Part shown: positions 1-64,000 of the stretch, piece after piece
Position numbering within the stretch: the first letter of the stretch is position 1
How the letters are laid out: every line of letters begins with the position of its first letter
DNA from: a virus
Strand: one strand, 5' to 3'
Length of the DNA stretch: 64,000 nt
IMG/VR virus record: IMGVR_UViG_3300030106_006091
Span: 9,839-73,838 of that record
Program-made: the position numbers and the translations under genes
Notes under the pieces: generated by a model
What the model was told of the DNA's origin: nothing
Database searches by the model: none
Seen by the model: only the letters and a program-made list of their open reading frames with translations

Positions 1-34
1 GAGTCAATTGCTCTAACCACTGAGCTAAGGGCGC
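1..34 (-). tRNA. tRNA, 5' half only (truncated by window edge); probably tRNA-Ile2/Met with CAT anticodon
   Basis: Minus strand reads GCGCCCT-TA-GCTC-AGTGGTTA-GAGC-A-ATTGA-CT-C: acceptor 5' strand, complete D-arm, anticodon stem 5' strand and first anticodon base C. The D-arm resembles bacterial tRNA-Ile2. The rest lies outside the window. Confidence 0.8.
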
Positions 35-35
35 G

Positions 36-64
36 AAAAAGGGCCAGCGACGTTTCGCCGGCCC
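36..64 (-). terminator. Intrinsic-terminator-like hairpin
   Basis: Minus strand GGGCCGGCGA-AACG-TCGCTGGCCC-TTTTT: 10-bp stem (one G-U) plus U tract, directly upstream of the tRNA at 34. Confidence 0.65.
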
Positions 65-108
65 TACCTGAATTGAATGAAACACGTGTGGTTATCGCCT
101 CACACGCG

Positions 109-182
109 TACCTCGAGCGGGACTCGAACCCACAACCTACAGCTTAGAAGGCTGTTGCACTATCCAGTTGTGCTATCGAGGC
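109..182 (-). tRNA. tRNA-Arg (anticodon TCT), CCA not encoded
   Basis: GCCTCGA-TA-GCAC-AACTGGATA-GTGC-A-ACAGC-CT-TCT-AA-GCTGT-AGGTT-GTGGG-TTCGAGT-CCCGC-TCGAGGT-A forms a full cloverleaf. Confidence 0.95.
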
Positions 183-189
183 AATAGAC

Positions 190-444
190 TCACTCAGTGA
201 GCAGCTTGTCAATACTCTCTTCGAGAGCACCAACAGCGCTCATGATGAACAAGCTGAGACTGTTGTCTTGCATTTCCACAGACAACACCTTGTCCAGCTC
301 ATTCTGTAGCCCACTGATGTGATGCTTCAGCTTGTGCTTGAAACGTGTGTTGCCTTGTGTCTCATCCAATAACTCTTGTAATAACATAGACGTCACGAAT
401 AGCTTGACCTCAAGCTGTCGTGTTGTCTTCTTTACTTCTCCCAT
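190..444 (-). CDS. Hypothetical helical protein (84 aa)
   Basis: ORF overlaps the polA stop and is co-oriented; no recognisable motif. Confidence 0.7.
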   Translation of the reverse strand: MGEVKKTTRQLEVKLFVTSMLLQELLDETQGNTRFKHKLKHHISGLQNELDKVLSVEMQDNSLSLFIMSAVGALEESIDKLLTE

Positions 445-2285
445 GTCTGTGAAATGTTTGTGTCTGCTTTCAACAGACCGTTAGGTATTATAATCTTTGC
501 TGCCTTCTCCATGAGCTCAGTCATCTTGATTGACCATGCATCTGAGACCTCCTCCTTACAAATGGTGTCGATCTGATCATGCACGGTCATCACAATCTTG
601 ACAGAGTCAGACCAGCTCTCTTCTATCTCACGGTGGATGTAGATGAGAGCAAGCTTAGTCATGTCAGCTGATGAGCCTTGGATAGGTGTGTTCTTGGATG
701 CACGTTCGATACTACCAAACTCCTGCATCTTCGACCGGTCATCCCATATCTTGGGGAACCATGTGTCGAACCAACGACGGCGTTTGAATGGTGCAAAGGT
801 AGTGATGTAACCGTTGCGTGTACCAAATGTACCAAGCTTTGTTAGAAAGTCTCGGATGTTTGGGAACTCTGTAAAATACTTCTCTATAAGATCCTCCGCT
901 TCTGCTTTAGATATTTGTAGAGTGTCTGCCAGTTTGAACGGTCCCATGCCGTAGGCGAGTCCGAAATTAATTGCCTTAATCTGTGTGCGTAGCTTCTTCT
1001 TAGCATCAGCGTCCGCACTTCTCCACTTATCTTCGAAGACAAGATCGGCGCATACTCCATGAAGATCCAGTCCTTTCTCAAGCGCTTCCAGCCAAACAGG
1101 GTCTTGTGAGCCATAAGCAATGACGTTTAGTTCCTGTGAAGAATAATCGCTGGACACGAAGACCCAGCCCTCGGGTGCGGTGAAACAATTTCTAAAGGTG
1201 TTATCGCTTGGAATTTGCTGCATGTTTGGTTTAGAGGATGAAACTCGTCCTGTATCCAATATCTGAGAGAAATTTGTATGCACCTTTCCGTCACAGTTGA
1301 CGTAATTGAAGAACTTAGTACCGTACGCATTGGCGAGCTTTGTTCGCTCTTTGTATCTGATGTATTCATCTATCAATGGGTGTTTGTATCTGTGTTTGTT
1401 CAGTTTCTTGCCGTTCACATCCTCGAGGTTAGGCACGAGGTGCTGGAACAGCTCTAGTATTTGCAAAGGGGAACTCCACTTGATGTGAGTCTTGCGTACC
1501 TCATCCATCGCAGCAAACATATCTACCTGTACTGGTACGCGGTAGTGTTGTAGCAATGGATGTGCCAACACAATATCATCAAGCTTCAGCTCCTGTTCGT
1601 ATGCCAGCTTGACATTTTGTTCTGCCATAGCTGTCCACTTGTCCTCATCAATGTTGAGACCTTCGTACTCAATCTCACTGAAGACTTTGACTACGGCATT
1701 CTCAAGACGTGTGACTTGTTGTAGTTCAAGCGAATGTATCTTAGCCAGTTGTTTCTCCCGTATGTCAAGCAGATAAACCACATCGTTCGCCCCATACGTA
1801 ATCTGATCGACGGTAAAAGGTTGACCTTTGAGTCCGATGAATTTGTTCCGCGTCTCTTTATCGAGAGTGTGACCGATATATCTTTCGACACACCTGGAAA
1901 GAGAGTATCCATAGTCTTGCTTACCGCAATTGATAACTCTCTCCGCAAGAAACGTGTCGTATATTTCTTCCAACGATATTCCAGCCCATTTTTTGATGAA
2001 CTTGTAATCGAACTTAGCGTTGTGAAGAACCTTGACGATACTGTTCGATTGTAAGACTTCTTTGAGCGGCGTGATGTCGACGTCTCGTGTGTCGATGACG
2101 TACTGTCTGTCTCTGTCCCCGATTTGGAACATGATGAGTTTCTTGCACGTGAAGTCGAAGCCTTCCGTCTCGGTGTCCACCCCCAGAACTGTCTTGCTTT
2201 CACAATAAGCCTGGCATTCTTGTATCGTCGCTGTCTGGATATCATTGAGAGGACTGTTTGTTCCGATGAATCTTACGCTCTGCAT
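432..2285 (-). CDS. polA: DNA polymerase family A with 3'-5' exonuclease, no 5'-3' nuclease domain
   Basis: Exo motifs DTETE, HNAKFD and YGANDV; polymerase motifs TGRVSSSKPNMQQIP, DYSSQEL (A), KAINFGLAYG (B), NTPIQGSSAD and VHDQ (C). Confidence 0.97.
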   Translation of the reverse strand: MQSVRFIGTNSPLNDIQTATIQECQAYCESKTVLGVDTETEGFDFTCKKLIMFQIGDRDRQYVIDTRDVDITPLKEVLQSNSIVKVLHNAKFDYKFIKKWAGISLEEIYDTFLAERVINCGKQDYGYSLSRCVERYIGHTLDKETRNKFIGLKGQPFTVDQITYGANDVVYLLDIREKQLAKIHSLELQQVTRLENAVVKVFSEIEYEGLNIDEDKWTAMAEQNVKLAYEQELKLDDIVLAHPLLQHYRVPVQVDMFAAMDEVRKTHIKWSSPLQILELFQHLVPNLEDVNGKKLNKHRYKHPLIDEYIRYKERTKLANAYGTKFFNYVNCDGKVHTNFSQILDTGRVSSSKPNMQQIPSDNTFRNCFTAPEGWVFVSSDYSSQELNVIAYGSQDPVWLEALEKGLDLHGVCADLVFEDKWRSADADAKKKLRTQIKAINFGLAYGMGPFKLADTLQISKAEAEDLIEKYFTEFPNIRDFLTKLGTFGTRNGYITTFAPFKRRRWFDTWFPKIWDDRSKMQEFGSIERASKNTPIQGSSADMTKLALIYIHREIEESWSDSVKIVMTVHDQIDTICKEEVSDAWSIKMTELMEKAAKIIIPNGLLKADTNISQTWEK

Positions 2286-2448
2286 CTTGCATAAATATTA
2301 GTATTTGTTTTGCGTCACTGAGTGTGTACTGTTTGCCGAGGAAAAATACTGCATTTCGCTCGTTACGTTCTGATATCTCAATCAGTCGTTTGAGGTCGTC
2401 GCTGCGTCCATCTTGAACCATGGCAGCTATCTGGCCCATTTTGCTCAT
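2242..2448 (-). CDS. Hypothetical protein (68 aa)
   Basis: ATG preceded by an A-rich leader; overlaps the polA start. Confidence 0.65.
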   Translation of the reverse strand: MSKMGQIAAMVQDGRSDDLKRLIEISERNERNAVFFLGKQYTLSDAKQILIFMQDAERKIHRNKQSSQ

Positions 2449-2481
2449 CGTAATGTGTGTTTTAAGGTTGAATAATAATCG

Positions 2482-2599
2482 TATCTCACCAAGGAATCGA
2501 ACCTTGTACAGTAGGGGAGAGGTAGTTTCACTTACCTATCTACTGCAGCGTGTAGCTCAACGAAACGATACGAGCATACTACACTTACCTGCGTGAGAT
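2482..2599 (-). ncRNA. tRNA-like RNA 1 (acceptor stem and T-arm, two long non-canonical helices)
   Basis: ATCTCAC/GTGAGAT acceptor stem, T-arm CAAGG-TTCGATT-CCTTG, internal helices GTGTA..GCTCG/TGAGC..TACAC and TGCAGTAG/CTACTGTA; intergenic. Confidence 0.75.
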
Positions 2600-2601
2600 A
2601 T

Positions 2602-2628
2602 AAAGGGGTGAGCTGTTACACTCACCCC
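2602..2628 (-). terminator. Hairpin or terminator after the 195-aa gene
   Basis: Minus strand GGGGTGAG-TGTAACAG-CTCACCCC-TTT, just after the stop at 2636. Confidence 0.6.
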
Positions 2629-2635
2629 CGTTGTG

Positions 2636-3223
2636 TTACGACAGGATTTCGCCTGTAGCAACGTCCACACTCTGAGAAGCGATGATGCCACCACCTGCGG
2701 TTGCAGGTGCATCAGCCTCCAAGAAGGTGTGCTTTGGTTCTCCGAACACCACGTTGGTGTTAGCGAAGATGTACATACCCTTGTGGGTAATGTAGTCACC
2801 ATCCTTTCCACGACGCTTTGCAGCCGTTTCAAGGTTCTCCATCTGCCACTCGGTTGGCTCAACAGTCTCCGTGATTTGCACACGAAGAGCCTTGCCAAGG
2901 GCTTCAGGGTTGATGACATTGAGGGACTTGACTTCACGTCCCATTTCGTTTGTGGTGTAACCACCAGTCAAATCCACACCCAACAACTCAGATGCATCGA
3001 CAGGCTCCGCTGTCATCCATGCCCGACGTGCTCTCGTAGAAGAGAATCGGTCATCAGATGCATTGAATGCAGCCAACGCATTGTTGTTAGACTGTGAAGC
3101 ACCTTCCAGTACTTCTGCGAACTCGAGCTGGACTTTACCGTTGCTTACGCGACGTGATCCAACCAACAAACACTGACCGGACTTGAGGGTGTCCAGTGAA
3201 CCGCTGTTAAGAATGTTACTCAT
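2636..3223 (-). CDS. Hypothetical protein (195 aa); candidate ssDNA-binding or recombination protein
   Basis: Clean ORF with A-rich leader in the replication arm. Beta-rich pattern and a flexible tail ending VDVATGEILS (a D-x-x-TGE-I type tail seen on phage SSB/recombination proteins). Function is inference. Confidence 0.75.
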   Translation of the reverse strand: MSNILNSGSLDTLKSGQCLLVGSRRVSNGKVQLEFAEVLEGASQSNNNALAAFNASDDRFSSTRARRAWMTAEPVDASELLGVDLTGGYTTNEMGREVKSLNVINPEALGKALRVQITETVEPTEWQMENLETAAKRRGKDGDYITHKGMYIFANTNVVFGEPKHTFLEADAPATAGGGIIASQSVDVATGEILS

Positions 3224-3254
3224 GGTTTTATGAGATTAACATGATTATAATGTT

Positions 3255-3283
3255 GGGACTGTTGATGGTCGTCCCGATACCAT
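3255..3283 (-). promoter_or_regulatory. H-type RNA pseudoknot in the 5' leader of the 195-aa gene
   Basis: Minus strand ATGGT-ATC-GGGAC-G-ACCAT-CAACA-GTCCC: two interleaved perfect 5-bp stems, ending 31 nt before the ATG. Confidence 0.55.
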
Positions 3284-3285
3284 TG

Positions 3286-3351
3286 TGAACAGGAGAGGAT
3301 TCGAACCTCCTAACTGATGCGATTCTTGCCAACCAATGGCACTACCTGTTC
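3286..3351 (-). ncRNA. tRNA-like RNA 2 (no anticodon arm)
   Basis: GAACAGG/CCTGTTC acceptor, D-arm GCCA-TTGGT-TGGC, T-arm GGAGG-TTCGAAT-CCTCT. Only 17 largely unpaired nt lie where the anticodon and variable arms should be. Confidence 0.75.
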
Positions 3352-3359
3352 AATAAAAC

Positions 3360-3463
3360 GATAACACAGCCTCACCGGTTTATCTATTGCCATATATGGT
3401 ACTCCGGGTGCAGTCTAACACGTAGGCCATACTGCGGTATCTATTCGCCCTGGCTGTGTTATC
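3360..3463 (-). ncRNA. Putative multi-branched structured RNA
   Basis: Perfect 12-bp closing stem GATAACACAGCC/GGCTGTGTTATC with inner helices GCAGT/ACTGC and CCGG/CCGG. Strand is inferred from context. Confidence 0.55.
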
Positions 3464-3512
3464 TAACTGATTTATATCGACTCCAGCTGAAGCCGCTGCC
3501 ATGGCAGAGTAG

Positions 3513-3622
3513 TAGTGCAGAAGGAATCGAACCTTCGGGATAATGTCTATAAGATGTAGCTATCTCATCTTCGGAGCTCTTATTGGCTCTACAACGACAA
3601 CCCCCCACGCCAGTGTGCACTA
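3513..3622 (-). ncRNA. tRNA-like RNA 3 (topology like the tmRNA tRNA-like domain)
   Basis: TAGTGCA/TGCACTA acceptor, stemless GG-containing D-loop (CACTGGCGT), long helix GGGG..TGTC/GACA..TCCC capped by hairpins (AAGATG/CATCTT, GAGC/GCTC), T-arm GAAGG-TTCGATT-CCTTC. Confidence 0.72.
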
Positions 3623-3776
3623 AGACGCGCAAAGCAAGGGTCGTCACCCAAGCTTCTAACAGTCACCTATTCACTGCTGGAACGGAATGACAACAGCATT
3701 ACTGCTGCGCTACTTATTCTACACGTTATAGATAAGCAAGTTTACCTAGGGGACGTCTGAGTCCTAGGCAGAGTAT

Positions 3777-4154
3777 TTATTCGTCATCAAACGCTGGTTC
3801 AACTGGCCACCAATTAGAGTGAGCAGGAACATTGTTCCGCTGTCTGATGATTTGCCAGCTACCAGTTGGATACTTGATCTTATATCCTGCTGCATCAAAG
3901 CTTGGATGTTTGATGTCCATCCATACTTTGGTCCAACGTTTGCCATTGTTAATGTCCCACACCGTGATAGGTGATGTGAACACATTACATGTAGCCATTG
4001 ACTCGAGCTCAACACTGTCGAGCGTCATGTCAAACCTACCGACATATCCGTTACCGAAGTCGTCTTCGATGATACCGAACATGCCACAGTTGAATGCTTG
4101 CCCCAACATGGTGGTTGAGACAAGCATTAGAAGTATTACTGAAGTTTCTTTCAT
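3777..4154 (-). CDS. Hypothetical exported protein (125 aa)
   Basis: N-terminal signal-peptide-like MKETSVILLMLVSTTMLGQ; start overlaps the upstream stop. Confidence 0.7.
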   Translation of the reverse strand: MKETSVILLMLVSTTMLGQAFNCGMFGIIEDDFGNGYVGRFDMTLDSVELESMATCNVFTSPITVWDINNGKRWTKVWMDIKHPSFDAAGYKIKYPTGSWQIIRQRNNVPAHSNWWPVEPAFDDE

Positions 4155-4366
4155 GATTCTGTTGAATTACAAATGTGAGACCAGCTGGTGTGCTGCTCCA
4201 TGATTTCTGTTAATTGCTTGATGACCTTCTGTCTGTCTGCAACCTCTTCCATTAGACGTTGACGTTCGTTCTGGGCTGCATTGAGGATTGCCCATCTGTC
4301 CTGCTTCCATGTATTCCAACGATGTACGATTGGGTTGAGGACTTTGTTTTTCTTCTTGAGGTCCAT
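4151..4366 (-). CDS. Hypothetical protein (71 aa)
   Basis: Tightly packed in the operon; coiled-coil-like. Confidence 0.65.
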   Translation of the reverse strand: MDLKKKNKVLNPIVHRWNTWKQDRWAILNAAQNERQRLMEEVADRQKVIKQLTEIMEQHTSWSHICNSTES

Positions 4367-4368
4367 GA

Positions 4369-4563
4369 TTATTCTGAAATGATTTCGTCCAAGTATACAT
4401 CAGTGTGCACACCAGACAGTTCTAACTCCAGCTCATTGATGCGAGACTGAAGTTGCATGATGAAAAGGTCTGACTCAGTGGTTGTGTCATGAGCCAAGAC
4501 AAAGTAAAAGGCACCAACAAGTATAATGTTGAATGCCATTGAGGCAAGGAGGATATAAAACAT
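4369..4563 (-). CDS. Small membrane-anchored protein (64 aa)
   Basis: Hydrophobic N-terminal helix plus acidic coiled coil. Confidence 0.65.
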   Translation of the reverse strand: MFYILLASMAFNIILVGAFYFVLAHDTTTESDLFIMQLQSRINELELELSGVHTDVYLDEIISE

Positions 4564-4595
4564 GATGATGGGATTAAAGGGGAGTGGCTATCACC

Positions 4596-4829
4596 TCACC
4601 CCCCATGATTTAATTCATAGTGCTCACGAAGACGTCTCTGGACCTCTTCTTCGACGTTGACCTCGTGCTCTTGGCACAAGTGTACTTGGTGGCGAGCATC
4701 ATCGAGACGCTCTTCTAAATCCTTGACCTTGTTCTTCAGAGAAGCATTCTCCATTGACAAGACAAGGATGGTGTCAGTGAGCTCCCTGGTTGAGAGCTGC
4801 ATTGAGTTAACAAGACAAAACTGTGACAT
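4596..4829 (-). CDS. Hypothetical coiled-coil protein (77 aa)
   Basis: Heptad pattern (LSMENASLKNKVKDLEERLDD); followed by a G/C hairpin plus TTT at 4576-4604. Confidence 0.65.
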   Translation of the reverse strand: MSQFCLVNSMQLSTRELTDTILVLSMENASLKNKVKDLEERLDDARHQVHLCQEHEVNVEEEVQRRLREHYELNHGG

Positions 4830-4951
4830 GTGTCATAAACTTGTATATGCCATGGTTGGCATGGTGAGAAAAAGTGGTAGAAAGTGGTGCATACGACCTG
4901 GTAGTCATACGCACGCACTTTGTACCTGAGATGGTTGGCCGAGCGTAGACC

Positions 4952-5170
4952 TCAAAGGTCTAGCTGCTCGAAGCGACGCTCCAGTCGTGCGAAGAGACCA
5001 TAGTCTCCTTCCTCGACGAGCAAGCGGTCACGCCATTTGGCGTCCGCGGCAAGGACGTCTACGTCCGCGTAGAAAGAGATGGGCTCGTCCCCATCGATTG
5101 CAAGCGCCAGCTTGTCTGGCTTGTCAAGGTCTTGCATAACAATGCAATTCTTCTTAGTGTACTTCGCCAT
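4952..5170 (-). CDS. Hypothetical protein (72 aa), first gene of the leftward arm
   Basis: ATG next to the divergent intergenic region; plausible composition. Confidence 0.65.
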   Translation of the reverse strand: MAKYTKKNCIVMQDLDKPDKLALAIDGDEPISFYADVDVLAADAKWRDRLLVEEGDYGLFARLERRFEQLDL

Positions 5171-5281
5171 GGCGATTTAAGTATTAAAGTGTGAAACAAT
5201 GTACTCCCGGGGGCTGTCGAAGCCCGCCACATAGCTGGGGTCTTTGAATGTGTAGGTTCACGCTCTCAAAAAATTTTTTGT

Positions 5282-5289
5282 TATATTTG
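5282..5289 (+). promoter_or_regulatory. Bacteroidota sigma-A type -7 promoter element
   Basis: TATATTTG matches TAnnTTTG and lies 4 nt before the ATG at 5294, at the strand switch. Confidence 0.7.
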
Positions 5290-5293
5290 CGCC

Positions 5294-5431
5294 ATGGCAA
5301 AGAAGCAAACACCATTCGACATGTACATCAAAAAAAATGTATCAAGACCCGGAGTCCATGGTAAAACTAAATCGTCTAAGCACAAGTCTTCTAAGCTTTA
5401 CAAGAAGGCATATCGCGGCCAAGGCCGTTAG
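5294..5431 (+). CDS. Small basic protein (45 aa, not in the ORF track)
   Basis: MAKKQTPFDMYIKKNVSRPGVHGKTKSSKHKSSKLYKKAYRGQGR*, directly after the promoter box; Lys-rich. Confidence 0.7.
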   Translation: MAKKQTPFDMYIKKNVSRPGVHGKTKSSKHKSSKLYKKAYRGQGR

Positions 5432-7826
5432 TCTAATAGCACTACTACTAGTATCGCTAACTGCTCTATCCCAGAGCTGGATAAACCTTGAACTGCAAGC
5501 AGATCAGTATGGGGGTGAAACAACTTGGGAGATAGTACAGGGCGATAGTGTATTTGCATCAGGGGGACCTTACGGGTCTTTCGAGTACGTACAACAACTC
5601 ATACCCCTACCACCAGGTGAGTACAACCTAGTTGTCAATGATGCATTTGGGGATGGCATCTGTTGTGACTTCGGGGAGGGCTGGTTTGGTATAGAGAACA
5701 CATGTAGCGTATCACAATCAGTGTACGACTTTGCAACTGCGCAAGTAGTAGTGTATTTTGATTTGCTACCATGCCCCCCACCTATAGCTGGATGCAGTGA
5801 TGAGACAGCAAACAACTACAACCCAGATGCATACTTCGATGATACCTGCATCTACGATGTAACATTTAGACTAGACCTCAACGGACCACACCCACCACAG
5901 ATAGTTACCCCAGAAGTAAACTCTAACGTAAACGGGTACTGCGGGTCGTGTTGGGCCATGAGTGATGACGATCAAGATGGGGTGTGGGAGATAACAGCCC
6001 CCATGCCAGAAGGGGAACATCTTTGGAAGTTCTCTGCAGACAATTGGGAGATACAGGAATTGCCAGTAGGCGTTTCTGAGTCTCCCTGTTTTTTGTTCGA
6101 TGAGTTCGGGTATGTCAACAGAACCATAAACGTACAGGGTAACATGACACTCCCACCATTGTGTTGGGAAAGCTGTTTACCATGCGGGGCCGTACCAGGC
6201 TGCACAAATCCAAACGCCAGCAACTGGAGTCCATGGGCAAACTTTGACAACGGGTCATGCACAGGCCTTGGTGCTGACTGTCAACCGTGGGAGACAGAGA
6301 TTACCACTACACTTATCGCAGACAACTACCCCGAAGAAACAAACCTGAACGTATACAATATTACATCTGACGAAGAACTGCTAGATATATCTGTTGGGGA
6401 CATACCACAGCTGGTCATTGGTGTGCCACTTGTGTTCTCTACATGTGCTACAGTTGGGGATGTTGTTGAGGTAGAGATAGCTGACAGCTACGGTGACGGA
6501 CTTGGGGCTTCTCAGTGGGGCGGACAGGACGGAGATCTGTTTGTTGTGGCATGCGGAGATACTCTATGGGACCTGCCTGAAGCTGACTTTGGGTACAGCA
6601 CTTTCTCAGAGTTTACCACACCTACATGTGTCACTGTCGAAGACGTAGTAGGATGTGGAGACCCAGACTACCTAGAGTACAACCCAGATGCGACCATACA
6701 ACTAGATGTGCTGTGTGAAACTCTTGCAGTATACGGTTGCACAGATACACTGTACTTCAACTACGACTCTCTTGCCAATGCAGAAGACGCAATAGATTCC
6801 TGCTTCTATACGCTCACTATTACAGACGGTATCGGAGATGGGTGGTTTGGGAGCTGGCTTGGTGTCTACCAGAACGGGTGGGCATCACCACAATACAAGA
6901 TGGGGCCAAACGATGGGACAGAAGAAGTGTTCGATATATACCTGTCAGCTGAGGAGGAGATAGAGATGTTCTTCTTCACAACCCCGCAGTCACAGAACCA
7001 AGTCAACCAGTGCGGGTTCACGCTTGTTGGCCCGACTGGGGACACACTGATAGATATCTCACAGTGGAGCATTACCCCGTTCCCCAACACATACAGTGTA
7101 ACTCCATACTGCGGCAATACATGTATACCATTTGCATACGGATGCACTGATGAGACTGCACAGAACTATGATGCATACGCAAACACAGAGAATGGTAGCT
7201 GCTACTACAACGCTGGGTGCACACAAGCAGGCTATCTAGAATATTACACCCAAGGGTACGAAGCTGATTACGACGACGGATCATGTGAGACATTGGCTGT
7301 CTTTGGGTGCACAGATGAAGAAGCACTCAACTACGAGCCAGAGGCGAACGTTGACAACAACAGTTGTATAGCCGTAGTCGAGGGCTGCATGGACCCAGAC
7401 GCATATAACTACAACGAAGACGCCAATACTTCTACGCAGTGTTTGTATGATGCAGGATGCATTACAGGACCAGGACAACCCTACTGGGCAAACGACAACT
7501 GCTACACGTGGGTTATAGAAGTTGACCCATACTGCTGTGAGGTGGGGTGGGATGCACCATGTATGGAGCTATATCAATACTGCGGCAATCAAACATCTAG
7601 CGTAGACGTAGCCGTTCAGTCTTTGCTGCACTTCTTCCCTAATCCTACAGACGGGGAGATACGTGTGCAAGCACCCATAGGCACAGTCATTACAATTGTG
7701 GATGCTTCAGGCAGAAAGATAATAGAGACAGAAGACACTAGAATACATCTCCCATCTGCGGGTGTGTATGTAATCATGGCCAACTACAAAGGCCGAATCA
7801 AAAAAGAAACAGTAGTAAGGCAATGA
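5358..7826 (+). CDS. Secreted Cys-repeat protein with type IX secretion (Por) C-terminal sorting domain
   Basis: Signal peptide (AVSLIALLLVSLTALSQ), 8 GCxD..NY..A....C repeats, an E-set/CBM48-like stretch (MSDDDQDGVWEITAPMPEGEHLWKF), and C-terminal FFPNPT...IVDASGRKII...LPSAGVYVI...KETVVRQ typical of a T9SS type A CTD. Start is uncertain (5337 or 5358). Confidence 0.85.
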   Translation: MVKLNRLSTSLLSFTRRHIAAKAVSLIALLLVSLTALSQSWINLELQADQYGGETTWEIVQGDSVFASGGPYGSFEYVQQLIPLPPGEYNLVVNDAFGDGICCDFGEGWFGIENTCSVSQSVYDFATAQVVVYFDLLPCPPPIAGCSDETANNYNPDAYFDDTCIYDVTFRLDLNGPHPPQIVTPEVNSNVNGYCGSCWAMSDDDQDGVWEITAPMPEGEHLWKFSADNWEIQELPVGVSESPCFLFDEFGYVNRTINVQGNMTLPPLCWESCLPCGAVPGCTNPNASNWSPWANFDNGSCTGLGADCQPWETEITTTLIADNYPEETNLNVYNITSDEELLDISVGDIPQLVIGVPLVFSTCATVGDVVEVEIADSYGDGLGASQWGGQDGDLFVVACGDTLWDLPEADFGYSTFSEFTTPTCVTVEDVVGCGDPDYLEYNPDATIQLDVLCETLAVYGCTDTLYFNYDSLANAEDAIDSCFYTLTITDGIGDGWFGSWLGVYQNGWASPQYKMGPNDGTEEVFDIYLSAEEEIEMFFFTTPQSQNQVNQCGFTLVGPTGDTLIDISQWSITPFPNTYSVTPYCGNTCIPFAYGCTDETAQNYDAYANTENGSCYYNAGCTQAGYLEYYTQGYEADYDDGSCETLAVFGCTDEEALNYEPEANVDNNSCIAVVEGCMDPDAYNYNEDANTSTQCLYDAGCITGPGQPYWANDNCYTWVIEVDPYCCEVGWDAPCMELYQYCGNQTSSVDVAVQSLLHFFPNPTDGEIRVQAPIGTVITIVDASGRKIIETEDTRIHLPSAGVYVIMANYKGRIKKETVVRQ

Positions 7827-8866
7827 GATATTTAATCACACTTGTGCTTGTAGCACTTACCTTTAACACAAATGCCCAAGATTTCTATAACAAAGTTCTT
7901 AGAAGAGCGACGTTCTATGCGGCGGCTAATGGAGGCAACTCGGTATCTGATCTTAACACATACTCTCTCTCTTCCGGATCACTTACGACCGGGACTGTTG
8001 AAACGCCCTTTGACTATTCTATTACGCTTGGGGTCCGCAAAATTGCGCGTTTTGGCTATGAGAACAGAGCTAATGTGTTTTACAATGGCACTGAAAACAC
8101 GTACGGGGACGCAGCAACCGTTGGAAAGCGAAACGGATTCGAGTTTCTCGCAGAGGCAGATTGGAGAAGACAGCAAGGAAGAAACTTCCTAGACCAAGAC
8201 TACTTCGTACGTTACGTAGCAGACCACTGGATAGTCAAAGCAGAGTACCTGGCAGACGGGTTTGCTGACATACGATACTTCGAAGGGTCACAAAGACTGC
8301 GTACTCAGATTGGGAAGAAGCTGTCACTCAACGTTGGGATAGTCCAACGCATATCTGAGCCGTACGGGTACGACCCCCTGACAGAGCTCATGCTAGACGA
8401 CAACCAAATACACTATACGTCGTTAGCATTAGAAGAAGGATATACAATAGATGTTAATACAGGTGAGTTTTTTGACCCAAACGGGGAGCTTGTAGCGAAC
8501 GACCCGGCTGTCTGGGAACAGGTGGTGATACCACAGGTGCTCACCGACTACGTAGCCAGAAAACGCTCTGAACTCCCCAGCCAGTGGGTGCACTCAGCAG
8601 TTATAGGCTACGACTTCTACCACTACGACAAAGACTTTTGGCTACACTCATGGGGTAACTTGATGCCCTTTCACCTAGACACAGATGATAACTATTCTTA
8701 CCACCGCTTTGTTAATAGCTCACAGTGGGTAGATTATTCTGTAGGACTTATATTTGGAGTAAAGTTCAACAAAAGCTTTGGGGTATTCCTAGAGGGCAAG
8801 TACAATAGGTACTGGGATAGAGAGTGGCATGACTTCTCCGTTGGGTTGAACTACATACTTATTTAA
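7823..8866 (+). CDS. Putative outer-membrane beta-barrel protein
   Basis: Signal peptide ending NTNAQ, aromatic-rich alternating strands, C-terminal FSVGLNYILI resembling a beta-signal. Confidence 0.7.
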   Translation: MRYLITLVLVALTFNTNAQDFYNKVLRRATFYAAANGGNSVSDLNTYSLSSGSLTTGTVETPFDYSITLGVRKIARFGYENRANVFYNGTENTYGDAATVGKRNGFEFLAEADWRRQQGRNFLDQDYFVRYVADHWIVKAEYLADGFADIRYFEGSQRLRTQIGKKLSLNVGIVQRISEPYGYDPLTELMLDDNQIHYTSLALEEGYTIDVNTGEFFDPNGELVANDPAVWEQVVIPQVLTDYVARKRSELPSQWVHSAVIGYDFYHYDKDFWLHSWGNLMPFHLDTDDNYSYHRFVNSSQWVDYSVGLIFGVKFNKSFGVFLEGKYNRYWDREWHDFSVGLNYILI

Positions 8867-8867
8867 A

Positions 8868-9152
8868 ATGGCACAGCAAATAGGAGAGGACACTAAGGTA
8901 ACTCTAGACCTGAAGACTATAGGAATGGCTGTTGCAGGTATTGGGACAATCGTAGCAATGTGGTTTGCATTGCAGGCGGACATAGCAGAAGCAAAGGAAC
9001 TCCCAGAGCCAGCAGCCCCCGAGATTACACGCATGGAGTTTGACATGAAAGACCAACTGGTCAGACAAACTATCATGAGTACACAAGAAGATGTGACTGA
9101 GATCAAACAAGACATCAAGCGCATCGAAGAAAAAATAGACCAACTAAAATGA
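8868..9152 (+). CDS. Single-TM protein with C-terminal coiled coil
   Basis: TM segment IGMAVAGIGTIVAMWFAL; heptad tail VTEIKQDIKRIEEKIDQLK. Confidence 0.75.
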   Translation: MAQQIGEDTKVTLDLKTIGMAVAGIGTIVAMWFALQADIAEAKELPEPAAPEITRMEFDMKDQLVRQTIMSTQEDVTEIKQDIKRIEEKIDQLK

Positions 9153-9155
9153 GAC

Positions 9156-9503
9156 ATGAGAACTGCACTAATTGCTGCACTATTCTCTGTGCTATTCTTG
9201 GCACCTGTCCCTTCAAAGCCTGATCTAGGCGGGATATGTGTTGTAGAATTTAACGCAGATTTTAACAAGCAGAATAGCGTACCCTGGATAGAGAAACTAT
9301 CAGAGTGTAACGCTGTACGGGTAAACATCTCGGCTGAGCCAGAGATGCAAATGGAACACAAGATTGTTGTTGTACCAACGATCATTGTATTCAATGAGGG
9401 CGAAGAAGTTGAACGCTTCCAAGCCAATATCATGATGACTATGGAGACCACCAAGAACGAAGTTCAAGAGGTGGTTGATGAAATTATTTTGAGCGACTTC
9501 TAA
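9156..9503 (+). CDS. Exported thioredoxin-fold protein lacking CxxC
   Basis: Signal peptide; VVEFNADFN (cf. VVDFWAxWC) and IVVVPTIIVFNEGEEVERF (cis-Pro region of the Trx fold). Confidence 0.75.
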   Translation: MRTALIAALFSVLFLAPVPSKPDLGGICVVEFNADFNKQNSVPWIEKLSECNAVRVNISAEPEMQMEHKIVVVPTIIVFNEGEEVERFQANIMMTMETTKNEVQEVVDEIILSDF

Positions 9504-9518
9504 GTTGTTGTATATTCG
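9488..9518 (+). promoter_or_regulatory. Bacteroidota-type promoter (-33/-7)
   Basis: TTTG (9488-9491), 19-nt spacer, TATATTCG (9511-9518, one mismatch to TAnnTTTG). Confidence 0.55.
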
Positions 9519-9522
9519 CACC

Positions 9523-9755
9523 GAAACCGCTTCCTAGCGACCGGCCCTGGGTAATCAAAAAGGGCCTAGACATCGGGTTACAGTAGCTGTCACCATAGGC
9601 AGTGAACGTTGTCCCCGGTAGTTTCGCAAAGTGCGTTGGTATAAAACTCGGGTGGGAACCAGGCTATAGGCTGATAGAAATGCCCCCACGTAGGCTTAAG
9701 ACGGCGAGTGGAAGTCCAACTGCTAAACACAAAAACCAAGGGGGTAAATTGTATC
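9523..9755 (+). ncRNA. Putative structured ncRNA or long structured leader before the endolysin
   Basis: About 255-nt gap in an otherwise gap-free operon, with its own promoter and several helices (CGCT/AGCG, GGCCCT/AGGGCC, AGTTT/AAACT, CGCA/TGCG, GTGGG/CCCAC). Confidence 0.45.
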
Positions 9756-9760
9756 CAGTC

Positions 9761-10180
9761 ATGAGAGAAATCAACCGCATCATCATCCACTGCTCCGCAA
9801 CGAGAGAGGGACAAGACATAGACGCAGCTACAATCAAGAAGTGGCATACCGAAGACCGAGGATGGTCGGATATCGGGTATCACTATTGTATCAAGCTTGA
9901 CGGTACTTTAGAGGCTGGAAGACCGCTCGACCGTGCAGGGGCACACGTCAAAGGACACAACTCCGATTCAATAGGTATCTGCTACATAGGGGGCGTAGAG
10001 GAAGACGGTAAGACACCGAAGGATACAATGACCCCAGCCCAGGAGCACGCAATGCGTGAGCTGATCTTCTCGCTGCGTATGGTATGGGACAAAGAGTTGA
10101 CCCTACACGGGCACAACGAATATGCCAGCAAAGCATGCCCTAGCTTCAAAGTCAGCGAAAAATTCGCAGATATCTTGTAA
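9761..10180 (+). CDS. N-acetylmuramoyl-L-alanine amidase (T7-lysozyme/Amidase_2 type endolysin)
   Basis: IIIHCSAT, WSDIGYHY, GAHVKGHNSDSIGICYIGG, HGHNEYASKACPSF. True start at MREIN (9761) rather than 9602. Confidence 0.93.
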   Translation: MREINRIIIHCSATREGQDIDAATIKKWHTEDRGWSDIGYHYCIKLDGTLEAGRPLDRAGAHVKGHNSDSIGICYIGGVEEDGKTPKDTMTPAQEHAMRELIFSLRMVWDKELTLHGHNEYASKACPSFKVSEKFADIL

Positions 10181-10184
10181 AGCA

Positions 10185-10217
10185 TTTGGTTATATAAGAC
10201 CCACTGTTATATATTTG
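10185..10217 (+). promoter_or_regulatory. Bacteroidota-type promoter (-33/-7)
   Basis: TTTG (10185-10188), 21-nt spacer, TATATTTG (10210-10217), upstream of groES. Confidence 0.7.
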
Positions 10218-10233
10218 TCATAAACCAAGCATT

Positions 10234-10512
10234 ATGGCAAGTATTAATTTCAAACCAACGCGGGACTGGGTAGTGCTCCCGATGCAACGTAAGGACAAGA
10301 CCGATAGCGGTATCGAACTTGTTGGGGGTGCAGAAAACTCACTACGTACTAACATTCTTAAGGTAATCGCTGCCGGACCACAATGTCAGATGGTCAAGGA
10401 GGGCGACACAGTTATGATTCACCCTAACTCAGAAGGTCTTGTGATCAATCTGGATGAGGGTGAGTTTGTCATGGTTAACGAATTCACTATCTGCGGTGTC
10501 ATACCGGACTGA
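10234..10512 (+). CDS. groES: Co-chaperonin GroES-like protein
   Basis: FKPTRDWVVL, KTDSGIEL mobile loop, VIAAGP, VKEGDTV. Confidence 0.88.
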   Translation: MASINFKPTRDWVVLPMQRKDKTDSGIELVGGAENSLRTNILKVIAAGPQCQMVKEGDTVMIHPNSEGLVINLDEGEFVMVNEFTICGVIPD

Positions 10513-10745
10513 TGGAAGGAAGCGTAACCATACCTATCAAAGCGTTTGATGAGTTGAGGTTGGCCAAAGAAACAGCTGACGAGAAGGAGCAGAACCTACA
10601 CAGAGCAGCTAGAGAGCTAGAAGTATTCCTGTCGTTCTTGGTGACAAGAGACAACATACAGGAGTTTCTAGATGAGTTCAACAGGCAATCCTCCACTAGC
10701 CGCATCAACATAGACGACGGGAGAGCTAAAATAGTATTCAGATGA
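10512..10745 (+). CDS. Hypothetical protein (77 aa)
   Basis: Translationally coupled ORF. Confidence 0.7.
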   Translation: MEGSVTIPIKAFDELRLAKETADEKEQNLHRAARELEVFLSFLVTRDNIQEFLDEFNRQSSTSRINIDDGRAKIVFR

Positions 10746-11065
10746 GCAGTAACATTAAGATAGAAGTGAAGACTACCTACCAGTTTCTGCAGGTGTTTAA
10801 CGGAATACTTGAGCTGACTGAGAAAGAGCTGCAGGTACTATCCAGTTTTATAGACCTGGGAGATACAGTAAACCTGTGCTCTGCAGACAACAAGAAGAAG
10901 GTAGCAGAAAACCTAGATGTAAAGGACCCAAACACCCTGAACAACTACGTAAAAAGACTGAAGGACAAGGGGGCAATCAGAAAAACAAAGAACGGGTACA
11001 AGCTATCCGGTCTGCTAAGTCTTAAGAACAATGTAACAATAACTGTAAAAGATGCCCGTGTTTGA
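10742..11065 (+). CDS. Putative winged-helix DNA-binding protein
   Basis: LTEKELQVL...KKVAENLDV..NTLNNYVKRLKDKGAI is a wHTH-like pattern. Confidence 0.65.
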   Translation: MSSNIKIEVKTTYQFLQVFNGILELTEKELQVLSSFIDLGDTVNLCSADNKKKVAENLDVKDPNTLNNYVKRLKDKGAIRKTKNGYKLSGLLSLKNNVTITVKDARV

Positions 11066-11151
11066 TGTGTTTGTCTACGATCCCTGGTACATATCAGTAA
11101 TATATAACCCAAGCGGGGCACAAGCAGTAGTAATCATACAACACTTAGAAA

Positions 11152-11517
11152 ATGGGGAAGAAGAAACCATCGATGCTGGATATGCTTAAGAACTTTGCTA
11201 AAGAGGTAAAAGACTATGCAAAGGAAGGCGCACCCAACGTTACAGAAGAGGTATACGAAAAGAGACTAGGAGAATGTGAAGCATGCGAACATCTCAGAAA
11301 AGATGTCATGAGATGTGGCAAGTGCGGATGCCTAGTGGAGCACAAAGCCAAATGGGCTACATCCAGTTGCCCAGACAAACGGTGGCTCAAAGAGGTAGTA
11401 GGGGCAAGCGGGAGAGCAATTGCTCTTAAGAAGAACGAAAGACTGGAGAAAATAAAGGCTGCCAGAAGAAAGAGAAGAGATGCAAGAAAAGGTAATTCTA
11501 CAACGTCTAGCAACTAA
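11152..11517 (+). CDS. Cys-rich putative Zn-binding protein with basic tail
   Basis: CEAC...CGKCGC...CP. Confidence 0.7.
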   Translation: MGKKKPSMLDMLKNFAKEVKDYAKEGAPNVTEEVYEKRLGECEACEHLRKDVMRCGKCGCLVEHKAKWATSSCPDKRWLKEVVGASGRAIALKKNERLEKIKAARRKRRDARKGNSTTSSN

Positions 11518-11692
11518 GTATGGGTTATCTATACAGAAAGTTGAGGAGGCAGTCTATTATCAGTTTAAATACACTGCACGCATAATAAAGGATGGCGGCT
11601 TTGAATCAGTCAGATTGCCGTATCTTGGTAAGTTTCATGTCCTACCTGGACGACTAAAACATTTGAACAATGTCAAATATGACTCAAGATAA
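11480..11692 (+). CDS. HU/IHF-like DNA-binding protein
   Basis: Two helices followed by SVRLPYLGKFHV (cf. VxLxGFGxF). Confidence 0.65.
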   Translation: MQEKVILQRLATKYGLSIQKVEEAVYYQFKYTARIIKDGGFESVRLPYLGKFHVLPGRLKHLNNVKYDSR

Positions 11693-12119
11693 ACTACTTT
11701 ACTTTAGAGACAGTGCTCGACGGGAGGTATTCTACCCGCTTAGCAGGCTCAAGGGAATAAAGAACGACTTCTCCAGCACAGGGACAGTAGAGTTTTGGTT
11801 CTCGTCAATGAAACATGCTGGACAAACTAAGGTTGCGTATGAAGGAAGCAATATTGACGGTGACGACTTTGTAAGAATAAAGTTCAACGATAACTCCTTT
11901 GTATATGGGGCAATACTTTACTTCTGGCAAAGAGTTTACACTGCAAAGACCGTCATATTCAAAGTGGTGGACGCAGTTGACGACGGCAATGGACACTTCA
12001 CGTTTGCAGCATTTGGGCAAACCTACAATCAGTATTTGATTGGGCACGCAACAAATACAGCTGCAACTTCACCAGACCTCGCAGACTCCTGCGTAATTAA
12101 CCTTCAGGTAGACGCGTGA
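11670..12119 (+). CDS. Hypothetical protein (149 aa)
   Basis: Coupled ORF with no recognised motif. Confidence 0.65.
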   Translation: MSNMTQDKLLYFRDSARREVFYPLSRLKGIKNDFSSTGTVEFWFSSMKHAGQTKVAYEGSNIDGDDFVRIKFNDNSFVYGAILYFWQRVYTAKTVIFKVVDAVDDGNGHFTFAAFGQTYNQYLIGHATNTAATSPDLADSCVINLQVDA

Positions 12120-12613
12120 GAGACTTGATAACTGTCAGTAACAACGTAGTTGTCCCAAGCGCGTACGCACTCACCATCAATGAGTTCAAGGGTTTGAAAG
12201 GGCAAGAGCTGGGTGCGGTATACTTCTATGCGGACCACCGCTCCCCCTACGCTGTGTACGACAGTAAAGAACGTGTCGGTAAAATAGGCCAAGATCTCAA
12301 GGTTAAGTTCACACCCAAAGTGATGGGTGCAGTCGACAAGTATAAGGAACTCTCAGAAACATCAGCAATCAAACTGTTAAAATCTGCACGTAGTTCGGTA
12401 ACTAAACTGGAGAGGTACTTTGACACAATAAACCTAAACATACTGGATGACCACGGCAAGCCCATATACCACGCCAAGGACCTGATCGCCAACCTGGCAA
12501 ACATGGGCAAGGTTGTCAACGGACTGGAGGAGTTGGAGGCAATCGTCAAGAAGCACGAACAGAAGGAGAACCCCAATAGAGGTGGTGTAGTAACCAATAA
12601 GTACTCGCAGTAA
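12116..12613 (+). CDS. Hypothetical protein upstream of TerL; small terminase candidate
   Basis: Helical 165-aa protein near terL; function inferred from position only. Confidence 0.6.
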   Translation: MRDLITVSNNVVVPSAYALTINEFKGLKGQELGAVYFYADHRSPYAVYDSKERVGKIGQDLKVKFTPKVMGAVDKYKELSETSAIKLLKSARSSVTKLERYFDTINLNILDDHGKPIYHAKDLIANLANMGKVVNGLEELEAIVKKHEQKENPNRGGVVTNKYSQ

Positions 12614-13026
12614 TGGACAGGCCTACTAAATACGTAATAGCAGGCTACAATCAAAACCACAAGAAAACTGTGAAGGAAGTTGTCAGGGAGCTGACCAATC
12701 TAAAGGTTGCCAACCAAAAGCTTAGACCTAAAGAGTTGGCGCATACACACTACGAGTTCTGCATACTGCACCCCAACTGCATATTTAACAATCCTAAGAT
12801 ACCAGGTAAAGTAGCAGAGTGGGAGTTGGAGCAGATGAAGAACTACAACATAAAAGTCATATACCTCTTCTCGTACCACACAAAACAAAAGGCTGTAAAC
12901 CTAAACGCATACTACAAGTACTATAAGGACCACGTGGACTTGGTGATACTAGAAGAAATGTTCAAGGACGATGGCCTGCACTTAGAAGCAGTTCTGTCCT
13001 CTTACTTCAAAGACCATGTTTCATAA
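12613..13026 (+). CDS. Hypothetical protein (137 aa)
   Basis: Coupled ORF between the TerS candidate and TerL. Confidence 0.65.
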   Translation: MDRPTKYVIAGYNQNHKKTVKEVVRELTNLKVANQKLRPKELAHTHYEFCILHPNCIFNNPKIPGKVAEWELEQMKNYNIKVIYLFSYHTKQKAVNLNAYYKYYKDHVDLVILEEMFKDDGLHLEAVLSSYFKDHVS

Positions 13027-14968
13027 CTCAGCTAAATACTCACCGGCAGCGCAGCACTATATAGACTTTGGGTTTTATACAGATGCATTGCCTGGGACAA
13101 AAGAGTACTACGACTACTGGGATGAACAGAAAATAAGATGCACGCAGGGGTATTTAGACATAACGGGGTATCACTATTTCTACCTAAACTTCTGCCCTAT
13201 CGACCGAGTCGTAGACGAATTCATGGCAGATGGCACAAAGATCGCACGAAGAGAAAGAACATTTCCTGCCTTCTACGACGGAGACCACCATTACTTCACT
13301 GCGGTAGACGAAGCCAGAAAAACAAACAAGCACCTGGTAGTTCTCAAGGCACGCCGTAAGGGATTCTCATACAAGGCGGGGGCTATGCTGGCTAGGAACT
13401 ACTTCCTGATGCGCAACAGTAAGAACTACGTATTTGCATCGCAGAAAGAATACCTGATTGGTGATGGACTGCTCAGCAAAGCATGGGACTTCCTGTCATT
13501 TGTAGATGACAATACAGCCTGGACACAGCCACGACTACGTGACCGTGAGATGCACAAGCAATCAGGGTACAAGAAGAATGTAAATGGGGCAGATGTAGAA
13601 CTTGGGATGAAGTCACAAATCATTGGGGTATCTCTGAAAGACAACCCAGACAAGGTTCGTGGTAAAGCAGGTGATCTGATTTTCTTCGAGGAGGCAGGGT
13701 CATTCGGCGGTCTACTTAAAGCCTGGGAGGTAGCCATGCCTACTATGCGTCAGGGCTCTAAGACACTGGGCACCATGATAGCATTTGGTACAGGTGGTGA
13801 GGAAGGCTCTGGCTTTGATGGCATGGATGAACTGTTCTACCACCCAGAGTCCTATGACTGCATGGCCTTTGACAATACGTGGGATGCAGGAGCTATGGGA
13901 ACCAAGTGTGGGTACTTCGTACCTATATACCAAAACCTAGACGGCTTCATAGACGACAACGGTAACTCAGAAACAGAAAAAGCAAAAGATCATGAGGAGC
14001 TACAGAGGGAGAAGAAGAAAGGGGCCAATGACCCAAAGGCGCTTGACCAGTATGTCGCGGAGCACCCGTTCACACCACAAGAAGCAACGCTACAGGTCAC
14101 AGCAAATCTTTTTGATGTCAACAGTCTTAAAGAGCAGTATAACAAGGTTAAAGCTCATGGGCTGCAGACTGAGGGAACTGCTGGGGTAATGTACCACAAC
14201 AAAGAGGGTAAGGCCACCTTTAGACCATCAGGAGATGTGCACCCTGTATACAAGTTCCCGCACAGAAAAGGGGACAGGACAGAAGGTGCTGTAGTAGTCT
14301 ATGAAGCTCCTTACAAAACAAAAGACGGAGATGTCCCACACAACTTGTACCTTATATGCCATGACCCCTACGCGCAGGAGAAGTCAGGAAGCAACGAGTC
14401 GCTGGGGGCAGCATACGTAATAAAAAGACCTAATAACCTGTCCAAGCCGGACGATATAATTGTAGCAAGCTATGTTGGGAGACCACGAACGCAGGATGAG
14501 TACAACCAAAATCTATTTATGCTCGCTGAATACTACAACGCAAAGATCGGGTTCGAGAACGACCGTGGAGAGCTTATTGCTTACGCGAAGAGATATCGCA
14601 AGCTACATAAGCTACAAGAAGAGTTTGAAATGCTCGATAAGCGGGAGCTCAGATCTAGGAATGTAAGACGTCAGTATGGCATGCATATGACAGAGCAGCG
14701 TAAAAGACAAGGAGAGTTATATATTAGAGATTGGCTTACAACACCGCGAAATACTGACGAGGATGGTAATATAATGCTTAACTTGCATAATATCTATGAC
14801 CCTGCTCTTTTGCAGGAACTCATCAAGTTTAACCACAAGGGTAACTTTGATAGGGTAATGGCACTCATGGTTGGTATGTACCACACACGAGAGTTATATA
14901 ATAGAGAAGTTAGTGAAATTGTAAACGATAGGTCGGCGGACGACTGGTTTGACCGACTTTATAAGTAA
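13016..14968 (+). CDS. terL: Terminase large subunit
   Basis: Walker A LKARRKGFS, Walker B IFFEEAG, motif III FGTGG, nuclease residues ICHDPY and NFDRVMAL. Confidence 0.95.
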   Translation: MFHNSAKYSPAAQHYIDFGFYTDALPGTKEYYDYWDEQKIRCTQGYLDITGYHYFYLNFCPIDRVVDEFMADGTKIARRERTFPAFYDGDHHYFTAVDEARKTNKHLVVLKARRKGFSYKAGAMLARNYFLMRNSKNYVFASQKEYLIGDGLLSKAWDFLSFVDDNTAWTQPRLRDREMHKQSGYKKNVNGADVELGMKSQIIGVSLKDNPDKVRGKAGDLIFFEEAGSFGGLLKAWEVAMPTMRQGSKTLGTMIAFGTGGEEGSGFDGMDELFYHPESYDCMAFDNTWDAGAMGTKCGYFVPIYQNLDGFIDDNGNSETEKAKDHEELQREKKKGANDPKALDQYVAEHPFTPQEATLQVTANLFDVNSLKEQYNKVKAHGLQTEGTAGVMYHNKEGKATFRPSGDVHPVYKFPHRKGDRTEGAVVVYEAPYKTKDGDVPHNLYLICHDPYAQEKSGSNESLGAAYVIKRPNNLSKPDDIIVASYVGRPRTQDEYNQNLFMLAEYYNAKIGFENDRGELIAYAKRYRKLHKLQEEFEMLDKRELRSRNVRRQYGMHMTEQRKRQGELYIRDWLTTPRNTDEDGNIMLNLHNIYDPALLQELIKFNHKGNFDRVMALMVGMYHTRELYNREVSEIVNDRSADDWFDRLYK

Positions 14969-14977
14969 TTTTAGCAG

Positions 14978-17191
14978 ATGTACGGTACCTATAAAATACC
15001 GCAACAACGTGTTTCCAGAGCGAAGAAGACCAAGAAGTGGGCGGAGCAATGCGTTGAAGCGTATATAGACATGTCAAAGTTTGGGATGTCAGAAAGACGA
15101 TCTACACTCAAAGCACTGTACGAATACTACAACGGCAACATCAATGACGAGGACTACAAGTATGTCCTCAAGCCGTATGGGAAGACAAGATCTAACTTCC
15201 CGTCACAGATGAGAAACTACCCCATCATCAAGCCGGTCATCGACTTGTTGCTGGGCGAGAAGTCTAAGAGACCGTTGAACTACAGCGTCATCGTAACAAA
15301 CGCAGATGCTGTGACGAGAAAGGAAGAAGCCAAGAAACAAGCCCTGTTTACCCAGGTCCAAAAAATGTTTCTTAATGAGCTGAGCAAGAATACGGAGCTG
15401 GTAGAAGCCCCTGAAGAAGTGCCACTGCCTGAGGAGATCATGGAACAGTTCGAGCGCACGTATGTAGACAACAGGGCAATCAAGGGCCAAGCTGCATTGA
15501 ACTACATCATGCAGCGGGAAGAGATGTACGACAAATTCCAGAAAGGCTTCTTCCACTATCTCGTTACCGGTGAGGTGTACTCACACAAAGGTGTGCGCAA
15601 TGCAGAGCCATTCTATGAGATACTGAACCCACTAGATATTGACTACGACAAAGACCCAGACATTGAGTTTGTAGAGGACGGAGACTGGGCTATCGTCAGG
15701 AAGTTTGTACACGCATCAAGTGCAGTGGACATGTTTAGCCCATTCCTTACGCCTGAGCAGGTACTGCAGCTAGAGAACCCAAAGCAACAATCTACAGAGT
15801 CGTACCTGTTGTACAGAGCAGAAGCCACTGGGGCAGAAGATAACATCTTCCGTAACCGACTGGTGGAGGTAGTTACTGTGTATTGGAAGTCACGCAAGCG
15901 CATTGGGTTCTTGACTTACAAGGACAGAAACACAGGAGTCATAGAAGAGATGCAGGTCGAAGACGGATTCCGCATACCACCTGATCTCAAAGAACAAGGC
16001 GCCAAGATTAAGTACGAGTGGATAAACGAAGTGTGGGAAGGCACGCGGATAGATGGGGACTTCTACATTAAGATGAACCCTGTCACCAACCAACGTACAT
16101 CTATAGACAACCCATCACTCTGCAAACTGCCAGTCAATGGACGAAAGTACTCAGACATCAACGCTGACAACATATCAATTGTATCACTGGGTGTCCCATT
16201 CCAGCTCAACTACAACATCTTTAAGTATAGAATGGAGCTGGCGATCGCAAGATCAAAAGACATCGTAGCCCAGTTTGACATCAACATGATACCCAAGAAG
16301 TGGGACATGGACAAGTTCATGTACTTCGTTGAGGGTACAGGTATTGCGTGGGTTGACTACAATAAAGAAGGCATACAGCTGTCACCGCAGCACCAGTCAG
16401 TGCTTGACATGTCTATCAAAACAATTGACCAGTATCTCAGCCTGCTCGAGTCTATTATGCAGGAGTGGGAGAAGATATCCGGAGTAAATAGACAACGTCA
16501 AGGTGCAGTAGGACCATACGAAGGCAAGGCTACATCGCAGCAGGCTATCGTACAGTCATCACACATCACAGAGGACATCTTCCGTAAGTACTCAAGGTTT
16601 GAGCAACGAGAACTGCAGGGCCTGATCGATTACTCCAAAGAAGCATGGCTGTCCGGTAAGAAGGGCATGTACGTCATGCCGGATATGACTACAGAGATGA
16701 TAGACATCGACTCTATGCAACACATGGAGACAGAGTATGGCATCTTCGTGTCTGACGCAGGTAGAGATCAGGACAAGCTCGAGCAAGCAAAAGCATTGTC
16801 TCAGTCTATGATACAGAACGGGGTACCAGCATCTGCTGTGCTCGATTTGTTCGACACAGAAAACTACGCAGGCATCAAGGATAAGATTGAGCGTGCAGAG
16901 AAAGCACAGAAAGAGTTGGAGCAACAGCAACAACAAGCTCAACAAGCTGCTCAGGTCGAACAGCAGAAGACTCAGCAGATGCAGATACAGCAAGACGCAC
17001 TTGAGAAAGAGAAAGACCGCCAGCTGCAGATCGAGCTTGCACTCATCAAAGCCGAGGCTACAGATAGCCAAGATAAGTTGAACATTGACCTAGCCAAGAT
17101 GCAGCAGAACTTTGAGCTAAAGCAAAGAGAGCTGGACTTGAAGCAACAGGCGTTGAACAAAGAGGGGGATCTTAGACCTGACGGAGCATGA
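14978..17191 (+). CDS. Portal protein
   Basis: Follows TerL; NYPIIKPVIDLLLGE and ISGVNRQRQG motifs; Gln-rich C-terminal coiled coil. Confidence 0.92.
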   Translation: MYGTYKIPQQRVSRAKKTKKWAEQCVEAYIDMSKFGMSERRSTLKALYEYYNGNINDEDYKYVLKPYGKTRSNFPSQMRNYPIIKPVIDLLLGEKSKRPLNYSVIVTNADAVTRKEEAKKQALFTQVQKMFLNELSKNTELVEAPEEVPLPEEIMEQFERTYVDNRAIKGQAALNYIMQREEMYDKFQKGFFHYLVTGEVYSHKGVRNAEPFYEILNPLDIDYDKDPDIEFVEDGDWAIVRKFVHASSAVDMFSPFLTPEQVLQLENPKQQSTESYLLYRAEATGAEDNIFRNRLVEVVTVYWKSRKRIGFLTYKDRNTGVIEEMQVEDGFRIPPDLKEQGAKIKYEWINEVWEGTRIDGDFYIKMNPVTNQRTSIDNPSLCKLPVNGRKYSDINADNISIVSLGVPFQLNYNIFKYRMELAIARSKDIVAQFDINMIPKKWDMDKFMYFVEGTGIAWVDYNKEGIQLSPQHQSVLDMSIKTIDQYLSLLESIMQEWEKISGVNRQRQGAVGPYEGKATSQQAIVQSSHITEDIFRKYSRFEQRELQGLIDYSKEAWLSGKKGMYVMPDMTTEMIDIDSMQHMETEYGIFVSDAGRDQDKLEQAKALSQSMIQNGVPASAVLDLFDTENYAGIKDKIERAEKAQKELEQQQQQAQQAAQVEQQKTQQMQIQQDALEKEKDRQLQIELALIKAEATDSQDKLNIDLAKMQQNFELKQRELDLKQQALNKEGDLRPDGA

Positions 17192-19251
17192 CAAACGCCG
17201 ACCGTAGACGATTACTAGAAGAGTTTAGAGCATCCGGTATGGAGGGCTCTATTCTTGACGTGTTCAAAGCCTACGAACAGGGCAGAGATATTATTGCTGA
17301 GCACAAAGCTCAACAGCAGGCGGGAGAGCCTCTGCGTGCAGAAACACCAGAACAGCAGAAAGAAGGGTTACGACCATACCACCAGGCTGGTCAAACAGAT
17401 CAGACCATGGTGTTCCCAGACGTAGAACCAGGTGCTGTATTTAACACACGGGGCATGAAAGCCCCCATTGACATAGAAAAGGTAGACAAGAGCGGGCACA
17501 TCGTTGAGTCCTACAAAAGTATACCACCCGGCATACAGCAGATACCTACGGGCCCGTACGAGGGTGACATCATAGAGTCACCGGCACAATATCAGAAAGG
17601 GGGCGATGTAGAAGACAAAGAAGAGAAGAAGCAAGACGTATCGTTGACGTGGTCAGAAAAGACTGGATTTGACAACAACAAGGTACCCGGCACACGGATC
17701 ATGACCTTCGCAGACGGCACGCAGATGCCAGTCCTGTTAGGCACAGCAGAAGTTGTAGCAAACAAAGACAGGCAAGGGTTAGACTCAGTAGAGGATGTAC
17801 TGCAACGTACCAACGCAGGTATTGCAGGGGACTACTCCAAGATAGACGAGGGCGAACGCGAAGAATACGAAACCGGGGTTACCAAAGATATAGGAGAAGC
17901 GGGTAAGACTATGATGAACGTAGCTACAGACGCATTATCATGGCCCGCTAGAATGACTACAGGTGCATTTCTAAACGTTGCCACAGGCAACAAGATCAAC
18001 ACAAACCCGTTTGCCTACACAGATGTAGCACGTGGTATAGAACAAGACAACTACTCACCGTCTACAACACTGGACCTAACTGGTGGTAAAGGAATGGCAG
18101 CAGACATGCTGCTTGACCCAACCATTGCATTTGGTGCTGGAAGAGGGTTGCTGAAAGGCATGCAGGGGTTAGGTAGATTTGGTCTTCAGTACTCCAAAGT
18201 ACCTTTTGGTTACAACCCCAAAGAAGTATTTGGACCTGTTAAGACATTGCAGAATGTCCTCAGTAAGAAGAAGCATGTAGAAAATGTAGCCAACTACACA
18301 GGCAGTATGCGAGGTCGGCGTTTACCCTATGATAAACTTCCTGGACACGTGAAAAGCCAAGCTCAGTCAAGAATAGATGCAATACGATTAGCTCTTGGTA
18401 AAGATCAGAGATTCGGGTCATATGTACCTACTGGTGGAGCCAGAAACGAATACAGGTTTGCAGCCCCAGAAGCCGCCGAAGCCAGAGCTAAATACGTTAG
18501 AACGCCCGGGACGTCTAATTTTGGTTTTAAGGTAGAAAAAGATGGTAGCGGGCTAACAAGAGACTTTAGGCGAGCTGCGGAAAAAGGAATAGAGGAGGGA
18601 ACGGGAACTAGTGTAGGATACAGAGATCAGTTGCATGGTGTGATGGGAGGTTACAGAATGGAGACAAAGGCTAAGCCTGGAGGAGGTCTTAAAATAGACA
18701 TGGTAGACGACTGGGATCTGCAACCCTTCCAACAAAAGATGAGGTTTCTTGAGAAAGACTCTCCACTATCGAAGATTCCAAAAAGACTAAGAGATAAAAT
18801 ACAGGAGTTCGAAGTATTCGATGCTTTAGGTGGTAAACCTATTCGTATAAGACAAAGCTACGACCTTGACTACGTAAATAGAGTTAGTGGACCAAAATTT
18901 GGACCTAAACAATACTTACCAAGTGCCGAAGAACTAAAACAAAGGTACATAGACTTTCTGACCAAGGAACATGGTATGTCTCTTGAGGCTGCAAAGAAGC
19001 AAGCAGCTGAGTCAGGGAAATACCAGGGAGGGAAATACTGGGAAATGCAAGCCAAGGACTACGCAGACCGTATCATGCAAAGCGATGATATGTACCGGGG
19101 AAACAAGATACCTGGAGTACGTCTTACAAACAGAGAAGGGGAGAAGTTGAGGGACTTCACTGAACCAAAGTTCGTTAGACGTTTTTCTGGTGCGTTCAAC
19201 CGTAGAGGCGGAATGGTAGATAGACGAAATAAGCGCAGAAAGCGCAAGTGA
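17188..19251 (+). CDS. Hypothetical multidomain protein (687 aa), putative internal virion protein
   Basis: Inserted between portal and scaffold; contains YQKGG and C-terminal RRGGMVDRRNKRRKRK. Confidence 0.75.
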   Translation: MTNADRRRLLEEFRASGMEGSILDVFKAYEQGRDIIAEHKAQQQAGEPLRAETPEQQKEGLRPYHQAGQTDQTMVFPDVEPGAVFNTRGMKAPIDIEKVDKSGHIVESYKSIPPGIQQIPTGPYEGDIIESPAQYQKGGDVEDKEEKKQDVSLTWSEKTGFDNNKVPGTRIMTFADGTQMPVLLGTAEVVANKDRQGLDSVEDVLQRTNAGIAGDYSKIDEGEREEYETGVTKDIGEAGKTMMNVATDALSWPARMTTGAFLNVATGNKINTNPFAYTDVARGIEQDNYSPSTTLDLTGGKGMAADMLLDPTIAFGAGRGLLKGMQGLGRFGLQYSKVPFGYNPKEVFGPVKTLQNVLSKKKHVENVANYTGSMRGRRLPYDKLPGHVKSQAQSRIDAIRLALGKDQRFGSYVPTGGARNEYRFAAPEAAEARAKYVRTPGTSNFGFKVEKDGSGLTRDFRRAAEKGIEEGTGTSVGYRDQLHGVMGGYRMETKAKPGGGLKIDMVDDWDLQPFQQKMRFLEKDSPLSKIPKRLRDKIQEFEVFDALGGKPIRIRQSYDLDYVNRVSGPKFGPKQYLPSAEELKQRYIDFLTKEHGMSLEAAKKQAAESGKYQGGKYWEMQAKDYADRIMQSDDMYRGNKIPGVRLTNREGEKLRDFTEPKFVRRFSGAFNRRGGMVDRRNKRRKRK

Positions 19252-19309
19252 TATATAGTAATAGCGAGTATAGAAAATAATTTTACAGATTTACAAACCA
19301 AACACGTAA

Positions 19310-19317
19310 TATTTTTG
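19310..19317 (+). promoter_or_regulatory. Bacteroidota -7 promoter element
   Basis: TATTTTTG, 4 nt before the ATG at 19322. Confidence 0.6.
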
Positions 19318-19321
19318 CAAC

Positions 19322-20470
19322 ATGTCAGACCCAAACAACAAGTTAGATTTTAGTGCCATCTCCTTCGACAGTGTCATTGGAGACGGTGCAGAAGGGCTGG
19401 AAACAGCCGAGGTGCCTCAAGACGTTGAGGAAGTTAGTGACGAAGTCATTGACGAAGATCCTAGAGAATACGGAGACGAAGACTTCGAAGACGGTGTAGA
19501 TGAGCACGAAAGTGACGATGAAGACTACAGCGTTGAAGATGACTACGACGACGATGAAGAAGATGAGGATGATGAGGATGATGAGTACGACGATGACGAA
19601 CTCACAGACGAAGAGTATGACGAGCTCCCCATCTCAGAAAAGATCTCCGATATTCTCGGAGTTGAAATGGAATACGAATATGCCGACACAGTCGAGGGAT
19701 TAACTAACTACGTTAGAGATGTCTCAGAAAACCTTGCAGAAGGACAGCTGCAAGAACTGTTCGAGCAGTACCCCGAAGTAGGTGCTCATCTAGAGTATGT
19801 ACTTGCCGGTGGTGACCCACAGGAGTTCTACGCAGCGAATAACCCAGGCTCAGATTACAGCCGCATTCAGCTCAGCGAGGACGATGTTACACTCCAACGA
19901 GCTATGCTTGGGGAGTACTACAAAGCTATGGGCCACGAAGATGAAATGATTATCGAGATGCTCGATGACTTTCAGCAAACAGGCAAGTTGCATAACAAAG
20001 CACTTGTAGCACAGCAACAGCTGGTCAACATGCAAGAGGCTCAGAGACAGCAGATGTATGAAGAACAACTTGCAGAAGCTAAAGAGATAGAGCAAGAGCA
20101 ACAAGACTTCTGGGGCGGTGTAGCAGAGTACATGTCAGATGACAACGAGTTCGGGGGTATTGTTATCCCAGACTCGGACAAGCAAGACTTCTTTGACTAC
20201 ATCTCTGCACCAATCGACGAAGAAGGCAATACACAAAGAGATTTAGACTACGCTGATGCTGACATTGACATCAAGCTTGCGATAGACTACCTCATGTATA
20301 GCGGGTTTAACCTCGGAGACATCATTGACACAAAAGCACGTACGCAGAGTGTCAGAGGTCTGAGAGACCGCATCCAAGCAAATGAGGAAAGAGTCAAGAG
20401 CGCTCGTAAGGCTCAGCGTAGACAACAGACATTTGATCCAGATCAGCTGGACATAAACGCGCTTTTTTAA
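19322..20470 (+). CDS. Acidic scaffold-like head assembly protein (crAss 'gene 77' position)
   Basis: Very D/E-rich N-terminus, helical C-terminus, immediately upstream of MCP. Confidence 0.75.
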   Translation: MSDPNNKLDFSAISFDSVIGDGAEGLETAEVPQDVEEVSDEVIDEDPREYGDEDFEDGVDEHESDDEDYSVEDDYDDDEEDEDDEDDEYDDDELTDEEYDELPISEKISDILGVEMEYEYADTVEGLTNYVRDVSENLAEGQLQELFEQYPEVGAHLEYVLAGGDPQEFYAANNPGSDYSRIQLSEDDVTLQRAMLGEYYKAMGHEDEMIIEMLDDFQQTGKLHNKALVAQQQLVNMQEAQRQQMYEEQLAEAKEIEQEQQDFWGGVAEYMSDDNEFGGIVIPDSDKQDFFDYISAPIDEEGNTQRDLDYADADIDIKLAIDYLMYSGFNLGDIIDTKARTQSVRGLRDRIQANEERVKSARKAQRRQQTFDPDQLDINALF

Positions 20471-20493
20471 GCAAAACTTTAAAATAAACAATC

Positions 20494-21951
20494 ATGGCTT
20501 TGATGCAAGTACTTAAGTCGTATTACAACGACCAGCAGATGACCGACACTAACTCGTTGGTCAACGCATTGATGGAGAAGCCCGAAGAGCTCTCTCCTAT
20601 TATTACGCACTTGGCCGGACGTGAAGAAAAGAAGTTTCCACTTTCTTTCCTCTCTGAGGGGGTTGGCAATACACGCTCAATCGATCGATTCGAGTACGAG
20701 TACCGTGTCAAAACTCATGAGGTAAACGTTCGACCAGTGGTTTCATCTACCGGCACTGGTGCAGGTGGTGCAATGTTCACAATCGTCTTCCCAGACAAGT
20801 GGTTCATCTTCCCATACACTCTCGTTTCTAACGAAGGTAGCTTGGCAAGAATTATGCAAGAACCTAAAGTTGTTGGAGGTGGTTATGAGTACACGTTGCA
20901 ATTGGTTTCTCCTGATAACAGCACAGGTTTGGTAGCAGGTGAGGTTGCAGCAGGCGCACTCTGGGGACAGTTGTACGCTAACGTCGGTATTGACTTCTCA
21001 CGCGGAAACGCTTCTAACTGGACAGCTCCCGGGTTGGTCCGTTCTAAGATCGGTACCGTGCGTAAGTCTTACCACTTCTCCGGTAACGCTAAGGACTACG
21101 TTGCTGAGTTTACCCTCCCACTGAAGGAAGGCTCATCTACGAAGTTGTGGATGGACTACGAGGAGTACCGCCACATGCTCAAGTTTAAGGAAGAGTGTGA
21201 GATGTACTACTGGTATGGTGCTAAAACGCACGATGCTAACGGTAAGTCTACCATGCTCGACGAGAACGGACAGCCTGTGGTCTCTGGACCTGGTTTGTTC
21301 GAGCAGATCATCAACAAGGACACTTACTCTACTCTCACACAGAAGAAGATTGAGGATACTATTGGTGACTTGTTCTACGGAATGACCGACGCTACCGACA
21401 AGCAGGTGACATTGTTCACAGGTATTGGTGGTGCACGTGAGTTCGACAAGGCTCTCCGCGCTTACTACGCTAACGGTGTTAGTGGTACGGGTGTTACTAC
21501 TGGATCAAGTGTGAACTCTTACCTCAGAACTACTGAGTCTAAGTTCATCACTGGTAGCGGTCGTAGCTTGGGTATCACTGGTTACTTCACCTCATACGAC
21601 CACGTCGATGGTCACACGGTGAACGTGGTCAAGGTCCCATTGTTCGATCACGGTCCTGTTGCTCAGGCTTCTAATAAGCACCCTGAGACTGGATTGCCGC
21701 TCGAATCTTACAGAATGACATTCGTTGACCAATCTTCTTACGATGGAGAAAACAACCTCCAGATGATTCAGAAGAAGGGTCGTGAAATGCTTCGCTGGTG
21801 TGTTGCTGGTTCTGTTGTGCCTAAGGGCTTCGCAGAAACTGACACGCGAGCTTCAGATATAGACGGTGCTTCTGTGCACATGTTGAAGACAGCTGGTATC
21901 CTGCTCCGCAGATTCGATACTTCGCTCGACTTGACTTGCACTGCATCGTAA
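20494..21951 (+). CDS. Major capsid protein (crAss-like)
   Basis: 485 aa; position in the TerL-portal-scaffold-MCP block; highly-expressed-type codon bias; GPGLFEQI and TLFTGIGGAREF segments typical of crAss-like MCPs; downstream hairpin. Confidence 0.9.
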   Translation: MALMQVLKSYYNDQQMTDTNSLVNALMEKPEELSPIITHLAGREEKKFPLSFLSEGVGNTRSIDRFEYEYRVKTHEVNVRPVVSSTGTGAGGAMFTIVFPDKWFIFPYTLVSNEGSLARIMQEPKVVGGGYEYTLQLVSPDNSTGLVAGEVAAGALWGQLYANVGIDFSRGNASNWTAPGLVRSKIGTVRKSYHFSGNAKDYVAEFTLPLKEGSSTKLWMDYEEYRHMLKFKEECEMYYWYGAKTHDANGKSTMLDENGQPVVSGPGLFEQIINKDTYSTLTQKKIEDTIGDLFYGMTDATDKQVTLFTGIGGAREFDKALRAYYANGVSGTGVTTGSSVNSYLRTTESKFITGSGRSLGITGYFTSYDHVDGHTVNVVKVPLFDHGPVAQASNKHPETGLPLESYRMTFVDQSSYDGENNLQMIQKKGREMLRWCVAGSVVPKGFAETDTRASDIDGASVHMLKTAGILLRRFDTSLDLTCTAS

Positions 21952-21964
21952 TTTGGTGTTTGGT

Positions 21965-22008
21965 TTGCAAAGGGGGGAGCTGAAATGTCGGCTCTCCCCG
22001 ATTTGCAA
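21965..22008 (+). terminator. Strong hairpin after MCP (terminator or stabiliser)
   Basis: TTGCAAA-GGGGGGAGC-loop-GCTCTCCCC-GA-TTTGCAA; weak U tract. Confidence 0.6.
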
Positions 22009-22041
22009 GCAAAGCAGTTTATTCTTAACTAAATAAAGAAC

Positions 22042-22848
22042 ATGAAAAAAGTTATAATCAGACGCAGAGAAGTCCTCGGCCACCTCCCAAAGGAGATTAG
22101 AGCTGCGGCAAAGATCAAGATAGGTTCAATCTATGTTGGTCGACAACCATTGAAAGGAGTAGAAGGGGAAGAAGCCCACAAGCTTTTGTCCGGTATACTC
22201 GACGTACCACCAGGACATGCAGACTGGCCTAGACAAGAAAAAGAGTTCTGGGCAAGCATGGCCCTAGCAATTCCCTTCGAAGGAAAAGAACTAGACATCA
22301 CGACAGACGAAGAAGGTAATCCACACAACTTGATGGATTACGTTACGTTTAAGTGGTGTCAAAAACACAGACAGGTAGCTGACTCAAGGGAAGGCATGGA
22401 TAAGGACAGACAAAAAAAGTTCTACATCTATGATCCACAAAGAGACCTGTTGAAGAAGAACGCCAAGGTTAAGGTTCAGAAGGAAGCAGACAAAGAGTAT
22501 ATCAAAGCATCTAGTGATGTATCTAAAATGAGACGAATCTATAGGCTGCTTGCTAAGGGATCTAACCCTGATAAGATGACTGACCTTGAGGTAGAGAATA
22601 ATCTTTACGATCTTAAGTCTAAAGAACCAGCTAAGTTCTTGAAGCTTGTGCTTGACAAAGACCTTGACCTCAGGGCAGAGATAGAAGAAATGGTCAGCAA
22701 AGATGTGCTCCGTAAAATTGGAAATCAGTATATTTATGGAGACGAGACCATTGGAGAAAACGTAACCGACACCATTGTTTACTTCAAAAACAAAAAGAAC
22801 TCTGGCGCAGTTAACGCGATCAGAGCTCAACTGAAATCACTAGCGTGA
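22042..22848 (+). CDS. Conserved head-module protein (crAss 'gene 75' position)
   Basis: Directly after MCP; synteny-based call. Confidence 0.65.
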   Translation: MKKVIIRRREVLGHLPKEIRAAAKIKIGSIYVGRQPLKGVEGEEAHKLLSGILDVPPGHADWPRQEKEFWASMALAIPFEGKELDITTDEEGNPHNLMDYVTFKWCQKHRQVADSREGMDKDRQKKFYIYDPQRDLLKKNAKVKVQKEADKEYIKASSDVSKMRRIYRLLAKGSNPDKMTDLEVENNLYDLKSKEPAKFLKLVLDKDLDLRAEIEEMVSKDVLRKIGNQYIYGDETIGENVTDTIVYFKNKKNSGAVNAIRAQLKSLA

Positions 22849-24092
22849 CAATACAAGAGATGCACATAGCTGTCAACCTGGGGGTGCAAAAACTTGCATC
22901 TTTCCAGGTTGACAATCTCTTACCACAAGAGATCGACCATGAAATCAACATGGCCATACGTCGGTTTATCAACCAGCGGTATAGTCCCTCGTCCAATAGA
23001 AAGCAAAGAGGCTTTGAGCAGTCGCAGAAACGCATAGATGACCTGCGCAATCTGCTTGAAGACTACCACATTGGCATAAAAGTAAACGACAGCTTAGAGG
23101 AAGCAGTTGGATCAGGCAGTTTTTTTGGTACGGTATACACATCTCCAGTAGCAGGTAACATTCAACTAGAGAGATTCAAGCTCCCTCTGGACTATATGTA
23201 CCTGATAAACATCAAAACTACGCTGCTAGACGGGTGTCACAAGCCTGTTGAGTTTGATGTAAACACAAAAGAAGAGAGATTTCTAAGAATAAGAGTGGGA
23301 ACAAGCCAACCCGGCTTGGTATTGCGCCAAATAGACGTAGCATCAAGGACAGGAGGACTAGAAACCATCTTTTCTACGCTGGGCAACAGAAATAACTACG
23401 AAGATCTGCTCAATCCACTGCTGTATGCTGAGGGATTCAAGCCCAGTGTCTCTTTTCAGGACGGATTGGCTGACATGTTCTCAGAACTAGACGTTGCAGA
23501 CTCACCTATTGCTGATTCTAACGAGTTTTTCTTGAAATATCCAACCAGTCGCCCCAATGCAAACGGGGACGTCACCACTTTTGTCAATTTTGTTACGGAC
23601 GACCCCAACCTGGCTGGAGCTTACGCCGTAGTAACGTACGATCACCCGTTTAAAGAGCTTGTAGGCAGTGATACTGCTGTAGAGTACGCCATATTCGAGG
23701 CTCCGTACAACTCAGCAAAGAGATTTCGAACTGTGACCACAAAAAACAACACATTTGCACAGTTTAAACGCACACTTTGTAAGTCAGTCCAACATGACGA
23801 CATCTTTGCACTGTTAGATGACCCATTTAACACTGCAAAAGCTTCGAATGTGATGTACACAATGCAAGAAAATTTCGTAGATTTATATTCTAACAACAAA
23901 ACGGTACCCTTGGGGGTAACGATGAAGTATTTACGTAAGCCTATCAGCGTAAACATAGGTGCTGGTATAGGCTGCGAGCTGGCAGAGCACACTCATCATG
24001 AGATTGTGGAAATGACAGTGAAAAGCATCTTGGAGTCCTTCGAGTCACCAAGGTATCAGACGCAATCTGGGGAAGTCCTAGAGAGCGAATAA
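22845..24092 (+). CDS. Putative ring/neck (head-tail connector) protein
   Basis: GFEQSQKRIDDLRNL, LPLDYMY and KYLRKP..CELAEHTHHEIVEMTV resemble crAss ring proteins. Confidence 0.7.
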   Translation: MTIQEMHIAVNLGVQKLASFQVDNLLPQEIDHEINMAIRRFINQRYSPSSNRKQRGFEQSQKRIDDLRNLLEDYHIGIKVNDSLEEAVGSGSFFGTVYTSPVAGNIQLERFKLPLDYMYLINIKTTLLDGCHKPVEFDVNTKEERFLRIRVGTSQPGLVLRQIDVASRTGGLETIFSTLGNRNNYEDLLNPLLYAEGFKPSVSFQDGLADMFSELDVADSPIADSNEFFLKYPTSRPNANGDVTTFVNFVTDDPNLAGAYAVVTYDHPFKELVGSDTAVEYAIFEAPYNSAKRFRTVTTKNNTFAQFKRTLCKSVQHDDIFALLDDPFNTAKASNVMYTMQENFVDLYSNNKTVPLGVTMKYLRKPISVNIGAGIGCELAEHTHHEIVEMTVKSILESFESPRYQTQSGEVLESE

Positions 24093-24119
24093 TGTTTAAT
24101 CCCTTAATAAATAGAAACA

Positions 24120-25247
24120 ATGGGATCTAATTTGAATCAAGTATTTATATCTAACGCTTTGACTGTGATCGAAGGCACCCAAGCTCAGTTTGGTGGTAGC
24201 CTTGCAGGCGCAGCCGCTGGTGATGATGTAGGTATTTTCACGCTGGGTACAGGTACTCCAGCATACACTAAGACAGCACTCTACCAGAAGAAGTTCGCAG
24301 GTGTTGGAACTAACGTCGACACTAGTGACAGCGGTGCCGCTGACGACCCGCTCGAAGACTTGCTTACTACTGTAGCCCCAATCTGGACAGTGAGTGGTTT
24401 CCAGATTACACAACGTCCTTTGAGTGGTAACATCATTGCATCACCAATCATCGATGCAACTAGAGTTAAGCGCATCAACTACAACGGACACGTTGCATGG
24501 GCTGGTCATTTGGCAACTTGTGTTGATGCGACTTTCGACACTACTAACTCTGTTAATAATGACTCTTACCAGTTTAAGTTCATCATAAGAACAGTGCCTG
24601 TTAACCAGACTTCATTCTACAATGACGGTATGGGTGCAGTTGAGGGTACAGCTAAAGTGTTCCCCTTGGGTTCGTTCAACACTACGAATCACAAGGCAGT
24701 CAACATGACTGTTAAGATTGCTAATCACGCTGACGCTGATGATTCTACTAACATATCTAATGCTCAGGCTGCTGTTGCAGCACACCCACTCCTCAAGAAC
24801 ATGGTGTCTTGTACAGATGTTGGTGCTGACATGGTCTTCACCTCACTCCACCCAGGATTGTCTTTCGACTTGATCGTTACAAACTTGGATAGAGATGACG
24901 ATGGTGTGGCTGCAGCTACTACTGGCGAAGTGAAAGGTGTTGGTAATGACTGGCAGGTTGCAGACGATGAAGCTCGTTGCCGTTACAGAAACGGAAGCTT
25001 TAACCGTATGTACTTCCCACAATCTGTGGATACATTCGTTACAGCAGGGCATGACTACGATAAGATTACTATCGAGTACGAAACGCCTAACTGGCCAAAC
25101 GGTGCAGGTATTGCTCCTGCAGGTAGCACTAACATTGCTACTATTTACTACACGAACGAAGGTACCGATCCAGGTACTACAAGTACCAACGAGTTTGCTG
25201 ACGTGTTCAACTTCGTTGAGAACGTTGACGAACAGTTTATTTGGTAA
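24120..25247 (+). CDS. Putative auxiliary capsid/structural protein
   Basis: MCP-like codon bias, Thr/Ala/Asp-rich, followed by a terminator; synteny. Confidence 0.6.
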   Translation: MGSNLNQVFISNALTVIEGTQAQFGGSLAGAAAGDDVGIFTLGTGTPAYTKTALYQKKFAGVGTNVDTSDSGAADDPLEDLLTTVAPIWTVSGFQITQRPLSGNIIASPIIDATRVKRINYNGHVAWAGHLATCVDATFDTTNSVNNDSYQFKFIIRTVPVNQTSFYNDGMGAVEGTAKVFPLGSFNTTNHKAVNMTVKIANHADADDSTNISNAQAAVAAHPLLKNMVSCTDVGADMVFTSLHPGLSFDLIVTNLDRDDDGVAAATTGEVKGVGNDWQVADDEARCRYRNGSFNRMYFPQSVDTFVTAGHDYDKITIEYETPNWPNGAGIAPAGSTNIATIYYTNEGTDPGTTSTNEFADVFNFVENVDEQFIW

Positions 25248-25254
25248 TAAAATT

Positions 25255-25280
25255 GGGGGGCACATAGGGTGTCCCCCTTT
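25255..25280 (+). terminator. Intrinsic terminator
   Basis: GGGGGGCAC-ATAGG-GTGTCCCCC-TTT. Confidence 0.65.
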
Positions 25281-25291
25281 ATCACTTTCAC

Positions 25292-25750
25292 ATGGCACTT
25301 AGAGGTTTATTTTCTGGGAAGAAGGTATTGGTTACCCAGCGTGGTCTTAACCGCAATACGCAGTACACGATTAAGTTTGAGAACCTGACTACAGGAGAGA
25401 CTCACACAATACGAAGACGTACGCGTGGGGGTAAGATTACAGCTAGCTTTGGTATGGACGCCAAGGGGGTACTCAAAGCAACCATGATCGACCCCGCAGG
25501 AGGTAAGACTAGCCAAGTGTCAGTAGTAACTGCTGATATAGATTGCTGCATTGCCAAACTGGTACATGACGCAATCAATTGCACATGCAAGTGCGATAAG
25601 TGCAAGGAGGATCTCAAACTCGCTGAGAGAATATTTCTACTGCTGCAGTCAGCTACATATGATGCAACACTGGGCAACATCAATGCAGCGACCGACAAGT
25701 ACAATAAAGCAAAAGAATTCTGCACAGAGCGTTGTGCATGTGGATGTTGA
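25292..25750 (+). CDS. Cys-rich structural protein (tail-hub-like)
   Basis: CC..CTCKCDKC..CTERCACGC in a helical C-terminal half. Confidence 0.6.
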   Translation: MALRGLFSGKKVLVTQRGLNRNTQYTIKFENLTTGETHTIRRRTRGGKITASFGMDAKGVLKATMIDPAGGKTSQVSVVTADIDCCIAKLVHDAINCTCKCDKCKEDLKLAERIFLLLQSATYDATLGNINAATDKYNKAKEFCTERCACGC

Positions 25751-25756
25751 TACAGC

Positions 25757-28700
25757 ATGGCTAATTTTATAATATACGGCACAAGGCTAGGAGATAGAAA
25801 GATGCCCACACTTCATGTTGTGGGCACTTATGCTAGTGGGGGGTTTGACCTAATTAACCTTGACCACAGCACCCAAACCGCCCCGCTCATGACCCAACAC
25901 GGCTCGGTGGAGTCAACAGGTCTCACAGGCAGTATAGGTCCTGATTTAATTACAGGTACTACAGACAAAGACAACGCGACAGAGCTGTTCACAGAAGACG
26001 GTAACTTTGAGCTGGTAGGAATCCAGATAACTAAAGTTGGTGTAATAAAAAGAAACGGAGTTCAGTCCAGTATTGTTTCAGGTACCAGTCTTTCGAACTA
26101 CGTAGAGAAGACCGAGCATAGGTATCTGCAAAATGGGCACCTCATGATGAAGGTCTACTTCAATGAGAATAACAGTAACCTTGGAGATGTAGAAGACGCC
26201 TTCTTCGTATCTGGGTGCGCTTTGCTGCAGGCAGGGTCCCAAGCTTTTCTAACAGACGGACCAAAGAAAAGAAAAGTACCGTTTGCTCTTACACTACCAT
26301 TCCGGCCTAAAGGCGAGAACGTAGCACCATCACAAAACCCAACCATAAACCTAAACCAGTTTATATATGGGTCAGGGAACGACAACAACTTCGGCACAGA
26401 GGTTAATGTGCAGAACATGGGTCTGCCCGACACAGATGCAACAGGTTCTATAACTTGGAATACTGTTAGAACTCAAGCCTGGAACTTTGGGCAGTTTGAA
26501 TCAGGCACTCTATCTAACAATGTTGGAAGCTTGCCTTTAGATCCAAGATTCTATCCCCACTTCGGTGATGCAATGATAACTGGGGGCAGTAAAATAGAAA
26601 TTAAAAACAGGAGGATTGACACAGCCAGAAGTCTTGGGGATCTGTATACAGAGGGATCTTCACAAAAGAACCCGACTCCTGATGATGGATTAGACAACTT
26701 CGTATACATTGGTGACGTAAACCTGCACTCAGCAAGTGGAAGTTCCTTTGATCTTAGAGAGCTTCACCAGTTTGGGAGTCAGGCAATAGAAACAGCGGGG
26801 TCATTCAAAGAGACCTGGGGAAGGTTTAGGGGTTCTTGGGTAAACGGACCTGATGAAACTGGATCAGGCGATAGATATACTCGAGACGGGAGTTTCGGTG
26901 GCTTTCCTCAAGTGGGATCTGGAGAGGCGTGTAACGAAGCAAGGATGTTCGTCACCCACAGTGAGGGTATAGGATTCCCACACCTAGGACCAGGAAGCTT
27001 CAACCCTGGGGGTAAAGCCCACTTTTACTCTGATGGTAAATGCAGAAACCCTTACTACCCACAAAGAAACACGGCATTTAGTCACTATATAACCTTCTAC
27101 AAAATAGCTGGGCACGGCACTAGTGTTCCAGAAGGGGCATACCTGCCGGACACTATCACTAACCTGCCTCTAAGCGACGCAGGCCAGTACCCATTTTACG
27201 TAGCAGAAAGCTTCAGAAAAAGTGTGCGCAGCACACAAGGCATTCAGGATGCAGATGCGGAGCAAATTGCAGCTATGGTTCCTGACGGCACAGATTGGTG
27301 GCAATCGCCACAGTCCGCAAGCTCTCCAGTAAGAGCAGTTTTGAGGGGGGCAATGAGCTGGCAGGACTACATATCCAACGCTTTTAAATGCACAGCTAAC
27401 CCGGCAAACGATACCGCACTTCAGGTTATAGGGTCCTTAACATCTGCGGCTTCAGATGGGAGTATGCTCGTTGATAAATATGACATACTATTCTCTGGGT
27501 GCGTACCTACACACAATAACGCCAACGCGGCGTACTCGTCAGCTTTGAATCAAGGTTTAGGAATAACACAAGAAGCTGACCTTCTGGATGCGTTTGGGGT
27601 CACCATAGCGGGAGGCGACGCGGATGCCATAGATGAAAGCACCAAGATATACTTGTACACAGTATTCATGTACTCGGATCACCCTCAGCCTAGGATATAT
27701 CCAGACGTTCAAGATCCTCCAGGTTATGACCTGTCTAACACAGACGTGTTTACTGGGATTAACGCATTCACGCATAGTAACATTACAGGTACTTATGATG
27801 TTGAGCACGTACAGCAGATGGTAAACCCAGACGGGATCGTATCAGCTTCTAATCTAATTGTCAACTGGGCTTCAGATAAGATTACTTTCAACTGTGCAGA
27901 CAGAAACTCATCTGACTCAAATGTTACCACTTTCGTCCAGAACTCAGACATCGCACTGTTTGCAAACAACAATGGCTGTGACATAGATTCGTATACGAGA
28001 TGTGGGTGTCAAAGCGCTGTAGAAGAGTTTGCTCTAGGAGAGCTCATAAACTTTACTTCGTTTGAAGGTGACCAAAATAGATTCGAGACTATCATAACGT
28101 ACCCTAGACCGGTTACTACTAATCAGCTCGACACGATATCAGCACCAAGTGCGTTCCCTTCTATTCTGTACATCAACTCTTACTTTGCTCCGATAGACAC
28201 TAGCACTGCGATAGATTCAACATTTGCTTCTGACTATCTAGAGAACAGCACCCCAACTAACGTTACATTTGACACAGCAGGTGGAGCTACACATACACAT
28301 AGTTTTTCTGACCTAGGAATATCTAATTACGGGGCACTGCCATACATAACTGAGTTTAACGACAACTCAACAGATACAAATACGTTCACGTACTTGTACA
28401 TGCCGGGCAGAGAGCAATTTGAGATAGAAGAGGAGAACGCATACTTTGTGCATGATGATTCTGGGGAGGCTCAAATATTCATGACTGTTCAAGGAGCGGG
28501 GTCAGACGAAAATGGTCCGAGTAATGATATACCTCACAGACAGATGCTTTTGTTCCAAGCACCAAGTCTTGATGTAGCAGGAACAAGCTTTAAGAGAGCA
28601 CACTCGGATTTGTCATTCAGCCAAAACTGGGAAACCCAACCAGTAGAAGCGAGCTATCTCTCATTGGGCACAAACAGTGATTGTGATACAAATGATGACG

Positions 28701-31700
28701 ACACCCCCAAAAGACGGATACGTAAGTTTGTAAATGTCACTGGTCCTAGCCGAGACTCGGGCGCTGAAGATGATGGAGATACAGGAGATGGTGGTCAACA
28801 TGATGATGACAAATTGGGCTGTACAGACGAGACCGCAATCAACTTCGATCCCACGGCAACCACCGACGATGGCAGCTGTGTATTCTGTGATACAGTAGCA
28901 GGAGAGGGCGAGGCAGCATTGCTGCAAAATGTTGACCCATTCTTCTACATACCGTTTGCTTATTATGACTCAATAGTTGCTTCTCTTCAAGGCAGACTCC
29001 AAGGAACTCTTGACAGAACAACCGGCGCCTCTACAGGTGTGAGCTATGGTTCAGCATACGAAGTACCGTTTCCTAGTGGACAAGCAGGATCATTGACCTA
29101 TGACTGGTGGGCAGGAAATGCATTCAATGCGTTCAATACTAGAGGCCCCAATGCAGATCAGACTCTGGGTGCGCTAAATACACCAAGTACGCTACCCACT
29201 GACTACACTGCTTCTCCATTTAACAACACTGCTAATTCTGCGTTTACATACTTCAGAGCCAAGTCTAGCGACACTCTGAGCGCAGCTTCAATAGCGCAGT
29301 ATGGAACACAGTGGCAGTTCGGGGAAGACCTGACTGCTAACACAGCATTCATGGAAGGTGTTGAGAGTTTAATCGAACAGATTGCAACTGAGAATAGCAG
29401 CAACCTCCAAATTAGAATATACAGATATTCTGACTGGGAGACATACGTAGCTACAGGAGACAGCGCCACCATACCTAATGAAGACCAAGGTAACAATGGA
29501 TGGTACCTAGACGATTACGGAAATGGCACATTCCCAATAGGAGCTCAGCCTAACGTGTACGTAGATAACGCTGGTGATTACTCAGCACTTAACCTGAACA
29601 GTGTTACCCCAATAGCTACAAGGAGCAACGAGAATAATGATGCTAGCTGGAACTTTAAATTTGATTTTAGGAACTACGACTCTCTCAGCACAACTGTTCC
29701 TACTGACATAGGATTAGAAGCCGGAGAGCAATACGTGGTGGTGTGGAGGTTGTTCCCAAAGAACAGCTGCACCAACGATAGAAAATTCTACTACTGGGCA
29801 TCTAACTTCTTCGTTAAATACTGCGAGTGTACTAACCCTGACTCTGAGAATGTTGGGGCAGGTAATCCCAACAACGCTACTCCAGCACCTGTTGTCCCGT
29901 ACACTCAATACCCTTGGAGTGGTGAGTCGCTGTTCCCAGGAGCTAACAATCCTCACGATGAAACTAGTTCAGGGTTGGGCATACCTGGAGCCATATGGCC
30001 TGGAAATTACTGCAGCATCAGTAACTCAGAAGTTGGCCTTAACAATACAAGACTGTGTGCGGACAGACAACCCGACGCTTCAACAGACTGTGATGGTTTT
30101 GCTTCTTGGTGTTTGTCAAACATACGCCCACTGTGTCAATATACAGAGGATGGGGTACCGTTTGGTACAGTATCCTTTGAGGTGCTAATAGACGGATTCT
30201 TTACACAGAGTGAACTTGATACATGGTCATTGGAACCCTTCGCCCCACCGTACCAGAACGCGAATACCACTGTAGACTTCTACTGGCAGATAACAGTATC
30301 GTTTAACGGTAGTGTGGATACAATAGTTCCATCTCACGTATATAATGCATCAACTAACACTTGGTCTCTCAATCCTACTGTCAGTGTTACACAACTTGCT
30401 GATCCAGGTGACAGCTCGTTCTACGGGCAAATAGCATCCATCTCATTTAATGATATGGAATGGGATGACTCTGATATCAATGCTATTGGGATGCAACTTC
30501 AGATGAATGTAGAACTGGAGTACCTAGGAATGGTGGATACTGCTGCTGGTCAGGGGAATGGGGGTACGCCTATATATGGCTATCCTGACTATGTTGTAGG
30601 AGCAGACGGTGTAACTTCTGTTGAGGCATGTCCTACCTACAGCATACCGTACACAGCAGACTTTGAAGATTGCGTAGAACTGGTCTCGGGGTGCACTGAT
30701 CCATTGGCAACCAACTTCAATGAACTAGCTTCAGTTGATGATGGATCTTGTGAGTTTACCGACTGCACTGAACTTTACGACGCGTTCCGCAACTCCATAT
30801 TCATTACGAACGTGGTCACCACGAACGACAACCTTGTGTGCGAATCCGTAGATGTAGAAGGTGTGACTGTAAATCAATACACACCGCAGTACCAAGGCAC
30901 AATGACAATAACTGTGCAAGACTTTTCTCTAGGTGTACTGGGAGTAGGAGGCACAGCATCAAATTTCGTAATAGGAGTAGTGCGTATGCAGAGCGGAACA
31001 GTTAACAGCTTGCAACCATTCCTTGACGCATACGACAACAATGCTGCAACAATACAAGCCCTGGAACCAGGGGCAGCATTTACAGTTCCTGGGACCGGCA
31101 ACAACGCATGTTTCGTGATGCCCACAGACGTTACTACTTCCGTAACCTCTGTAGCAGGTCAAGTAGATCCTGTAGGTACGCAAGGCCTACAAACAGTAAC
31201 AACGGTACCAGAGTTTGCAATATTCAACACGCTGGTGGGTGACCAACAGGCAGGAGGATTGCCTGCTGGTCAGTACCTGATATTTGTGATACCTCACATT
31301 AACCTGGACTTGTACGAAGATGACGAATCCGGTATTGGTGAGTGCACTAGTCTGTTCTTGTCCTTCACTGACGAGATGACATTTGCAGGCATTGACAATA
31401 CACTCGTAGATGTAAGTTGTCCTGAACCCTGCAATCAGTTTACTAACCCGGCGGATTGCCCTGACGCAATTCCAGGATGCACAGATCCTACAGCACAGAA
31501 CTACAATGAAAGCGCTACATTCGATGACGGCTCATGCGAGTTCTGTGTAGACTGTGACCCATGTGACCTATACCCACTTGACCCAGAGTGCATAGAATGT
31601 GATAAAGGAGAAGAAACAGATATACTCTCTAGAGGTGCATTGGGTCTGGGAGCAAGGATAAGAGAATGTGACGGTGAAACGGACGAATGCTGTCCTGATC

Positions 31701-32707
31701 CAAATGCATGTAACTATTCATCAAACTGTGAGGCAGGCAACTTTGATACCTGTGAATACGATTGTACAGACGGGGGAGAAGACTGCGATGAGACTCAAGG
31801 AGACTGTGATCCAGAACCACCATGCCCAGACCCAGCTAATCCAGTTTGTGATGGAGAACCTACGGGTAGCTGTGTGGACGACGGTGACTGCCCATGTGTA
31901 GATGACCTATGTAACCAGGACTGCATCTTTGAAGGCAACTGTGAAGAAGATACTGACACTGACGATGACGGTCCTATTGACACGTTCAACACTACCACGG
32001 TTATCTGCGTCCCTGATGTAAGCATACCGATCCCTAACATTACAATTGACGGCGAAGCCCCTACAGATATAGCACATGCAGCAGCGATATGCGATACAAC
32101 TAAGGGGGACAAGATGCTGATGAAAATAAAGACTGGTGTAGAGTATGACGACACTGACCTGCTCAAGCTGTCACTGATTAACTACATATTCACCAGTGCT
32201 GCAAAACAACAGCTGGACTGCATATTTGACTGTAACAACTATGAGACTAAAGCTAAGTCTGGAGGAAAAGCTAGAGGCTTTACAACCAGGCTCAGAGGAG
32301 CGGTCAACTGCAATGCCAGATGGGAGGCAGGCAAGAAACAATTCTTCGCAGGAAGCAGCACGTTCAAAAAGAATACTACCGTCAAGTACATGAGAATACA
32401 AAACGGTAAACTGGTTACCAGCTTCTTTACAGCAAAGAGAGATTGGAGACCTGGAATGGACCTGCCAAATACTACACCTAACCAGGAGCTCAGAACCTGG
32501 GAGCCCTGTGTCAATCTAAAATACCAGGAGGGCACAAACCCAGAAAACTACTGGCAAACCTTCTGGGAGTTCATTACAAGATTCTGTTCCTCATGTGAGG
32601 TAATAACAGGAAATGGAGAGACAGAAGAAACACCAATAGCTATAAAACAAACAAGAAACTTCGGCACATCATTTACAGATGAGTTCGGGAATGAAATAAC
32701 ATTCTAA
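25757..32707 (+). CDS. Giant acidic Cys-rich putative virion surface/appendage protein (2316 aa)
   Basis: Three GCTD..A.N....A..DDGSC repeats and a Cys/Asp/Pro-rich region; located among structural genes. Confidence 0.8.
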   Translation: MANFIIYGTRLGDRKMPTLHVVGTYASGGFDLINLDHSTQTAPLMTQHGSVESTGLTGSIGPDLITGTTDKDNATELFTEDGNFELVGIQITKVGVIKRNGVQSSIVSGTSLSNYVEKTEHRYLQNGHLMMKVYFNENNSNLGDVEDAFFVSGCALLQAGSQAFLTDGPKKRKVPFALTLPFRPKGENVAPSQNPTINLNQFIYGSGNDNNFGTEVNVQNMGLPDTDATGSITWNTVRTQAWNFGQFESGTLSNNVGSLPLDPRFYPHFGDAMITGGSKIEIKNRRIDTARSLGDLYTEGSSQKNPTPDDGLDNFVYIGDVNLHSASGSSFDLRELHQFGSQAIETAGSFKETWGRFRGSWVNGPDETGSGDRYTRDGSFGGFPQVGSGEACNEARMFVTHSEGIGFPHLGPGSFNPGGKAHFYSDGKCRNPYYPQRNTAFSHYITFYKIAGHGTSVPEGAYLPDTITNLPLSDAGQYPFYVAESFRKSVRSTQGIQDADAEQIAAMVPDGTDWWQSPQSASSPVRAVLRGAMSWQDYISNAFKCTANPANDTALQVIGSLTSAASDGSMLVDKYDILFSGCVPTHNNANAAYSSALNQGLGITQEADLLDAFGVTIAGGDADAIDESTKIYLYTVFMYSDHPQPRIYPDVQDPPGYDLSNTDVFTGINAFTHSNITGTYDVEHVQQMVNPDGIVSASNLIVNWASDKITFNCADRNSSDSNVTTFVQNSDIALFANNNGCDIDSYTRCGCQSAVEEFALGELINFTSFEGDQNRFETIITYPRPVTTNQLDTISAPSAFPSILYINSYFAPIDTSTAIDSTFASDYLENSTPTNVTFDTAGGATHTHSFSDLGISNYGALPYITEFNDNSTDTNTFTYLYMPGREQFEIEEENAYFVHDDSGEAQIFMTVQGAGSDENGPSNDIPHRQMLLFQAPSLDVAGTSFKRAHSDLSFSQNWETQPVEASYLSLGTNSDCDTNDDDTPKRRIRKFVNVTGPSRDSGAEDDGDTGDGGQHDDDKLGCTDETAINFDPTATTDDGSCVFCDTVAGEGEAALLQNVDPFFYIPFAYYDSIVASLQGRLQGTLDRTTGASTGVSYGSAYEVPFPSGQAGSLTYDWWAGNAFNAFNTRGPNADQTLGALNTPSTLPTDYTASPFNNTANSAFTYFRAKSSDTLSAASIAQYGTQWQFGEDLTANTAFMEGVESLIEQIATENSSNLQIRIYRYSDWETYVATGDSATIPNEDQGNNGWYLDDYGNGTFPIGAQPNVYVDNAGDYSALNLNSVTPIATRSNENNDASWNFKFDFRNYDSLSTTVPTDIGLEAGEQYVVVWRLFPKNSCTNDRKFYYWASNFFVKYCECTNPDSENVGAGNPNNATPAPVVPYTQYPWSGESLFPGANNPHDETSSGLGIPGAIWPGNYCSISNSEVGLNNTRLCADRQPDASTDCDGFASWCLSNIRPLCQYTEDGVPFGTVSFEVLIDGFFTQSELDTWSLEPFAPPYQNANTTVDFYWQITVSFNGSVDTIVPSHVYNASTNTWSLNPTVSVTQLADPGDSSFYGQIASISFNDMEWDDSDINAIGMQLQMNVELEYLGMVDTAAGQGNGGTPIYGYPDYVVGADGVTSVEACPTYSIPYTADFEDCVELVSGCTDPLATNFNELASVDDGSCEFTDCTELYDAFRNSIFITNVVTTNDNLVCESVDVEGVTVNQYTPQYQGTMTITVQDFSLGVLGVGGTASNFVIGVVRMQSGTVNSLQPFLDAYDNNAATIQALEPGAAFTVPGTGNNACFVMPTDVTTSVTSVAGQVDPVGTQGLQTVTTVPEFAIFNTLVGDQQAGGLPAGQYLIFVIPHINLDLYEDDESGIGECTSLFLSFTDEMTFAGIDNTLVDVSCPEPCNQFTNPADCPDAIPGCTDPTAQNYNESATFDDGSCEFCVDCDPCDLYPLDPECIECDKGEETDILSRGALGLGARIRECDGETDECCPDPNACNYSSNCEAGNFDTCEYDCTDGGEDCDETQGDCDPEPPCPDPANPVCDGEPTGSCVDDGDCPCVDDLCNQDCIFEGNCEEDTDTDDDGPIDTFNTTTVICVPDVSIPIPNITIDGEAPTDIAHAAAICDTTKGDKMLMKIKTGVEYDDTDLLKLSLINYIFTSAAKQQLDCIFDCNNYETKAKSGGKARGFTTRLRGAVNCNARWEAGKKQFFAGSSTFKKNTTVKYMRIQNGKLVTSFFTAKRDWRPGMDLPNTTPNQELRTWEPCVNLKYQEGTNPENYWQTFWEFITRFCSSCEVITGNGETEETPIAIKQTRNFGTSFTDEFGNEITF

Positions 32708-32708
32708 A

Positions 32709-34259
32709 ATGGGAAAAAAAGTAACACAACTTCCAACTAGGTCGAAGAGAAACACTACAGTCAATGATGTGTTGCTCCTCGCAAATAAAGACACGGGTCA
32801 GAACTTTCAGATACCTATCACCGAGGTATTCCCAAAACTGAACAACGGAGGCTTGGCAGGTGCCAGCAGTAACACAGTTACCTGGCAAGATACTACAACA
32901 GCACAGCTCTTTGTTGGAGGGGGTGCTGCTGATACAACTACCGGTGTAGACAACAACACTCTGATATTTAGAGGTCTGAGACTTGCCGTCGCAGGAGAAG
33001 CTAAAAGTCCTTCAGTGATTAATCACGATAAAACGAACTGCCCTATGCAGTTGTTTACAGAATCTCAGAGCGGGTCGACAACTAAGGGGAACATAGTTCT
33101 TGGGTGGGATGCCTCTAACTATGAATTGAGCAACTTCTCCAATACCAGCACAGGATTCCTGACTACGGTCAGACTTGACTCAGATACTACAGGTGCACTT
33201 CCCGTAACAAAAGGCGGAACAGCTCTGACTAGCATAGCTCAAGGATCTGTGATGGTTGCTACCGCAGCCAACACAATAGGCGTTGCTACACCCAGTGGTG
33301 ACGGTAAGGTGCTAATCTCAAACTCTAGTACCGGGTATCCTGCATGGGCCACACTGACTGAAGGCACTAACATAACAATCAATGAGTCTGCTGGGGGGAT
33401 TACCATCAACTCAAGCATAGGAACAATATCCAGCACATTGGATACGTCCAACAACGGAATCGATATAGGAACAGGTTGGTTGAGCGGTGATGGTACAAAC
33501 GAAGGTATCAACATCAACAGCTCCGGTAAAGTATTCGTAGGGGGATCGACACCCAACTCTTACTTTACAAGCGATCTAAATGTCAAGTCCACTGTTAGCC
33601 TTGGCTCCAGCACTGGTAACGAGGCAACAAGCATCACAGCAAAGGCCTGTACTTCGGGCAGTTCCCCGAATCTATCATTGATAGGATCTAGTGCTTCCGG
33701 TACAGGAAACAAAGGTGGAGACATTCTTGTGTTGCCTGGCAATGGAGACACAAATGGTAACGGAGGTATTCTCTACCTAAACGGTGGAGTTAAGGCTGGT
33801 AGCGGTACTGACGGATCTATAAAGCTTAGAACCGGATCTACTGACGCAGTAACTATAGATGAGAATCAGGACTTAACTGTTGACGCAGGTAGCTTGATTG
33901 TAACTTCAGCTACTGAAGGTATCGTACACACAGGCAGCGGCACTGTAACTCAGGCAACTGATCATACTACAGGTGTAACTATCAATGCTACGTCTGGTGT
34001 GATCACACTAGCGGCTGTAGCACTGAACGCAGCAACCAATGCAGAGTTCACTGTAACCAACAGCACAGTGCAGACAGATTCAGTTATCATACTGACGGTA
34101 CAGGACGAGAACACTACGAACAACGCACAGCTTACAGCATGCACACATACCATTGCAAATGGTAGCTTCAAGATCTCAGTGTTCAACCCTGCAGCTACTG
34201 GAGCAACCTCCACGACTGCAAGCAAGATACACTTCCTGATTATAAACAATTCTGTGTAA
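32709..34259 (+). CDS. Tail fibre-like protein
   Basis: G/S/T/N-rich; LPVTKGGT, LTEGTNITI and glycine-rich beta-repeat segments. Confidence 0.75.
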   Translation: MGKKVTQLPTRSKRNTTVNDVLLLANKDTGQNFQIPITEVFPKLNNGGLAGASSNTVTWQDTTTAQLFVGGGAADTTTGVDNNTLIFRGLRLAVAGEAKSPSVINHDKTNCPMQLFTESQSGSTTKGNIVLGWDASNYELSNFSNTSTGFLTTVRLDSDTTGALPVTKGGTALTSIAQGSVMVATAANTIGVATPSGDGKVLISNSSTGYPAWATLTEGTNITINESAGGITINSSIGTISSTLDTSNNGIDIGTGWLSGDGTNEGININSSGKVFVGGSTPNSYFTSDLNVKSTVSLGSSTGNEATSITAKACTSGSSPNLSLIGSSASGTGNKGGDILVLPGNGDTNGNGGILYLNGGVKAGSGTDGSIKLRTGSTDAVTIDENQDLTVDAGSLIVTSATEGIVHTGSGTVTQATDHTTGVTINATSGVITLAAVALNAATNAEFTVTNSTVQTDSVIILTVQDENTTNNAQLTACTHTIANGSFKISVFNPAATGATSTTASKIHFLIINNSV

Positions 34260-34289
34260 CTTTACATATAAACATACAATCCAAACATT

Positions 34290-34706
34290 ATGGTCAATTT
34301 CAAAGGCACTAACCGCCAACTCCTCAACCTCTACAGAGGCCTCGAAAACGTCAAGGAAATCAAAGGCTCACGCTTTGCTGTCCTTGTGGGTAAGAACATG
34401 AAAGATATAAAGCAGATACTGCAGCCTATCGAAGAAGCTGCTGTGCCCTCTGCTTCATTCCAAACAGTGTCCATCCAAATGAGAGACCTCATGGAAGCGG
34501 AAGACCAGGAAGCGATGGAGCAATTGGAAAAGGAACACAAGGATCTTATCGATGAGCGCAAGCAGCAAATGGCTAGCGTAGAGACGATGCTTGAAAATGA
34601 CATAGAGCTCAAGCTCCATGCCATACGCGAAGACCAGCTCCCAGATGAAATCACAGGGGAGCAGGTAGAGAAAATTCTAGAAATTATAACTGATGGCAAC
34701 GATTAA
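34290..34706 (+). CDS. Hypothetical helical protein; possible fibre assembly chaperone
   Basis: Follows the fibre gene; function is inference. Confidence 0.65.
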   Translation: MVNFKGTNRQLLNLYRGLENVKEIKGSRFAVLVGKNMKDIKQILQPIEEAAVPSASFQTVSIQMRDLMEAEDQEAMEQLEKEHKDLIDERKQQMASVETMLENDIELKLHAIREDQLPDEITGEQVEKILEIITDGND

Positions 34707-35082
34707 CACAAGACTGATTCTACAGTCTAAAAACCTTTTTTCCAACTCGCTCAACCAGAGGGTTGACAAGGCTTTTCCTATTACGGCGGAAGTACTCAAG
34801 AGAGTAAAGTCCATCACAACGACATCGAGCGGTTCAGCCACGACTCTGCTCACTGTCAGTGAGTACGGAGTAGACAAAGATGTCTTTCTCTTTATACGTA
34901 ACCGGGCAACAGCAAAGGCTAAGTACCTCTATATAATCATAGGCTCTCAGCAGATTATGAGGTTGGCGCCCGGCCAATACTCTATACTCCCATGGAGAAC
35001 AGAGAGTGGGGATGACCTCAAAATATACGGCAATGACTCCAACGGTATTAACGTGGAGTACCTCGTAGGAACTATGACGTAA
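34693..35082 (+). CDS. Small beta-rich protein, paralogue of 39417-39809
   Basis: FLFIRN...LAPGQYSILP...VEY pattern. Confidence 0.65.
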   Translation: MATINTRLILQSKNLFSNSLNQRVDKAFPITAEVLKRVKSITTTSSGSATTLLTVSEYGVDKDVFLFIRNRATAKAKYLYIIIGSQQIMRLAPGQYSILPWRTESGDDLKIYGNDSNGINVEYLVGTMT

Positions 35083-35525
35083 TGGGAAAGAAGAAGATAA
35101 AAGATACCGGCCTTGGCAAATGGTTGGCGGAAAAGGCACCTAGCGTACTTGGTACAGTAGGTGACCTTCTCCCTGACCAAGGGGCTCTTGGTGTCGTAAA
35201 GAATCTCTTGGACAAAGAACCAGGGATTGACCCAGCTGAGGCGAAAGCCAAGATAGATGCTGAGATAGCATTCCAGAATAACGTCACTGAGCGTTGGAAA
35301 GCGGATATGGGAAGTGACGTAAAGCTGGCTAAGCTGATACGTCCAGTCACATTGATAGCCTTGATGGGCATGTTCATGATCACTATGATCTTTGACAGCC
35401 TTGACAACTGGCCATTCAATGTAAAGGACAGCTACATAGATCTGTTGCAAGTCCTGATGTTGACTGCATTTGGTGCATACTTCGCAGGTCGTACCATAGA
35501 AAAGAGTCGCAAACCTAACACATGA
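35082..35525 (+). CDS. Putative holin (GTA 3TM-holin-like)
   Basis: RWKADM.SD..LAKLIRP, two hydrophobic helices, AYFAGRTIEK. Confidence 0.75.
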   Translation: MGKKKIKDTGLGKWLAEKAPSVLGTVGDLLPDQGALGVVKNLLDKEPGIDPAEAKAKIDAEIAFQNNVTERWKADMGSDVKLAKLIRPVTLIALMGMFMITMIFDSLDNWPFNVKDSYIDLLQVLMLTAFGAYFAGRTIEKSRKPNT

Positions 35526-36652
35526 CGATAAACGAAATCAAAGACTTCATCGCCGAGAGGCGGGGATATTTAAAGAAGAGCGCTGACGTACTATCCGAGA
35601 GACTTAATTGCCCGATCGAAGATTGTGAGACAGCGTTGTACGAAGCCAGAAAGCTGGCTCGTGAAGAAAACACTAACGACAATGACAGCGTCATTAGTGA
35701 GTTCGAACAGTTCCTTGACAAGAATGGCATCAGCCAGTCCGACGTAGCTAGTGTAAAGTTCTGGCAAACTGTGTCAGGACAACAACGATTCTCAGTTGTT
35801 ACAAAGGGTGAGTCCATGAGCGTGGACTCCATCAAGAAAGAAATAGAAGGGTTTGCTGAACAGTACAGCCCGGATGTTGACTTGATAGAACGCAAGCCTC
35901 TTAGCCGGCCCATAGCATACGAGATATCATTGCCTGACATACACTACGGCAAGCTCCATGATTTGAGCCTAGAGAAGGTAGAACAACAATACATGACTGT
36001 CGTACAGGAACTCGTCAACAAAGCAGCGGGGCTTGAGATAGAAAGGTTCATACTACCAGTCGGTAACGACGGCATGAACTCTGAAGGTATGAGACGTACA
36101 ACCACCAAAGGCACACCACAAGAGGAGAGTGCTGGATGGAAGGACACGTTTAGAGGATACTGGCGATTGATGACTAGAGCGGTCAACTACCTTAAGGAGA
36201 AGGCCCCTGTAGACATCATTGTCGTATCAGGCAACCATGACTACGAGCGCATGTTCTATGCAGGGGATGTGCTCGCAGGCTGGTACAGGAATGATGCCAA
36301 TGTCACTGTGGATAACGATTACAATTCTCGCAAGTACTACGAGTACGGCAAGAACATGATCATGTTTACCCACGGTGATAAAGAGAAGCCTGCAGACATG
36401 CCACTCATAATGGCAACTGAGAAACCAGAGATGTTTGCGCGTACGTCACACCGTGAGGTACACTGCGGGCATCTTCACAAAGAAATGGTCAATGAGTACA
36501 GGGGTATCAAAGTACGGTTCGTTCCTTCTATTTGTCCTAACGATGAATGGCACAAGCAGATGGGGTACGAAGCTAAACGAACAGGGCAAGCATATATATG
36601 GAATAAGTCCACAGGACTTGAGGGCTATCTACAATCAAATGTTAGAGTATAG
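35522..36652 (+). CDS. Calcineurin-like metallophosphoesterase
   Basis: DIHYG, GND, GNHD, THGD and GHLH motifs. Confidence 0.88.
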   Translation: MTINEIKDFIAERRGYLKKSADVLSERLNCPIEDCETALYEARKLAREENTNDNDSVISEFEQFLDKNGISQSDVASVKFWQTVSGQQRFSVVTKGESMSVDSIKKEIEGFAEQYSPDVDLIERKPLSRPIAYEISLPDIHYGKLHDLSLEKVEQQYMTVVQELVNKAAGLEIERFILPVGNDGMNSEGMRRTTTKGTPQEESAGWKDTFRGYWRLMTRAVNYLKEKAPVDIIVVSGNHDYERMFYAGDVLAGWYRNDANVTVDNDYNSRKYYEYGKNMIMFTHGDKEKPADMPLIMATEKPEMFARTSHREVHCGHLHKEMVNEYRGIKVRFVPSICPNDEWHKQMGYEAKRTGQAYIWNKSTGLEGYLQSNVRV

Positions 36653-36932
36653 TGACGACATAGAAGACGACGATCCAACTGCCTCCATAGAAGAGGAGGT
36701 AGAGATTCTAGATGAAGCTTACCGCAATGCGTACAAAATTGCAGTAGGAGATATGACCGTGCGTGAGCTTTTGAACAAGGCTGACGACATGATCTTCTTG
36801 CCGTTTGATCCCTCAGCCCCGGAGACATTTGCAATGATCGTAGACGACATCATACAGTACTTTGAAGACAACGAAGAATATGAAAAGTGTGCCAAGCTGG
36901 TAGACGCTAAAAAGAAGTTCGATGACTCTTGA
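36639..36932 (+). CDS. Small acidic protein (97 aa) with UVR-like C-terminal hairpin
   Basis: ATG at 36639 overlaps the upstream stop region; YFEDNEEYEKCAKL. Confidence 0.6.
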   Translation: MLEYSDDIEDDDPTASIEEEVEILDEAYRNAYKIAVGDMTVRELLNKADDMIFLPFDPSAPETFAMIVDDIIQYFEDNEEYEKCAKLVDAKKKFDDS

Positions 36933-37593
36933 CGAAATTGCATACAACATACTGAATCTACTTAGAGGGGGTAGAAGCAGTAATGATGAACTTATCTCGA
37001 CAGATCAAATCAAGTTCAACATACAGCACTATCGTGCTATGCTCATACGTAGAGACTATGCGCGTAATGGGTATGTCTCTAAAACAATTGAGCAAGACTT
37101 GGGATGCATACATCTAGAGGCCGTAGACATGTCTAAGTGTTGCGGCGTAGAACTGCCAACCGGATGCACTGTATACAGAACAAATAGAAGGATGCCTAAG
37201 ACAGTGCGCTTCAATCTAACCGATGCGTTTACATTCATAGGCAAACCCAACGGAGCAAGCACTATACCTAAGATGGAACCCTACGAGCTTGATTGGGTGC
37301 CCTACGATAAATATACTTCTAGACTTACACGTTACTACGTAATTGATGAGTATATTTACGTATACGAACCTAATGGGTTAGAGGCTATAAATGTTCGTGG
37401 TGTATTTGAAGACCCAGAGGAAGTAGGAAAATTTGCTACATGTGAGGATGAATTTTGTTACGATGAGCAAAGTGATTATCCACTTCCTATGGATATGGTA
37501 AGTGCTATTACAAATGGTCTAGTACAAGGTGAACTGTCGCTCCTAACTAGCTCCATTAACGATACAGAAAACGACAAACAACAAGGACAATAA
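36922..37593 (+). CDS. Putative ring/tail structural protein
   Basis: MTLDEIAY...QDLGCI...VRGVFEDP...YPLP resembles crAss ring proteins. Confidence 0.65.
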   Translation: MTLDEIAYNILNLLRGGRSSNDELISTDQIKFNIQHYRAMLIRRDYARNGYVSKTIEQDLGCIHLEAVDMSKCCGVELPTGCTVYRTNRRMPKTVRFNLTDAFTFIGKPNGASTIPKMEPYELDWVPYDKYTSRLTRYYVIDEYIYVYEPNGLEAINVRGVFEDPEEVGKFATCEDEFCYDEQSDYPLPMDMVSAITNGLVQGELSLLTSSINDTENDKQQGQ

Positions 37594-37595
37594 TC

Positions 37596-38060
37596 ATGGG
37601 ATATAATACAACAACAGACAGGCTCTTAGAGAGGTTAGGCACTAAACAGGACGCAGCTAACACAAGCCTGGCAACTATACAAACTGATGGGGCAGCATCT
37701 AAGAGTTCTAACAACACCACTCAGACGGAAGTAACTCAGCACAATGCAAGAGCTTTTGGACAGAGTGGGTGCATCCTGGTTACAGGAACTGCAGCAGTCA
37801 CTGCCACAGCCGGATCAGGTTCTTTGAAGTTTGTAGCTATACAATTCCTTGAGGACACTGTATTTGACTCGTCATCAGGGGGCTTGGTAGCTACCACCGA
37901 GAACTTGTACCTCGATGATGATGCAACAGGTGCAGGTGTTGCTTCAGGCGGGGGTGGTGCAAATACAGATAGCATCACCTTCCCAAAGGGAATGACACTG
38001 TACGGTAGATACGACGGCTTTAAGCTGGCATCAGGTAAAGTAGTAGCATACTTGGGATGA
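37596..38060 (+). CDS. Putative structural protein (154 aa)
   Basis: FVAIQFLEDTVF...FPKGMTLYGR...LASGKVVAY small beta domain. Confidence 0.65.
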   Translation: MGYNTTTDRLLERLGTKQDAANTSLATIQTDGAASKSSNNTTQTEVTQHNARAFGQSGCILVTGTAAVTATAGSGSLKFVAIQFLEDTVFDSSSGGLVATTENLYLDDDATGAGVASGGGGANTDSITFPKGMTLYGRYDGFKLASGKVVAYLG

Positions 38061-38833
38061 TTGGTCTGGGGCTAAATACAGCTGCGGATACCTCGCACCC
38101 TGCTTTGTTTGGTGGGCTACCTGCTGAGACACAGAACTACTCTGCGTACTTGGACGGGGCTAGTGACCGTATACAAGGGGCTGGCCTGGCAACTACCTGG
38201 TTCAAGGTCATGGGTGCTAACGTGGAGTGGAGCATACACTTCTCCATAAAGCTTGACGCGTTAAACTCAACCATAAGTTTTACAGGTACCTCCACTGACT
38301 ACGTGTGGCTTGCAGTCGATGCAGCGGGAGACCTACAACTAAGCTATGCCATATCCAGCCCTGCAAGCACAGGATTGGAAAAGTGGGATACAAACTTTTC
38401 TACAGGCACTTGGTATGATGTAGTTATTACAGCAACTAATGACACAAACCGAGATCTAAAGTGCTACTCCAACAAATCATTAAGGTCATCTACAGTGGCT
38501 CTTTCTTGGGCAGCATCTGTAGACAATACTGCAATAGCAGGCAAGTTTACTATGGGTACGTTCCTGAACGTTGTTGACTATGACTTTAGAATAGATAGAC
38601 TTGCCTCTTGGAGCACGGTACTTACCTCTGCTGAGGTAACAGAAATCTACGACAACTACCCAGATCTTACAGCAGACTCAGGGGACTATGCTGAATCTGC
38701 TAGACTGCAGACATACTACAAGATAGAAGAAGGTTCAGGTACTACAATGTCAGATAGCTCTGGCAATAGTAACGGTGACCTCACTGTCATCAACGCAACT
38801 GGAAACTTCTGGAGCACAGATACTAGAATATAA
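38057..38833 (+). CDS. LamG/concanavalin-A-like domain protein
   Basis: WYDVVIT, IDRLASWSTVLTSAEVTEIY, YYKIEEGSGTTMSDSSGN. Confidence 0.8.
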   Translation: MIGLGLNTAADTSHPALFGGLPAETQNYSAYLDGASDRIQGAGLATTWFKVMGANVEWSIHFSIKLDALNSTISFTGTSTDYVWLAVDAAGDLQLSYAISSPASTGLEKWDTNFSTGTWYDVVITATNDTNRDLKCYSNKSLRSSTVALSWAASVDNTAIAGKFTMGTFLNVVDYDFRIDRLASWSTVLTSAEVTEIYDNYPDLTADSGDYAESARLQTYYKIEEGSGTTMSDSSGNSNGDLTVINATGNFWSTDTRI

Positions 38834-39087
38834 TGGCAACGACGTACGTAATCATAGAAGCAAGCGAAGTAAGTTCTGTAGACTTCTCACAAGTACGTGA
38901 GGACTCTGCAGATACTGTGCGTTATAACCTAGACAACAGCAAAGCCCTGGTCAAGTTTGATGGTAGTACCCCATCATTCCTGAACGGTAAGACGCAGTAC
39001 ACCCACGCCGAGATAAGAGCAATATTAACCGATGATGCACAGGGCTGGCACATAGCTGATCCGCAGGCATATCTAGATAGCTTATAA
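38833..39087 (+). CDS. Small protein associated with the LamG gene
   Basis: Coupled 84-aa ORF. Confidence 0.7.
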   Translation: MATTYVIIEASEVSSVDFSQVREDSADTVRYNLDNSKALVKFDGSTPSFLNGKTQYTHAEIRAILTDDAQGWHIADPQAYLDSL

Positions 39088-39089
39088 TC

Positions 39090-39404
39090 ATGGCAATCAC
39101 AGATTACTTTGGAAAAGAGAAACGTCAGTACAAGCGTGGGGCTGCCTGGACTAGAAAAGCAGGTAAGAACCCTACAGGGGGACTGAATGCAAAAGGCAGA
39201 GCATCGTACAGAGCTGCCAACCCTGGGAGCAAACTTGCTGCCCCAGTTACCGAATCTAACCCCAAGGGTAAGAGAGCTGGTAGACGTAAGTCATTCTGCT
39301 CACGCATGTGTGGAATGAAAGCAAAGAGAACAGGATCTAAAGGCAAGAGAGATCCTAATTCAAGAATCAATAAGTCACTGCGCAAGTGGAATTGCCGGTG
39401 CTAA
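39090..39404 (+). CDS. Small basic protein
   Basis: K/R-rich; AWTRKAGKNPTGGLNAKGRASY...RRKSFCSRM...SLRKWNC. Confidence 0.75.
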   Translation: MAITDYFGKEKRQYKRGAAWTRKAGKNPTGGLNAKGRASYRAANPGSKLAAPVTESNPKGKRAGRRKSFCSRMCGMKAKRTGSKGKRDPNSRINKSLRKWNCRC

Positions 39405-39416
39405 TAAAGAACAACA

Positions 39417-39809
39417 ATGGGAATTATAAAATCAAAACTATCTCTGTTTTCAACAGGTTCGTCTACAACCACTACAGGGGGGTTTAGCATATCAGTCGCA
39501 GACTCACTGGCTATTGAAGCGCCTGTAGTAAACCTTGCGTCAGGAAATGTTACTAGTAGCAGTGGTCCTGATGTAATCATAGGGTCAGGAGTAAGTGATG
39601 TTACATATGTATACATCAAGTACAAAACTGCAGCAGCAGGATCACCCGTCCTAGTTCTGAGCACTGTAACAGGAACGCAAAACTTTTCTGACCTAACAGC
39701 AGGTGAGGCCATCTTTATCCCTGTGAAGGGAGGTGTAGGACTGAGAGTAACCAGCAGTGACACTAATGCCATCACCTACGAGTATGGTTACTGGACTAAG
39801 AATGTATAA
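39417..39809 (+). CDS. Small beta-rich protein, paralogue of 34693-35082
   Basis: YVYIKY...LTAGEAIFIP...YEY pattern. Confidence 0.65.
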   Translation: MGIIKSKLSLFSTGSSTTTTGGFSISVADSLAIEAPVVNLASGNVTSSSGPDVIIGSGVSDVTYVYIKYKTAAAGSPVLVLSTVTGTQNFSDLTAGEAIFIPVKGGVGLRVTSSDTNAITYEYGYWTKNV

Positions 39810-40033
39810 TGGCCAGTGAGGGACTAAAGAAATGGTTTGGTCGCAACCAGGGACGTGGTTGGGTAGACTGTAAAGCATCAGCAGCAGCAGGTAAGTTTGT
39901 TCCCTGCGGTAGAAAGGATGCATCGAAAAGTAGGAAGACAGGGTACCCGGCCTGCAGACCTACTAGGAGCGCATGTACCAAAGCAGGTATGCGTCGTAAA
40001 AAATCATCTAAGCGGGTATCTTGGAAAAAATAA
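39809..40033 (+). CDS. Small basic Cys-containing protein
   Basis: GLKKWF...WVDC...PCGR...YPACRP. Confidence 0.7.
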   Translation: MASEGLKKWFGRNQGRGWVDCKASAAAGKFVPCGRKDASKSRKTGYPACRPTRSACTKAGMRRKKSSKRVSWKK

Positions 40034-40042
40034 TTAGAAACT

Positions 40043-41107
40043 ATGAAGTACAAACAAAAGGGAGGAGTCCCACCAAAGGGCATGCGTAAGAAAACTACTA
40101 CGTACAAAAAACCAGAGAAAGAAGCTGGACGTAAGGACAAGATGCCAACTGGCCTCAATTTCATGACCGATAAGCAGAAGCGTAAGGCCAAGAAGAAAAC
40201 TATCAAAAATGTCAAAGACATTAAGAAGGCTATACCAAAGAAGAGTAAGGCTGGGGGCATGATCGAAGAGTCTAAAGAGGTAATGTTCGGCGGGCCAACT
40301 AAGAAGATGAAGCAGATGGGTGGTATTACTGCTTCCAAGCAAAAAAGAGGTAGAGGTGTGGTAACTGAAAAGGGTGCTGACGGAAGTCGTTCCATTACAC
40401 GAAAAGGTAAGGTTAGAGGTAAGGGGGACAAGCGTGGTTTCACTACTCGTAGTAAGACAGCAAATAAGAGGGTAGGAACCGTTACAAAAGAGGTAATTAA
40501 AGGCCGCGGTCGAGCAGACGGTAAAGAGACAATTAAGACTAAAACAAGAGTTGTAGGCAAAAGACGTGCTGCAAAGGCTGCTAATCGTATTGATAGCAAA
40601 GCTGCTAAAATGAACCTGCCTATGCGAACTCGAGATAAGAAGTTCTTGGGTGGTAGACTTCTTGGAGCTATCAAAGGAGCTCGTGGTGCAAAAGGCCAAG
40701 GACTCGGAGCTATGCTGAAAGGTGCAGCCAAAGGTGCAGCTGGAGGAGGCATGATGGGTAGAGCCCTTGGTGCTATGAGAGGTATGAAAGGTGCTGCCGG
40801 ACAAGGTGGTGGTTTGAGAGGTATGCTGAAGGCTGGAGCTCAAGGTGCCATGGGAGGTGCGTTTGGTGGTGGTGCTCAGCAGAATGCTGCGGAAGCTGCA
40901 TCAGCAGAAGGCATGGAAGAGGAGATGATGTACGGCGGAAAGAGAAAGATGAAGAAAGGTGGGAAGAAGATGCAGAAGGGAGGTATGACAGATCGCCGTA
41001 AGATGAAGGGTAGGATGAAGGACAAAGAAAAGCGTGAAAAGAAAATGGACCGTCAACAGGATCGTGCCGCGAGACGTCGAGGACGAGCTCGCAGAAGAGG
41101 TAGATAA
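40043..41107 (+). CDS. Highly basic low-complexity protein with repeated xxGG motifs
   Basis: K/R/G/M-rich; KQKGG, SKAGG, VMFGG, KQMGG, KFLGG, MMYGG, MKKGG, MQKGG. Confidence 0.8.
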   Translation: MKYKQKGGVPPKGMRKKTTTYKKPEKEAGRKDKMPTGLNFMTDKQKRKAKKKTIKNVKDIKKAIPKKSKAGGMIEESKEVMFGGPTKKMKQMGGITASKQKRGRGVVTEKGADGSRSITRKGKVRGKGDKRGFTTRSKTANKRVGTVTKEVIKGRGRADGKETIKTKTRVVGKRRAAKAANRIDSKAAKMNLPMRTRDKKFLGGRLLGAIKGARGAKGQGLGAMLKGAAKGAAGGGMMGRALGAMRGMKGAAGQGGGLRGMLKAGAQGAMGGAFGGGAQQNAAEAASAEGMEEEMMYGGKRKMKKGGKKMQKGGMTDRRKMKGRMKDKEKREKKMDRQQDRAARRRGRARRRGR

Positions 41108-41112
41108 TTACA

Positions 41113-41137
41113 GGGGGGAGCTCCGGTTCCCCCCTTT
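41113..41137 (+). terminator. Intrinsic terminator
   Basis: GGGGGGAGC-TCCG-GTTCCCCCC-TTT. Confidence 0.65.
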
Positions 41138-41151
41138 CAATACTGAAGAAC

Positions 41152-42051
41152 ATGAGATATCCACCACTACCCAAAATGAAAAAGAAGAAGGGCGTCAAGA
41201 AGAAGTTTGTTGGCGGTCTTCTGGGACGTCGTGCTGCTAGGCAGCGTGCTAAGGAAGAGGGCCTTACAGGTAAGGAACTTAGAAAAGCAGGACGTCAGGG
41301 CTTTATGTCCGGCACTGGCCTGGGAAGAATAGCAGGTGCTGTGCAAGGTTTTAGAGCAAACAAAGGCATGGGTTTTAAAGAAAGGTTGAAGGGAGCCGCT
41401 GCAGGCGCTGCTGGTGGTTTTAACAACCGAGCAAATGCAGGTCTTGCTGAACGTATCCAAGAAGGTTATGGGGACAGACTTGATGCCATGCAAAATCCAG
41501 AAGTAGCTCCAGAATTGGAAGAGACAGATGCAGCAATGACTGACGCTGTGGGCGGGGGTGTAGATACTTCTGCTGCAGGTGCTGGTATGGACAGTGGTGG
41601 TAACATAGCCGCTAAGCGTGGAGGTCTTAGAGATAGAAGAAGAAGAAGAAAGCAGAGCGGGGGCATGTTTGAAATGACCAAGAAGGAGAAAGACAAGGCT
41701 AAGGTTGAGGCCATCAAAGGCACCCGTACTAAGAAAGAGGAGCGTGAAGATAAGAGAGATGAGAGGCAGGTTGGTCGTAAGGTCAAGAGATACAAGCGTA
41801 TAGGAGAGCGGAGAAAGAAGTCAGACAAGCAAGGTGCTGGAGAAGTTGGTCTTAACATATACAAAAAAAAGCTTCAGGACAGAGCTAAGAGAAAGCGTAA
41901 GCGCAAAGCAAGAAGGCAGAAAGTTAGAGACTTTGGAAGTAAAGTAAAAGCAGCTTCACAAGCTAGAAGAACAGCTAGAAGAAACCGTAGAAAAGAACAG
42001 TCTAACAGCGGGTCTGGTTGCCAGGGCGCAGGCTGCGGAGCATACGAATAA
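41152..42051 (+). CDS. Highly basic protein with xxGG motifs
   Basis: KFVGG, AKRGG, KQSGG; Arg/Lys runs. Confidence 0.78.
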   Translation: MRYPPLPKMKKKKGVKKKFVGGLLGRRAARQRAKEEGLTGKELRKAGRQGFMSGTGLGRIAGAVQGFRANKGMGFKERLKGAAAGAAGGFNNRANAGLAERIQEGYGDRLDAMQNPEVAPELEETDAAMTDAVGGGVDTSAAGAGMDSGGNIAAKRGGLRDRRRRRKQSGGMFEMTKKEKDKAKVEAIKGTRTKKEEREDKRDERQVGRKVKRYKRIGERRKKSDKQGAGEVGLNIYKKKLQDRAKRKRKRKARRQKVRDFGSKVKAASQARRTARRNRRKEQSNSGSGCQGAGCGAYE

Positions 42052-42062
42052 CAACAAGAAAC

Positions 42063-42371
42063 ATGAAATATCCAGATTTTAAAAAAACCGGAGGAGCGTC
42101 TTATAAGAAGGGGGGCTTCAAAATAAGTGGTCCCTGTAAGTCCGCTGCTAGGTCTAAATTTGATGTGTACCCATCAGCCTACGCTAACGCTTGGGGTGTT
42201 CGCTGTACTAAAGCAGGAGGTCCTGGTAGTATGGGCAAGTCCAAGAAGAAAAAGAAGGGCGGATTCCCTGACTTGACTGGTGATGGTAAAGTGACCAGAG
42301 CTGACATCCTCAAGGGTAGAGGCGTCATCAAGAAGAAGGGTGGAGTGAAAAAGTGTAAGCACGGCTGTTAA
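42063..42371 (+). CDS. Small basic protein with xxGG motifs and an EF-hand-like loop
   Basis: ATG at 42063; YPSAYAN, FPDLTGDGKVTRADIL, repeated KKGG. Confidence 0.72.
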   Translation: MKYPDFKKTGGASYKKGGFKISGPCKSAARSKFDVYPSAYANAWGVRCTKAGGPGSMGKSKKKKKGGFPDLTGDGKVTRADILKGRGVIKKKGGVKKCKHGC

Positions 42372-42853
42372 TGCACACGATTAAGGACATACATAAAGAT
42401 TACCTAGAGCATGTTGATGACCCCATAGAAACCCGTTTGTTCAAACAGATCTGTGAGGAATTCAACATGCAGGTAATTGAGTTAGTCCTAGAAGGTAAAG
42501 AGTTTAGTATGGGGAGCAATCTATCAACGCTCTCCATACGACGTATAGAACGCAATCCCAGCAAGCCTACGATAGACTGGTGGGAGAGTAACAAGTACAA
42601 GCAAGAACTTCTCACAGAAGGGAAGGAGCTGTACAACAACGAGACAGGGGAAGGTGAGAAGTGGTTCATCTACTACACCGACCCTTGGTACTGTAAGTAC
42701 CATTGGCAGAAGTCCAGATGCAAGCTGGCTAACAAGACTGCCTACAGGTTTACCCCTACCCGAGGAGTAAAGGGGAACAAGGAGAAACTTACATCACTCC
42801 TCAAAAATGATGACTTAGCATATTTAAGATTCAAGAAGCATGGCAACATATGA
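42371..42853 (+). CDS. Divergent IHF-like conserved crAss tail-module protein
   Basis: Helix pair then FSMGSNLSTLSI; position just before the tail tubular gene. Confidence 0.55.
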   Translation: MHTIKDIHKDYLEHVDDPIETRLFKQICEEFNMQVIELVLEGKEFSMGSNLSTLSIRRIERNPSKPTIDWWESNKYKQELLTEGKELYNNETGEGEKWFIYYTDPWYCKYHWQKSRCKLANKTAYRFTPTRGVKGNKEKLTSLLKNDDLAYLRFKKHGNI

Positions 42854-43835
42854 TACCATATCGTGTAAAGAGATTGTCCGTAAGGTCATGCGAGATCTCA
42901 AGCCTGACGACGGCAACTGGATTTATGATGCTGTAGAATGGACTGGTGAAGCACTTGAGCATATAGGTGCAGGCGCTCACGTTGAAAGCAAGGGGTGCAT
43001 ACTGGATGTAAAAGACTTCAAGGCGGCTTTGCCTGCAGACGTGTACTACATCAACCAGGTAGCCATAAATCAGACAGAGCAAGAGATGGCCATAAGATCA
43101 AAGATCCAAGCTCTGCAGGAAGACTTAAAAGAATTTTTGGGACTACAAACGCTTATTGGATCAGGAATTGTTGACACTCTATCTCTGGTGGCAGACGGAA
43201 CAATCTCAAGTAGTCTTACAGACACCAAGGTTGATAATTTGATAAATGTAACAAAAGCTCTGCTTCCGTCTATAAACAAGTTTAGGGTAGATGCGGCTGT
43301 TGTTTACAATGCATACATGCACCCTGACACAGGCACTCTAACACCTCTTAAGTATTGTACAACAAACTTTCCTAGGGGCATACACTGCGATGATTGTGTA
43401 AACGAGCATACGCATGCTACACCTGAATGCTACCTCATAGAGAACAACATGATAAAAACATCCTTCGAGGAAGGAAAGATATGTTTGTCCTACACAGCAT
43501 TTGCCACAGACGCAGATTGCTGGCCTCTAATACCTAATGACATCAGTTTCAAAGAGGCAATGTTCTGGTACATATACAAGAAGCTATTGTTGTCTGTCAC
43601 GGTTGATCCAAACAACAACGGCCTTAGCTATGACTATGCAGATAGCAAGTGGAAATACTACTGCACCCAAGCACGTAATGAAGCCAAGTACCCAGACATA
43701 GCTAGGTACGAGTCGTTCATGAACCAGTGGGTCAGACTGATCCCGCGTATCAATCTATACGATGATGGATTCGAAGAGCTAGGAGACAGAGAGAATTTGT
43801 ACAGAGGAAACTATAGCGTTCGATCAACACGATGA
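42840..43835 (+). CDS. Tail tubular/ring protein
   Basis: EWTGEAL..IG, LPADVY and IKTSFEEGKICLSY..PLIP; precedes the stabilisation protein, as in crAss-like phages. Confidence 0.7.
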   Translation: MATYDTISCKEIVRKVMRDLKPDDGNWIYDAVEWTGEALEHIGAGAHVESKGCILDVKDFKAALPADVYYINQVAINQTEQEMAIRSKIQALQEDLKEFLGLQTLIGSGIVDTLSLVADGTISSSLTDTKVDNLINVTKALLPSINKFRVDAAVVYNAYMHPDTGTLTPLKYCTTNFPRGIHCDDCVNEHTHATPECYLIENNMIKTSFEEGKICLSYTAFATDADCWPLIPNDISFKEAMFWYIYKKLLLSVTVDPNNNGLSYDYADSKWKYYCTQARNEAKYPDIARYESFMNQWVRLIPRINLYDDGFEELGDRENLYRGNYSVRSTR

Positions 43836-46800
43836 AGAAGTTTGTAGCAGGTATGAGCAAAGACACGTCCAAGGCTGACCAGCCTGATGGGACGTTTCGT
43901 GATGCACTAAATGCTGTAGTCAACATAGAGACGGGTACAGTAAACAACGAGTACGGTACTACGACTGTGGTGGGCGCCAACATAGACGTAATAGGAGCCA
44001 TACCGATCGATGAGGACAGGGTAGTATTCTTAGGCCTGAACGCGAGCGAAGAATGCATCATAGCATTGTCTGATCCAAAGAAGGGTGAGAGCACCATATT
44101 GTACAAGAACTCTGAGCTCAACTTCAAAAGGTCACACCCTATAGCAGGTGAGTATAGAAAAGATGCGAAGAATGACATCATCATATACTTCACAGACAAC
44201 TACCATGTGATAGATGAGGACATCAACGAAGCAACTTACGTCTCCGACTACAACCCTCCTAGAGCATTTAATGTAACCAGACAGCTGCAGGCGTTTGCCT
44301 TGGAAGAGGCAGAGGGCTTTACCGCCAACCCTGAAGTACTGTATGGAGAGGTGAACTTCAATGTTGAGAAGCTCACACTGTTTCCTGACGTAGGTACACA
44401 CACAAGAATAAAGAACGCCCACGTCAGAGAGGGAGGAGCAGTTGTAGCTGCTACATACCACCTGGCCCTTGCGTATGCTGATGAGGATTTTGTAGAGACA
44501 AACTACTTTGTAGTATCTAACCCACTGTACGTAATACCAGAACCTGACAACACCCTGCCCGCAGACATTGTCATAGGAGCTCAGAAGGGCACAGTCACAA
44601 CAAAGTCATTGCATTGGGAACTGTACGTGCCTCGTAATGTAAACTACAAATACGTGCAGCCTGCGGTGATACAAAGGATAGGTACCGCAGAAAACGTATA
44701 CAAACTGCAGCGGGTGGAGATTCAGTGGAGCAGCGGAGAGGACATAGGACTGTTCACAAACGTAAGTGAAATTAGCGACACTCCTAACATACCTATCCAG
44801 TCTTTCGCTGATGCAGTCTTGGCGAATGACTTCACTGCCGCCCGGGGTCTAGAAAGACAGGGGTACGGTGGTGGAGATGATAGTGCAGGACAAAGACAGA
44901 GGAACTTACCGTCTGCTCCATACAGAAGCGATGGCGCTACAGGGTTCAAGCTGTACAACGTAGTATACACTGGTCGTGAGGATGCTTCTACGATGAGCAC
45001 ACTGGACATTGTAGCAGACAAGATAAAGTACCTAACAGCTAGAACGCTGACTCAGCTTAACGATCAATTGTACCTAGGCAATCTGATATCTAGAAAAGAT
45101 ATCGGGTTTCAGAGGTACGCCGGCAACATCAAAGTGTCACCCAAGGTCAAAGCAGTAGAGGGATTCGATCGTAGATCATTTGATATTATCACCCTCAATA
45201 AGGGGTACGGTACAATGACAATGCCGTACTGGCATGCCAGTGACCACCCTAGAGGGTTTGATGGTATGGGTCAGACATACTTCCAATCCATAGGTGCGGA
45301 CAACTCACCGGAGACCCCAGTTACAGCTACAGCCGTAGAGAGCATGTACCCAGACTACATCAGTGCAATAGCTGACTTCTTGAGGTACCCAAGCACTGGA
45401 GGTCAGAAACTTAAGATAGGGGGCAACAAAACTGGTGTACAGTACACTCTCAACGACGCAACCAGAAGGGGGTACAAAGACAACAGGTTTACATACAGAG
45501 GCAAGAGCTTCCGCAGAGGAGACGTATATGCGTTCTACATATCATTTGTACTAAGAGATGGTACAGAAACATATGCATACCACATTCCAGGTAGGCCTCC
45601 GCTTCCATTGATCTGGTCGTCCATACAGGACAATATTGTAAGTCAGACCGGTTACACGGAAGAAGAGAAGTGGCAGTTTTTGCTGGGCAGGTCCTTCTCA
45701 ACTCTAGAGGATGAATACTTAATGGAGAACGACAAGTTCACCACACTGTCGTACCTCCAAGCTTACTCCCACGGGTACCACCCAACAGAGGCAATAGACT
45801 TGAATAGGGAGTCTAAGATCTACCAATACGTAGATACATCATACGATGTGGCTTATACACAGCTAGACACTAGTGCAACATACAAGGCTCTTAGAAACGA
45901 TATGGGTTTCTGGGAGAACGAGAACGAGTTCTACCCGGCGAGTGATGACTTTAGGCTGACAGATGTCAATGAGAATGGTACGGCTCAGGAGCAAATTCTG
46001 TTCCCCAGCAGTGACAACTACGAGAACTGGTTCTACAACCTGCTAGACAATGTGGGCAGAGGACGCAGAGTTAGGCACCACAGAATGCCATCTAACTACA
46101 ACAGAGAGAGATCCTACATACAATACTCCACTGCAAGCATTGCCCCTCCTAGCACTGAATCAGATGAGGTGGGCAGCTTGAGCTTTGATAGAAACTACGG
46201 AGCATTGTTCTTTGAGAATACAGCTGACCTTTCACAAAGAGGCTTCATGGCTGGCTACGAAACAGGAACAGGTCCTAATACAATAGGTAGTGGAGATGTA
46301 CTTGTAGCAGCTCCTTGGGTGTCAAGCCATAGAGATAAGAGCACAATTATAGGAGGAGAAGCCTACGGCTACACAAAGAAGAGACTTATCACAAACGAGA
46401 CAGCTAGAATACTAGGTATACAACTGAACAATCTAAAGATACCTAGACATATGCTGAGGGAGATACAGGGGTATAAGATCTACTTTGCAAAGAAAGAAGG
46501 CACAGATAAGCTTGTGGCAGGTCAGAGCCTGTCAATACCATGTATACCTAGGTATGCTGCATCCCCTAACCAGAACAGGCTCCTTGCTCGTAAGGGACCA
46601 TACTTCAATGCATTCTATGCATATGGGGGTCTGAGAAATGACATGGAAGCAGCAATGGCAATAGCCTCTAAGTGGAGAGGAGCTTACCAAGAGGAAACGA
46701 CATTTGAGCCCTCAGCTGAAAGAGCAGTACCAGAGAGCTCATATACGACCGTTAGCCCTGTAGATCAGATGTTCCGTTACTACGGCAACCCTGTATTTAC

Positions 46801-49800
46801 CTTCCATGACTTTACTCTGCTACGCAAGAGACCGTCCTTGAATACAATAACGCACGTTCAGTGTCAGGCAGCTATTGCATTTAGACACTACCAAGGAGGT
46901 CCAGGTGTGTTTGGTACACGTAAGAGCGACCAGGAATTGTCTGATGCCAACCCAAACGATACTACGGATAAGGCAAAGATCACAACCTTCCCGTCCATAG
47001 GGTGGATATCTCAGGCTCTGGGTAACACCATAGACTACAATGTAGACGGCGAGATATACGATACGACGGATACGTTCATAGACGCGGACGAGGATGTCAA
47101 CAACCCATACGGCAATGACAACCCACCAGCAGACGACGAGGATAAGCCAGGAGGTTTCTTCAAGAGAGCATTCAGACGTCTCCGTGGTAAGGAGAAGGAT
47201 GTAGATGATGTAGAAGATTACAGCGACGTGTCCGAGCTGCGAGCTCGTAGATACCGTATACGACAGTGGAGAGGTGGGGCATACATAGCATGTGCACACT
47301 ACTACCCACAAGACATCTACCTGCACAGAGAAATCGTTACGGGTGGAGATCACAGAGTAGAAGCAACTGAAGGAGAAAACAAGTGGGGGTGGTCAAACTA
47401 CACTGGAGGTCCCAATTCTGGTGGAGGTGCGGGGTATGACTTCTATGAGAGTTATCACACCCCAAAGAATAACCAGTTTACTTTTGTTGTAGACCCAGGT
47501 AGTAAGACATACTTACCAGGACAAAGAAACCTTAAAACCCCAGAATCGAGCTCATTCAAGGGGGCCCACTATATATTCAACAGGGGAGGAGAGAGTTCCA
47601 TAGTGATGGCACTTGTAAGTGGACTACCCCACCTTAAAGGTTTGGTGCCCTGGAGAGCAGGTGCAGAGGATTACGATCCTTGGTATTATAAAGATGCTGG
47701 TACGCTTGGTAAAAATGGGCCCTACAACATAGCTGCGTGGGGAGATGAGGACAAGTTCTTGTTCCCTGATGCGTGGCACAACAACGATGACCCTAAGCCA
47801 AACTACCCAATACCTGACTACATTGCTCAGAACACAACTCTTTACCCAGATGTGCAGACAGCAAGCTCTCAGTACAAGGGGTTGAACTACACGCTGTCCG
47901 GTGCAGATCCAAAGTATGGATTCCCAATGGCATGGTTGATCAATGTGTGCTCTGCAAAAACGGATGTGTACACCCCGTTTGACAAACAGACGCTTGTATG
48001 GACAGGCTTCTATCATTCAATCGCAGAAGAGTTTTCTGACTTTGAGCAATCGAATGATCTAACTCAAGGGTACGTATATGAACAACTTGCAAAGCCTGTA
48101 GCAGATGCTGTAACAAGTATAGTAGACGGTAACGGCGATACTGTAGAGTTACCATCAGTTGCCTACTTCAAGGGCAATACGACTGATGAGATATACGGGG
48201 GTGACACATACATAACTAGATATGCGTTCAGAACAACATCGCATAGCTATGGGCACTCTTGGTTTAGAGCCTCTACTGCATTGAATGATGCGGGCCCCGG
48301 CAGCAATACTGACGATGACATGAAGGTGATATCTCACCCTGATGCCATCGATAACAGTAGAAACACAAGGCAAAAAGACGTACCGGACTTCTTGTCTCTC
48401 AGTGACTTTGGAACTGCTTGGGGCACCACATCTGGTATGGCTGTATGGTCAGCTGCAGGTAGTAGCCTATCAAACATAGACCCTTCAGATGGATTAAGCA
48501 GCTCTGAAACAAATCAGATAGAGTCATTTATTAGTGACACACTTCTGAATGCAAACAACTGGCAGCAGGGTAACTCAGACCCGATGACAGCCCTGTTTAC
48601 ATTTATGGTAGAGTCAGAGGACAACATAGGTCTACGCCACCAGAAGGACAGCGAAGCAGGAGTAGCTACCAAGTTCTTTGACTTCAATACTGCAGCAGAG
48701 GTGTTGTTCTCTCCTCCCACACAAGACTTTACAAAACAGGACAACCTGTTGTATGAGGACCACTTGAACTTCATGCAGGATAAGAAGGTGGCTATGCCTT
48801 TCCCTAAAGCTAGGGCAGGCGTAGAAGAGAACGACTCGTTTACGAACAGAGTCATAAGATCTAAGAGAGCTACAGGGTCACTGTCTGACAGATACCGTGA
48901 GTTCCTTGCCAACGATTACGCAGACATACCTAAGAACAGAGGTGACATTACGAACCTGTTCACAGTGGGGGACACTCTGTACATACACACAGAGAAGGCG
49001 TTGTTCCAAACAAAGGGTAACGAACAGCTTGAACTGGGAAGTGTCAAGGCGTTCATCGGCAGCGGTGACATCTTTGCCATTGCACCTACAGAGCTGCAGA
49101 ACTCAGAGATAGGATATGGTGGTACTACCTCATTCCTGTCCTCAGTCACTACACAGTTCGGGCACTTGTATGTGGACCGCAGAGGCAGACGAGTACATGC
49201 AGTTGCAGGAGGACAGATACAAGAGGCCATGAAAGGAATGGAGCACTGGCTGCGTGACAACATACCGTTCGAGATAGAAAGGTATGGCATCAATGTAGAC
49301 TCAGAGTCATTCCCATACAACCCTGAGGCTACGACAGACAAGAACAATGCAATGGGATTCCACGTGGGCTACGATGCGAAGTTCAAGCGCATAGTGCTTA
49401 CAAAGAAAGAAAGAGTTCCCAATCAGTACTTTATCGACGAGTTCAATGCAGGCAACATTGCAGTAGAAGAGAACATGTTTGTTGAGACGGGAGGATGTGC
49501 AGATGACACTGCCGCAGAGGAAGCAAAAATTAGTTTTGCTGTAAACACGTCTACTCACAGGCCGGAAGGTCCTGGAGATAGAGCTAAGCAAATAGCAGCA
49601 GATCAAACAGATAGAGCTAACGTAACTACAGTGACATGCGGCCCAATAGGTCTCAGCAACGATACGTACTTTGAGGACTCAGGGTGGACGCTGTCATACC
49701 TGCCAGAACTAGGTATATGGGTAAGCCGGCACAGCTACATGCCCAGCTTGTACATCAATGGTGATGTACACCTGCACTCTATAAATGGGACAGGGTTCTA

Positions 49801-50383
49801 CAGGCATGACAATGAAAAGCAGCCTGGTAATTTCTACACCCAACTTTACAACTTCGAGTTAGAGTTCATAGACAATGCCGCGCCTTCATCAGTAAAACTA
49901 TACAGCAATGTATTCTACTGGGCTGATGCGAAGAAGCGTGATGACAATAACGTGACAGAGTTTAAACGTCAGACCTTCCCGATCTTCGACAAGTTCTACG
50001 TATACAACGTAGACCAGATATCAGGGGAGTCTACAGATATTTCGTATCTTAACAACTGCAGATTGGTGGACAAGATATGGTATCTAAATTCGTTCAGAGA
50101 CATGTCGTCTGTTGTATCTAATACAAACGACTACATCAATACTGGAAAGCCTAATGTGGTGGGGCAGCTTACTACATCAATACAATCTACCAGGGAGGAC
50201 ATTAGCATGTTCACTGCAGAGGGAGTACCAAACCCCGACTACATAGATCTGTCTAAGAACTGGTTCGACCAAAAGAAGTTTGCAGGACACTACTTAGGTG
50301 TAAGGCTTATCAGTAATAACCAAAGTGAAAACTTGATACACTTGTACGCTGCAGGTACAAAGTATCGTACATCTTACAGATAA
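43832..50383 (+). CDS. Tail stabilisation/muzzle protein (P22 gp10-like), 2183 aa
   Basis: GMSKD..DALN N-terminus, YFTDN..PPR, LYLGN, FRRGDVYAFYI, GGDTYI, WTLSY..WVSRHSYMP. Confidence 0.8.
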   Translation: MKKFVAGMSKDTSKADQPDGTFRDALNAVVNIETGTVNNEYGTTTVVGANIDVIGAIPIDEDRVVFLGLNASEECIIALSDPKKGESTILYKNSELNFKRSHPIAGEYRKDAKNDIIIYFTDNYHVIDEDINEATYVSDYNPPRAFNVTRQLQAFALEEAEGFTANPEVLYGEVNFNVEKLTLFPDVGTHTRIKNAHVREGGAVVAATYHLALAYADEDFVETNYFVVSNPLYVIPEPDNTLPADIVIGAQKGTVTTKSLHWELYVPRNVNYKYVQPAVIQRIGTAENVYKLQRVEIQWSSGEDIGLFTNVSEISDTPNIPIQSFADAVLANDFTAARGLERQGYGGGDDSAGQRQRNLPSAPYRSDGATGFKLYNVVYTGREDASTMSTLDIVADKIKYLTARTLTQLNDQLYLGNLISRKDIGFQRYAGNIKVSPKVKAVEGFDRRSFDIITLNKGYGTMTMPYWHASDHPRGFDGMGQTYFQSIGADNSPETPVTATAVESMYPDYISAIADFLRYPSTGGQKLKIGGNKTGVQYTLNDATRRGYKDNRFTYRGKSFRRGDVYAFYISFVLRDGTETYAYHIPGRPPLPLIWSSIQDNIVSQTGYTEEEKWQFLLGRSFSTLEDEYLMENDKFTTLSYLQAYSHGYHPTEAIDLNRESKIYQYVDTSYDVAYTQLDTSATYKALRNDMGFWENENEFYPASDDFRLTDVNENGTAQEQILFPSSDNYENWFYNLLDNVGRGRRVRHHRMPSNYNRERSYIQYSTASIAPPSTESDEVGSLSFDRNYGALFFENTADLSQRGFMAGYETGTGPNTIGSGDVLVAAPWVSSHRDKSTIIGGEAYGYTKKRLITNETARILGIQLNNLKIPRHMLREIQGYKIYFAKKEGTDKLVAGQSLSIPCIPRYAASPNQNRLLARKGPYFNAFYAYGGLRNDMEAAMAIASKWRGAYQEETTFEPSAERAVPESSYTTVSPVDQMFRYYGNPVFTFHDFTLLRKRPSLNTITHVQCQAAIAFRHYQGGPGVFGTRKSDQELSDANPNDTTDKAKITTFPSIGWISQALGNTIDYNVDGEIYDTTDTFIDADEDVNNPYGNDNPPADDEDKPGGFFKRAFRRLRGKEKDVDDVEDYSDVSELRARRYRIRQWRGGAYIACAHYYPQDIYLHREIVTGGDHRVEATEGENKWGWSNYTGGPNSGGGAGYDFYESYHTPKNNQFTFVVDPGSKTYLPGQRNLKTPESSSFKGAHYIFNRGGESSIVMALVSGLPHLKGLVPWRAGAEDYDPWYYKDAGTLGKNGPYNIAAWGDEDKFLFPDAWHNNDDPKPNYPIPDYIAQNTTLYPDVQTASSQYKGLNYTLSGADPKYGFPMAWLINVCSAKTDVYTPFDKQTLVWTGFYHSIAEEFSDFEQSNDLTQGYVYEQLAKPVADAVTSIVDGNGDTVELPSVAYFKGNTTDEIYGGDTYITRYAFRTTSHSYGHSWFRASTALNDAGPGSNTDDDMKVISHPDAIDNSRNTRQKDVPDFLSLSDFGTAWGTTSGMAVWSAAGSSLSNIDPSDGLSSSETNQIESFISDTLLNANNWQQGNSDPMTALFTFMVESEDNIGLRHQKDSEAGVATKFFDFNTAAEVLFSPPTQDFTKQDNLLYEDHLNFMQDKKVAMPFPKARAGVEENDSFTNRVIRSKRATGSLSDRYREFLANDYADIPKNRGDITNLFTVGDTLYIHTEKALFQTKGNEQLELGSVKAFIGSGDIFAIAPTELQNSEIGYGGTTSFLSSVTTQFGHLYVDRRGRRVHAVAGGQIQEAMKGMEHWLRDNIPFEIERYGINVDSESFPYNPEATTDKNNAMGFHVGYDAKFKRIVLTKKERVPNQYFIDEFNAGNIAVEENMFVETGGCADDTAAEEAKISFAVNTSTHRPEGPGDRAKQIAADQTDRANVTTVTCGPIGLSNDTYFEDSGWTLSYLPELGIWVSRHSYMPSLYINGDVHLHSINGTGFYRHDNEKQPGNFYTQLYNFELEFIDNAAPSSVKLYSNVFYWADAKKRDDNNVTEFKRQTFPIFDKFYVYNVDQISGESTDISYLNNCRLVDKIWYLNSFRDMSSVVSNTNDYINTGKPNVVGQLTTSIQSTREDISMFTAEGVPNPDYIDLSKNWFDQKKFAGHYLGVRLISNNQSENLIHLYAAGTKYRTSYR

Positions 50384-53247
50384 TGAGTGACGACAAGTGG
50401 ATACAGAAAGCTAACAGACGCATGAAGCGTAAGGGCACAGTGGGCAAGTTTACTGCTTACTGTGGCGGTAAGGTAACCAATGAGTGTATCGACAGAGCAC
50501 TCAAGTCAAACAACCCTACCCTGGTTAAGCGTGCACAGTTCGCAAAGAACGTACGTAAGAAGCAGGAGGGGGGAGCACTAAACTTCTTGGCAGATGGTAT
50601 AGACTTCTCCGACGGCTCACCAGAAATCTCAGTTGGTGCAGAATCTAAAGGTCCGTTAAGAGATGCAATTTCAAACTTCAAAGCAACCAAAGCAGCTGAG
50701 CTTGCAGATGCAGGTGGTATAAAAGGAGCACTGACGAGTGGACTCAAAGATGGATTAAAGGGCCTTAAGCCTAGCATGGGTACAGCTGTAGCTGCCCTGT
50801 CAGGACTTGCTGCAAAGAGTGCAGAAAAGAAAGCAGGCGCATCAGCCATGGCTGATCCATTCCGTAACAACGTGATGGAACGCAAAGCTTCTAAGCGTGC
50901 AGGATTTGGCGCAGGTTTTAAAGCAGCATCTGATGGACCAATAGGACAAGTTTTGGGTAAAGTGCCAGTGTTTGGTAAGGTGCTCCAAGCAGGTGCGGGT
51001 GTAGTGGGTGGACTTATCGGCGGTAAGAAAGCAGAGAAGGCACAAGAAAAAGAACGTAAAGAAGCAGTCAAGCAGCTACGTACAAGTCAGAATGCACAGC
51101 TTGCACAACAAGCAGCACAAGCTAAACAGTTTGAGGCAAGCGGTGAGACAGGCTTTGCAGATGTAGGAACCAGCACTACCAACTCATACCTAGCACAACG
51201 AGGCATGCGTGACGGTGGATCGTATGACCCTGTGTACGGCGGAACAAAACTCAAGGGGGGTAGAACAGAACCACTGCCCGGTGGTGCTGTAGAATTTGTG
51301 GGTAAGAAACATAGCGAGGGCGGAATCATGCTTGACCCAAAGACAGAAGTCGAGGGTGGAGAAACAATGGACAAAGTATACATGAAAAAGAAAGGCGGTA
51401 AGAAAACGGACTACATCTTCTCAGACTACTTGAAGCTCGGAGGAAAGACGTTTGCACAAAGACACAAGGAGCTTTTGAGTGGCGGAGCTAGCCAGAAGCA
51501 AATACAGCAACTTGCTAAGATGCAAGAGGACAAAGCTGGTAGAACTCCTAAGGTTATGCAGTTCGGAGGTGAGACCTCCATGTATGCTGGTGGGGAATAC
51601 AGAAAGTTCCAAAAGGCAGGTGATGCTCAAGAGCCTGTGGAAGAAGAACAGCAGTTTGGCCCAAGGGAGGGTGAGATAGAAATCTTTGAAGGTGACCCAG
51701 GATACCCTGAGGATGCACAAGAAGGTGAGAGATTCTACATACAAGACGGTGAAGTGGTTAGAGAAACCTTGAGTGCTGATGGTACAGCCAAAAGAAGAAA
51801 CGAGGTCAAGGGTTGGAGCGAAGGTAGAAAGCAGAAGAGGACAGGGGAAAACCTGTTCTCTGGGGTTACAGAGAATGACGTGGACGAAAGACTAAAGGAA
51901 GAGTCTCACTGGTTTGATCCAAAGGACCCTAAGTTTGGTGAAGGTGGGTTTGATGTACACAACCCAAAGCACGTTGAGATGTATCAACAAGAGTACAACG
52001 AAGAGGTACCAGAAGACCAAAAGATTGAGGTAGACGGTAAGTGGGGCGACCAAACTCAAAGTGCTACTATACCACAAGGACCTGAACAAGAACGTGAGGT
52101 ACGTAGAGAGGAAAAGCAGTTTATCGAGACACCTGAAGAAACTCCAGAGGATACTACTGAGGATACCCCAGACCCGAATACAGAGATCACTAAGAAAATT
52201 AAAACTAAGGAGGTACCAACACTAGCACAGATAGGAGGACTAGGTCAGCTTATCCCACCCATCTATGCATTTAAGTCACAGCCTGCATACATCTCAGGAC
52301 CAGGAGCTGCATCAGTAGTGGCACCTAACATGCCTAGAGTCAATCTAAATGCAGAGCGTTCTGCAAATGCCAACGACTTCCGTGCGGTGCAAGCTGCTAT
52401 TGAAGGTAGTGGTGGTGGTCCAGGTGCCATGGTCAACATGATGGTCAACCTTGAGAACAAGAACAAGAATGACTTGCAGATAGCCAATGCAGAGAACAGA
52501 GCAAACAAAGAACTGGCTGCAGAGGAGAAGCGCATGAAGTTTGCAGCTAACTCAAAGAATGCTGAGCTCGGACTGCGGGCAGGACAGTTTGCTTCTGCAC
52601 TAGCACGTGAGCAGATCAAGGACAGACGTGAGGAGAAGCTTGGTGCACTGGATGCCATGGCTGATAGACTTGCTGGCTACGCAGGCGATGTGTTAGACTA
52701 CAGAGCGCAAGAAAGACTTGCAAGGGAGATAGGGGCTGACGGTATATACGATGCACAACAGTTAAGAGATCTGGGTTACACCCCAGAGCAGATCAACGCT
52801 TACTTTGCCCGTAAGGACAAGGAGAAGAAAGAGGGTCAAAGCATAGAGACAGCATCAAACTCTATACCTACCAAAAACAAGCTCAAGGGGGACAAGGTCT
52901 CTAGAAGAGACAGAAAGGCTAAAGAGGAAGGATTTGAAAGTTCTGATGCCAGAAAGCAGTTTTACGCTGAAGAAAAGGCAGACGAGAAGGACGCAAAGAT
53001 AGACTTGAAGATTGAAAACAAGAGAAGAACAATAACTGAGTACGAAAGAAAGAGAGAAGAGCAGAACGCAAAGAGAGCAGAGAGAGGACTGGACCCACTG
53101 GGACCATCTGAGGTAGAGAGAAGAGCTACTGCCTCAATAGATAGACTTAGAAAGAAGCGGTCAGACTATGCCGCACCTACTGAGAATAAGAAGAGAGGGG
53201 GTTATATTCGCAGAGCGAAAGCAATGAGACGTAAAAGAAGAAGATAA
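50383..53247 (+). CDS. Virion cargo/ejection protein (cargo-protein-1-like)
   Basis: GKFTAYCGGKVTNECI..KRAQFAKN, G.KHSEGGI..EVEGGET..IFSDYLK, a glycine-rich hydrophobic hairpin and xxGG motifs. Confidence 0.72.
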   Translation: MSDDKWIQKANRRMKRKGTVGKFTAYCGGKVTNECIDRALKSNNPTLVKRAQFAKNVRKKQEGGALNFLADGIDFSDGSPEISVGAESKGPLRDAISNFKATKAAELADAGGIKGALTSGLKDGLKGLKPSMGTAVAALSGLAAKSAEKKAGASAMADPFRNNVMERKASKRAGFGAGFKAASDGPIGQVLGKVPVFGKVLQAGAGVVGGLIGGKKAEKAQEKERKEAVKQLRTSQNAQLAQQAAQAKQFEASGETGFADVGTSTTNSYLAQRGMRDGGSYDPVYGGTKLKGGRTEPLPGGAVEFVGKKHSEGGIMLDPKTEVEGGETMDKVYMKKKGGKKTDYIFSDYLKLGGKTFAQRHKELLSGGASQKQIQQLAKMQEDKAGRTPKVMQFGGETSMYAGGEYRKFQKAGDAQEPVEEEQQFGPREGEIEIFEGDPGYPEDAQEGERFYIQDGEVVRETLSADGTAKRRNEVKGWSEGRKQKRTGENLFSGVTENDVDERLKEESHWFDPKDPKFGEGGFDVHNPKHVEMYQQEYNEEVPEDQKIEVDGKWGDQTQSATIPQGPEQEREVRREEKQFIETPEETPEDTTEDTPDPNTEITKKIKTKEVPTLAQIGGLGQLIPPIYAFKSQPAYISGPGAASVVAPNMPRVNLNAERSANANDFRAVQAAIEGSGGGPGAMVNMMVNLENKNKNDLQIANAENRANKELAAEEKRMKFAANSKNAELGLRAGQFASALAREQIKDRREEKLGALDAMADRLAGYAGDVLDYRAQERLAREIGADGIYDAQQLRDLGYTPEQINAYFARKDKEKKEGQSIETASNSIPTKNKLKGDKVSRRDRKAKEEGFESSDARKQFYAEEKADEKDAKIDLKIENKRRTITEYERKREEQNAKRAERGLDPLGPSEVERRATASIDRLRKKRSDYAAPTENKKRGGYIRRAKAMRRKRRR

Positions 53248-56024
53248 TGGCGTACAAGTTCAAACCATACAGAAGTGTATACAGAGATCCTCAGTCTGTA
53301 AAGATTAATGAGATACTCCGTAAAAGATATGTAGATGCTTTTGCTGCAGATACCCTTACTCAGAATGCATTGTCTGAGATGTTGGTGTCTGCAGATTTTG
53401 CAGGTGATGTAGAGAAAGCTGCACAGCTTCGTTCTACCATAGACGCTAGGTCTAATAAGTATGCAGAGAGCGGCAGGTATGAAACACTTGGGGTAAACAT
53501 AGCTCGTGATGCTGCAGAGTTTACACAGGGCTACACACCTCTAAAGAAGAACTACGAAGCTAGAGAAGCAGCTAAGAAAACTGCACAGCAAACACTCAAC
53601 CCTGACGACTACCAGAAGTGGTTGGGGTGGAGCTTGACCAGAAGAGATGCAGAGGGCAACTACCAGCCATACACAGGCATTGAGTATGATGAGAACGGGT
53701 ACGTCATACCTGACACGTACTACCAAGCAGACCCAGTACCAGCTAAGGTTGATATAGAAGGTCAGATCATCAAGGAGGTCAATGCACTGCCTGTTATGAA
53801 GCAGGGTGGGTACACAGCAGCTAGCTTCAGCTTTGAGACCTATACAGACGAGAATGGTAACACCATGAAGGTGCCCGTCATTAGAACAACACAAGGCCAA
53901 GTCATCACTGGTAAGGACAGCCAGGCTATCTTCCAAGCTGTAAAGTCAGCACTAAACAACCCTGAGGTACAATCGTATCTTAACTTCAAGTCTGAGATCA
54001 ACACGTTTGACCAAGACGGTGGGTCACTACAACAGACCATAGAAGGTCGTGTACAAGAACTGCAGTTGGAGTTGGGGAGAGCTACTGGTTCACAACGGGA
54101 CAACATACAGTCACAGATAGAGGATCTGAAAAGAGCTCAAAAGTCTGGGATGACAGGACAGATGCGGGATGCGGTAGCTAACATCTACAAGCAACGCATC
54201 ATGGATAGATACCAGACTGACGCTGAGAGATTCGCAGGTCAGAGTGTGTACGGCGGAGGGTCACAGTTCCAGATCAACCCAATCTGGTTGAAGTCCCTTG
54301 AGGCAAGAGCAGCTAGCGGGGATGTGGTTAACAGACCAATACTTGCAGGTGACACCCAAGAGGTGCTTGCAACCATAGCTCAACAAGAAGGTGTTGACCC
54401 AGCAGACGTGGTTGTGACAGCAGAGTCACTGAGAGCTGGTGAACAGAAGTTGCATGAGGAAGCAGCTGGTGAGCTGTCAGCTGCACTGCAGGCATACCCA
54501 GAACTGGAGAGTGTGCTTGAGGCAAACAATGTTGACCCAAGTAACTTCGAGGAGATAGAGGGATACATGGAGGACCTGACAGTAGAAGAAGTCAGAGACC
54601 TCGCCAGCGACCTGTCAGCAGGTGGTACTAGAGATCCACAACAAGTCCTTCAAGATTTGTTCGATCTGCAAGCTGGTATGATAGCACACGCAGATAGATC
54701 CGAGCAGGTTGATGCATTGATTGATTATGCAAATGGCAACGAGGAGGTTATGAATACTCCTGTAGCTATCAACAATGCAGCTATTGCTGCATCAGGTGAC
54801 ATTGCAAAGCAGGCGTTGGATAACGTAATTATGCCTGATGGTGCTAGGGTTAAAGATGTTGCACCAGAACAACTCAACAGATCCGCAGCTACAGCATTGG
54901 CTCACCAGGTTATCAAAGAATTGTTCGTTGACGAACGTGGGGATTGGATCAGCAAGCCTGCTACCATGAGCCCAAGCGAGCAAAACATATTTGACATGTT
55001 GACCCCTATACTCACCAGCACGGATGAGAAGGGCTTAGCCTTGCCTGAACCTGAAGCAAGGGAGGCATTTAACACAGCACTTGCATATGCAGCTGCTCAG
55101 TATGATGCAGCTATGGGCAGCAAGTACACTAGACGTAATACCAATATGAAGCCTCAGGGTATGGAGATACCAACGTTGCCTGCAGGTAACTTTGACTACG
55201 ACAGCTACATTGCAAACTTGGATGCAGAGACAACAAGAAGGCAGGAGGCTGCAAATGAAGCTCTTAACCAAGCCGTTAGAGTTACCTTTAACTGGCCAGC
55301 CTACCCAGATGCACTTGGTGATGCTGATGGTGTAGAGTCTAAGCAGTTGAGAGACGCAGTAAAAGGAAGAGACCTTAGCAGCTTTGCTGCAGCACAGGAC
55401 TTGAAAGACAAAACAGGTCAATCAGTCGGAGCTGAGAGTGCATCATGGAGAACAGCTACAATAACTGATAGTAAAGGCAAGACTACTGAGGAGTTTGCAG
55501 ATAACCCACTTGACAGTTGGAAGATAGATGATCTTATGTTTAGTGCCTATGGTGTCAACGGTAAGGTCATACCAACAATAAGACTGTCAGTATCAGCAGG
55601 TACAGGCAATAACAAGGTTGAGCGGACCATACAGATGGATGCTAACCAAGCAGTCAGGAACTTCATAAACACAGAGCCAGGCATAGGCAGCACAGGTTCA
55701 TTTGGTGATGCCATACTTGGATATACACCAGCACACCAGTTCCAAACTGTGATACTCAATGCCCTTGCCACCTCAGGTGCAACCAACGAAGTGACAATTA
55801 ACCTGCCAGGTAACGCAAAGACTGGACGTATACAAGTCAGCGTACCTCTTGAGAAAGACGAGAAGGGTAACCTGACAGGTAACTACCCAGTCATAGAGAT
55901 GAACATGGCCAAACAAGGAAACTCGGGCAAGGTAGTCATCGAAGATAGTTGGGCTAAAGGTCAAGGCTTCGAGGATGTCCTGGAAGCGGCAGCTCTCACT
56001 TACATGAGGCTGGTAGAAAATTAA
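53247..56024 (+). CDS. Virion cargo protein (925 aa), upstream of the RNAP-type gene
   Basis: Large helical ORF in the canonical crAss cargo block; synteny. Confidence 0.68.
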   Translation: MAYKFKPYRSVYRDPQSVKINEILRKRYVDAFAADTLTQNALSEMLVSADFAGDVEKAAQLRSTIDARSNKYAESGRYETLGVNIARDAAEFTQGYTPLKKNYEAREAAKKTAQQTLNPDDYQKWLGWSLTRRDAEGNYQPYTGIEYDENGYVIPDTYYQADPVPAKVDIEGQIIKEVNALPVMKQGGYTAASFSFETYTDENGNTMKVPVIRTTQGQVITGKDSQAIFQAVKSALNNPEVQSYLNFKSEINTFDQDGGSLQQTIEGRVQELQLELGRATGSQRDNIQSQIEDLKRAQKSGMTGQMRDAVANIYKQRIMDRYQTDAERFAGQSVYGGGSQFQINPIWLKSLEARAASGDVVNRPILAGDTQEVLATIAQQEGVDPADVVVTAESLRAGEQKLHEEAAGELSAALQAYPELESVLEANNVDPSNFEEIEGYMEDLTVEEVRDLASDLSAGGTRDPQQVLQDLFDLQAGMIAHADRSEQVDALIDYANGNEEVMNTPVAINNAAIAASGDIAKQALDNVIMPDGARVKDVAPEQLNRSAATALAHQVIKELFVDERGDWISKPATMSPSEQNIFDMLTPILTSTDEKGLALPEPEAREAFNTALAYAAAQYDAAMGSKYTRRNTNMKPQGMEIPTLPAGNFDYDSYIANLDAETTRRQEAANEALNQAVRVTFNWPAYPDALGDADGVESKQLRDAVKGRDLSSFAAAQDLKDKTGQSVGAESASWRTATITDSKGKTTEEFADNPLDSWKIDDLMFSAYGVNGKVIPTIRLSVSAGTGNNKVERTIQMDANQAVRNFINTEPGIGSTGSFGDAILGYTPAHQFQTVILNALATSGATNEVTINLPGNAKTGRIQVSVPLEKDEKGNLTGNYPVIEMNMAKQGNSGKVVIEDSWAKGQGFEDVLEAAALTYMRLVEN

Positions 56025-56032
56025 TATCTTTG
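56025..56032 (+). promoter_or_regulatory. Bacteroidota -7 promoter element
   Basis: TATCTTTG, 4 nt before the ATG at 56037. Confidence 0.6.
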
Positions 56033-56036
56033 TAGA

Positions 56037-59000
56037 ATGTCAGATGCACCTATAAATCCCCTAACGGGTTTAGAGCTTCAGGGCCGTAGACCTAAAGCAA
56101 ACGACGGTCCGATTAACCCTTTTACACAGCAACCCTTGGGGCCCAGGTTTCAAAGTGGGCAGGGTCTTCTTAATTCTACCTATTCAAGGTCAGGAGACTT
56201 CAGTGAGTTTAGCAAGTACGGTGTATCATACTCACCATTTGCTAACCTAGAAGAGGAGCGTGCTAGAAACCAAAGCACCTGGGAACAGGTAGGCAATGGT
56301 ATGATTAAGGCAGGCAACACGTTTGCTGGAGCAGTGGCTGAGAACACACTTGGATATGCATTGGGTCTTACTGACTGGACATTGAGTGGGTTCGAAGACT
56401 TCCAAGACTCAATGACAAACAACCCAGTGGGTGTATACTTTGATGAGCGCAACAAGATGTTGCAGGAAGAGAGGCCCAACTACTACACCCAAGAAGAGAT
56501 GGACAAGCAGGGAACGCTTGGTTCATTGGGTAGTGTAAACTTCTGGGCAGACAAGTTCGCCAACGGTATGGCGTACAGCTTGGGTAGCTTGGCTACCATG
56601 TACATGACTGGGGGTACGTCAGGTGTGTTGACTGGTGGATTGAAAGCTATTGGGTTTGGTGCAAAGGTAGGTAAGCCTATCATGCAAGGACTCAGCAAGG
56701 GCATGTCCCCTTTGTTTGCAGCTCGTGTGGTAAACAATGCAGACAAAGCATCTGACATTGTAAAGAGAGCAGCAAACATAAAAGCCCTGGCTATGACCAA
56801 CAGAGCATCCAATGCTCTTGGGTACCTAGAGACAGGTGCCATGATGTCCATGGCCGAAGCATCGGTAGAAGCCAGAGAGGTGAAGAGTAGAGTGATAGAA
56901 GCACTCAACGAGCAGGCTATGCTGGAGATGGGACTGAACAGCGTAGACGAGATACCACCACAGGAACGTCAAAAGATAGAGGAGATAGCAGGTCAGAAGG
57001 AGGCCATTGCATTCTACGGCAACCTGGGAGTCTTGATGCCTACAAACCTGATTGCATTTGGTAGAGGACTCATGCCGTTCACACCTAGATCTGCACGCAA
57101 AGGACTCACTTCTAAGATTGCAAGCAAGCCTGGTGAGAGAGAAGGCTGGAGACAATACGTAAAGGCTCTTGACGAACTGCCCGGCTGGCAAAGAAAGGGC
57201 ATCAATATGGGGCAGAAAGCATACCCGTTTGTAGAACGTGGTACTGTTGAGGCATTCCAAGAGGGTACACAATACGTGCTGGCTGAGGGCTTGACAGAGA
57301 GAGCCAAAGCCATGTACGAAGACTACAGTGGTCAGGATGTAGCAGAAGGATTCATGAGAGGAGGCTTGTTTGCCAATGCCATGAGAGACTACGATGCCAT
57401 TGGTAGCACTGCATTTGAGACACTCAACACCCCAGAGGGTAGAGAGCAAGTACTGATCGGTGGTCTTGTTGGTTTGCTTGGTGGTGGTAGAGGTGCATAC
57501 CAAAATATAAAGCGCAAGAGCAAAGCTACAGAACAGGCATTGGGTGATCTGAACCTTGACCCTGAGACGTTCTTCAACCTGAGAACCAGAGCTAAGTCTT
57601 CTGCTATGGGTGAGTACTACCTCGCTCGCATGGACGACGCAGTAGAAAAAGGGGACAAGAAAACATACGAAGACTACAGATCTCGTCTCATGAACGAGAC
57701 AGCTTTGATGCACGCCAAGCTTGGTACGTTCGACCAGTACAAGGAAAGGCTGGAGGAGCTCAAGGCTATGCCCGCAGCAGAGGTAAGCAAGATCACAGGT
57801 GAAGAAGTAACAGAGGAGGAGAAGAACGAGATGATCAATCAGATGCTGCAGAGCGCTGAGAATATCGTTGATGTACACACCAAGATGTCTGATGCATTCC
57901 CAGGTCCTAGTATGCCTGGTGGTCTGCGTGGTAGACTGTTGTCCAAGACATCGCAGGAAGATATACGGTATCAGATTGCAGAGAACGAGGCACTCAAAGA
58001 TGCGCTCGTGTTCTATGAAGGATCTCTGTTCGACCAAGACCAGCGGATCGAAGATGTCATAAAGACGTTCGAGGCACTGGACCCCAAGTTCAACTCTGAA
58101 AAGCTTCGCACGTTGTTGCGTGACGAGATGTTCCAGGAAGTATCTGTGTCTGAGAACAAAGAGGGAGAACAGAAGACTAGGTTCCGTCAAGCTCAGATGA
58201 ACCCTGAGGTATCTGAGGAGGTGAAGAACGAGCTGCTTGAGGAGATGGATAAGTCCATCAGACGTATACGCTACGGTAAGAAGAACGAGACAGACTTGCG
58301 CAGCGAGTACGTTGGTAGAAACCGTAAGAAGAACCTCGAACAAGAGAGGGACATATTGATGAAGCTGCTCGACGATAGAACCACAGCGGTCAAGGCGTAC
58401 GAGGAGCTCATGACTAGCCCTGAGAACAGGGAACTCTACAAGAAGAGAGCAATGGCTCTCGAGAAGCTTGAGGAGACAAAGGCAATTGACAGGCAGGTAG
58501 ACAACGTAATAGCTAGAACTACTACATACGGAGAGCTGAAGGCAGAGAAAGAGGGACTCGAAGGTGGTGGGGCACTGAGTGACACATTCAGCCCTGATGC
58601 CATAGAGCGTCTTGAAGAAGAGCTCATAGCTCGTGAGGTACAGGAGTCACAGAAGAACAAAGAACTGGGCGGTATGAAGCTCAGCGATGTTCAGAAGATG
58701 AACCCTGAAGAGATGGAGAGCTGGGAGAAGCAGGTGTGGGAGAAGCACATCAAGAACCGTGACCAAGAAGAACCACTTCATGGACAAACCAGCAACCCCA
58801 AGGCAAAGTCTGAAGCAGCCAAGAAGAAGGTAACCGACGAGGCTGAGAGTAGAGATACTGGTGCTGCACTCAAAGAAGAGGAGGGAAGAACAAAAGCTAA
58901 AGACCAAGAACTAGTTGGGGATGCTCAGCAGAGAGCAGTGAGGGAGAACTCTACTCGCATGACACGAGAGGGTAGAGGAGCTACACTTGTACTGGACAAC

Positions 59001-62000
59001 AACGGTAAGGTGTTGGTGGATGAGAGCGGTAAGCCTATCAACCAAGACGAGTCTACCAGCAGACATACCATAGACGGTGAGCCTATCATTACAGGTAGAG
59101 CTCTGTTGCATGACAACTTGGAGGGCAAGACAGCTACCATCGTTGTCAGAGACGACACAGACTTTTGGAAAGAAGACGCCACACCTGAACAGTATGCAGA
59201 CCCTGCATACCACATACCTATGTATGTAGAGATAGAAGGTCAGGTTGTTGGTGTGTTAGATGCATCAGACTCACCGCTGAGACAAGTTGCATACGAGGAG
59301 TTCAAGAATGGTAACGCACGATCAGTTACTACCGAGGTATCTAAGATGCTGGTCAACAACATCTTCACTGCCTCCAATGCAGAGACTCGCAGCCCACACT
59401 TCTACAACCCTGCAGAAGAGCTGAGTAAAGATGTGATTGTTGCAGTGGTTGGGGAGAACCCAGACACAGAGGGCAAGACCATAGAGCTTGGACAGTTTGA
59501 AGACGGACTGGCTAAGAAGATGTCTGCACAACAGTTGACACAGCTAAGAGAGGATGTCAATGCCATAGAGCAGAGGCTCAACGATCCCACAGACAAGGGC
59601 ATGAGAATCGCAAAGGGACAGGTCATGTTCCTTGTGCCATCCCCTACAGGACAGTACAGAGTTGTGGTGGCTAACACTGCAAACCTGACTGATGCTGCAG
59701 TGGAGAAGGCTATTGAGTATATGAGAGCGGGGGACGAGGCTATGCTTAGATCACTGGTTGGTCTGAACGCAGCATACCTCCTGGACGAGTCTAACGAAGT
59801 AGCACTCAGCGATAAGTTCTTGGCTGCTGAAAAGATGGGTGAGACTGGTGAGGCAATCTTTACGTTCCGCCCAGTCAACGCAAAGGGTGAGAACATACTG
59901 CCTGATGGTGTTATGATGCAGATCAGCAGTGAGGTCATACGCAGATACTATGAGGGTAAGCGTAGAGGAGACCTGCTGTCTACAGGCACAAAGGGTACAG
60001 CAGAGCTTATCAACCTTGCTGTAAAGCCATACCGTACAGATGAAGGTGATGTTGCATTCAAGCCATTGGCCAACGAATACATAGAAGAGGTTCGTAACCT
60101 GGTCGACGACTTGGATAACGTGCTGCGTAACGTGCTGGGACGCAAGAAGTTTCAGGTAGATAAGAACCTGATTAACAACGACGACAGTGGTCAGCGTACT
60201 GTGAACCCACTCGACGTAAGTGCTGACAAGACCTCAGCTACATACTTGGAGTACCTCACCAACGAGGAGACAGATGCACAACGTGAGCATGGAACACGAG
60301 GTATACTTGGTTCTACTGCAAAGAACGTAGATGGCAGGTCCCCGTTCATTGACATAGGGCTGGAGTTCACCCCCAAGTTTGAAGTCAATGGGGAGACGCA
60401 GAAAGTTGTAGCACCTGACAGCACAGCTAACAAAAAGGATGAGGGTGTATCAGACGCAACACCTGTCGCACCTGAATCTACTATCCGCAATACCTCGGTG
60501 CAGCAAGACAACGAAGGGTTCTCCCCATTCGGGCAGTCCCCTATTGGACGAACTGAGACTAAGAAGTACGAGCCCTATGACGAAGAGAAGGCACGTGCAG
60601 AGTATGAGAAGGGTCAAGCAGAGTTAGACAGGCTAAACGAACAGTTTGTAGAGGAGCAGTCACAGGAGGCAGCTAAAGCACTTGCAGATGCTCAAGCAAA
60701 GCGACTGAGTAACCGCAAGCAGAGGGCAGCTAAAATGTACCAGGGTATGCTTGATCAAGGCATACCTGCTACACAGGCTAGAAAGACGGTCGATGACGCA
60801 TACCCTGACATAAACTTTGTACCTCGACTGTCTGGCGCATTGGAGTACCAGATGCTTGACAAGCAGAAGGCTGCATCGTGGTTGTCTGCAAGAGGCATAC
60901 CAGTAGAGTTTTACGAACAGGCTAGACAGATTGGTAACGCATACGTACATGGTTACATGGAGCGTGCAGGTGTCAAGCTGTGGACACAAGGTGAGGTCGG
61001 TACAGAATACCACGAAGGCTTCCACTTTGCATTCCGTACAATGCTTAGCGACAAGCAACGCATGGGCTTGTATGCAGAAGCGGCAAGACGTTTTGGTAAG
61101 CCGTCACAGGAAGAGATATCTGCACTGAGAGAGACGTTCTCTGAACTGAATGACAGAGAGCTCAGAGAGCTAGCACTCGAAGAGAAGATGGCGGAGGACT
61201 TCCGTGACTATGTGTTTGCTCAACAAGAGACAGCCAAGAGTCTGCCAGGTAAGATCCGCAAGTTCTTCCGGGACCTGTACAACATGATACGTGCCATGTT
61301 CACTAACCCTGTAGGCATGCGTCAGTTCTATTCTTTGATAGAAGCGAACAATATTCCTAAAAGCTATGCACGCACAGCACAGACTCTCGCACCACCAGCA
61401 GGTGGGGTCAACAGACTTAACGAGAAATACAGGGGTCACCAAGAACTACACAATGATCTGAGAGAAACAATAGCTCTACAGTTCGAGAAGCAGTACCACG
61501 ACCAGCTTGCTCAGATACAAGCTGAGTACGGAGAGATATCCCCATCAACTGTTGGTGATCTTATCGGTAACGAGAACGACAAGGGTGTTGTGGCATCATG
61601 GTTCCTACGCGCATCCATGGCGGAGTCAGATGGGTCACCACTTGACGTAGATACATTCGATTACATCAAGTCATTAATCGATGGCGGTCAGCTTCAAGAA
61701 GCTAGAGACTACATGCAAGAGAATGGTATACAAGACATGCCGCACAATGATGTGCACCGTGGTACGCTGAACCTGCCTCTTGACATGCAACGCAACATAT
61801 CCTACATGTACCAGGATGTGTATCTCAACTGGAACGACGAGTCTACACAGGACGAGTTCGAGAACCCAGTAACCACAGGGTGGAGAAGCATCATGCTCGA
61901 GTCACTGCAGCAGAAAGGATATGACGTAAAGACTTTGTCTGTAGCAGCTGAGTATGAGAACATGGAGGAAGAGCAGCAGCAGAACTTCGATAAGATATAC

Positions 62001-64000
62001 GACAAGGGTGCGTTTGAGATATCTCCTTTGGACAGCAGCCGCATGTCTAGAGAAGCTCGCATAGCCATCTCTAAGATCAAGGCAGCCAAGCCTAACAGAC
62101 TGGGTGTGGTAACCTATGCTAACGTAGATACGATTGTTCGTAAGGCTATCTCTGCTGCCAAGAACCAGCAATCAACAGACAACATTGTTGACGCACTGAG
62201 AAAAGCACAACAGTTCAATCCTGAACTGCAGCCGTTGGTAGATCACTTGGACAATCCTGCTACCCCAGCACATGAGCATGCCATGATAACCAACCTGTTT
62301 AGGCTAAACTACACGCGTCACATTGTCTACGACAGAGACTTCAGCCTTGGTGATAAGAAGGTCATCAGCTACGACTCAGATAGAATGTCTCAGGACAGAG
62401 CTATGATTGAGAGGTGGAGAACTAACCGTGAGACACTCGGCATAGAAAACCCTGATGCTTTCTATGTGGAGGACGACAACGGAAAGCTCACAGTCAAGAA
62501 TGCTGAAGAGAGAGCTGCAGCTTTGGAAGAGAGTAGACAGATCTATCAAGATACCGCCCGCCCCCTGGCTGACAGGGTAGACGCTATGTCTGACATGCTG
62601 TGGTACATGGGACTCAAAACTACAGCGAACAGACAACTGTCTCGTGAGGTGCTACGCAAGTACATCCAAGCGAAGACGGAGGAGATGAATGTCAACAGAG
62701 AGAGTGAGCTGGACGAGACCGATATACTTAGGAGGTTTGCTCAGAATATATTCATCAACCAAATTATTGGTACAGCGTTTGACGTACGTCAGATTGGTTC
62801 TGACATGGGGGCGATCAGCCCAGCTGAAGAGGTGCGTGACATGTTTACCGCTCGTACTGCGAGAGGTAAGAGAGTCTTTACTGGTATACAGTACTTGGCA
62901 AAAGAGATTGCACCACGTATAGAATCTATGGAAGCCATGGGCTTTGTTGGTGGGGACGGTAAGATGCGATACGCATACAACCTGCCCACACACATGGACC
63001 ACTTGATGGCTCAGGTCAGCAACGGTGATGCTACTGCACTGCACAAGTTGATGGAGAAAGATCCTAGGTTCAGTGCATACGGCATCTCTGAATACCAAGA
63101 CCCAATCTTCATGCTCATGAAGAAGCGTAAGTTCAACCCTCTCGCTGGTGAGTTTGATGTGGTAAAGAACACAGGGGATGACATAGGTAAGACTACATAC
63201 AAGAACCTGTTTGAGAGAGAGTCGTTGATCATGCGTATAGACGCATACCTCAACAGCAACAACCCAACGGAAGCTTCTGTAACTATATCTACGCAGGAGA
63301 CACGTAACAGGATGACACAGGTACAGGGTATGCCCAAGCTGATGAAAGCTGGTGCTGCCACAGAGTATGGTATCACCAACTCTGACGTCAAGACCTACAT
63401 CCGCAACATCATGATACAAGATCTGTTGGGGGTCGGTGCTGCTCTTGAGACCATCAAGAATAAGGGCGAGCTGATACCTGGGTATCACACTCAGTATGGG
63501 AAGCAGAACGAAACCTTCCGAAACACATACCTGCTAGGCAGAGTAAAGAAGGGTTCGAAGGTGCAGACGTTGGCCAAGAGAGTGCACAAAGCATTCAAGG
63601 AGCAGGACAATGGGGACATGATGGCTGCTGTAGTCAACGAGGTTACAGAGTTGGCGAACGAGTTCCACAAGAACAACTTCAAGAACGCTGTGTCTGAGGT
63701 TACAGAAAGACTGAAGGATTACGGTATCATCAGAGAGCAGGAAGATGCAGAGGGTAAAGTCAAGAAAGTAGAGCACAGCTTTGACACACAAGGCATCAAG
63801 AATGAAGGTGGGTTGGAGAAGGCCATAGAGAACTTTGTGGCTACCGACATGGTCTACCGCATCTCTCTTGCAAAGTCATTGCGTGGTGGTACCAACATGT
63901 TTAAAGACACCGTCGATTACTTCAAGCGTATGGGTCTGCTCAACACACCAGGCCAGCGCATGTACATGGAGGGGGACAATGTAGTTGACAAAGAGTATGG
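56037..64000 (+). CDS. Giant virion-packaged RNA-polymerase-type polyprotein (>2650 aa, 3' truncated) with zincin-like domain
   Basis: Starts MSDAPINPLTG and is absent from the ORF track, consistent with no stop before the window end. In-frame HEGFH at 61011-61025 with downstream EEKMAEDF; ends near DYFKRMGLLNTPG. The catalytic DxDxD motif was not seen in the window. Confidence 0.8.
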   Translation, partial: MSDAPINPLTGLELQGRRPKANDGPINPFTQQPLGPRFQSGQGLLNSTYSRSGDFSEFSKYGVSYSPFANLEEERARNQSTWEQVGNGMIKAGNTFAGAVAENTLGYALGLTDWTLSGFEDFQDSMTNNPVGVYFDERNKMLQEERPNYYTQEEMDKQGTLGSLGSVNFWADKFANGMAYSLGSLATMYMTGGTSGVLTGGLKAIGFGAKVGKPIMQGLSKGMSPLFAARVVNNADKASDIVKRAANIKALAMTNRASNALGYLETGAMMSMAEASVEAREVKSRVIEALNEQAMLEMGLNSVDEIPPQERQKIEEIAGQKEAIAFYGNLGVLMPTNLIAFGRGLMPFTPRSARKGLTSKIASKPGEREGWRQYVKALDELPGWQRKGINMGQKAYPFVERGTVEAFQEGTQYVLAEGLTERAKAMYEDYSGQDVAEGFMRGGLFANAMRDYDAIGSTAFETLNTPEGREQVLIGGLVGLLGGGRGAYQNIKRKSKATEQALGDLNLDPETFFNLRTRAKSSAMGEYYLARMDDAVEKGDKKTYEDYRSRLMNETALMHAKLGTFDQYKERLEELKAMPAAEVSKITGEEVTEEEKNEMINQMLQSAENIVDVHTKMSDAFPGPSMPGGLRGRLLSKTSQEDIRYQIAENEALKDALVFYEGSLFDQDQRIEDVIKTFEALDPKFNSEKLRTLLRDEMFQEVSVSENKEGEQKTRFRQAQMNPEVSEEVKNELLEEMDKSIRRIRYGKKNETDLRSEYVGRNRKKNLEQERDILMKLLDDRTTAVKAYEELMTSPENRELYKKRAMALEKLEETKAIDRQVDNVIARTTTYGELKAEKEGLEGGGALSDTFSPDAIERLEEELIAREVQESQKNKELGGMKLSDVQKMNPEEMESWEKQVWEKHIKNRDQEEPLHGQTSNPKAKSEAAKKKVTDEAESRDTGAALKEEEGRTKAKDQELVGDAQQRAVRENSTRMTREGRGATLVLDNNGKVLVDESGKPINQDESTSRHTIDGEPIITGRALLHDNLEGKTATIVVRDDTDFWKEDATPEQYADPAYHIPMYVEIEGQVVGVLDASDSPLRQVAYEEFKNGNARSVTTEVSKMLVNNIFTASNAETRSPHFYNPAEELSKDVIVAVVGENPDTEGKTIELGQFEDGLAKKMSAQQLTQLREDVNAIEQRLNDPTDKGMRIAKGQVMFLVPSPTGQYRVVVANTANLTDAAVEKAIEYMRAGDEAMLRSLVGLNAAYLLDESNEVALSDKFLAAEKMGETGEAIFTFRPVNAKGENILPDGVMMQISSEVIRRYYEGKRRGDLLSTGTKGTAELINLAVKPYRTDEGDVAFKPLANEYIEEVRNLVDDLDNVLRNVLGRKKFQVDKNLINNDDSGQRTVNPLDVSADKTSATYLEYLTNEETDAQREHGTRGILGSTAKNVDGRSPFIDIGLEFTPKFEVNGETQKVVAPDSTANKKDEGVSDATPVAPESTIRNTSVQQDNEGFSPFGQSPIGRTETKKYEPYDEEKARAEYEKGQAELDRLNEQFVEEQSQEAAKALADAQAKRLSNRKQRAAKMYQGMLDQGIPATQARKTVDDAYPDINFVPRLSGALEYQMLDKQKAASWLSARGIPVEFYEQARQIGNAYVHGYMERAGVKLWTQGEVGTEYHEGFHFAFRTMLSDKQRMGLYAEAARRFGKPSQEEISALRETFSELNDRELRELALEEKMAEDFRDYVFAQQETAKSLPGKIRKFFRDLYNMIRAMFTNPVGMRQFYSLIEANNIPKSYARTAQTLAPPAGGVNRLNEKYRGHQELHNDLRETIALQFEKQYHDQLAQIQAEYGEISPSTVGDLIGNENDKGVVASWFLRASMAESDGSPLDVDTFDYIKSLIDGGQLQEARDYMQENGIQDMPHNDVHRGTLNLPLDMQRNISYMYQDVYLNWNDESTQDEFENPVTTGWRSIMLESLQQKGYDVKTLSVAAEYENMEEEQQQNFDKIYDKGAFEISPLDSSRMSREARIAISKIKAAKPNRLGVVTYANVDTIVRKAISAAKNQQSTDNIVDALRKAQQFNPELQPLVDHLDNPATPAHEHAMITNLFRLNYTRHIVYDRDFSLGDKKVISYDSDRMSQDRAMIERWRTNRETLGIENPDAFYVEDDNGKLTVKNAEERAAALEESRQIYQDTARPLADRVDAMSDMLWYMGLKTTANRQLSREVLRKYIQAKTEEMNVNRESELDETDILRRFAQNIFINQIIGTAFDVRQIGSDMGAISPAEEVRDMFTARTARGKRVFTGIQYLAKEIAPRIESMEAMGFVGGDGKMRYAYNLPTHMDHLMAQVSNGDATALHKLMEKDPRFSAYGISEYQDPIFMLMKKRKFNPLAGEFDVVKNTGDDIGKTTYKNLFERESLIMRIDAYLNSNNPTEASVTISTQETRNRMTQVQGMPKLMKAGAATEYGITNSDVKTYIRNIMIQDLLGVGAALETIKNKGELIPGYHTQYGKQNETFRNTYLLGRVKKGSKVQTLAKRVHKAFKEQDNGDMMAAVVNEVTELANEFHKNNFKNAVSEVTERLKDYGIIREQEDAEGKVKKVEHSFDTQGIKNEGGLEKAIENFVATDMVYRISLAKSLRGGTNMFKDTVDYFKRMGLLNTPGQRMYMEGDNVVDKEY

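Follow-up and report, generated by a model that had tools for sequence, protein, structure and literature searches.

Does a row of tRNA-shaped elements, wedged between a gene and several non-coding RNAs, mark the places at which a long phage transcript is cut? The question is raised by the minus strand of a marine crAss-like phage (genome 73.8 kb), which we analyzed in a window of 64,000 nt, i.e., the whole stretch of DNA presented here. A sequence-only reading of the window had described hairpins, three tRNA-like elements (TL3, TL2 and TL1), a closed RNA and a pseudoknot-led 195-aa gene ahead of polA, and had proposed that host RNase P and RNase Z release each intervening RNA, as in mitochondrial tRNA punctuation. 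Re-mapping on the sequence confirmed the module order, the strand and the coordinates (Table 1). A DNA search of cultured phages matched only look-alikes of the tRNA-Arg, and PolA is at most 33% identical to cultured-phage proteins, the nearest being those of crAss-like phages and of a Leptolyngbya phage. As host we infer a member of the Bacteroidota, with an RNase Z of its own.

Table 1. Features of the minus strand discussed in the text, in the order in which a minus-strand transcript would contain them.
Feature	Position in window	Strand	Basis and details
Five-hairpin non-coding RNA	3623..3776	-	starts right after the stop codon (3777) of a 125-aa ORF; ends 1-4 nt before TL3
TL3	3622-3512	-	110 nt plus discriminator C; motif scan
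48-nt spacer	3464..3511	-	only in this phage; module map and alignment
Closed RNA, 104 nt	3360..3463	-	12-bp closing stem, then 8-nt U-rich tail (3359-3352)
TL2	3351-3286	-	65-nt mini tRNA mimic plus discriminator A; Rfam tRNA match, fold
H-type pseudoknot	3255..3283	-	start of 195-aa gene leader; S1 ATGGT/ACCAT, S2 GGGAC/GTCCC, A-rich loop 3
195-aa gene (P0001)	2636..3223	-	conserved beside polA
G+C-rich hairpin and UUUAU	2604..2629	-	terminator-like scan; 6 nt after the 195-aa stop codon, 4 nt before TL1
TL1	2599-2482	-	117-nt tRNA mimic plus discriminator A; fold z -3.40
tRNA-Arg(TCT), genuine	108..182	-	ARAGORN; 7 nt after the stop codon of an 84-aa ORF
Hairpin and tRNA-Met, genuine	1..64	-	G+C-rich hairpin 64-41, UUUUUC 40-35, tRNA from 34, off the window edge

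In a scan of the whole genome, a site had to combine a 7-bp acceptor stem with an immediately adjacent T stem of 5 bp whose loop reads TTCRANN. Five sites were found, namely TL3 (3622-3513), TL2 (3351-3287), TL1 (2599-2483), tRNA-Arg and tRNA-Met, all on the minus strand and within 3.7 kb, compared to 0.27 sites on average, and never more than 3, in 200 dinucleotide-preserving shuffles. The motif is far above chance in number and clustered, which we counted in favor of punctuation.

All three TLs stack a 7-bp acceptor stem on a 5-bp T arm with a 7-nt T loop of the form TTCGAnT (TTCGATT, TTCGAAT and TTCGATT), as in the tRNA family RF00005. The anticodon arm of that family, with its 7-nt loop and U33, is found in none of them; the folds have long hairpins or an unpaired linker instead. 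In TL3, a 3-bp D-like hairpin and a long interrupted arm, which replaces the anticodon arm, lie between acceptor stem and T arm. TL2 has a 5-bp D-like arm and approximately 16 unpaired nt in place of the anticodon arm, and TL1 a linker followed by two long hairpins. By sequence and fold, GG occurs in the D-like loops of TL2 and TL3 and, in TL1, only in the linker. The folding energy relative to shuffles gives z-scores of -3.4 for TL1, -2.6 for TL2 and -1.2 for TL3 alone, i.e., TL3 does not beat the shuffles. TL2 matches the Rfam tRNA model with the anticodon arm deleted (29.1 bits, E-value 0.0046); searching positions 1-5400 at E≤10, Rfam returned nothing for TL1 or TL3. ARAGORN at default settings called none of the three, tRNA-Arg being its sole call in the window. 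An intron-bearing tRNA was rejected, as permitting introns at the default threshold added nothing; at a lowered threshold with introns, TL1 appeared as a ‘tRNA-Leu’ amid many obvious false calls. YrlA has its RNA ends on the anticodon side, where they make the Ro-binding stem, and a loop caps its acceptor-like stem. Such a bacterial Y RNA was rejected as well, since RF02553 had no match in positions 1-5400 at E≤10 and both ends of the RNA lie at the acceptor stem in the TLs.

The comparison set comprised 95 related marine and freshwater phage loci, 85 of which were evaluable for the slot just after the 195-aa gene. This slot holds a tRNA-shaped element in 42 of the 85 loci and no mimic in 43, the latter being counted against punctuation; the loci are kin to one another and the counts are not independent events. 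There are 28 distinct slot elements with total lengths of 71-117 nt. Their base pairs were counted by position from the element ends, because MAFFT failed to align the 5′ acceptor strands of the length-variable mimics in one column. Each of the 12 stem positions shows one to five standard pair types, with the two innermost T-stem pairs always G-C, and the pairing rate itself is no evidence since the elements had been selected for pairing. The T loop is always TTC(G/A)AnN, and the region between the stems varies in both length and sequence. Within one lineage, ATCTCAC/GTGAGAT is exchanged for ATCTCAG/CTGAGAT at the same position. TL3 is present in eight distinct relatives, among which acceptor pair 7 changes from G-C to A-U, the basal part is conserved and the long arm differs in length at its tip. 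The 3′ part of TL2 recurs in one relative (L017), and another (L003) has the same element as TL1 minus a 37-nt hairpin, which was inserted in this phage; the interior tolerates large changes. Mini mimics of 56-65 nt exist, and freshwater mimics score 49-58 bits with the Rfam tRNA model and have 12-16 nt where a 7-nt anticodon loop is expected. Judging from these comparisons, only the ‘top half’ of the tRNA is conserved, the acceptor and T stems being kept through many substitutions and the anticodon region being replaced by variable sequence. RNase P, RNase Z and the CCA-adding enzyme all recognize a tRNA by this top half. Motif scan, folds and relatives together bear out that three tRNA-like elements alternate with other units.

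These other units are real as well. The five-hairpin block folds better than shuffles (z -3.78) and is 71-80% identical in five relatives, although the neighbor protein has fallen to about 50% identity in the distant ones. Of the 40 pairs in the RNAalifold structure, 13 show compensatory changes; the block is a conserved RNA. For the closed RNA (z -2.33), three relatives are 83-84% identical and differ in that a 14-nt hairpin is deleted and one G-C pair of the closing stem has become G-U, so its fold is a prediction for which the relatives vary too little to give proof. The pseudoknot, separated from the ATG of the 195-aa gene by a 31-nt A/U-rich stretch, is a pattern found in 41 of 85 loci versus 1 of 85 shuffled ones, and its 18 distinct versions contain approximately 10 distinct S2 helices, all complementary. 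It was rejected as an HDV-like ribozyme, having neither a P3 hairpin nor an Rfam match. None of these three RNAs was matched by Rfam (positions 1-5400, E≤10). The region offers three unnamed conserved RNA structures for study. Finally, each tRNA-shaped element has a hairpin that stops a few bases ahead of it; the one at 2629-2604 is identical or similar in six relatives.

The TLs are co-oriented with the genes and abut the neighboring units. As in t-elements and mascRNA, a non-decoding tRNA shape stands at the end of a same-strand RNA unit, likewise in the relatives, where all mimics detected but one lie on the gene strand. Gaps between units of the window measure 0-8 nt, except for 48 nt and 33 nt, and were counted for punctuation. 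The longer exception is the spacer listed in Table 1 (in L003 and L018, the closed RNA begins 3-4 nt after TL3) and the shorter one leads from the end of TL1 to the ATG of a 68-aa ORF which precedes polA. TL2 ends 2 nt short of the pseudoknot, and a TL 3′ end also abuts the pseudoknot in two relatives, L017 and L021, the TL of the latter being a different one.

The genuine tRNAs are wedged between ORFs like the mimics, within a minus-strand block of about 15 kb, which was again counted for punctuation. A 5-bp hairpin (201-189) that contains the stop codon precedes tRNA-Arg. The window start truncates tRNA-Met, which follows its hairpin after 6 nt, and the next minus-strand ORF begins about 15 nt beyond this tRNA. 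Considering tRNAs and mimics together, a hairpin within 36 nt upstream was seen in 43% of 74 distinct contexts versus 12% of shuffles, mostly ending 2-5 nt before the element. Position -1 is never G in 49 distinct mimics and 38 distinct tRNAs, though G makes up 21% of bases, a further point counted for punctuation. CCA is encoded in 3 of the 49 distinct mimics.

Another kind of cutting device may occupy the same border in freshwater relatives. In 13 loci, the 5′ leader of the 195-aa gene contains a candidate twister-P1 ribozyme ending 42-52 nt before the ATG, at the position of the leader which TL2 borders in this phage. The candidates score 41-57 bits with RF03160 (E-values from 2e-5 to 4e-10), below the Rfam gathering score of 67.2, and keep the core blocks UAA, GC-GC, GUCC-AAGCC, UAAA and GA-GG. 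Our own twister model matched 17 loci and nothing in the window, and the Rfam search of positions 1-5400 detected no ribozyme. A mimic lies 3′ of the 195-aa gene in 12 of 12 evaluable loci with a candidate twister. With a candidate ribozyme in the leader and a mimic after the same gene, it therefore seems that a cut at this border is what selection keeps.

For the 195-aa protein, no match was found in Pfam, PHROG, PDB sequences or cultured phages. Its AlphaFold model has a pLDDT of 80.7. In the PDB, its best match (Z 3.9) falls into a group of small beta-barrels with SSBs among them; in the ESM Atlas, the nearest cluster (score 0.92) bears the name SSB; and Foldseek and VIA-align gave nothing above noise. 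The gene may encode a single-stranded-DNA-binding protein, SSB being only a lead.

Starting from the structures, conservation pattern and placement described above, we propose that the TLs are RNase P/Z punctuation marks in a long transcript. This fits best among the readings considered, and we give it an even chance. TL1, TL2 and TL3 would be tRNA mimics without an anticodon, retained because of the acceptor-stem/T-arm top half. Long precursors probably arise from the co-oriented block of about 15 kb, and in them the host's tRNA end-processing enzymes would treat the mimics like the phage's genuine tRNAs. RNase P would cut between 3623 and 3622, 3352 and 3351, and 2600 and 2599; as CCA is not encoded, cuts of the RNase Z type would follow the discriminators at 3512, 3286 and 2482. 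Five products are predicted: the five-hairpin RNA, the 104-nt closed RNA, the 195-aa mRNA starting at its leader pseudoknot and ending in a 3′ hairpin, the downstream polA mRNA, and the mimics. The upstream products would each end in a stable helix with a tail of 2-8 nt and thereby be protected from 3′ exonucleases, and the abundance of the 195-aa (possibly SSB) mRNA would be uncoupled from that of its neighbors. The punctuation interpretation of the sequence-only reading is partly supported; everything testable by sequence comparison fits it.

An unlikely explanation, yet the strongest rival and compatible with punctuation, is that the mimics themselves are functional CCA-tailed small RNAs and their processing is mere maturation. 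They would serve as scaffolds for the variable arm, or as decoys or sponges for host factors binding the top half (such as defence nucleases, the CCA-adding enzyme or EF-Tu). In TL3, about 40 nt of the basal interior are 92-100% conserved next to a flanking gene of 67-79% identity, i.e., more than pairing requires, which suggests a function beyond that of a cutting signal and speaks against pure punctuation. A cargo is also consistent with the at least four TL families in one short region, and with the TL1 interior, which has no detectable similarity in L001 although the gene is 95% and the hairpin 100% identical. However, the mini versions have almost no such cargo, placement is tied to gene borders, and in relatives the leader bordered by TL2 holds a candidate ribozyme rather than an RNA product. 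Moreover, an antisense search with the variable arms and the non-coding RNAs found no match elsewhere in the phage genome, and the annotated part of the genome yielded no tRNA-acting phage protein.

It is quite unlikely that the elements stay uncut and act as structural blocks (3′/5′ stabilizers, exonuclease barriers, insulators or terminator parts), with a separate promoter and terminator for every unit. TL1, TL2 and tRNA-Met do each follow a terminator-like hairpin with a short U tract, and the hairpin before TL1 resembles an intrinsic terminator, so that TL1 may be transcribed by read-through only, a point against punctuation. Assembled seawater metatranscriptome contigs (four runs of one study, compared with positions 1-6000) cover 2651-3276, i.e., the 195-aa unit only, leave the mimics uncovered and bridge none of them; such contigs show neither ends, absence nor expression level, and we base no conclusion on them. 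On the other hand, gaps of 0-8 nt are too small for promoters. The Bacteroidota-type motif TAnnTTTG is absent from the minus strand at 2400-4030, weak evidence for punctuation from a scan for this one motif, and it is unenriched across the whole window; a sigma-70 scan gave fewer matches than shuffles, with a consensus not applicable to a Bacteroidota host. Bacterial RNase P is known to act on just such a structure, a canonical 12-bp acceptor/T stack whose T loop is intact, so escape from this enzyme would need a special reason, and the genuine tRNAs in the same arrangement need excision to function.

Decaying tRNA genes without present function are very improbable. Descent from real tRNA genes is itself likely, given that a canonical tRNA-Thr occupies the slot behind the 195-aa gene in three relatives and that freshwater mimics retain a canonical D arm. 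Decay, however, would strike all arms equally, whereas here the stems keep pairing, the T loop is invariant and only the anticodon region is lost, and the top half is retained across phages whose neighbor protein is only about 50% identical. Aminoacylated or tmRNA-like RNAs acting on ribosomes have next to no chance: the connectivity of TL3 is like that of the tRNA-like domain of tmRNA, but G3:U70 is found in none (pair 3:70 is C-G in TL1, A-U in TL2 and G-C in TL3), a tag reading frame and an encoded CCA are absent, and an ARAGORN tmRNA search of the whole genome was negative at default, a lowered threshold producing one below-threshold permuted-tmRNA call at 3512-4016.

Returning to punctuation, a more general form can be put forward tentatively, at slightly less than an even chance. 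Environmental crAss-like phages would use interchangeable marks, namely genuine tRNAs, twister ribozymes and anticodon-less mimics that host RNase P/Z cuts, to excise a pseudoknot-led mRNA (a candidate SSB mRNA) together with several stable non-coding RNAs out of a single long transcript, the released CCA-tailed mimics perhaps also being decoys. Our literature search found no earlier description of such phage elements, and as far as it reached, tRNA punctuation would here be described for the first time in a bacterial virus. Should the mimics be cut as proposed, Bacteroidota phages would have reached the organellar solution for obtaining many RNAs from one transcript, with tRNAs stripped to the minimal part needed by RNase P and RNase Z. 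Engineered multi-RNA arrays with tRNA spacers, and tRNA scaffolds, would have a natural counterpart in such a system, which would also account for the odd ‘tRNAs’ with impossible anticodon loops called by tRNA finders in phage contigs. The 195-aa gene, flanked by a mimic and, on its other side, by either a ribozyme or a mimic, would then serve as a clear model for the post-transcriptional setting of mRNA levels in phages.

Several known systems resemble this arrangement in part. In the mascRNA of MALAT1 and MEN-beta and the TMERs of MHV68, an anticodon-defective tRNA-like module is cut by RNase P or RNase Z, which gives the mature end of the neighbor RNA; the module gains CCA and is not aminoacylated. 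These RNAs, products of RNA polymerase II or III, come from eukaryotic nuclei or from a herpesvirus and have no sequence relationship with the phage mimics. The stable RNAs of T4 (species 1 and 2) have tRNA-like ends matured by RNase P; they lie within a tRNA gene cluster, and not between mRNAs like the mimics here. In T7, polycistronic mRNAs are cut at host RNase III sites between genes, leaving protective 3′ hairpins; the sites in T7 are RNase III hairpins rather than tRNA shapes.

Theta (HDV-like) ribozymes adjoin tRNAs of gut phages (PMC10879173) and hammerheads occur in phage genomes (PMC3088659). These are RNA-cleaving devices at tRNA or gene borders, in phages of Bacteroidota and other hosts; they self-cleave (PMC10879173, PMC3088659), whereas the mimics would borrow host enzymes. 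Regarding the analogy with mitochondria, animal mtDNA also has tRNA shapes between the genes of a polycistronic transcript, where RNase P and RNase Z release the RNAs flanking the tRNAs (PMC3790967). This much of the comparison holds, but it is loose, as the mitochondrial marks are functional tRNAs, whereas three of the five marks here cannot decode and hairpins precede the marks. Closer are the t-elements of plant mitochondria, likewise non-decoding acceptor/T-arm shapes beside mRNAs, which have been proposed or shown to set mRNA 5′ and 3′ ends via RNase P and RNase Z (Forner et al., 2007; PMC1920247). The t-elements are organellar, whereas here a DNA phage of bacteria is concerned and cleavage is proposed from sequence; unlike them, the phage mimics also flank non-coding RNAs, form several families and, in relatives, coexist with candidate ribozymes. 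The principle is known from t-elements, mascRNA and the tRNA-like RNAs of MHV68, and the phage arrangement would be a variant of it.

The whole genome was scanned for 7-bp acceptor stems that directly abut a 5-bp T stem with a TTCRANN loop. Exactly five sites were found, all on the minus strand and all inside 3.7 kb, namely three tRNA-like elements (the mimics TL1, TL2 and TL3), tRNA-Arg(TCT) and the tRNA truncated by the window start, which is tRNA-Met; dinucleotide-preserving genome shuffles (n = 200) gave a mean of 0.27 sites and a maximum of 3. In all three mimics the anticodon arm is absent, its place being taken by about 16 unpaired bases in TL2, by two long hairpins in TL1 and by a single long interrupted arm in TL3. 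At normal thresholds, tRNA-Arg was the sole call of ARAGORN and Rfam. The Rfam tRNA model scored TL2 at 29.1 bits with the anticodon arm deleted, and TL1 and TL3 were not detected by it. Due to the missing arm and the low or absent Rfam score, we conclude that these elements have the shape of tRNAs but are not tRNAs. The order and coordinates of the units in the sequence-only reading were correct.

The window corresponds to positions 9839-73838 of one contig of 73.8 kb (G+C 46.7%) and encodes PHROG-family large terminase, portal and major head proteins. One of its three ORFs of >2,000 aa weakly matches the C-terminal domain of the crAss muzzle protein; for the other two plus-strand ORFs no family match was found. 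The family-A DNA polymerase has at most 33% identity to any cultured phage, the nearest being crAss-like phages and a Leptolyngbya phage. We read the source as an uncultured marine crAss-like phage, whose host probably belongs to the Bacteroidota. The octamer TATATTTG, present in three plus-strand copies, fits TAnnTTTG, the -7 promoter motif of Bacteroidota; the first copy lies about 50 nt upstream of an 829-aa ORF in a divergent region.

Searches with the 195-aa protein and the TL3 motif yielded 95 related loci (protein identity 42-99%) from Tara and other metagenomes, marine and freshwater, with a common order of small ORF, intergenic region, 195-aa gene, short ORF, polA and then tRNAs. A tRNA-shaped element follows the 195-aa gene within 300 nt in 42 of 85 evaluable loci. 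Among its 28 distinct sequences, each of the 12 stem positions shows one to five standard pair types, G-C occupies both innermost positions of the T stem without exception, every T loop reads TTC(G/A)AnN, and the region between the stems varies in length and sequence, giving totals of 71-117 nt. The pairing rate of 98% is no evidence, since the elements were chosen by pairing. What counts instead is the shared slot and the changing of both strands together within lineages, as in the acceptor stem (ATCTCAC/GTGAGAT to ATCTCAG/CTGAGAT) and the T stem (CAAGG/CCTTG to GAGGG/CCCTC). TL1 itself equals the element of the relative L003 with a 37-nt hairpin inserted in the D region. The 14-nt and 37-nt indels seen in these regions speak against a protein-coding role. 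Freshwater versions reach 49-58 bits with the Rfam tRNA model, independently of the motif scan; they keep a canonical D arm, 12-16 nt replace the 7-nt anticodon loop, and the identity that ARAGORN assigns to them (Leu, Ile, Tyr, Lys or undetermined) follows the accidental loop. A canonical tRNA-Thr occupies the slot in L091, L092 and L095 only. TL3 recurs in eight distinct relatives with a conserved base and a variable tip, and one acceptor pair switches from G-C to A-U. Some relatives also carry a family of mini mimics of 56-58 nt, built from an acceptor stem, a short linker and a T arm, approx. 0.4-1.1 kb ahead of the 195-aa gene; this family was not found in the window. All mimics detected across the loci except one are on the gene strand. 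In L001, the 195-aa gene is 95% and the hairpin after it 100% identical to the window phage, whereas the mimic and all downstream sequence differ (L001:4589-4719 versus window 2482-2635); thus, the mimic marks a mosaic (recombination) boundary.

The neighbouring units are structured as well. The hairpins of the earlier reading form a conserved five-hairpin RNA with 71-80% identity in loci where the adjacent protein shares only about 50%, and with compensatory changes at 13 of 40 predicted pairs. It matched no Rfam family and features an invariant UAACGUG loop, a GUAA tetraloop and a GGGUGACGACCC hairpin. In distant relatives an ORF ATG follows 22-27 nt past it, where the window phage has TL3. 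The 104-nt closed RNA is 83-84% identical in three close relatives, which vary too little to establish its predicted fold. The H-type leader pseudoknot, separated from the 195-aa ATG by a 31-nt A/U-rich stretch, recurs as a pattern in 41 of 85 loci versus 1 of 85 shuffled leaders. Across the marine clade there are 18 distinct versions with about ten different stem-2 helices, complementary every time, and covariation is strong in both stems; comparison of relatives therefore supports this structure well.

Coordinates and spacing of the features (window positions, or positions within related phage loci after an L number)
Feature	Position	Strand	Spacing
Five-hairpin RNA	3776-3623	minus	0-6 nt after stop codon of 125-aa ORF
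TL3	3622-3513	minus	1-4 nt after five-hairpin RNA
Closed RNA	3463-3360	minus	48 nt after TL3
TL2	3351-3287	minus	8 nt after closed RNA
Leader pseudoknot	3283-3255	minus	2 nt after TL2 discriminator
Leader of 195-aa gene	3283-3224	minus	
195-aa gene	3223-2636	minus	
Hairpin after 195-aa gene			6 nt after stop codon
TL1	2599-2483	minus	4 nt after hairpin
Next ATG			33 nt after TL1
tRNA-Arg(TCT)	108-182	minus	7 nt past stop codon of 84-aa ORF
tRNA-Met	truncated by window start	minus	6 nt past hairpin; ~15 nt ahead of next ORF
ORFs >2,000 aa	25757-32707, 43832-50383, 56037-63998	plus	
Octamer TATATTTG	5282-5289, 8749-8756, 10210-10217	plus	
Mini mimics	L003:3506-3561, L021:364-419, also L030, L032, L066, L073		
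Candidate twisters	L074:2365-2429, L079:1100-1158, L052:2900-2958, L045:1520-1578, 13 more loci	gene strand	
Group I intron match	L067:3483-3698		

The genuine tRNAs are placed in the same way as the mimics. The stop codon preceding tRNA-Arg lies inside a small hairpin, and the hairpin before tRNA-Met is G+C-rich with a U run. Mimics and both tRNAs all lie within a block of minus-strand genes of about 15 kb. The tRNAs can hardly be produced except by excision from mRNA-bearing transcripts. Across the clade, 43% of 74 distinct tRNA or mimic contexts have a stable hairpin within the 36 nt preceding the element, versus 12% of shuffles; it mostly ends 2-5 nt before the element. G is never found at position -1 (0 of 49 distinct mimics, 0 of 38 distinct tRNAs; G makes up 21% of bases), and just 3 of the 49 mimics encode CCA. 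The 3′ end of a mimic adjoins the pseudoknot in the window phage and in L017, and that of a different mimic does so in L021. Assembled RNA contigs from one study cover 2651-3276 and none spans a mimic; such contigs cannot show ends.

An Rfam scan of the relatives yielded candidate twister-P1 ribozymes in freshwater loci (41-57 bits, E-values of 2e-5 to 4e-10), which are under the gathering score of 67.2 but retain the conserved core blocks. A model built from them matched 17 loci and gave no match in the window or the marine clade. Thirteen of the 17 end 42-52 nt upstream of the 195-aa ATG, i.e., in the leader, where marine phages have the pseudoknot and the window phage has TL2 just upstream; the other four lie about 550-580 nt upstream. 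All 12 evaluable loci with a leader twister carry a tRNA mimic just after the 195-aa gene, which does not amount to 12 independent events because the loci are related. Even so, a candidate self-cleaving RNA in the very leader that TL2 borders in the window phage is the best indirect sign that cutting there is the selected function. A freshwater relative, L067, has a group I intron match within or close to its polA region, at 53.2 bits in Rfam (gathering score 50, thus exceeded).

The top half of tRNA, i.e., the 12-bp acceptor/T stack, T loop and elbow, is the part to which RNase P, RNase Z and the CCA-adding enzyme of bacteria respond. The conservation of the mimics matches this top half and nothing beyond. 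Since the conserved part is the part which RNase P and RNase Z recognise, we favour tRNA punctuation, as the sequence-only reading had proposed for host enzymes cutting intervening RNAs out of one transcript. The structures exist and are conserved; beyond them we infer, with roughly even confidence, that the RNase P of the host, together with an enzyme of the RNase Z type, would cleave where TL3, TL2 and TL1 begin and end. This would release the five-hairpin RNA, the closed RNA, the 195-aa mRNA, with the pseudoknot at its 5′ end and the hairpin plus UUUAU at its 3′ end, and the polA mRNA. Hairpin termination and RNase P cleavage of read-through would leave nearly the same 3′ end of the 195-aa mRNA. 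The main alternative casts the mimics themselves as functional small RNAs, namely decoys or scaffolds, and is compatible with cutting; in its favour are TL3's conserved base and the interior of TL1, which has no detectable similarity in the closely related L001. Simple decay of tRNAs, structural blocks that stay uncut and tmRNA-like roles fit this evidence worse.

Database searches assigned no family to the 195-aa protein, and its model (pLDDT 80.7, fair) gave no structural match above noise. Weak matches include small beta-barrels, SSBs among them, and the closest cluster in the ESM Atlas carries the name SSB. The protein has a conserved GEIFS-like tail at its C terminus, its gene adjoins polA, and its leader, with pseudoknot and A/U-rich stretch, resembles the translational operator of T4 gene 32. 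SSB is required in far larger amounts than the products of neighbouring genes, which would explain why this mRNA is set apart. Based on the polA neighbour, the tail, the leader and the amount needed, SSB is a reasonable lead, with the chances about balanced.

A literature search found no description of anticodon-less tRNA-like elements of this kind in phages. The principle is known from mascRNA and the MHV68 tRNA-like RNAs. It is further known from plant mitochondrial t-elements (PMC1920247) and mitochondrial tRNA punctuation (PMC3790967), and ribozymes adjoining phage tRNAs have already been described (PMC10879173).

What the first reader, a model, noticed from the sequence alone, without database searches (positions are those of the whole stretch)
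3286..3351. Anticodon-less mini-tRNA (66 nt)
Acceptor, D-arm and T-arm are intact, but the anticodon arm is replaced by 17 nt with no convincing stem. It resembles mascRNA-type processing modules in concept and cannot decode. Its 3' end lies 2 nt from the pseudoknot that begins the leader of the 195-aa gene, so 3' processing would define that mRNA's 5' end.
Basis: partly seen in the sequence, partly recalled or inferred. Interest (0 to 1): 0.7.

Follow-up and report, generated by a model that had tools for sequence, protein, structure and literature searches.

The report
Anticodon-less tRNA mimic in marine phage
A 66-base tRNA-shaped RNA that cannot decode sits two bases before a conserved pseudoknot that opens a phage replication-gene message; it belongs to a previously undescribed family of phage tRNA mimics that probably act as cutting signals for host tRNA-processing enzymes.

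Summary
On the minus strand, 3351->3286 folds into a 7-bp acceptor stem, a GG-containing D-like hairpin and a canonical T-arm. Only 16-17 unpaired bases stand where the anticodon and variable arms should be. It scores 29.1 bits on Rfam tRNA (cut-off 29); ARAGORN rejects it.

It is not a one-off decayed tRNA. A metagenome scan found ten relatives with the same 5' and 3' tRNA-like parts but centres giving totals of 66 to 121 nt. None is a decodable tRNA. Nine of the ten abut the same leader pseudoknot within 2 nt.

The pseudoknot shows compensatory changes and always precedes a ~195-aa protein next to the DNA polymerase. That protein is only a candidate single-strand DNA-binding protein. The mini form is 89% identical in a phage whose adjacent gene is 63% identical. 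Other tRNA mimics flank the gene, and about 20 of 80 relatives have one just after its stop codon.

Best reading (0.45): host RNase P and RNase Z excise the element and so set the mRNA 5' end at the pseudoknot, as plant-mitochondrial t-elements do. No RNA ends were mapped, and phages with 96% identical protein lack the element, so it is not obligatory.

The parts
3286..3351 (-). E1, the 66-nt anticodon-less tRNA mimic. Acceptor 5' 3351-3345; U8 A9 3344-3343; D-like hairpin 3341-3327 (loop UUGGU 3336-3332); unpaired centre 3326-3311; T stem/loop/stem 3310-3306 / 3305-3299 / 3298-3294; acceptor 3' 3293-3287; discriminator A3286.
   Evidence: Rfam tRNA 29.1 bits; fold; ten relatives with the same ends.
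3255..3283 (-). H-type pseudoknot that opens the mRNA leader. S1 AUGGU 3283-3279 with ACCAU 3269-3265; S2 GGGAC 3275-3271 with GUCCC 3259-3255; loops of 3, 1 and 5 nt.
   Evidence: 98.1% of cells paired; 3 pairs with two-sided changes; slid controls 23-61%. Many covarying variants. Found in 26 of 80 relatives against 0.5% of shuffled leaders.
3224..3254 (-). 31-nt A/U-rich leader with no predicted stable structure and repeated CAU, running up to the AUG (3223-3221).
   Evidence: Sequence; leader alignment; constant 24-33 nt spacing in relatives.
2636..3223 (-). 195-aa gene of an uncharacterised phage family (candidate single-strand DNA-binding protein), two genes upstream of DNA polymerase A.
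   Evidence: ORF. At least 423 homologues, all unnamed; 486 cluster representatives. No Pfam, PHROG or PDB sequence match. AF2 pLDDT 90.8. Only weak OB-fold-like matches, Z <= 3.9. Atlas nearest cluster is named SSB, score 0.92.
2604..2629 (-). G+C-rich hairpin 6 nt after the stop codon, followed by UUUAU and then directly by the next tRNA mimic.
   Evidence: Terminator-like scan; the same hairpin-UUU(A/C)U-mimic arrangement in close relatives.
2482..2599 (-). E3, a 118-nt tRNA mimic just downstream of the gene (acceptor AUCUCAC/GUGAGAU, T-arm CAAGG-UUCGAUU-CCUUG). Its 3' end lies 33 nt before the next ORF's AUG (2448).
   Evidence: A mimic occupies this position in about 20 of 80 relatives, with different but always paired acceptor and T stems.
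3512..3622 (-). E2, a 111-nt tRNA mimic (acceptor UAGUGCA/UGCACUA, stemless G-rich D region, long interrupted helix, T-arm).
   Evidence: Six homologues. A7-U66 changes to G-C. The central hairpin varies from 11 to 33 nt. In L017 its 3' end abuts the pseudoknot directly.

Best explanation
E1 is a selectively maintained tRNA mimic, not a tRNA. It keeps the acceptor/T-arm stack and the GG/T-loop elbow and lacks an anticodon arm. It is the shortest member of a family carried by a group of uncultured marine phages.

Proposed mechanism:
1. E1 is transcribed inside a long minus-strand RNA that also holds other tRNA mimics, the 195-aa gene, the polymerase operon and two real tRNAs.
2. Host RNase P cuts at its 5' end (before G3351).
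3. A tRNA 3' endonuclease (RNase Z type) cuts after the discriminator (A3286, or one base later).
4. This leaves an mRNA whose first structured element, 1-2 nt from the new 5' end, is the pseudoknot.
5. The mimic after the stop codon (E3) would likewise set the 3' end just past a protective hairpin and start the next message.

Shown: the fold, its family, the conserved junction, and the covarying pseudoknot.
Inferred: co-transcription, the two cleavages, and their benefit (a defined, stable, pseudoknot-capped message, as for T4 gene 32).
For: 1. tRNA-like top half. Rfam tRNA score is at the cut-off. The second mini form, in L053, scores 31.6 bits.

2. Family. Ten relatives share the 24-nt 5' part, which was not in the search pattern, and the 3' part. 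The centre gives total lengths of 66, 93, 104, 108, 112 or 121 nt. The D hairpin shows a compensatory swap (GCCA/UGGC to GGCA/UGCC) in L051 and L057.

3. Junction. Nine of the ten have discriminator + C + A/U + AUGG, that is, the pseudoknot. A different mimic (E2) abuts it in L017.

4. Constraint. E1 is 89% identical between the window and L053. The adjacent gene is 63% identical, the leader 69%, and the upstream DNA 46%.

5. Positional mimics at the gene's 3' side in about 20 of 80 unbiased relatives, with covarying stems. Distant ones keep a canonical D-arm but close the anticodon arm with 4-9 nt loops. Finder specificity: 32 sense hits, 0 antisense, 0.05 in shuffles.

6. The phage's real tRNAs (Arg-UCU, and Met-CAU in relatives) lie in the same gene array. 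The one readable here (tRNA-Arg) does not encode CCA, like E1. The host's tRNA end-processing must therefore act on this transcript.

7. No sigma-70-like site in 2200-3900 and no TAnnTTTG on the minus strand between 2286 and 4030. Genes are tightly packed or overlapping on this strand.

8. Precedent. Plant-mitochondrial t-elements are cut by RNase P and RNase Z to make mRNA 5' and 3' ends (PMC1920247). T4 gene 32 mRNA is cut by RNase E at -71, 4 nt before its pseudoknot at -67, and is the most stable T4 message (PMC3014915).

9. Weak hint. Two metatranscriptome contigs from one study cover 2651/2669-3267 and stop inside the pseudoknot with no loose end, while DNA contigs run on.
Against: - No transcript ends, phosphorylation state or cleavage were observed. 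Contigs cannot show RNA ends.
- The element is absent from phages with 96% and 79% identical protein and the same pseudoknot (L001, L002, L003), where the flanks are joined almost exactly at the element's borders. The gene can therefore be expressed without it.
- A pure cutting signal does not explain two things. The 11-nt centre AAGAAUCGCAU is identical in the two mini forms. The centre differs completely between strains whose flanking gene is about 99% identical (X8).
- The base after the discriminator is C in most mimics (CAA 18, CUA 8, CCA 3 of 40). From general knowledge, C74 may weaken RNase Z.
- The host and its RNases are unknown.
Confidence: 0.45

Rival explanations
1. The released small RNA is itself the product. 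It would be a stable tRNA mimic that titrates or misleads a host factor that reads the tRNA top half (for example a CCA-adding enzyme, an elongation factor, or a tRNA-directed defence nuclease or toxin). Alternatively it is a natural tRNA scaffold that stabilises a variable 'cargo' hairpin. Cutting next to the pseudoknot would then be a by-product.
For: - The centre is hypervariable even between near-identical strains, while the arms are nearly invariant.
- A similar internal hairpin (GUGUAGU..GCUCGUA..) occurs in mimics with unrelated acceptor stems: E3 of the window and E2 of L012 and L003. This suggests exchangeable modules.
- The mini centre is conserved between the window and L053.
- The element is gained or lost as a unit.
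Against: - The mini forms (66 nt here; 57 nt in L061, L065 and L066) carry almost no cargo.
- The tight, recurrent junction with the pseudoknot, and the fixed place of E3 after the stop codon, are not explained by a free-standing RNA.
- No target was identified.
Confidence: 0.25
2. It is a decaying or selfish remnant: a phage tRNA gene that lost its anticodon arm, or a small cassette spread by recombination, with no role for the phage.
For: - Presence/absence polymorphism among close relatives, with borders at the element's ends.
- Marginal tRNA score and a non-canonical D-arm.
- Mosaic, recombining intergenic region.
Against: - E1 is far better conserved than its surroundings (89% against 63% and 46%).
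- The stems stay perfectly paired in all eleven members, and a compensatory change occurs in the D hairpin.
- Non-decoding mimics are kept at the same positions across relatives down to about 50% protein identity.
- No canonical tRNA ancestor is seen at this site.
Confidence: 0.13
3. It acts as DNA, not RNA: a recombination hot spot, an attachment-site fragment of a host tRNA gene, or part of a replication origin in the replication module.
For: - Variant contigs break exactly at the T-arm border (3309).
- It lies in a 550-bp non-coding stretch beside replication genes.
Against: - Strand-specific signals: a G-U pair in the T stem, and all 32 mimics on the sense strand with none antisense.
- It has both halves of a tRNA, not just a 3' part.
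- Its 21-nt T-arm/acceptor is absent from about 186,000 species genomes.
- The break at 3309 is simply the border between the conserved arm and the variable centre.
Confidence: 0.05
4. It is a working but bizarre decoding tRNA.
For: Rfam score just over the cut-off.
Against: - There is no anticodon stem. Only 10 nt stand in place of the 17-nt arm.
- ARAGORN finds nothing, even with relaxed settings, except spurious intron models.
- Relatives replace the centre with unrelated hairpins.
Confidence: 0.01

Closest known systems
t-elements of plant mitochondria (Hanic-Joyce 1990; Forner et al. 2007, PMC1920247)
   Same: Non-decoding tRNA-like folds built around the GGTTCRANYCC T-loop motif and an acceptor stem. 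They are embedded in long transcripts, lie directly upstream or downstream of mRNAs, and are cut by RNase Z and RNase P so that mRNA 5' and 3' ends coincide with the element's ends.
   Different: Here the setting is a bacteriophage and the host enzymes are bacterial. The elements form sequence families with a hypervariable centre. One junction is fixed to a regulatory pseudoknot. Cleavage has not been shown here.
mascRNA / MALAT1 and MEN-beta tRNA-like 3' modules, and murine gammaherpesvirus 68 tRNA-miRNA units (from general knowledge)
   Same: A small tRNA mimic (mascRNA is 61 nt) that cannot decode. It serves as an RNase P / RNase Z site that separates it from a neighbouring functional RNA.
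   Different: Those are eukaryotic nuclear systems. mascRNA defines the 3' end of the upstream RNA, whereas E1 would define the 5' end of a downstream bacterial-type mRNA. There is no sequence relationship.
T4 gene 32 mRNA leader (pseudoknot + A/U-rich operator + RNase E cut at -71)
   Same: A 5'-proximal H-type pseudoknot followed by an unstructured A/U-rich stretch up to the start codon of a replication-module gene. The pseudoknot is exposed by an endonucleolytic cut a few bases upstream (-71 cut and -67 pseudoknot in T4; predicted -62 cut and -60 pseudoknot here).
   Different: The cutting signal would be a tRNA mimic rather than an RNase E site. The protein shows no detectable similarity to gp32, and its ssDNA binding is unproven. 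The phage is unrelated to T4 (its polymerase A is about 30% identical to crAss-like phages).
tmRNA tRNA-like domain
   Same: An acceptor/T-arm stack with a reduced D region and no anticodon. The sister element E2 has this connectivity.
   Different: No G3-U70 pair, no tag reading frame, 66-121 nt instead of about 350 nt, and no match to Rfam tmRNA above noise.

Membership tests
Canonical tRNA (Rfam RF00005) | 7-bp acceptor stem plus 5-bp T stem with a T-psi-C-type 7-nt loop | tested here: met
   GAACAGG/CCUGUUC; GGAGG-UUCGAAU-CCUCU
Canonical tRNA (Rfam RF00005) | Score at or above the curated gathering threshold | tested here: met
   29.1 against 29 bits, so marginal. It was missed by the default-filter scan of the whole window.
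Canonical tRNA (Rfam RF00005) | Anticodon arm: 5-bp stem and 7-nt loop with U33 and an anticodon | tested here: not met
   10 nt (GAAUCGCAUC) replace the 17-nt arm. ARAGORN makes no call.
Canonical tRNA (Rfam RF00005) | Canonical 4-bp D stem (10-13 with 22-25) | tested here: not met
   3 of 4 pairs are non-standard in the model's register. A shifted 5-bp hairpin with the GG loop exists instead.
tRNA-like processing modules (t-elements / mascRNA type) | Non-decoding tRNA-like fold that keeps the acceptor/T-arm stack | tested here: met
tRNA-like processing modules (t-elements / mascRNA type) | Element borders coincide with the borders of neighbouring functional RNAs | tested here: met
   The 3' end is 2 nt from the pseudoknot in 10 of 11 family members (window plus 9 of 10 relatives). 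E3 lies 5 nt after the post-stop hairpin and 33 nt before the next AUG.
tRNA-like processing modules (t-elements / mascRNA type) | Mapped RNA ends at the element's borders | tested here: inconclusive
   Only assembled RNA contigs of one study, ending at 3267. Raw reads were not available.
tRNA-like processing modules (t-elements / mascRNA type) | Cleavage by RNase P and RNase Z | not testable with these tools
   Needs enzyme assays or in vivo end mapping.
tmRNA tRNA-like domain | G3-U70 alanine identity pair, tag ORF, pseudoknot ring | tested here: not met
   Position 3-70 is A-U. There is no ORF in 66 nt. No Rfam tmRNA match at this place.
Attachment-site fragment of a host tRNA gene | 3' part identical to a host tRNA gene | tested here: not met
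   The 21-nt T-arm/acceptor has no exact match in one genome each of about 186,000 species. The element also has its own 5' half.
T4 gene 32-type autoregulatory leader (for the adjoining pseudoknot) | 5' H-type pseudoknot plus an unstructured A/U-rich stretch reaching the start codon | tested here: met
T4 gene 32-type autoregulatory leader (for the adjoining pseudoknot) | The downstream gene encodes an ssDNA-binding protein that binds its own leader | tested here: inconclusive
   No family match. OB-fold proteins, including SSB, PriB and PrgE, match only at Z 2.5-3.9. The Atlas nearest cluster is named SSB at 0.92. Binding was not tested.

The most novel reading that the evidence does not exclude
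These phages carry a natural 'tRNA scaffold' system. A nearly invariant tRNA top half, recognised and trimmed by host tRNA enzymes, displays an exchangeable and rapidly diversifying central RNA cassette. The cassette would be a family of phage small RNAs in an arms race with the host. The 66-nt and 57-nt forms would be empty scaffolds. The same modules would double as punctuation for a gene-32-like, pseudoknot-controlled replication message.
Probability: 0.15. Interest if true: 0.85.

Novelty: new variant of a known kind. Interest (0 to 1): 0.62.

Why it matters
tRNA-shaped cutting signals are established in organelles, in mammalian nuclei and in one herpesvirus. I found no description of them in bacteriophages in three full-text searches.

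If confirmed, this would show three things:
- A widespread group of uncultured marine phages (hundreds of protein-family members in 70-88 kb contigs) uses host RNase P and RNase Z to carve mRNAs out of long transcripts.
- It would give a second, independent example of a leader pseudoknot on a replication-gene message. The T4 review calls gene 32 possibly the only viral case (PMC3014915).
- It would warn annotators that weak or odd tRNA calls in phage genomes ('tRNA-???' with 2- or 4-nt anticodons) can be conserved functional mimics rather than pseudogenes.

The strain-level turnover of the centre is unexplained and may point to a further function.

Tried and rejected
- Intron-containing tRNA. 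ARAGORN with introns and an 80% threshold built a 'tRNA-Gln' from 3719 to 3285 with a 349-nt intron, and two similar models. Rejected: it appears only at the lax threshold, and all relatives carry their own adjacent 5' acceptor strand.
- Exact-pattern scans of IMG/VR with the 25-, 23- and 16-nt parts of E1, and with a D-hairpin..T-loop pattern, found nothing related. The 30 hits to the 16-mer were chance. Only the metagenome scan found relatives.
- blastn of 2600-4200 and tblastn of the 195-aa protein against 50,697 GenBank phages: no match.
- Rfam at permissive thresholds on 2250-2660 and 3100-3900: nothing besides tRNA for E1. E2 and E3 are not recognised by any family.
- Promoter scans (sigma-70 type and the Bacteroidota TAnnTTTG motif) found nothing near the element. 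This cannot exclude a phage-specific promoter.
- Protein function: Pfam, PHROGs, PDB sequence profiles and Foldseek against PDB gave nothing significant. The first, shallower model gave Z < 3.
- RNA contigs do not cover E1, E2 or E3. This is no evidence of absence, because such libraries lose small RNAs.
- One viral-collection scan failed on the server side and was repeated.

Full report
**What is there**

The window is part of a 73.8-kb uncultured viral record. Runs that hold near-identical sequence are marine metagenomes. Its DNA polymerase A is about 30% identical to those of crAss-like phages and is not close to any GenBank phage.

Genes around the finding run on the minus strand in a tightly packed array. 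The order is: small ORFs (5232->3777), a 553-nt non-coding stretch, a 195-aa gene (3223->2636), a 68-aa ORF, polymerase A, an 84-aa ORF, tRNA-Arg(UCU) and a second tRNA. In relatives that second tRNA is tRNA-Met(CAU).

The reported element is on this strand, from 3351 to 3286.

**The observation**

- Infernal aligns the 66 nt to the whole Rfam tRNA model at 29.1 bits, against a cut-off of 29.
- The acceptor stem (7 bp), discriminator A and T-arm (UUCGAAU loop) are canonical.
- The D region forms a 5-bp hairpin with a UUGGU loop, shifted one base from the canonical register.
- 16 unpaired bases replace the anticodon and variable arms.
- ARAGORN does not accept it.
- Two bases after the discriminator, an H-type pseudoknot begins (3283-3255). 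A 31-nt A/U-rich stretch and the AUG follow.

So the description is correct, apart from the D-arm being only D-like.

**It belongs to a family**

None of nine viral loci with a homologue of the 195-aa gene had the element. Exact scans of IMG/VR also failed.

A metagenome scan with 23 nt of the T-arm and 3' acceptor returned ten loci:

- All ten also share the 24-nt 5' part (acceptor strand plus D hairpin), which was not in the query.
- Between the two parts lie unrelated sequences, giving totals of 66, 93, 104, 108, 112 and 121 nt.
- Two loci have a compensatory swap in the D hairpin.
- None is called a tRNA by ARAGORN. Only the second 66-nt form (L053) reaches the Rfam cut-off.
- Nine of the ten are followed, after the discriminator plus two bases, by the pseudoknot.

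Between the window and L053 the element is 89% identical. The adjacent gene is 63% identical, the leader 69%, and the upstream DNA 46%.

Conversely, phages with 96% and 79% identical protein lack it, and their flanks are joined at the element's borders. The element is therefore a discrete, conserved but facultative module.

DNA contigs from other samples share the gene at about 99% and the T-arm and acceptor, but diverge exactly where the variable centre starts.

**The surroundings**

A strict finder for 'T-arm followed directly by a paired acceptor strand' gives four hits in the window, all on the minus strand: E2 (3622-3512), E1, E3 (2599-2482) and tRNA-Arg. In 268 kb of related loci it gives 32 sense hits and no antisense hits, against 0.05 in shuffles.

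- **E2.** It is conserved in six loci with an A-U to G-C change in the acceptor stem and an 11-33 nt variable central hairpin. In L017 it, rather than E1, abuts the pseudoknot.
- **E3.** A mimic at this position, about 30-40 nt after the stop codon, is present in about 20 of 80 unbiased relatives. Its acceptor and T stems differ in sequence but are always paired.
- **Distant relatives.** There the element has a textbook D-arm but an anticodon arm closed by a 4-9 nt loop. ARAGORN labels these 'tRNA-???'.
- **57-nt mimics.** Even shorter forms occur in three loci.

Loss of decoding with retention of the tRNA top half is thus a stable state in this phage group.

**The pseudoknot and the gene**

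On 15 distinct leaders, 98% of cells pair and three pairs show two-sided changes. Slid controls give 23-61%. Further variants occur among the 80 loci, for example GAAGACG/UGUCUUC and GCUAGU/ACUAGC. A G+C-filtered finder detects a pseudoknot in 26 of 80 leaders, against 0.5% of shuffled leaders.

Each locus has one such leader. It always precedes a 191-199-aa protein of two subfamilies.

The protein family is large and unnamed and has no Pfam, PHROG or PDB sequence match. A confident model (pLDDT 90.8) matches OB-fold proteins, including SSB, PriB, PrgE and a telomere-end binder, only at Z 2.5-3.9. The language-model Atlas puts a cluster named SSB nearest, at 0.92. 'Candidate SSB' is a lead, about even odds.

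The layout parallels T4 gene 32: pseudoknot at -67, an A/U-rich operator, an RNase E cut at -71, and an exceptionally stable mRNA (PMC3014915).

**How it most likely works**

RNase P and RNase Z recognise the acceptor/T-arm stack and the elbow, not the anticodon arm (established knowledge). In plant mitochondria, non-canonical tRNA-like t-elements are cut by these enzymes to form mRNA 5' and 3' ends (PMC1920247).

Several observations here fit the same mechanism:

- Exactly those parts are conserved, and the rest is free to vary.
- The element borders coincide with the pseudoknot, with a post-stop hairpin, and with the next leader.
- Real tRNAs lie on the same strand of the array. The one readable in the window (tRNA-Arg) lacks an encoded CCA, like E1.
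- No recognisable promoter lies between the mimics and the gene.
- The only RNA evidence is that two metatranscriptome contigs of one study cover 2651/2669-3267 and end inside the pseudoknot without a loose end. This is compatible with a 5' end near 3285 but is weak.

I therefore favour excision by host tRNA-processing enzymes, which sets the mRNA 5' end at the pseudoknot (0.45).

The main rival (0.25) is that the released RNA itself is the point, as a decoy or as a scaffold for variable cargo. That would better explain the strain-level turnover of the centre and the identical 11-nt centre of the two mini forms.

A neutral remnant (0.13) fits poorly with the conservation. A DNA-level role (0.05) fits poorly with the strand bias, the G-U pair and the absence of the sequence from bacterial genomes.

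**Novelty**

Three full-text searches found no account of tRNA-like processing modules in phages. That is not proof of absence.

I class the finding as a new variant of a known kind. It works like t-elements and mascRNA, but in a phage. It forms a sequence family with a hypervariable centre, and it is coupled to a gene-32-like leader.

The comparative evidence given here is new.

Noticed in passing
window 3224-3283 (-) and leaders of L001-L138: The leader pseudoknot plus an A/U-rich tract with CAU repeated about every 10 nt is specific to the ~195-aa gene. There is one per locus, and it covaries across relatives down to about 46% protein identity. It would be a second viral case of a gene-32-type leader if the protein is an SSB.
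   Followed up: partly
window 3512-3622 (-); L003 2726-2840, L004 2621-2707, L011, L012, L017: E2 is a tRNA mimic with a stemless G-rich D region (GGCGUGGGGGGUUGUC invariant in six loci) and a long interrupted helix. Its tip varies from 11 to 33 nt. This is tmRNA-TLD-like connectivity without a tag frame.
   Followed up: partly
window 2482-2599 (-); L059-L102 about 30-40 nt after the stop codon: A tRNA mimic is kept at a fixed place after the 195-aa gene in about 20 of 80 relatives. Distant ones have a perfect D-arm (UAGCUCAACUGGUAGAGCA) but a 6-7 bp 'anticodon' stem closed by 4-9 nt. ARAGORN reports these as tRNA-??? with 2- or 4-nt anticodons.
   Followed up: partly
L061 1006-1062, L065 1105-1161, L066 912-968: 57-nt mimics, shorter than the finding: acceptor, GCC-UGGU-GGC hairpin, 15 nt, T-arm. 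The same AGUUAAG motif stands before the T stem as in the E1 family.
   Followed up: no
window 2560-2590 (-) vs L012 about 10020-10060 and L003 about 2760-2800: A similar internal hairpin (GUGUAGU.(G)CUCGUA...GAGCUACAC) sits inside mimics that have unrelated acceptor stems (E3 here, E2 elsewhere). It looks as if central modules are exchanged between scaffolds.
   Followed up: no
window 3356-3463 (-); L003 2842-2935: A closed, multibranched ~104-nt RNA (terminal stem ACAGCC../..GGCUGU) lies between E2 and E1. It is 84% identical in L003, where it, not a mimic, abuts the pseudoknot.
   Followed up: partly
window 3711-3750 (-); L007 2350-2389: A 40-nt block (..AACTTGCTTATCTATAACGTGTAGAATAAGTA) is 100% identical in a phage whose 195-aa protein is only 52% identical. 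It is followed by hairpins with compensatory changes. It may be a phage-specific promoter or regulatory site heading the small-RNA island, and it occurs once in the window.
   Followed up: partly
window 3280-3540, runs X8 and X13: Population variants: contigs about 99% identical over the gene diverge at 3309 (start of the variable centre). One joins E2 to the E1 T-arm through only 76 nt. Another joins the E1 5' half to different downstream sequence. The sequences of these inserts were not available.
   Followed up: partly
all 40 distinct mimics (window and loci): The three bases after the discriminator are CAA (18), CUA (8) or CCA (3). Position 74 is therefore nearly always C and position 76 is A. 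The base before the 5' end is U or A and never G.
   Followed up: no

Follow-up and report, generated by a model that had tools for sequence, protein, structure and literature searches.

Why does a phage carry, in one compact block, four genes whose products are all addressed to the host cell envelope, and do these genes form a single system? The question is raised by positions 5358-9503 of the window, the 64,000-nucleotide stretch of viral DNA analysed here, which comes from an uncultured marine crAss-like phage whose genome is rated 88% complete. The terminase, portal and capsid of this phage are crAss-like, which suggests that the host should be a member of the Bacteroidota with a T9SS. Four ORFs, g1 to g4, are tightly packed on the + strand, with intergenic spacings of -4, +1 and +3 nt, and every one of them carries an export signal. 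The same order, g1-g2-g3-g4, is found in about 60 related viral contigs, showing that the set is not due to chance. The claim of a preliminary description that four coupled, envelope-targeted genes lie here is thus confirmed. That description had further read them as one system, in which the barrel and the thioredoxin-fold protein were possible partner and chaperone of a T9SS cargo. As a whole, this interpretation is partly supported: the cargo stands, the partner and chaperone roles do not. The block consists of two units, g1 and the g2-g3-g4 trio, rather than one.

From its ORF, its C-terminal domain (CTD) and its homologs, the g1 gene (5358..7826, + strand) was taken to encode an exported T9SS type A cargo, 822 aa long, multi-domain and rich in Cys. 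The start at 5358 agrees with that of the closest homolog (L006). A Sec signal peptide occupies about residues 1-39 (5358..5474, +), as judged by hydropathy, homolog comparison and inspection. The hydrophobic N-terminal segment precedes a conserved mature start, SW, and cleavage is predicted before SW. Homologs have short classical signals ending in AQ or GQ, directly before the same SW. At the other end, residues 755-822 (7620..7826, +) correspond to the type A sorting domain. The window's copy is sub-threshold in both HMM models, with 20.8 bits against TIGR04183 (cut-off 23; model positions 2-71 of 72) and 16.4 against Pfam PF18962 (cut-off 27). The search suggested beforehand (TIGR04183/Por_Secre_tail) thus stays below the cut-offs for this copy, but 37 of 38 homologs match TIGR04183 (best E 1.3e-11). 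In the AF2 model of g1 (pLDDT 67.5), residues 755-822 superimpose on the CTD of RgpB with a Z of 10.1 and an rmsd of 1.5 A over 64 residues. The CTDs of RemA, NucA and FspA, which are bound in SprA-PorV complexes, gave Z values of 7.7-8.2. Overall, signal peptide, CTD fold and homologs show that g1 is a real Sec and T9SS type A cargo, as first proposed; its secretion is predicted.

The body of g1 contains 39 Cys, six GCxDxxAxNY-type modules and three DxxGDG motifs. Two N-terminal beta-sandwiches (5475..6170, +) were recognized by VIA-align fold matches. Residues 40-137 are CBM60-like (vCBM60, Z 7.7 over 86 residues), residues 153-271 are CBM20-like (STBD1 CBM20, Z 8.8 over 89 residues) and CGTase starch-binding domains match the sandwiches at Z of about 8, all of these being middling values that support the assignment at the fold level only. 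No catalytic domain was found in g1, the body being made of CBM-like beta-sandwiches and disulfide-rich linkers. Judging from these modelled folds, g1 most likely binds glycans. Sec would bring it to the periplasm, and its type A CTD would then let it pass the host SprA/PorV translocon, so that it ends up on the cell surface or in the medium. Of the four genes, g1 is the hypervariable one, with homologs of 686-901 aa at 33-84% identity (median 42%), and would diversify fast, moron-like, facing a variable outside target.

The use of the host T9SS by a lytic phage had been called unusual. This was overstated, because phage-encoded T9SS cargo has been published: variable genes of 'Cryophage' encode type A cargo (Bellas et al. 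2020, PMC7468147), and gut crAss-like phages of cluster 2 have ORFs with a T9SS sorting domain (de Jonge et al. 2019, PMC6949934). According to the T9SS passages of these two papers, such cargos resemble g1 in belonging to phages of Bacteroidota hosts, in their type A CTD and in being among the most variable genes; the crAss-like one lies upstream of the head genes. The cargos described there for Cryophage are either enzymes or proteins with PA14, whereas g1 has CBM-like sandwiches and Cys-rich linkers only. The same passages mention no adjacent trio of barrel, TM helix and dead thioredoxin.

The second gene, g2 (7823..8866, +), encodes a 347-aa exported protein with a signal peptide and a 12-strand barrel model (pLDDT 71). 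Its best fold matches are EstA, NalP, KdgM and NanC (Z 15.3-15.8), and an insert of about 70 residues separates strands 7 and 8. The model upholds the earlier view of g2 as a probable outer-membrane beta-barrel. The g2 family comprises 3504 clusters at 90% identity and 434 at 50% identity; none of the 3504 has a Pfam domain. Its atlas neighbours are 100% viral, and a search of 185,579 species genomes gave only five matches, every one of them on a MAG contig. As far as these searches can tell, the family is virus-only.

The third gene, g3 (8868..9152, +), encodes a 94-aa membrane protein, as previously supposed, with a single predicted TM window at residues 17-37 (hydropathy). A Pro-rich hinge and a 57-residue heptad-like tail, helical by eye, follow. 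Its conservation is high (alignment A4, mean column identity 84%), and PHROG matches are weak. In one of the clades described below, clade 3, the g3 homolog also has a domain on the cytoplasmic side that resembles PilB/MshE-N (E 1.6e-7 to PilB). The last gene, g4 (9156..9503, +), encodes 115 residues with a hydrophobic N-terminal signal. It scores 19.7 bits against Pfam Thioredoxin (cut-off 23.5) and E 6e-6 against NCBIfam thioredoxin, and its family profile matches solved PDB thioredoxins at E 6e-6. In alignment A3, FNxxN takes the place of WCGPC, while the cis-Pro loop is retained, together with two conserved Cys, C28 and C51. These features agree with the exported, CxxC-less thioredoxin fold initially recognized, and g4 is predicted to be an inactive, redox-dead periplasmic protein.

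The trio is kept as a set in four deep clades, between which g2 identity is only 30-35%. The clades belong to different phage types; the clade 2 helicase, for instance, is 56% identical to that of the Flavobacterium myophage immuto. A CTD protein lies near the trio in 2/10 loci of clade 2, 0/4 of clade 3 and 0/1 of clade 4, and trio-bearing viral records rated 75-88% complete gave no match to PF18962 or PF13585. Since cargo is lacking in most loci of three clades, the trio is a unit separate from g1. Co-occurrence of the four genes, as expected beforehand, holds wherever g1 is present, in all crAss-type loci with enough flank (41/41), but in the three other clades the trio mostly occurs without a cargo. 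A comparison of the window with L043 gave 21% identity for the terminases and no alignable portals, whereas g2, g3 and g4 are 65%, 79% and 60% identical. The location of the block in the genome also varies, with at least three positions seen. Being far better conserved than the terminase, the trio moves horizontally. At the sequence level, g2-g3-g4 thus behaves as an autonomous, horizontally mobile, phage-only envelope trio.

What lies beside the trio was then considered. Downstream of g4 in the window is an N-acetylmuramoyl-L-alanine amidase gene, a putative endolysin (9602..10180, +, start uncertain; Amidase_2, E 1.1e-13; phrog_822, E 1.1e-55). In L020 and L021 the same slot is held by DUF5675, which is also next to the trio in L085, and Peptidase_M15_3 occupies this neighbourhood in L086 and L088. 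A phrog_3427 holin is next to the trio in L016, L096 and L101, a 2-TM holin-like gene in L107, and a 2-TM protein with a phrog_33083-like enzyme in L071. In L108 the order is g3-g4-g2, directly against a phrog_894 endolysin and a phrog_3427 holin. Clade by clade, a known lysis gene is found within 3.5 kb of the trio in 20/41, 8/10, 3/4 and 1/1 loci. Greater distances were also seen, at least 12 kb for DUF5675 in L043 and L039 and about 28 kb for the amidase of L012. Because the trio adjoins holins and endolysins and occurs without T9SS cargo in three clades, g4 is not retained as a chaperone of the Cys-rich cargo. For the same reasons, and as no similarity to PorP/SprF and no PF11751 match was found in g2, neither is the proposal that g2 is a dedicated PorP-like partner of g1.

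Export signals, folds, synteny, mobility and lysis-gene proximity are established; we infer that g2, g3 and g4 bind each other and act in lysis. The g3 protein would be anchored in the inner membrane with its helix in the periplasm, where g4 would reside as a redox-dead thioredoxin-fold protein, and g2 would form the barrel in the outer membrane, so that the trio would connect both membranes. Once holin and endolysin have done their part, it would disrupt the outer membrane as the final step of lysis, a task that falls to spanins in other phages. Our preferred reading, with a probability of about 45%, joins both units: g1 is a hypervariable, T9SS-secreted surface glycan binder, and the trio is an envelope-spanning, spanin-like device of lysis. 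If so, the outer membrane may be broken by g2-g3-g4 in a manner not described so far. We found no paper describing this trio, nor any lipobox o-spanin candidate on the coding strand of the 88%-complete source genome. Most marine flavophage isolates are without a recognised spanin (PMC8776804).

The comparison with lambda Rz/Rz1-type spanins cuts both ways. Like them, the trio has a protein, g3, in which a helical tail follows a single TM segment (possibly type II, as an i-spanin), a small exported neighbour, tight packing, a frequent position beside endolysin and holin genes, and predicted locations spanning inner membrane, periplasm and outer membrane. Unlike them, it has three genes, no lipobox, no sequence similarity and a 12-strand barrel, while a lipoprotein defines o-spanins. 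The 57-residue g3 tail, much shorter than the periplasmic part of Rz, is too short to cross the periplasm by itself. Spanins usually evolve fast, but conservation of the trio is very high. A plain spanin would not need the cytoplasmic domain of clade 3 g3. About half of the crAss-type loci have no known lysis gene nearby. Moreover, morons are often located beside lysis cassettes, so that proximity alone is weak evidence.

A different reading, which we consider unlikely, retains a single surface-display operon in which g2 anchors or shuttles g1, g4 chaperones it and g3 organises, for receptor masking, adhesion or superinfection exclusion. The constant adjacency of g1 and trio in crAss-type phages speaks for it, as does the 4-nt overlap of g1 stop and g2 start in 30/56 loci. 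T9SS cargos that are not homologous to g1 are likewise found close to the trio: L078 (33.6 bits) and L085 (29.7 bits; cut-off 27) each have a protein combining cohesin with Por_Secre_tail, and L020 has a CHU_C type B protein (57 bits) next to g4. With g1 always adjacent, these make a T9SS-related role possible, and the high conservation of the trio would suit an interaction with some conserved host machine. This operon is difficult to reconcile with the absence of CTD proteins from most clade 2 and all clade 3 and 4 loci, and of PF18962 or PF13585 matches from the records mentioned above. PorP/SprF are outer-membrane partners for type B cargo, and PorQ holds PorZ by its CTD. As with these, the gene for an outer-membrane barrel adjoins a T9SS cargo gene and is coupled to it in translation; but g1 is type A, the barrel occurs in many cargo-less phages, and the nearest folds of g2 are 12-strand autotransporter and KdgM-type barrels. 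No need for a private barrel is known for type A cargo.

Alternatively, and with a somewhat smaller chance, the trio could serve envelope protection or host takeover, as a trans-envelope complex that keeps competing phages out (superinfection exclusion) or disturbs a conserved envelope machine of the host, for example T9SS/gliding, BAM or Tol-Pal, and lie near lysis genes as a moron. Accessory-like mobility (60-80% identity across phages with 21% identical terminases, several genome positions), presence in unrelated phage types that probably share hosts, and the strong purifying selection on g3, suggesting a conserved host target, are in its favour. Temperate phages do carry outer-membrane proteins beside lysis genes; lambda has Lom, an 8-strand barrel, and Bor, a lipoprotein next to Rz/Rz1. 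These resemble g2 as phage-encoded outer-membrane proteins at or near the lysis region. They are lysogenic-conversion genes with cellular homologs, however, while g2 is a 12-strand, virus-only protein of apparently lytic phages, invariably accompanied by g3 and g4. The trio resembles no known exclusion protein, and five endolysin families and one holin family beside the trio across four clades, with direct contact in L108, are more than a moron hot spot predicts. The same proximity would suit a controller of lysis timing, to which we give still less credence, with g3 as a T4 T-like holin or partner, g4 as an RI-like periplasmic antiholin ligand and g2 as an outer-membrane sensor or anchor. By inspection, g3 may have the T topology (N-in, one TM, periplasmic C-terminal domain; orientation putative), the small exported g4 is encoded directly after it, and the clade 3 cytoplasmic domain suggests regulatory input. 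Yet neither T nor RI shows sequence similarity, a barrel has no obvious use here, and a 2-TM holin-like gene distinct from the trio is present in the window (35088-35513), as well as beside the trio in L016, L096, L107 and L108. It is very improbable that the four proteins are tail or fibre components with the CTD-like domain as an Ig-like decoration, even though g1-like folds weakly match phage tail and fibre proteins in BFVD and the L043 block lies between portal and head genes. Tailed-phage virions assemble in the cytoplasm, which disfavours proteins all bearing Sec signals or a TM anchor, one of them a predicted integral outer-membrane barrel, and the position of the block is not tied to that of the structural genes. 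A non-virion nature, as assumed at the outset, is thus favoured.

The holin-like gene of the window (35088..35513, +) has two C-terminal TM segments and is, by tblastn, 77% identical to L016:2536-2973, which itself matches phrog_3427 at E 4.3e-20. Other lineages carry this gene next to the trio.

Four genes of the + strand, named g1 to g4, occupy window positions 5358-9503. They are open reading frames coding for 822 aa (g1, 5358-7826), 347 aa (g2, 7823-8866), 94 aa (g3, 8868-9152) and 115 aa (g4, 9156-9503), separated by -4, +1 and +3 nt, respectively. The anatomy proposed in the preliminary description, with export signals, a type IX secretion system (T9SS) sorting domain, a barrel, a transmembrane helix and a thioredoxin fold devoid of CxxC, was found to be correct. 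An Amidase_2 endolysin gene (9602-10180; Pfam E 1.1e-13, phrog_822 E 1.1e-55) is located 3′ of g4 and is directly followed by a gene for a GroES-like co-chaperonin (10234-10512; Cpn10 E 8.3e-6, phrog_3188 E 9.7e-11), also kept in sister phages. A sigma-70 promoter scan gave 4 sites as compared to 6.9 in shuffles, Bacteroidota-type promoters being outside the model of the scan. The terminator scan gave 6 sites as compared to 4.0 in shuffles, which was counted as no excess.

The source record is a 73.8-kb IMG/VR virus rated 88% complete. Its host is almost certainly a member of the Bacteroidota, since the terminase, portal and major capsid match crAss-type PHROGs and, in tblastn searches, the window terminase shares 41-44% identity with those of crAss-like phages infecting Bacteroides, further matches being to phages of Flavobacterium and Cellulophaga. 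Bacteroidota is the phylum possessing the T9SS. Sequence nearly identical to the window stretch was found in marine metagenome runs from eight studies (2014-2025). No RNA run was listed among the runs containing the locus. In a marine metatranscriptome (run X21) made from the same sample as one of these metagenomes, a 191-nt contig is identical to positions 9808-9994, within the amidase gene, with DNA carry-over being possible. The same metatranscriptome also contains a 32-nt piece of the g3 of a relative and leaves g1, g2 and g4 uncovered, both of which are uninformative on expression.

The product of g1 was described as a T9SS cargo with a type A C-terminal sorting domain (CTD). Taken alone, the window copy falls below both profile cut-offs, with 20.8 bits for TIGR04183 (cut-off 23; model positions 2-71 of 72) and 16.4 bits for PF18962 (cut-off 27). 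A loop is shortened in the CTD of the window clade. Nevertheless, the CTD can be read as a type A signal because 37 of the 38 aligned g1 homologs match TIGR04183 (E ≤ 0.01, best E 1.3e-11). The AF2 model of g1 (pLDDT 67.5) points in the same direction. Residues 755-822 superimpose on the RgpB CTD with a Z value of 10.1 (rmsd 1.5 Å over 64 residues, 22% identity) and on the CTDs of RemA, NucA and FspA in SprA-PorV translocon structures with Z values of 7.7-8.2; the CTDs of PorZ and mirolase were likewise matched. Thus, the extreme C-terminus is modelled as a beta-sandwich of about 70 residues having the fold of solved T9SS CTDs. At the other end, inspection revealed a hydrophobic segment ahead of a conserved SW, and the homologs have short classical signal peptides ending just ahead of this SW, so that g1 carries a predicted N-terminal Sec signal peptide.

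The body of g1 contains 39 cysteines, six disulfide modules of the GCxDxxAxNY type and three DxxGDG motifs. In the AF2 model, residues 40-137 form a beta-sandwich resembling CBM60 (Z 7.7) and residues 153-271 one resembling CBM20 (Z 8.8). Because these Z values are middling, the likeness hints at glycan binding at the level of the fold and does not assign g1 to a family. A catalytic domain was not found in g1, and a PHROGs search with it returned nothing. The median identity of g1 to its homologs (686-901 aa) is 42%, as compared to 72% for g2, 81% for g3 and 65% for g4, making g1 the variable member of the block. It would be a moron-like, fast-evolving T9SS cargo that binds glycans at the infected cell or in its surroundings. 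Candidate roles are the masking of receptors, attachment to particles and keeping progeny away from debris. Phage-encoded T9SS cargo as such is already reported: a passage of PMC7468147 describes three variable T9SS cargo genes in a Cryophage, called there a unique occurrence, and, in cluster 2 of the gut crAss-like phages, one of PMC6949934 places ORFs with T9SS sorting domains upstream of the head genes.

The g2 product has a signal peptide. Its model, built with 42 homologs in the alignment, shows 12 strands by DSSP (pLDDT 71), an insert of about 70 residues separating strands 7 and 8. The best structural matches are all 12-strand outer-membrane barrels, EstA (Z 15.8), KdgM (15.5), NalP (15.4) and NanC (15.3), and the last strand ends with NY-x-x-[ILF] family-wide. 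With its signal peptide, closed barrel and C-terminal beta-signal strand, g2 is therefore predicted to be an integral outer-membrane beta-barrel. The idea that this barrel is PorP-like found no support at the sequence level. At E ≤ 1, g2 has no match to PF11751 (PorP/SprF) or to any other Pfam family, and the structures ranking highest against it are 12-strand barrels of the autotransporter, KdgM, NanC and Tsx kinds. PorP and PorQ chains are absent among the matches listed, an absence compatible with membership of that family. No PF11751 match was found across the whole record either, a weak test as control genomes likewise gave no signal. Neither a sequence profile search of the PDB nor PHROGs returned anything for g2. 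A catalytic outer-membrane enzyme of the OMPLA, LpxR or OmpT type was considered and rejected as unsupported, as no catalytic set emerges from the conserved residues. Invariance across the deep alignment is limited to Gly, Tyr, a single Glu and a single Arg; H275 is kept in at least 90% of the sequences and H284 is not conserved, while a Ser and an Asp that do not vary among crAss-type sequences are lost in the deep alignment. Residues 74-102 are nearly invariant in the crAss-type clade, where they form the most conserved stretch, and yet they are the worst modelled (pLDDT 28-45). Since strand parity would place them on the periplasmic side, they may be regarded as a candidate docking site.

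The g2 family comprises 3504 clusters at 90% identity, none of which has a Pfam domain and all of which are on phage-size contigs, and 434 clusters at 50% identity. All of its neighbours in the atlas (100%) are viral. A search of 185,579 species genomes with g2 gave five matches only, all on MAG contigs (L072-L076). Four of these contigs are 3.8-11.7 kb long and one is 120 kb; their labels are Nitrosopelagicus, Parvibaculum, Rickettsiales and Maricaulis, and they carry the same phage block as the window. They are probably mis-binned phage DNA, because taxon labels as unlikely as Nitrosopelagicus are found among them. By these counts, g2 belongs to a large family restricted to viruses.

In the g3 product, a single transmembrane window (residues 17-37) is followed by a Pro-rich hinge and by a helical, heptad-like tail of 57 residues; the mean column identity is 84%. 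In PHROGs, g3 gave weak matches only and g4 nothing. We rejected g3 as the holin, as the genome has a separate 2-TM homolog of the phrog_3427 holin family (35088-35513), away from g2-g4. The g4 product has an N-terminal signal of the SPase I type, without a conserved lipobox. Against Thioredoxin PF00085, the window copy scores 19.7 bits, below the cut-off of 23.5, whereas the distant g4 homolog of the viral contig L071 passes it with 23.6 bits. The NCBIfam thioredoxin model matches g4 with an E value of 6e-6, and the g4 family profile finds many solved thioredoxins (E 6e-6, query positions 16-93), as expected for a thioredoxin fold. In place of the WCGPC site, F-N-x-x-N is present in all 29 aligned homologs; two other cysteines are conserved. 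The claim of a CxxC-less thioredoxin fold is thus borne out by both profile matches and alignment. Because this replacement is found in every homolog, g4, as judged from sequence, has the fold and yet is no thiol-disulfide oxidoreductase. A complex prediction combining the tail of g3 with the mature forms of g2 and g4 gave, without controls, a score of 0.01, which is uninformative either way.

Searches started from g2 and from its distant relatives recovered loci of four clades. Clade 1 contains about 65 crAss-type loci. Clade 2 has about 14, with a helicase 56% identical to that of the Flavobacterium myophage immuto. In clade 3, the trio g2-g3-g4 lies downstream of different structural genes and, in clade 4, in another genome context, 3′ of small ORFs without annotation. 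Two distant g2 relatives, P0191 and P0208, had no loci among the viral contigs searched. No GenBank phage among those searched carries the trio, and at the DNA or protein level none matched g1, g2, P0191 or the barrel of clade 2. Although g2 identity between clades is only 30-35%, homologs of g3 and g4 accompany g2 every time in all four clades, usually in the order g2-g3-g4 (g3-g4-g2 once). The behaviour of g1 is different. It is present in 41 of the 41 crAss-type loci having enough flank, and confined to that clade; the 4-nt g1/g2 overlap is seen in 30 of 56 loci. Outside the crAss-type clade, T9SS cargo near the trio is rare: in the clade 2 contigs L078 and L085, a cohesin and Por_Secre_tail protein (33.6 and 29.7 bits) is encoded a few genes upstream. 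Since neither PF18962 nor PF13585 is matched in clade 2 records whose rated completeness is 88%, 84% and 75%, the trio, on this genomic evidence, does not need phage-encoded cargo. The four genes of the preliminary description occur together in the crAss-type loci having enough flank, and in clades 2-4 the trio occurs without g1. From this distribution, we consider the block to be two units, g1 and the trio.

Comparison of the window with L043, a related viral contig, argues for horizontal exchange. The two terminases are 21% identical and the portals do not align, whereas g2, g3 and g4 are 65%, 79% and 60% identical. Moreover, the block is flanked in the window by the replication genes on one side and the endolysin and terminase genes on the other, is found between the portal and head genes in L043, and in L016 follows a holin-like gene and precedes the replication genes. 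Because trio identity is far above that of terminase and portal and the block is at different genome positions, the trio behaves, at the sequence level, as a horizontally exchanged cassette.

Various lysis genes adjoin the trio. In the window clade it is the Amidase_2 gene. DUF5675, a domain with faint similarity to the L,D-transpeptidase-like Tlde1 domain, fills exactly the amidase slot in L020 and L021 and adjoins the trio in L085 too; comparison of the slots (window 9602-10180, L020:11500-12012, L085:9557-10087) indicates a non-orthologous replacement. Because it takes the slot of the amidase and other endolysins of sister phages, DUF5675 is probably an endolysin family. The neighbour is a 2-TM 84-aa protein together with a phrog_33083-like enzyme in L071, Peptidase_M15_3 in L086 and L088, and a phrog_3427 holin in L016, L096 and L101. 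In L107 and L108, a phrog_894 endolysin and a phrog_3427 holin come immediately after g2, the trio directly abutting the pair in L108. At least seven different junctions between trio and lysis genes were thus observed. The loci having a known lysis gene at most 3.5 kb from the trio number 20 of 41, 8 of 10, 3 of 4 and 1 of 1 in clades 1 to 4 (32 of 56 in total), a tally that counts only the listed known gene types and whose counts are not independent because loci within a clade are related. About half of the crAss-type loci have no known lysis gene nearby; the DUF5675 gene is at least 12 kb from the trio in L043 and L039, and the amidase about 28 kb away in L012.

In clade 3, the g3 homologs are 186-222 aa long (L092:8964-9632, L094:7378-7938, L096:8470-9048, L098:8045-8644) and have gained a cytoplasmic N-terminal domain like that of PilB, PilF and MshE (phmmer E 1.6e-7 to PilB, 0.0034 to MshE 5HTL). 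This type of domain binds c-di-GMP in MshE. Its presence suggests a regulatory input into the trio.

The trio would form an autonomous complex spanning the inner membrane, the periplasm and the outer membrane. From its proximity to lysis genes, it would act at lysis, most likely in outer-membrane disruption. The g2 barrel would stand in for the o-spanin lipoprotein and breach the outer membrane, the redox-dead thioredoxin g4 would serve as an adaptor and, in some lineages, the PilB/MshE-N-like domain of g3 would give cytoplasmic regulation. We put at roughly one in three (0.35) the probability that the trio is, in this full sense, a new class of lysis device for Bacteroidota hosts, envelope-spanning and mobile among unrelated marine phages. 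The likeness to a two-component spanin is partial. The i-spanin has an N-terminal TM segment and a periplasmic coiled coil, to be compared with TM 17-37 and the 57-residue tail of g3, short with respect to known i-spanins. The o-spanin is a lipoprotein with a lipobox Cys, whereas g4 has no conserved lipobox and g2 is a barrel; the coding strand of the entire record (88% complete) has no lipobox ORF.

Action at lysis thus has weak points: the outer-membrane member is a barrel, the g3 tail is short, the trio is unusually conserved for a lysis protein, and the functional evidence consists of proximity to lysis genes alone. The PilB/MshE-N-like domain of clade 3 also hints at regulation rather than plain mechanics. 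Other readings must therefore be weighed. Together with g1, the trio could be a T9SS surface-display operon, as the constant company of g1 in crAss-type loci would have it; with trios lacking g1 in the other three clades, we consider this possible but unlikely. A device for exclusion or host takeover appears rather improbable, and a timer of the holin-antiholin type more doubtful still. Because of the export signals, a virion role for the four proteins is very unlikely.

Among the main degraders of carbon from algal blooms are the Flavobacteriia, and crAss-like phages abound in marine waters. If g1 is indeed a hypervariable glycan binder placed via the host T9SS, it would alter particle sticking or receptor presentation of the virocell, and such an altered surface would bear on host range and carbon export. 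Canonical spanins are seldom detected in phages of Bacteroidota, and marine flavophage isolates are mostly without recognisable ones (PMC8776804). Our literature search found no paper describing the trio, which provides a concrete, testable candidate for the way in which such phages breach the outer membrane.

Further exported proteins accompany the trio in some relatives. In L020, an exported protein of 591 aa that bears a CHU_C type B sorting domain (57 bits) is encoded beside g4 on the opposite strand (9701-11476, - strand), convergent to it. Therefore, some crAss-type phages carry both type A and type B cargo beside the barrel. In the myovirus-type contigs L078 (821-5322) and L085 (2585-6937), six exported or membrane proteins are encoded in an island upstream of the trio. 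This island includes the cohesin and Por_Secre_tail protein, as well as a protein of 385-425 aa whose C-terminus resembles a second outer-membrane barrel and ends with GGKIRF.
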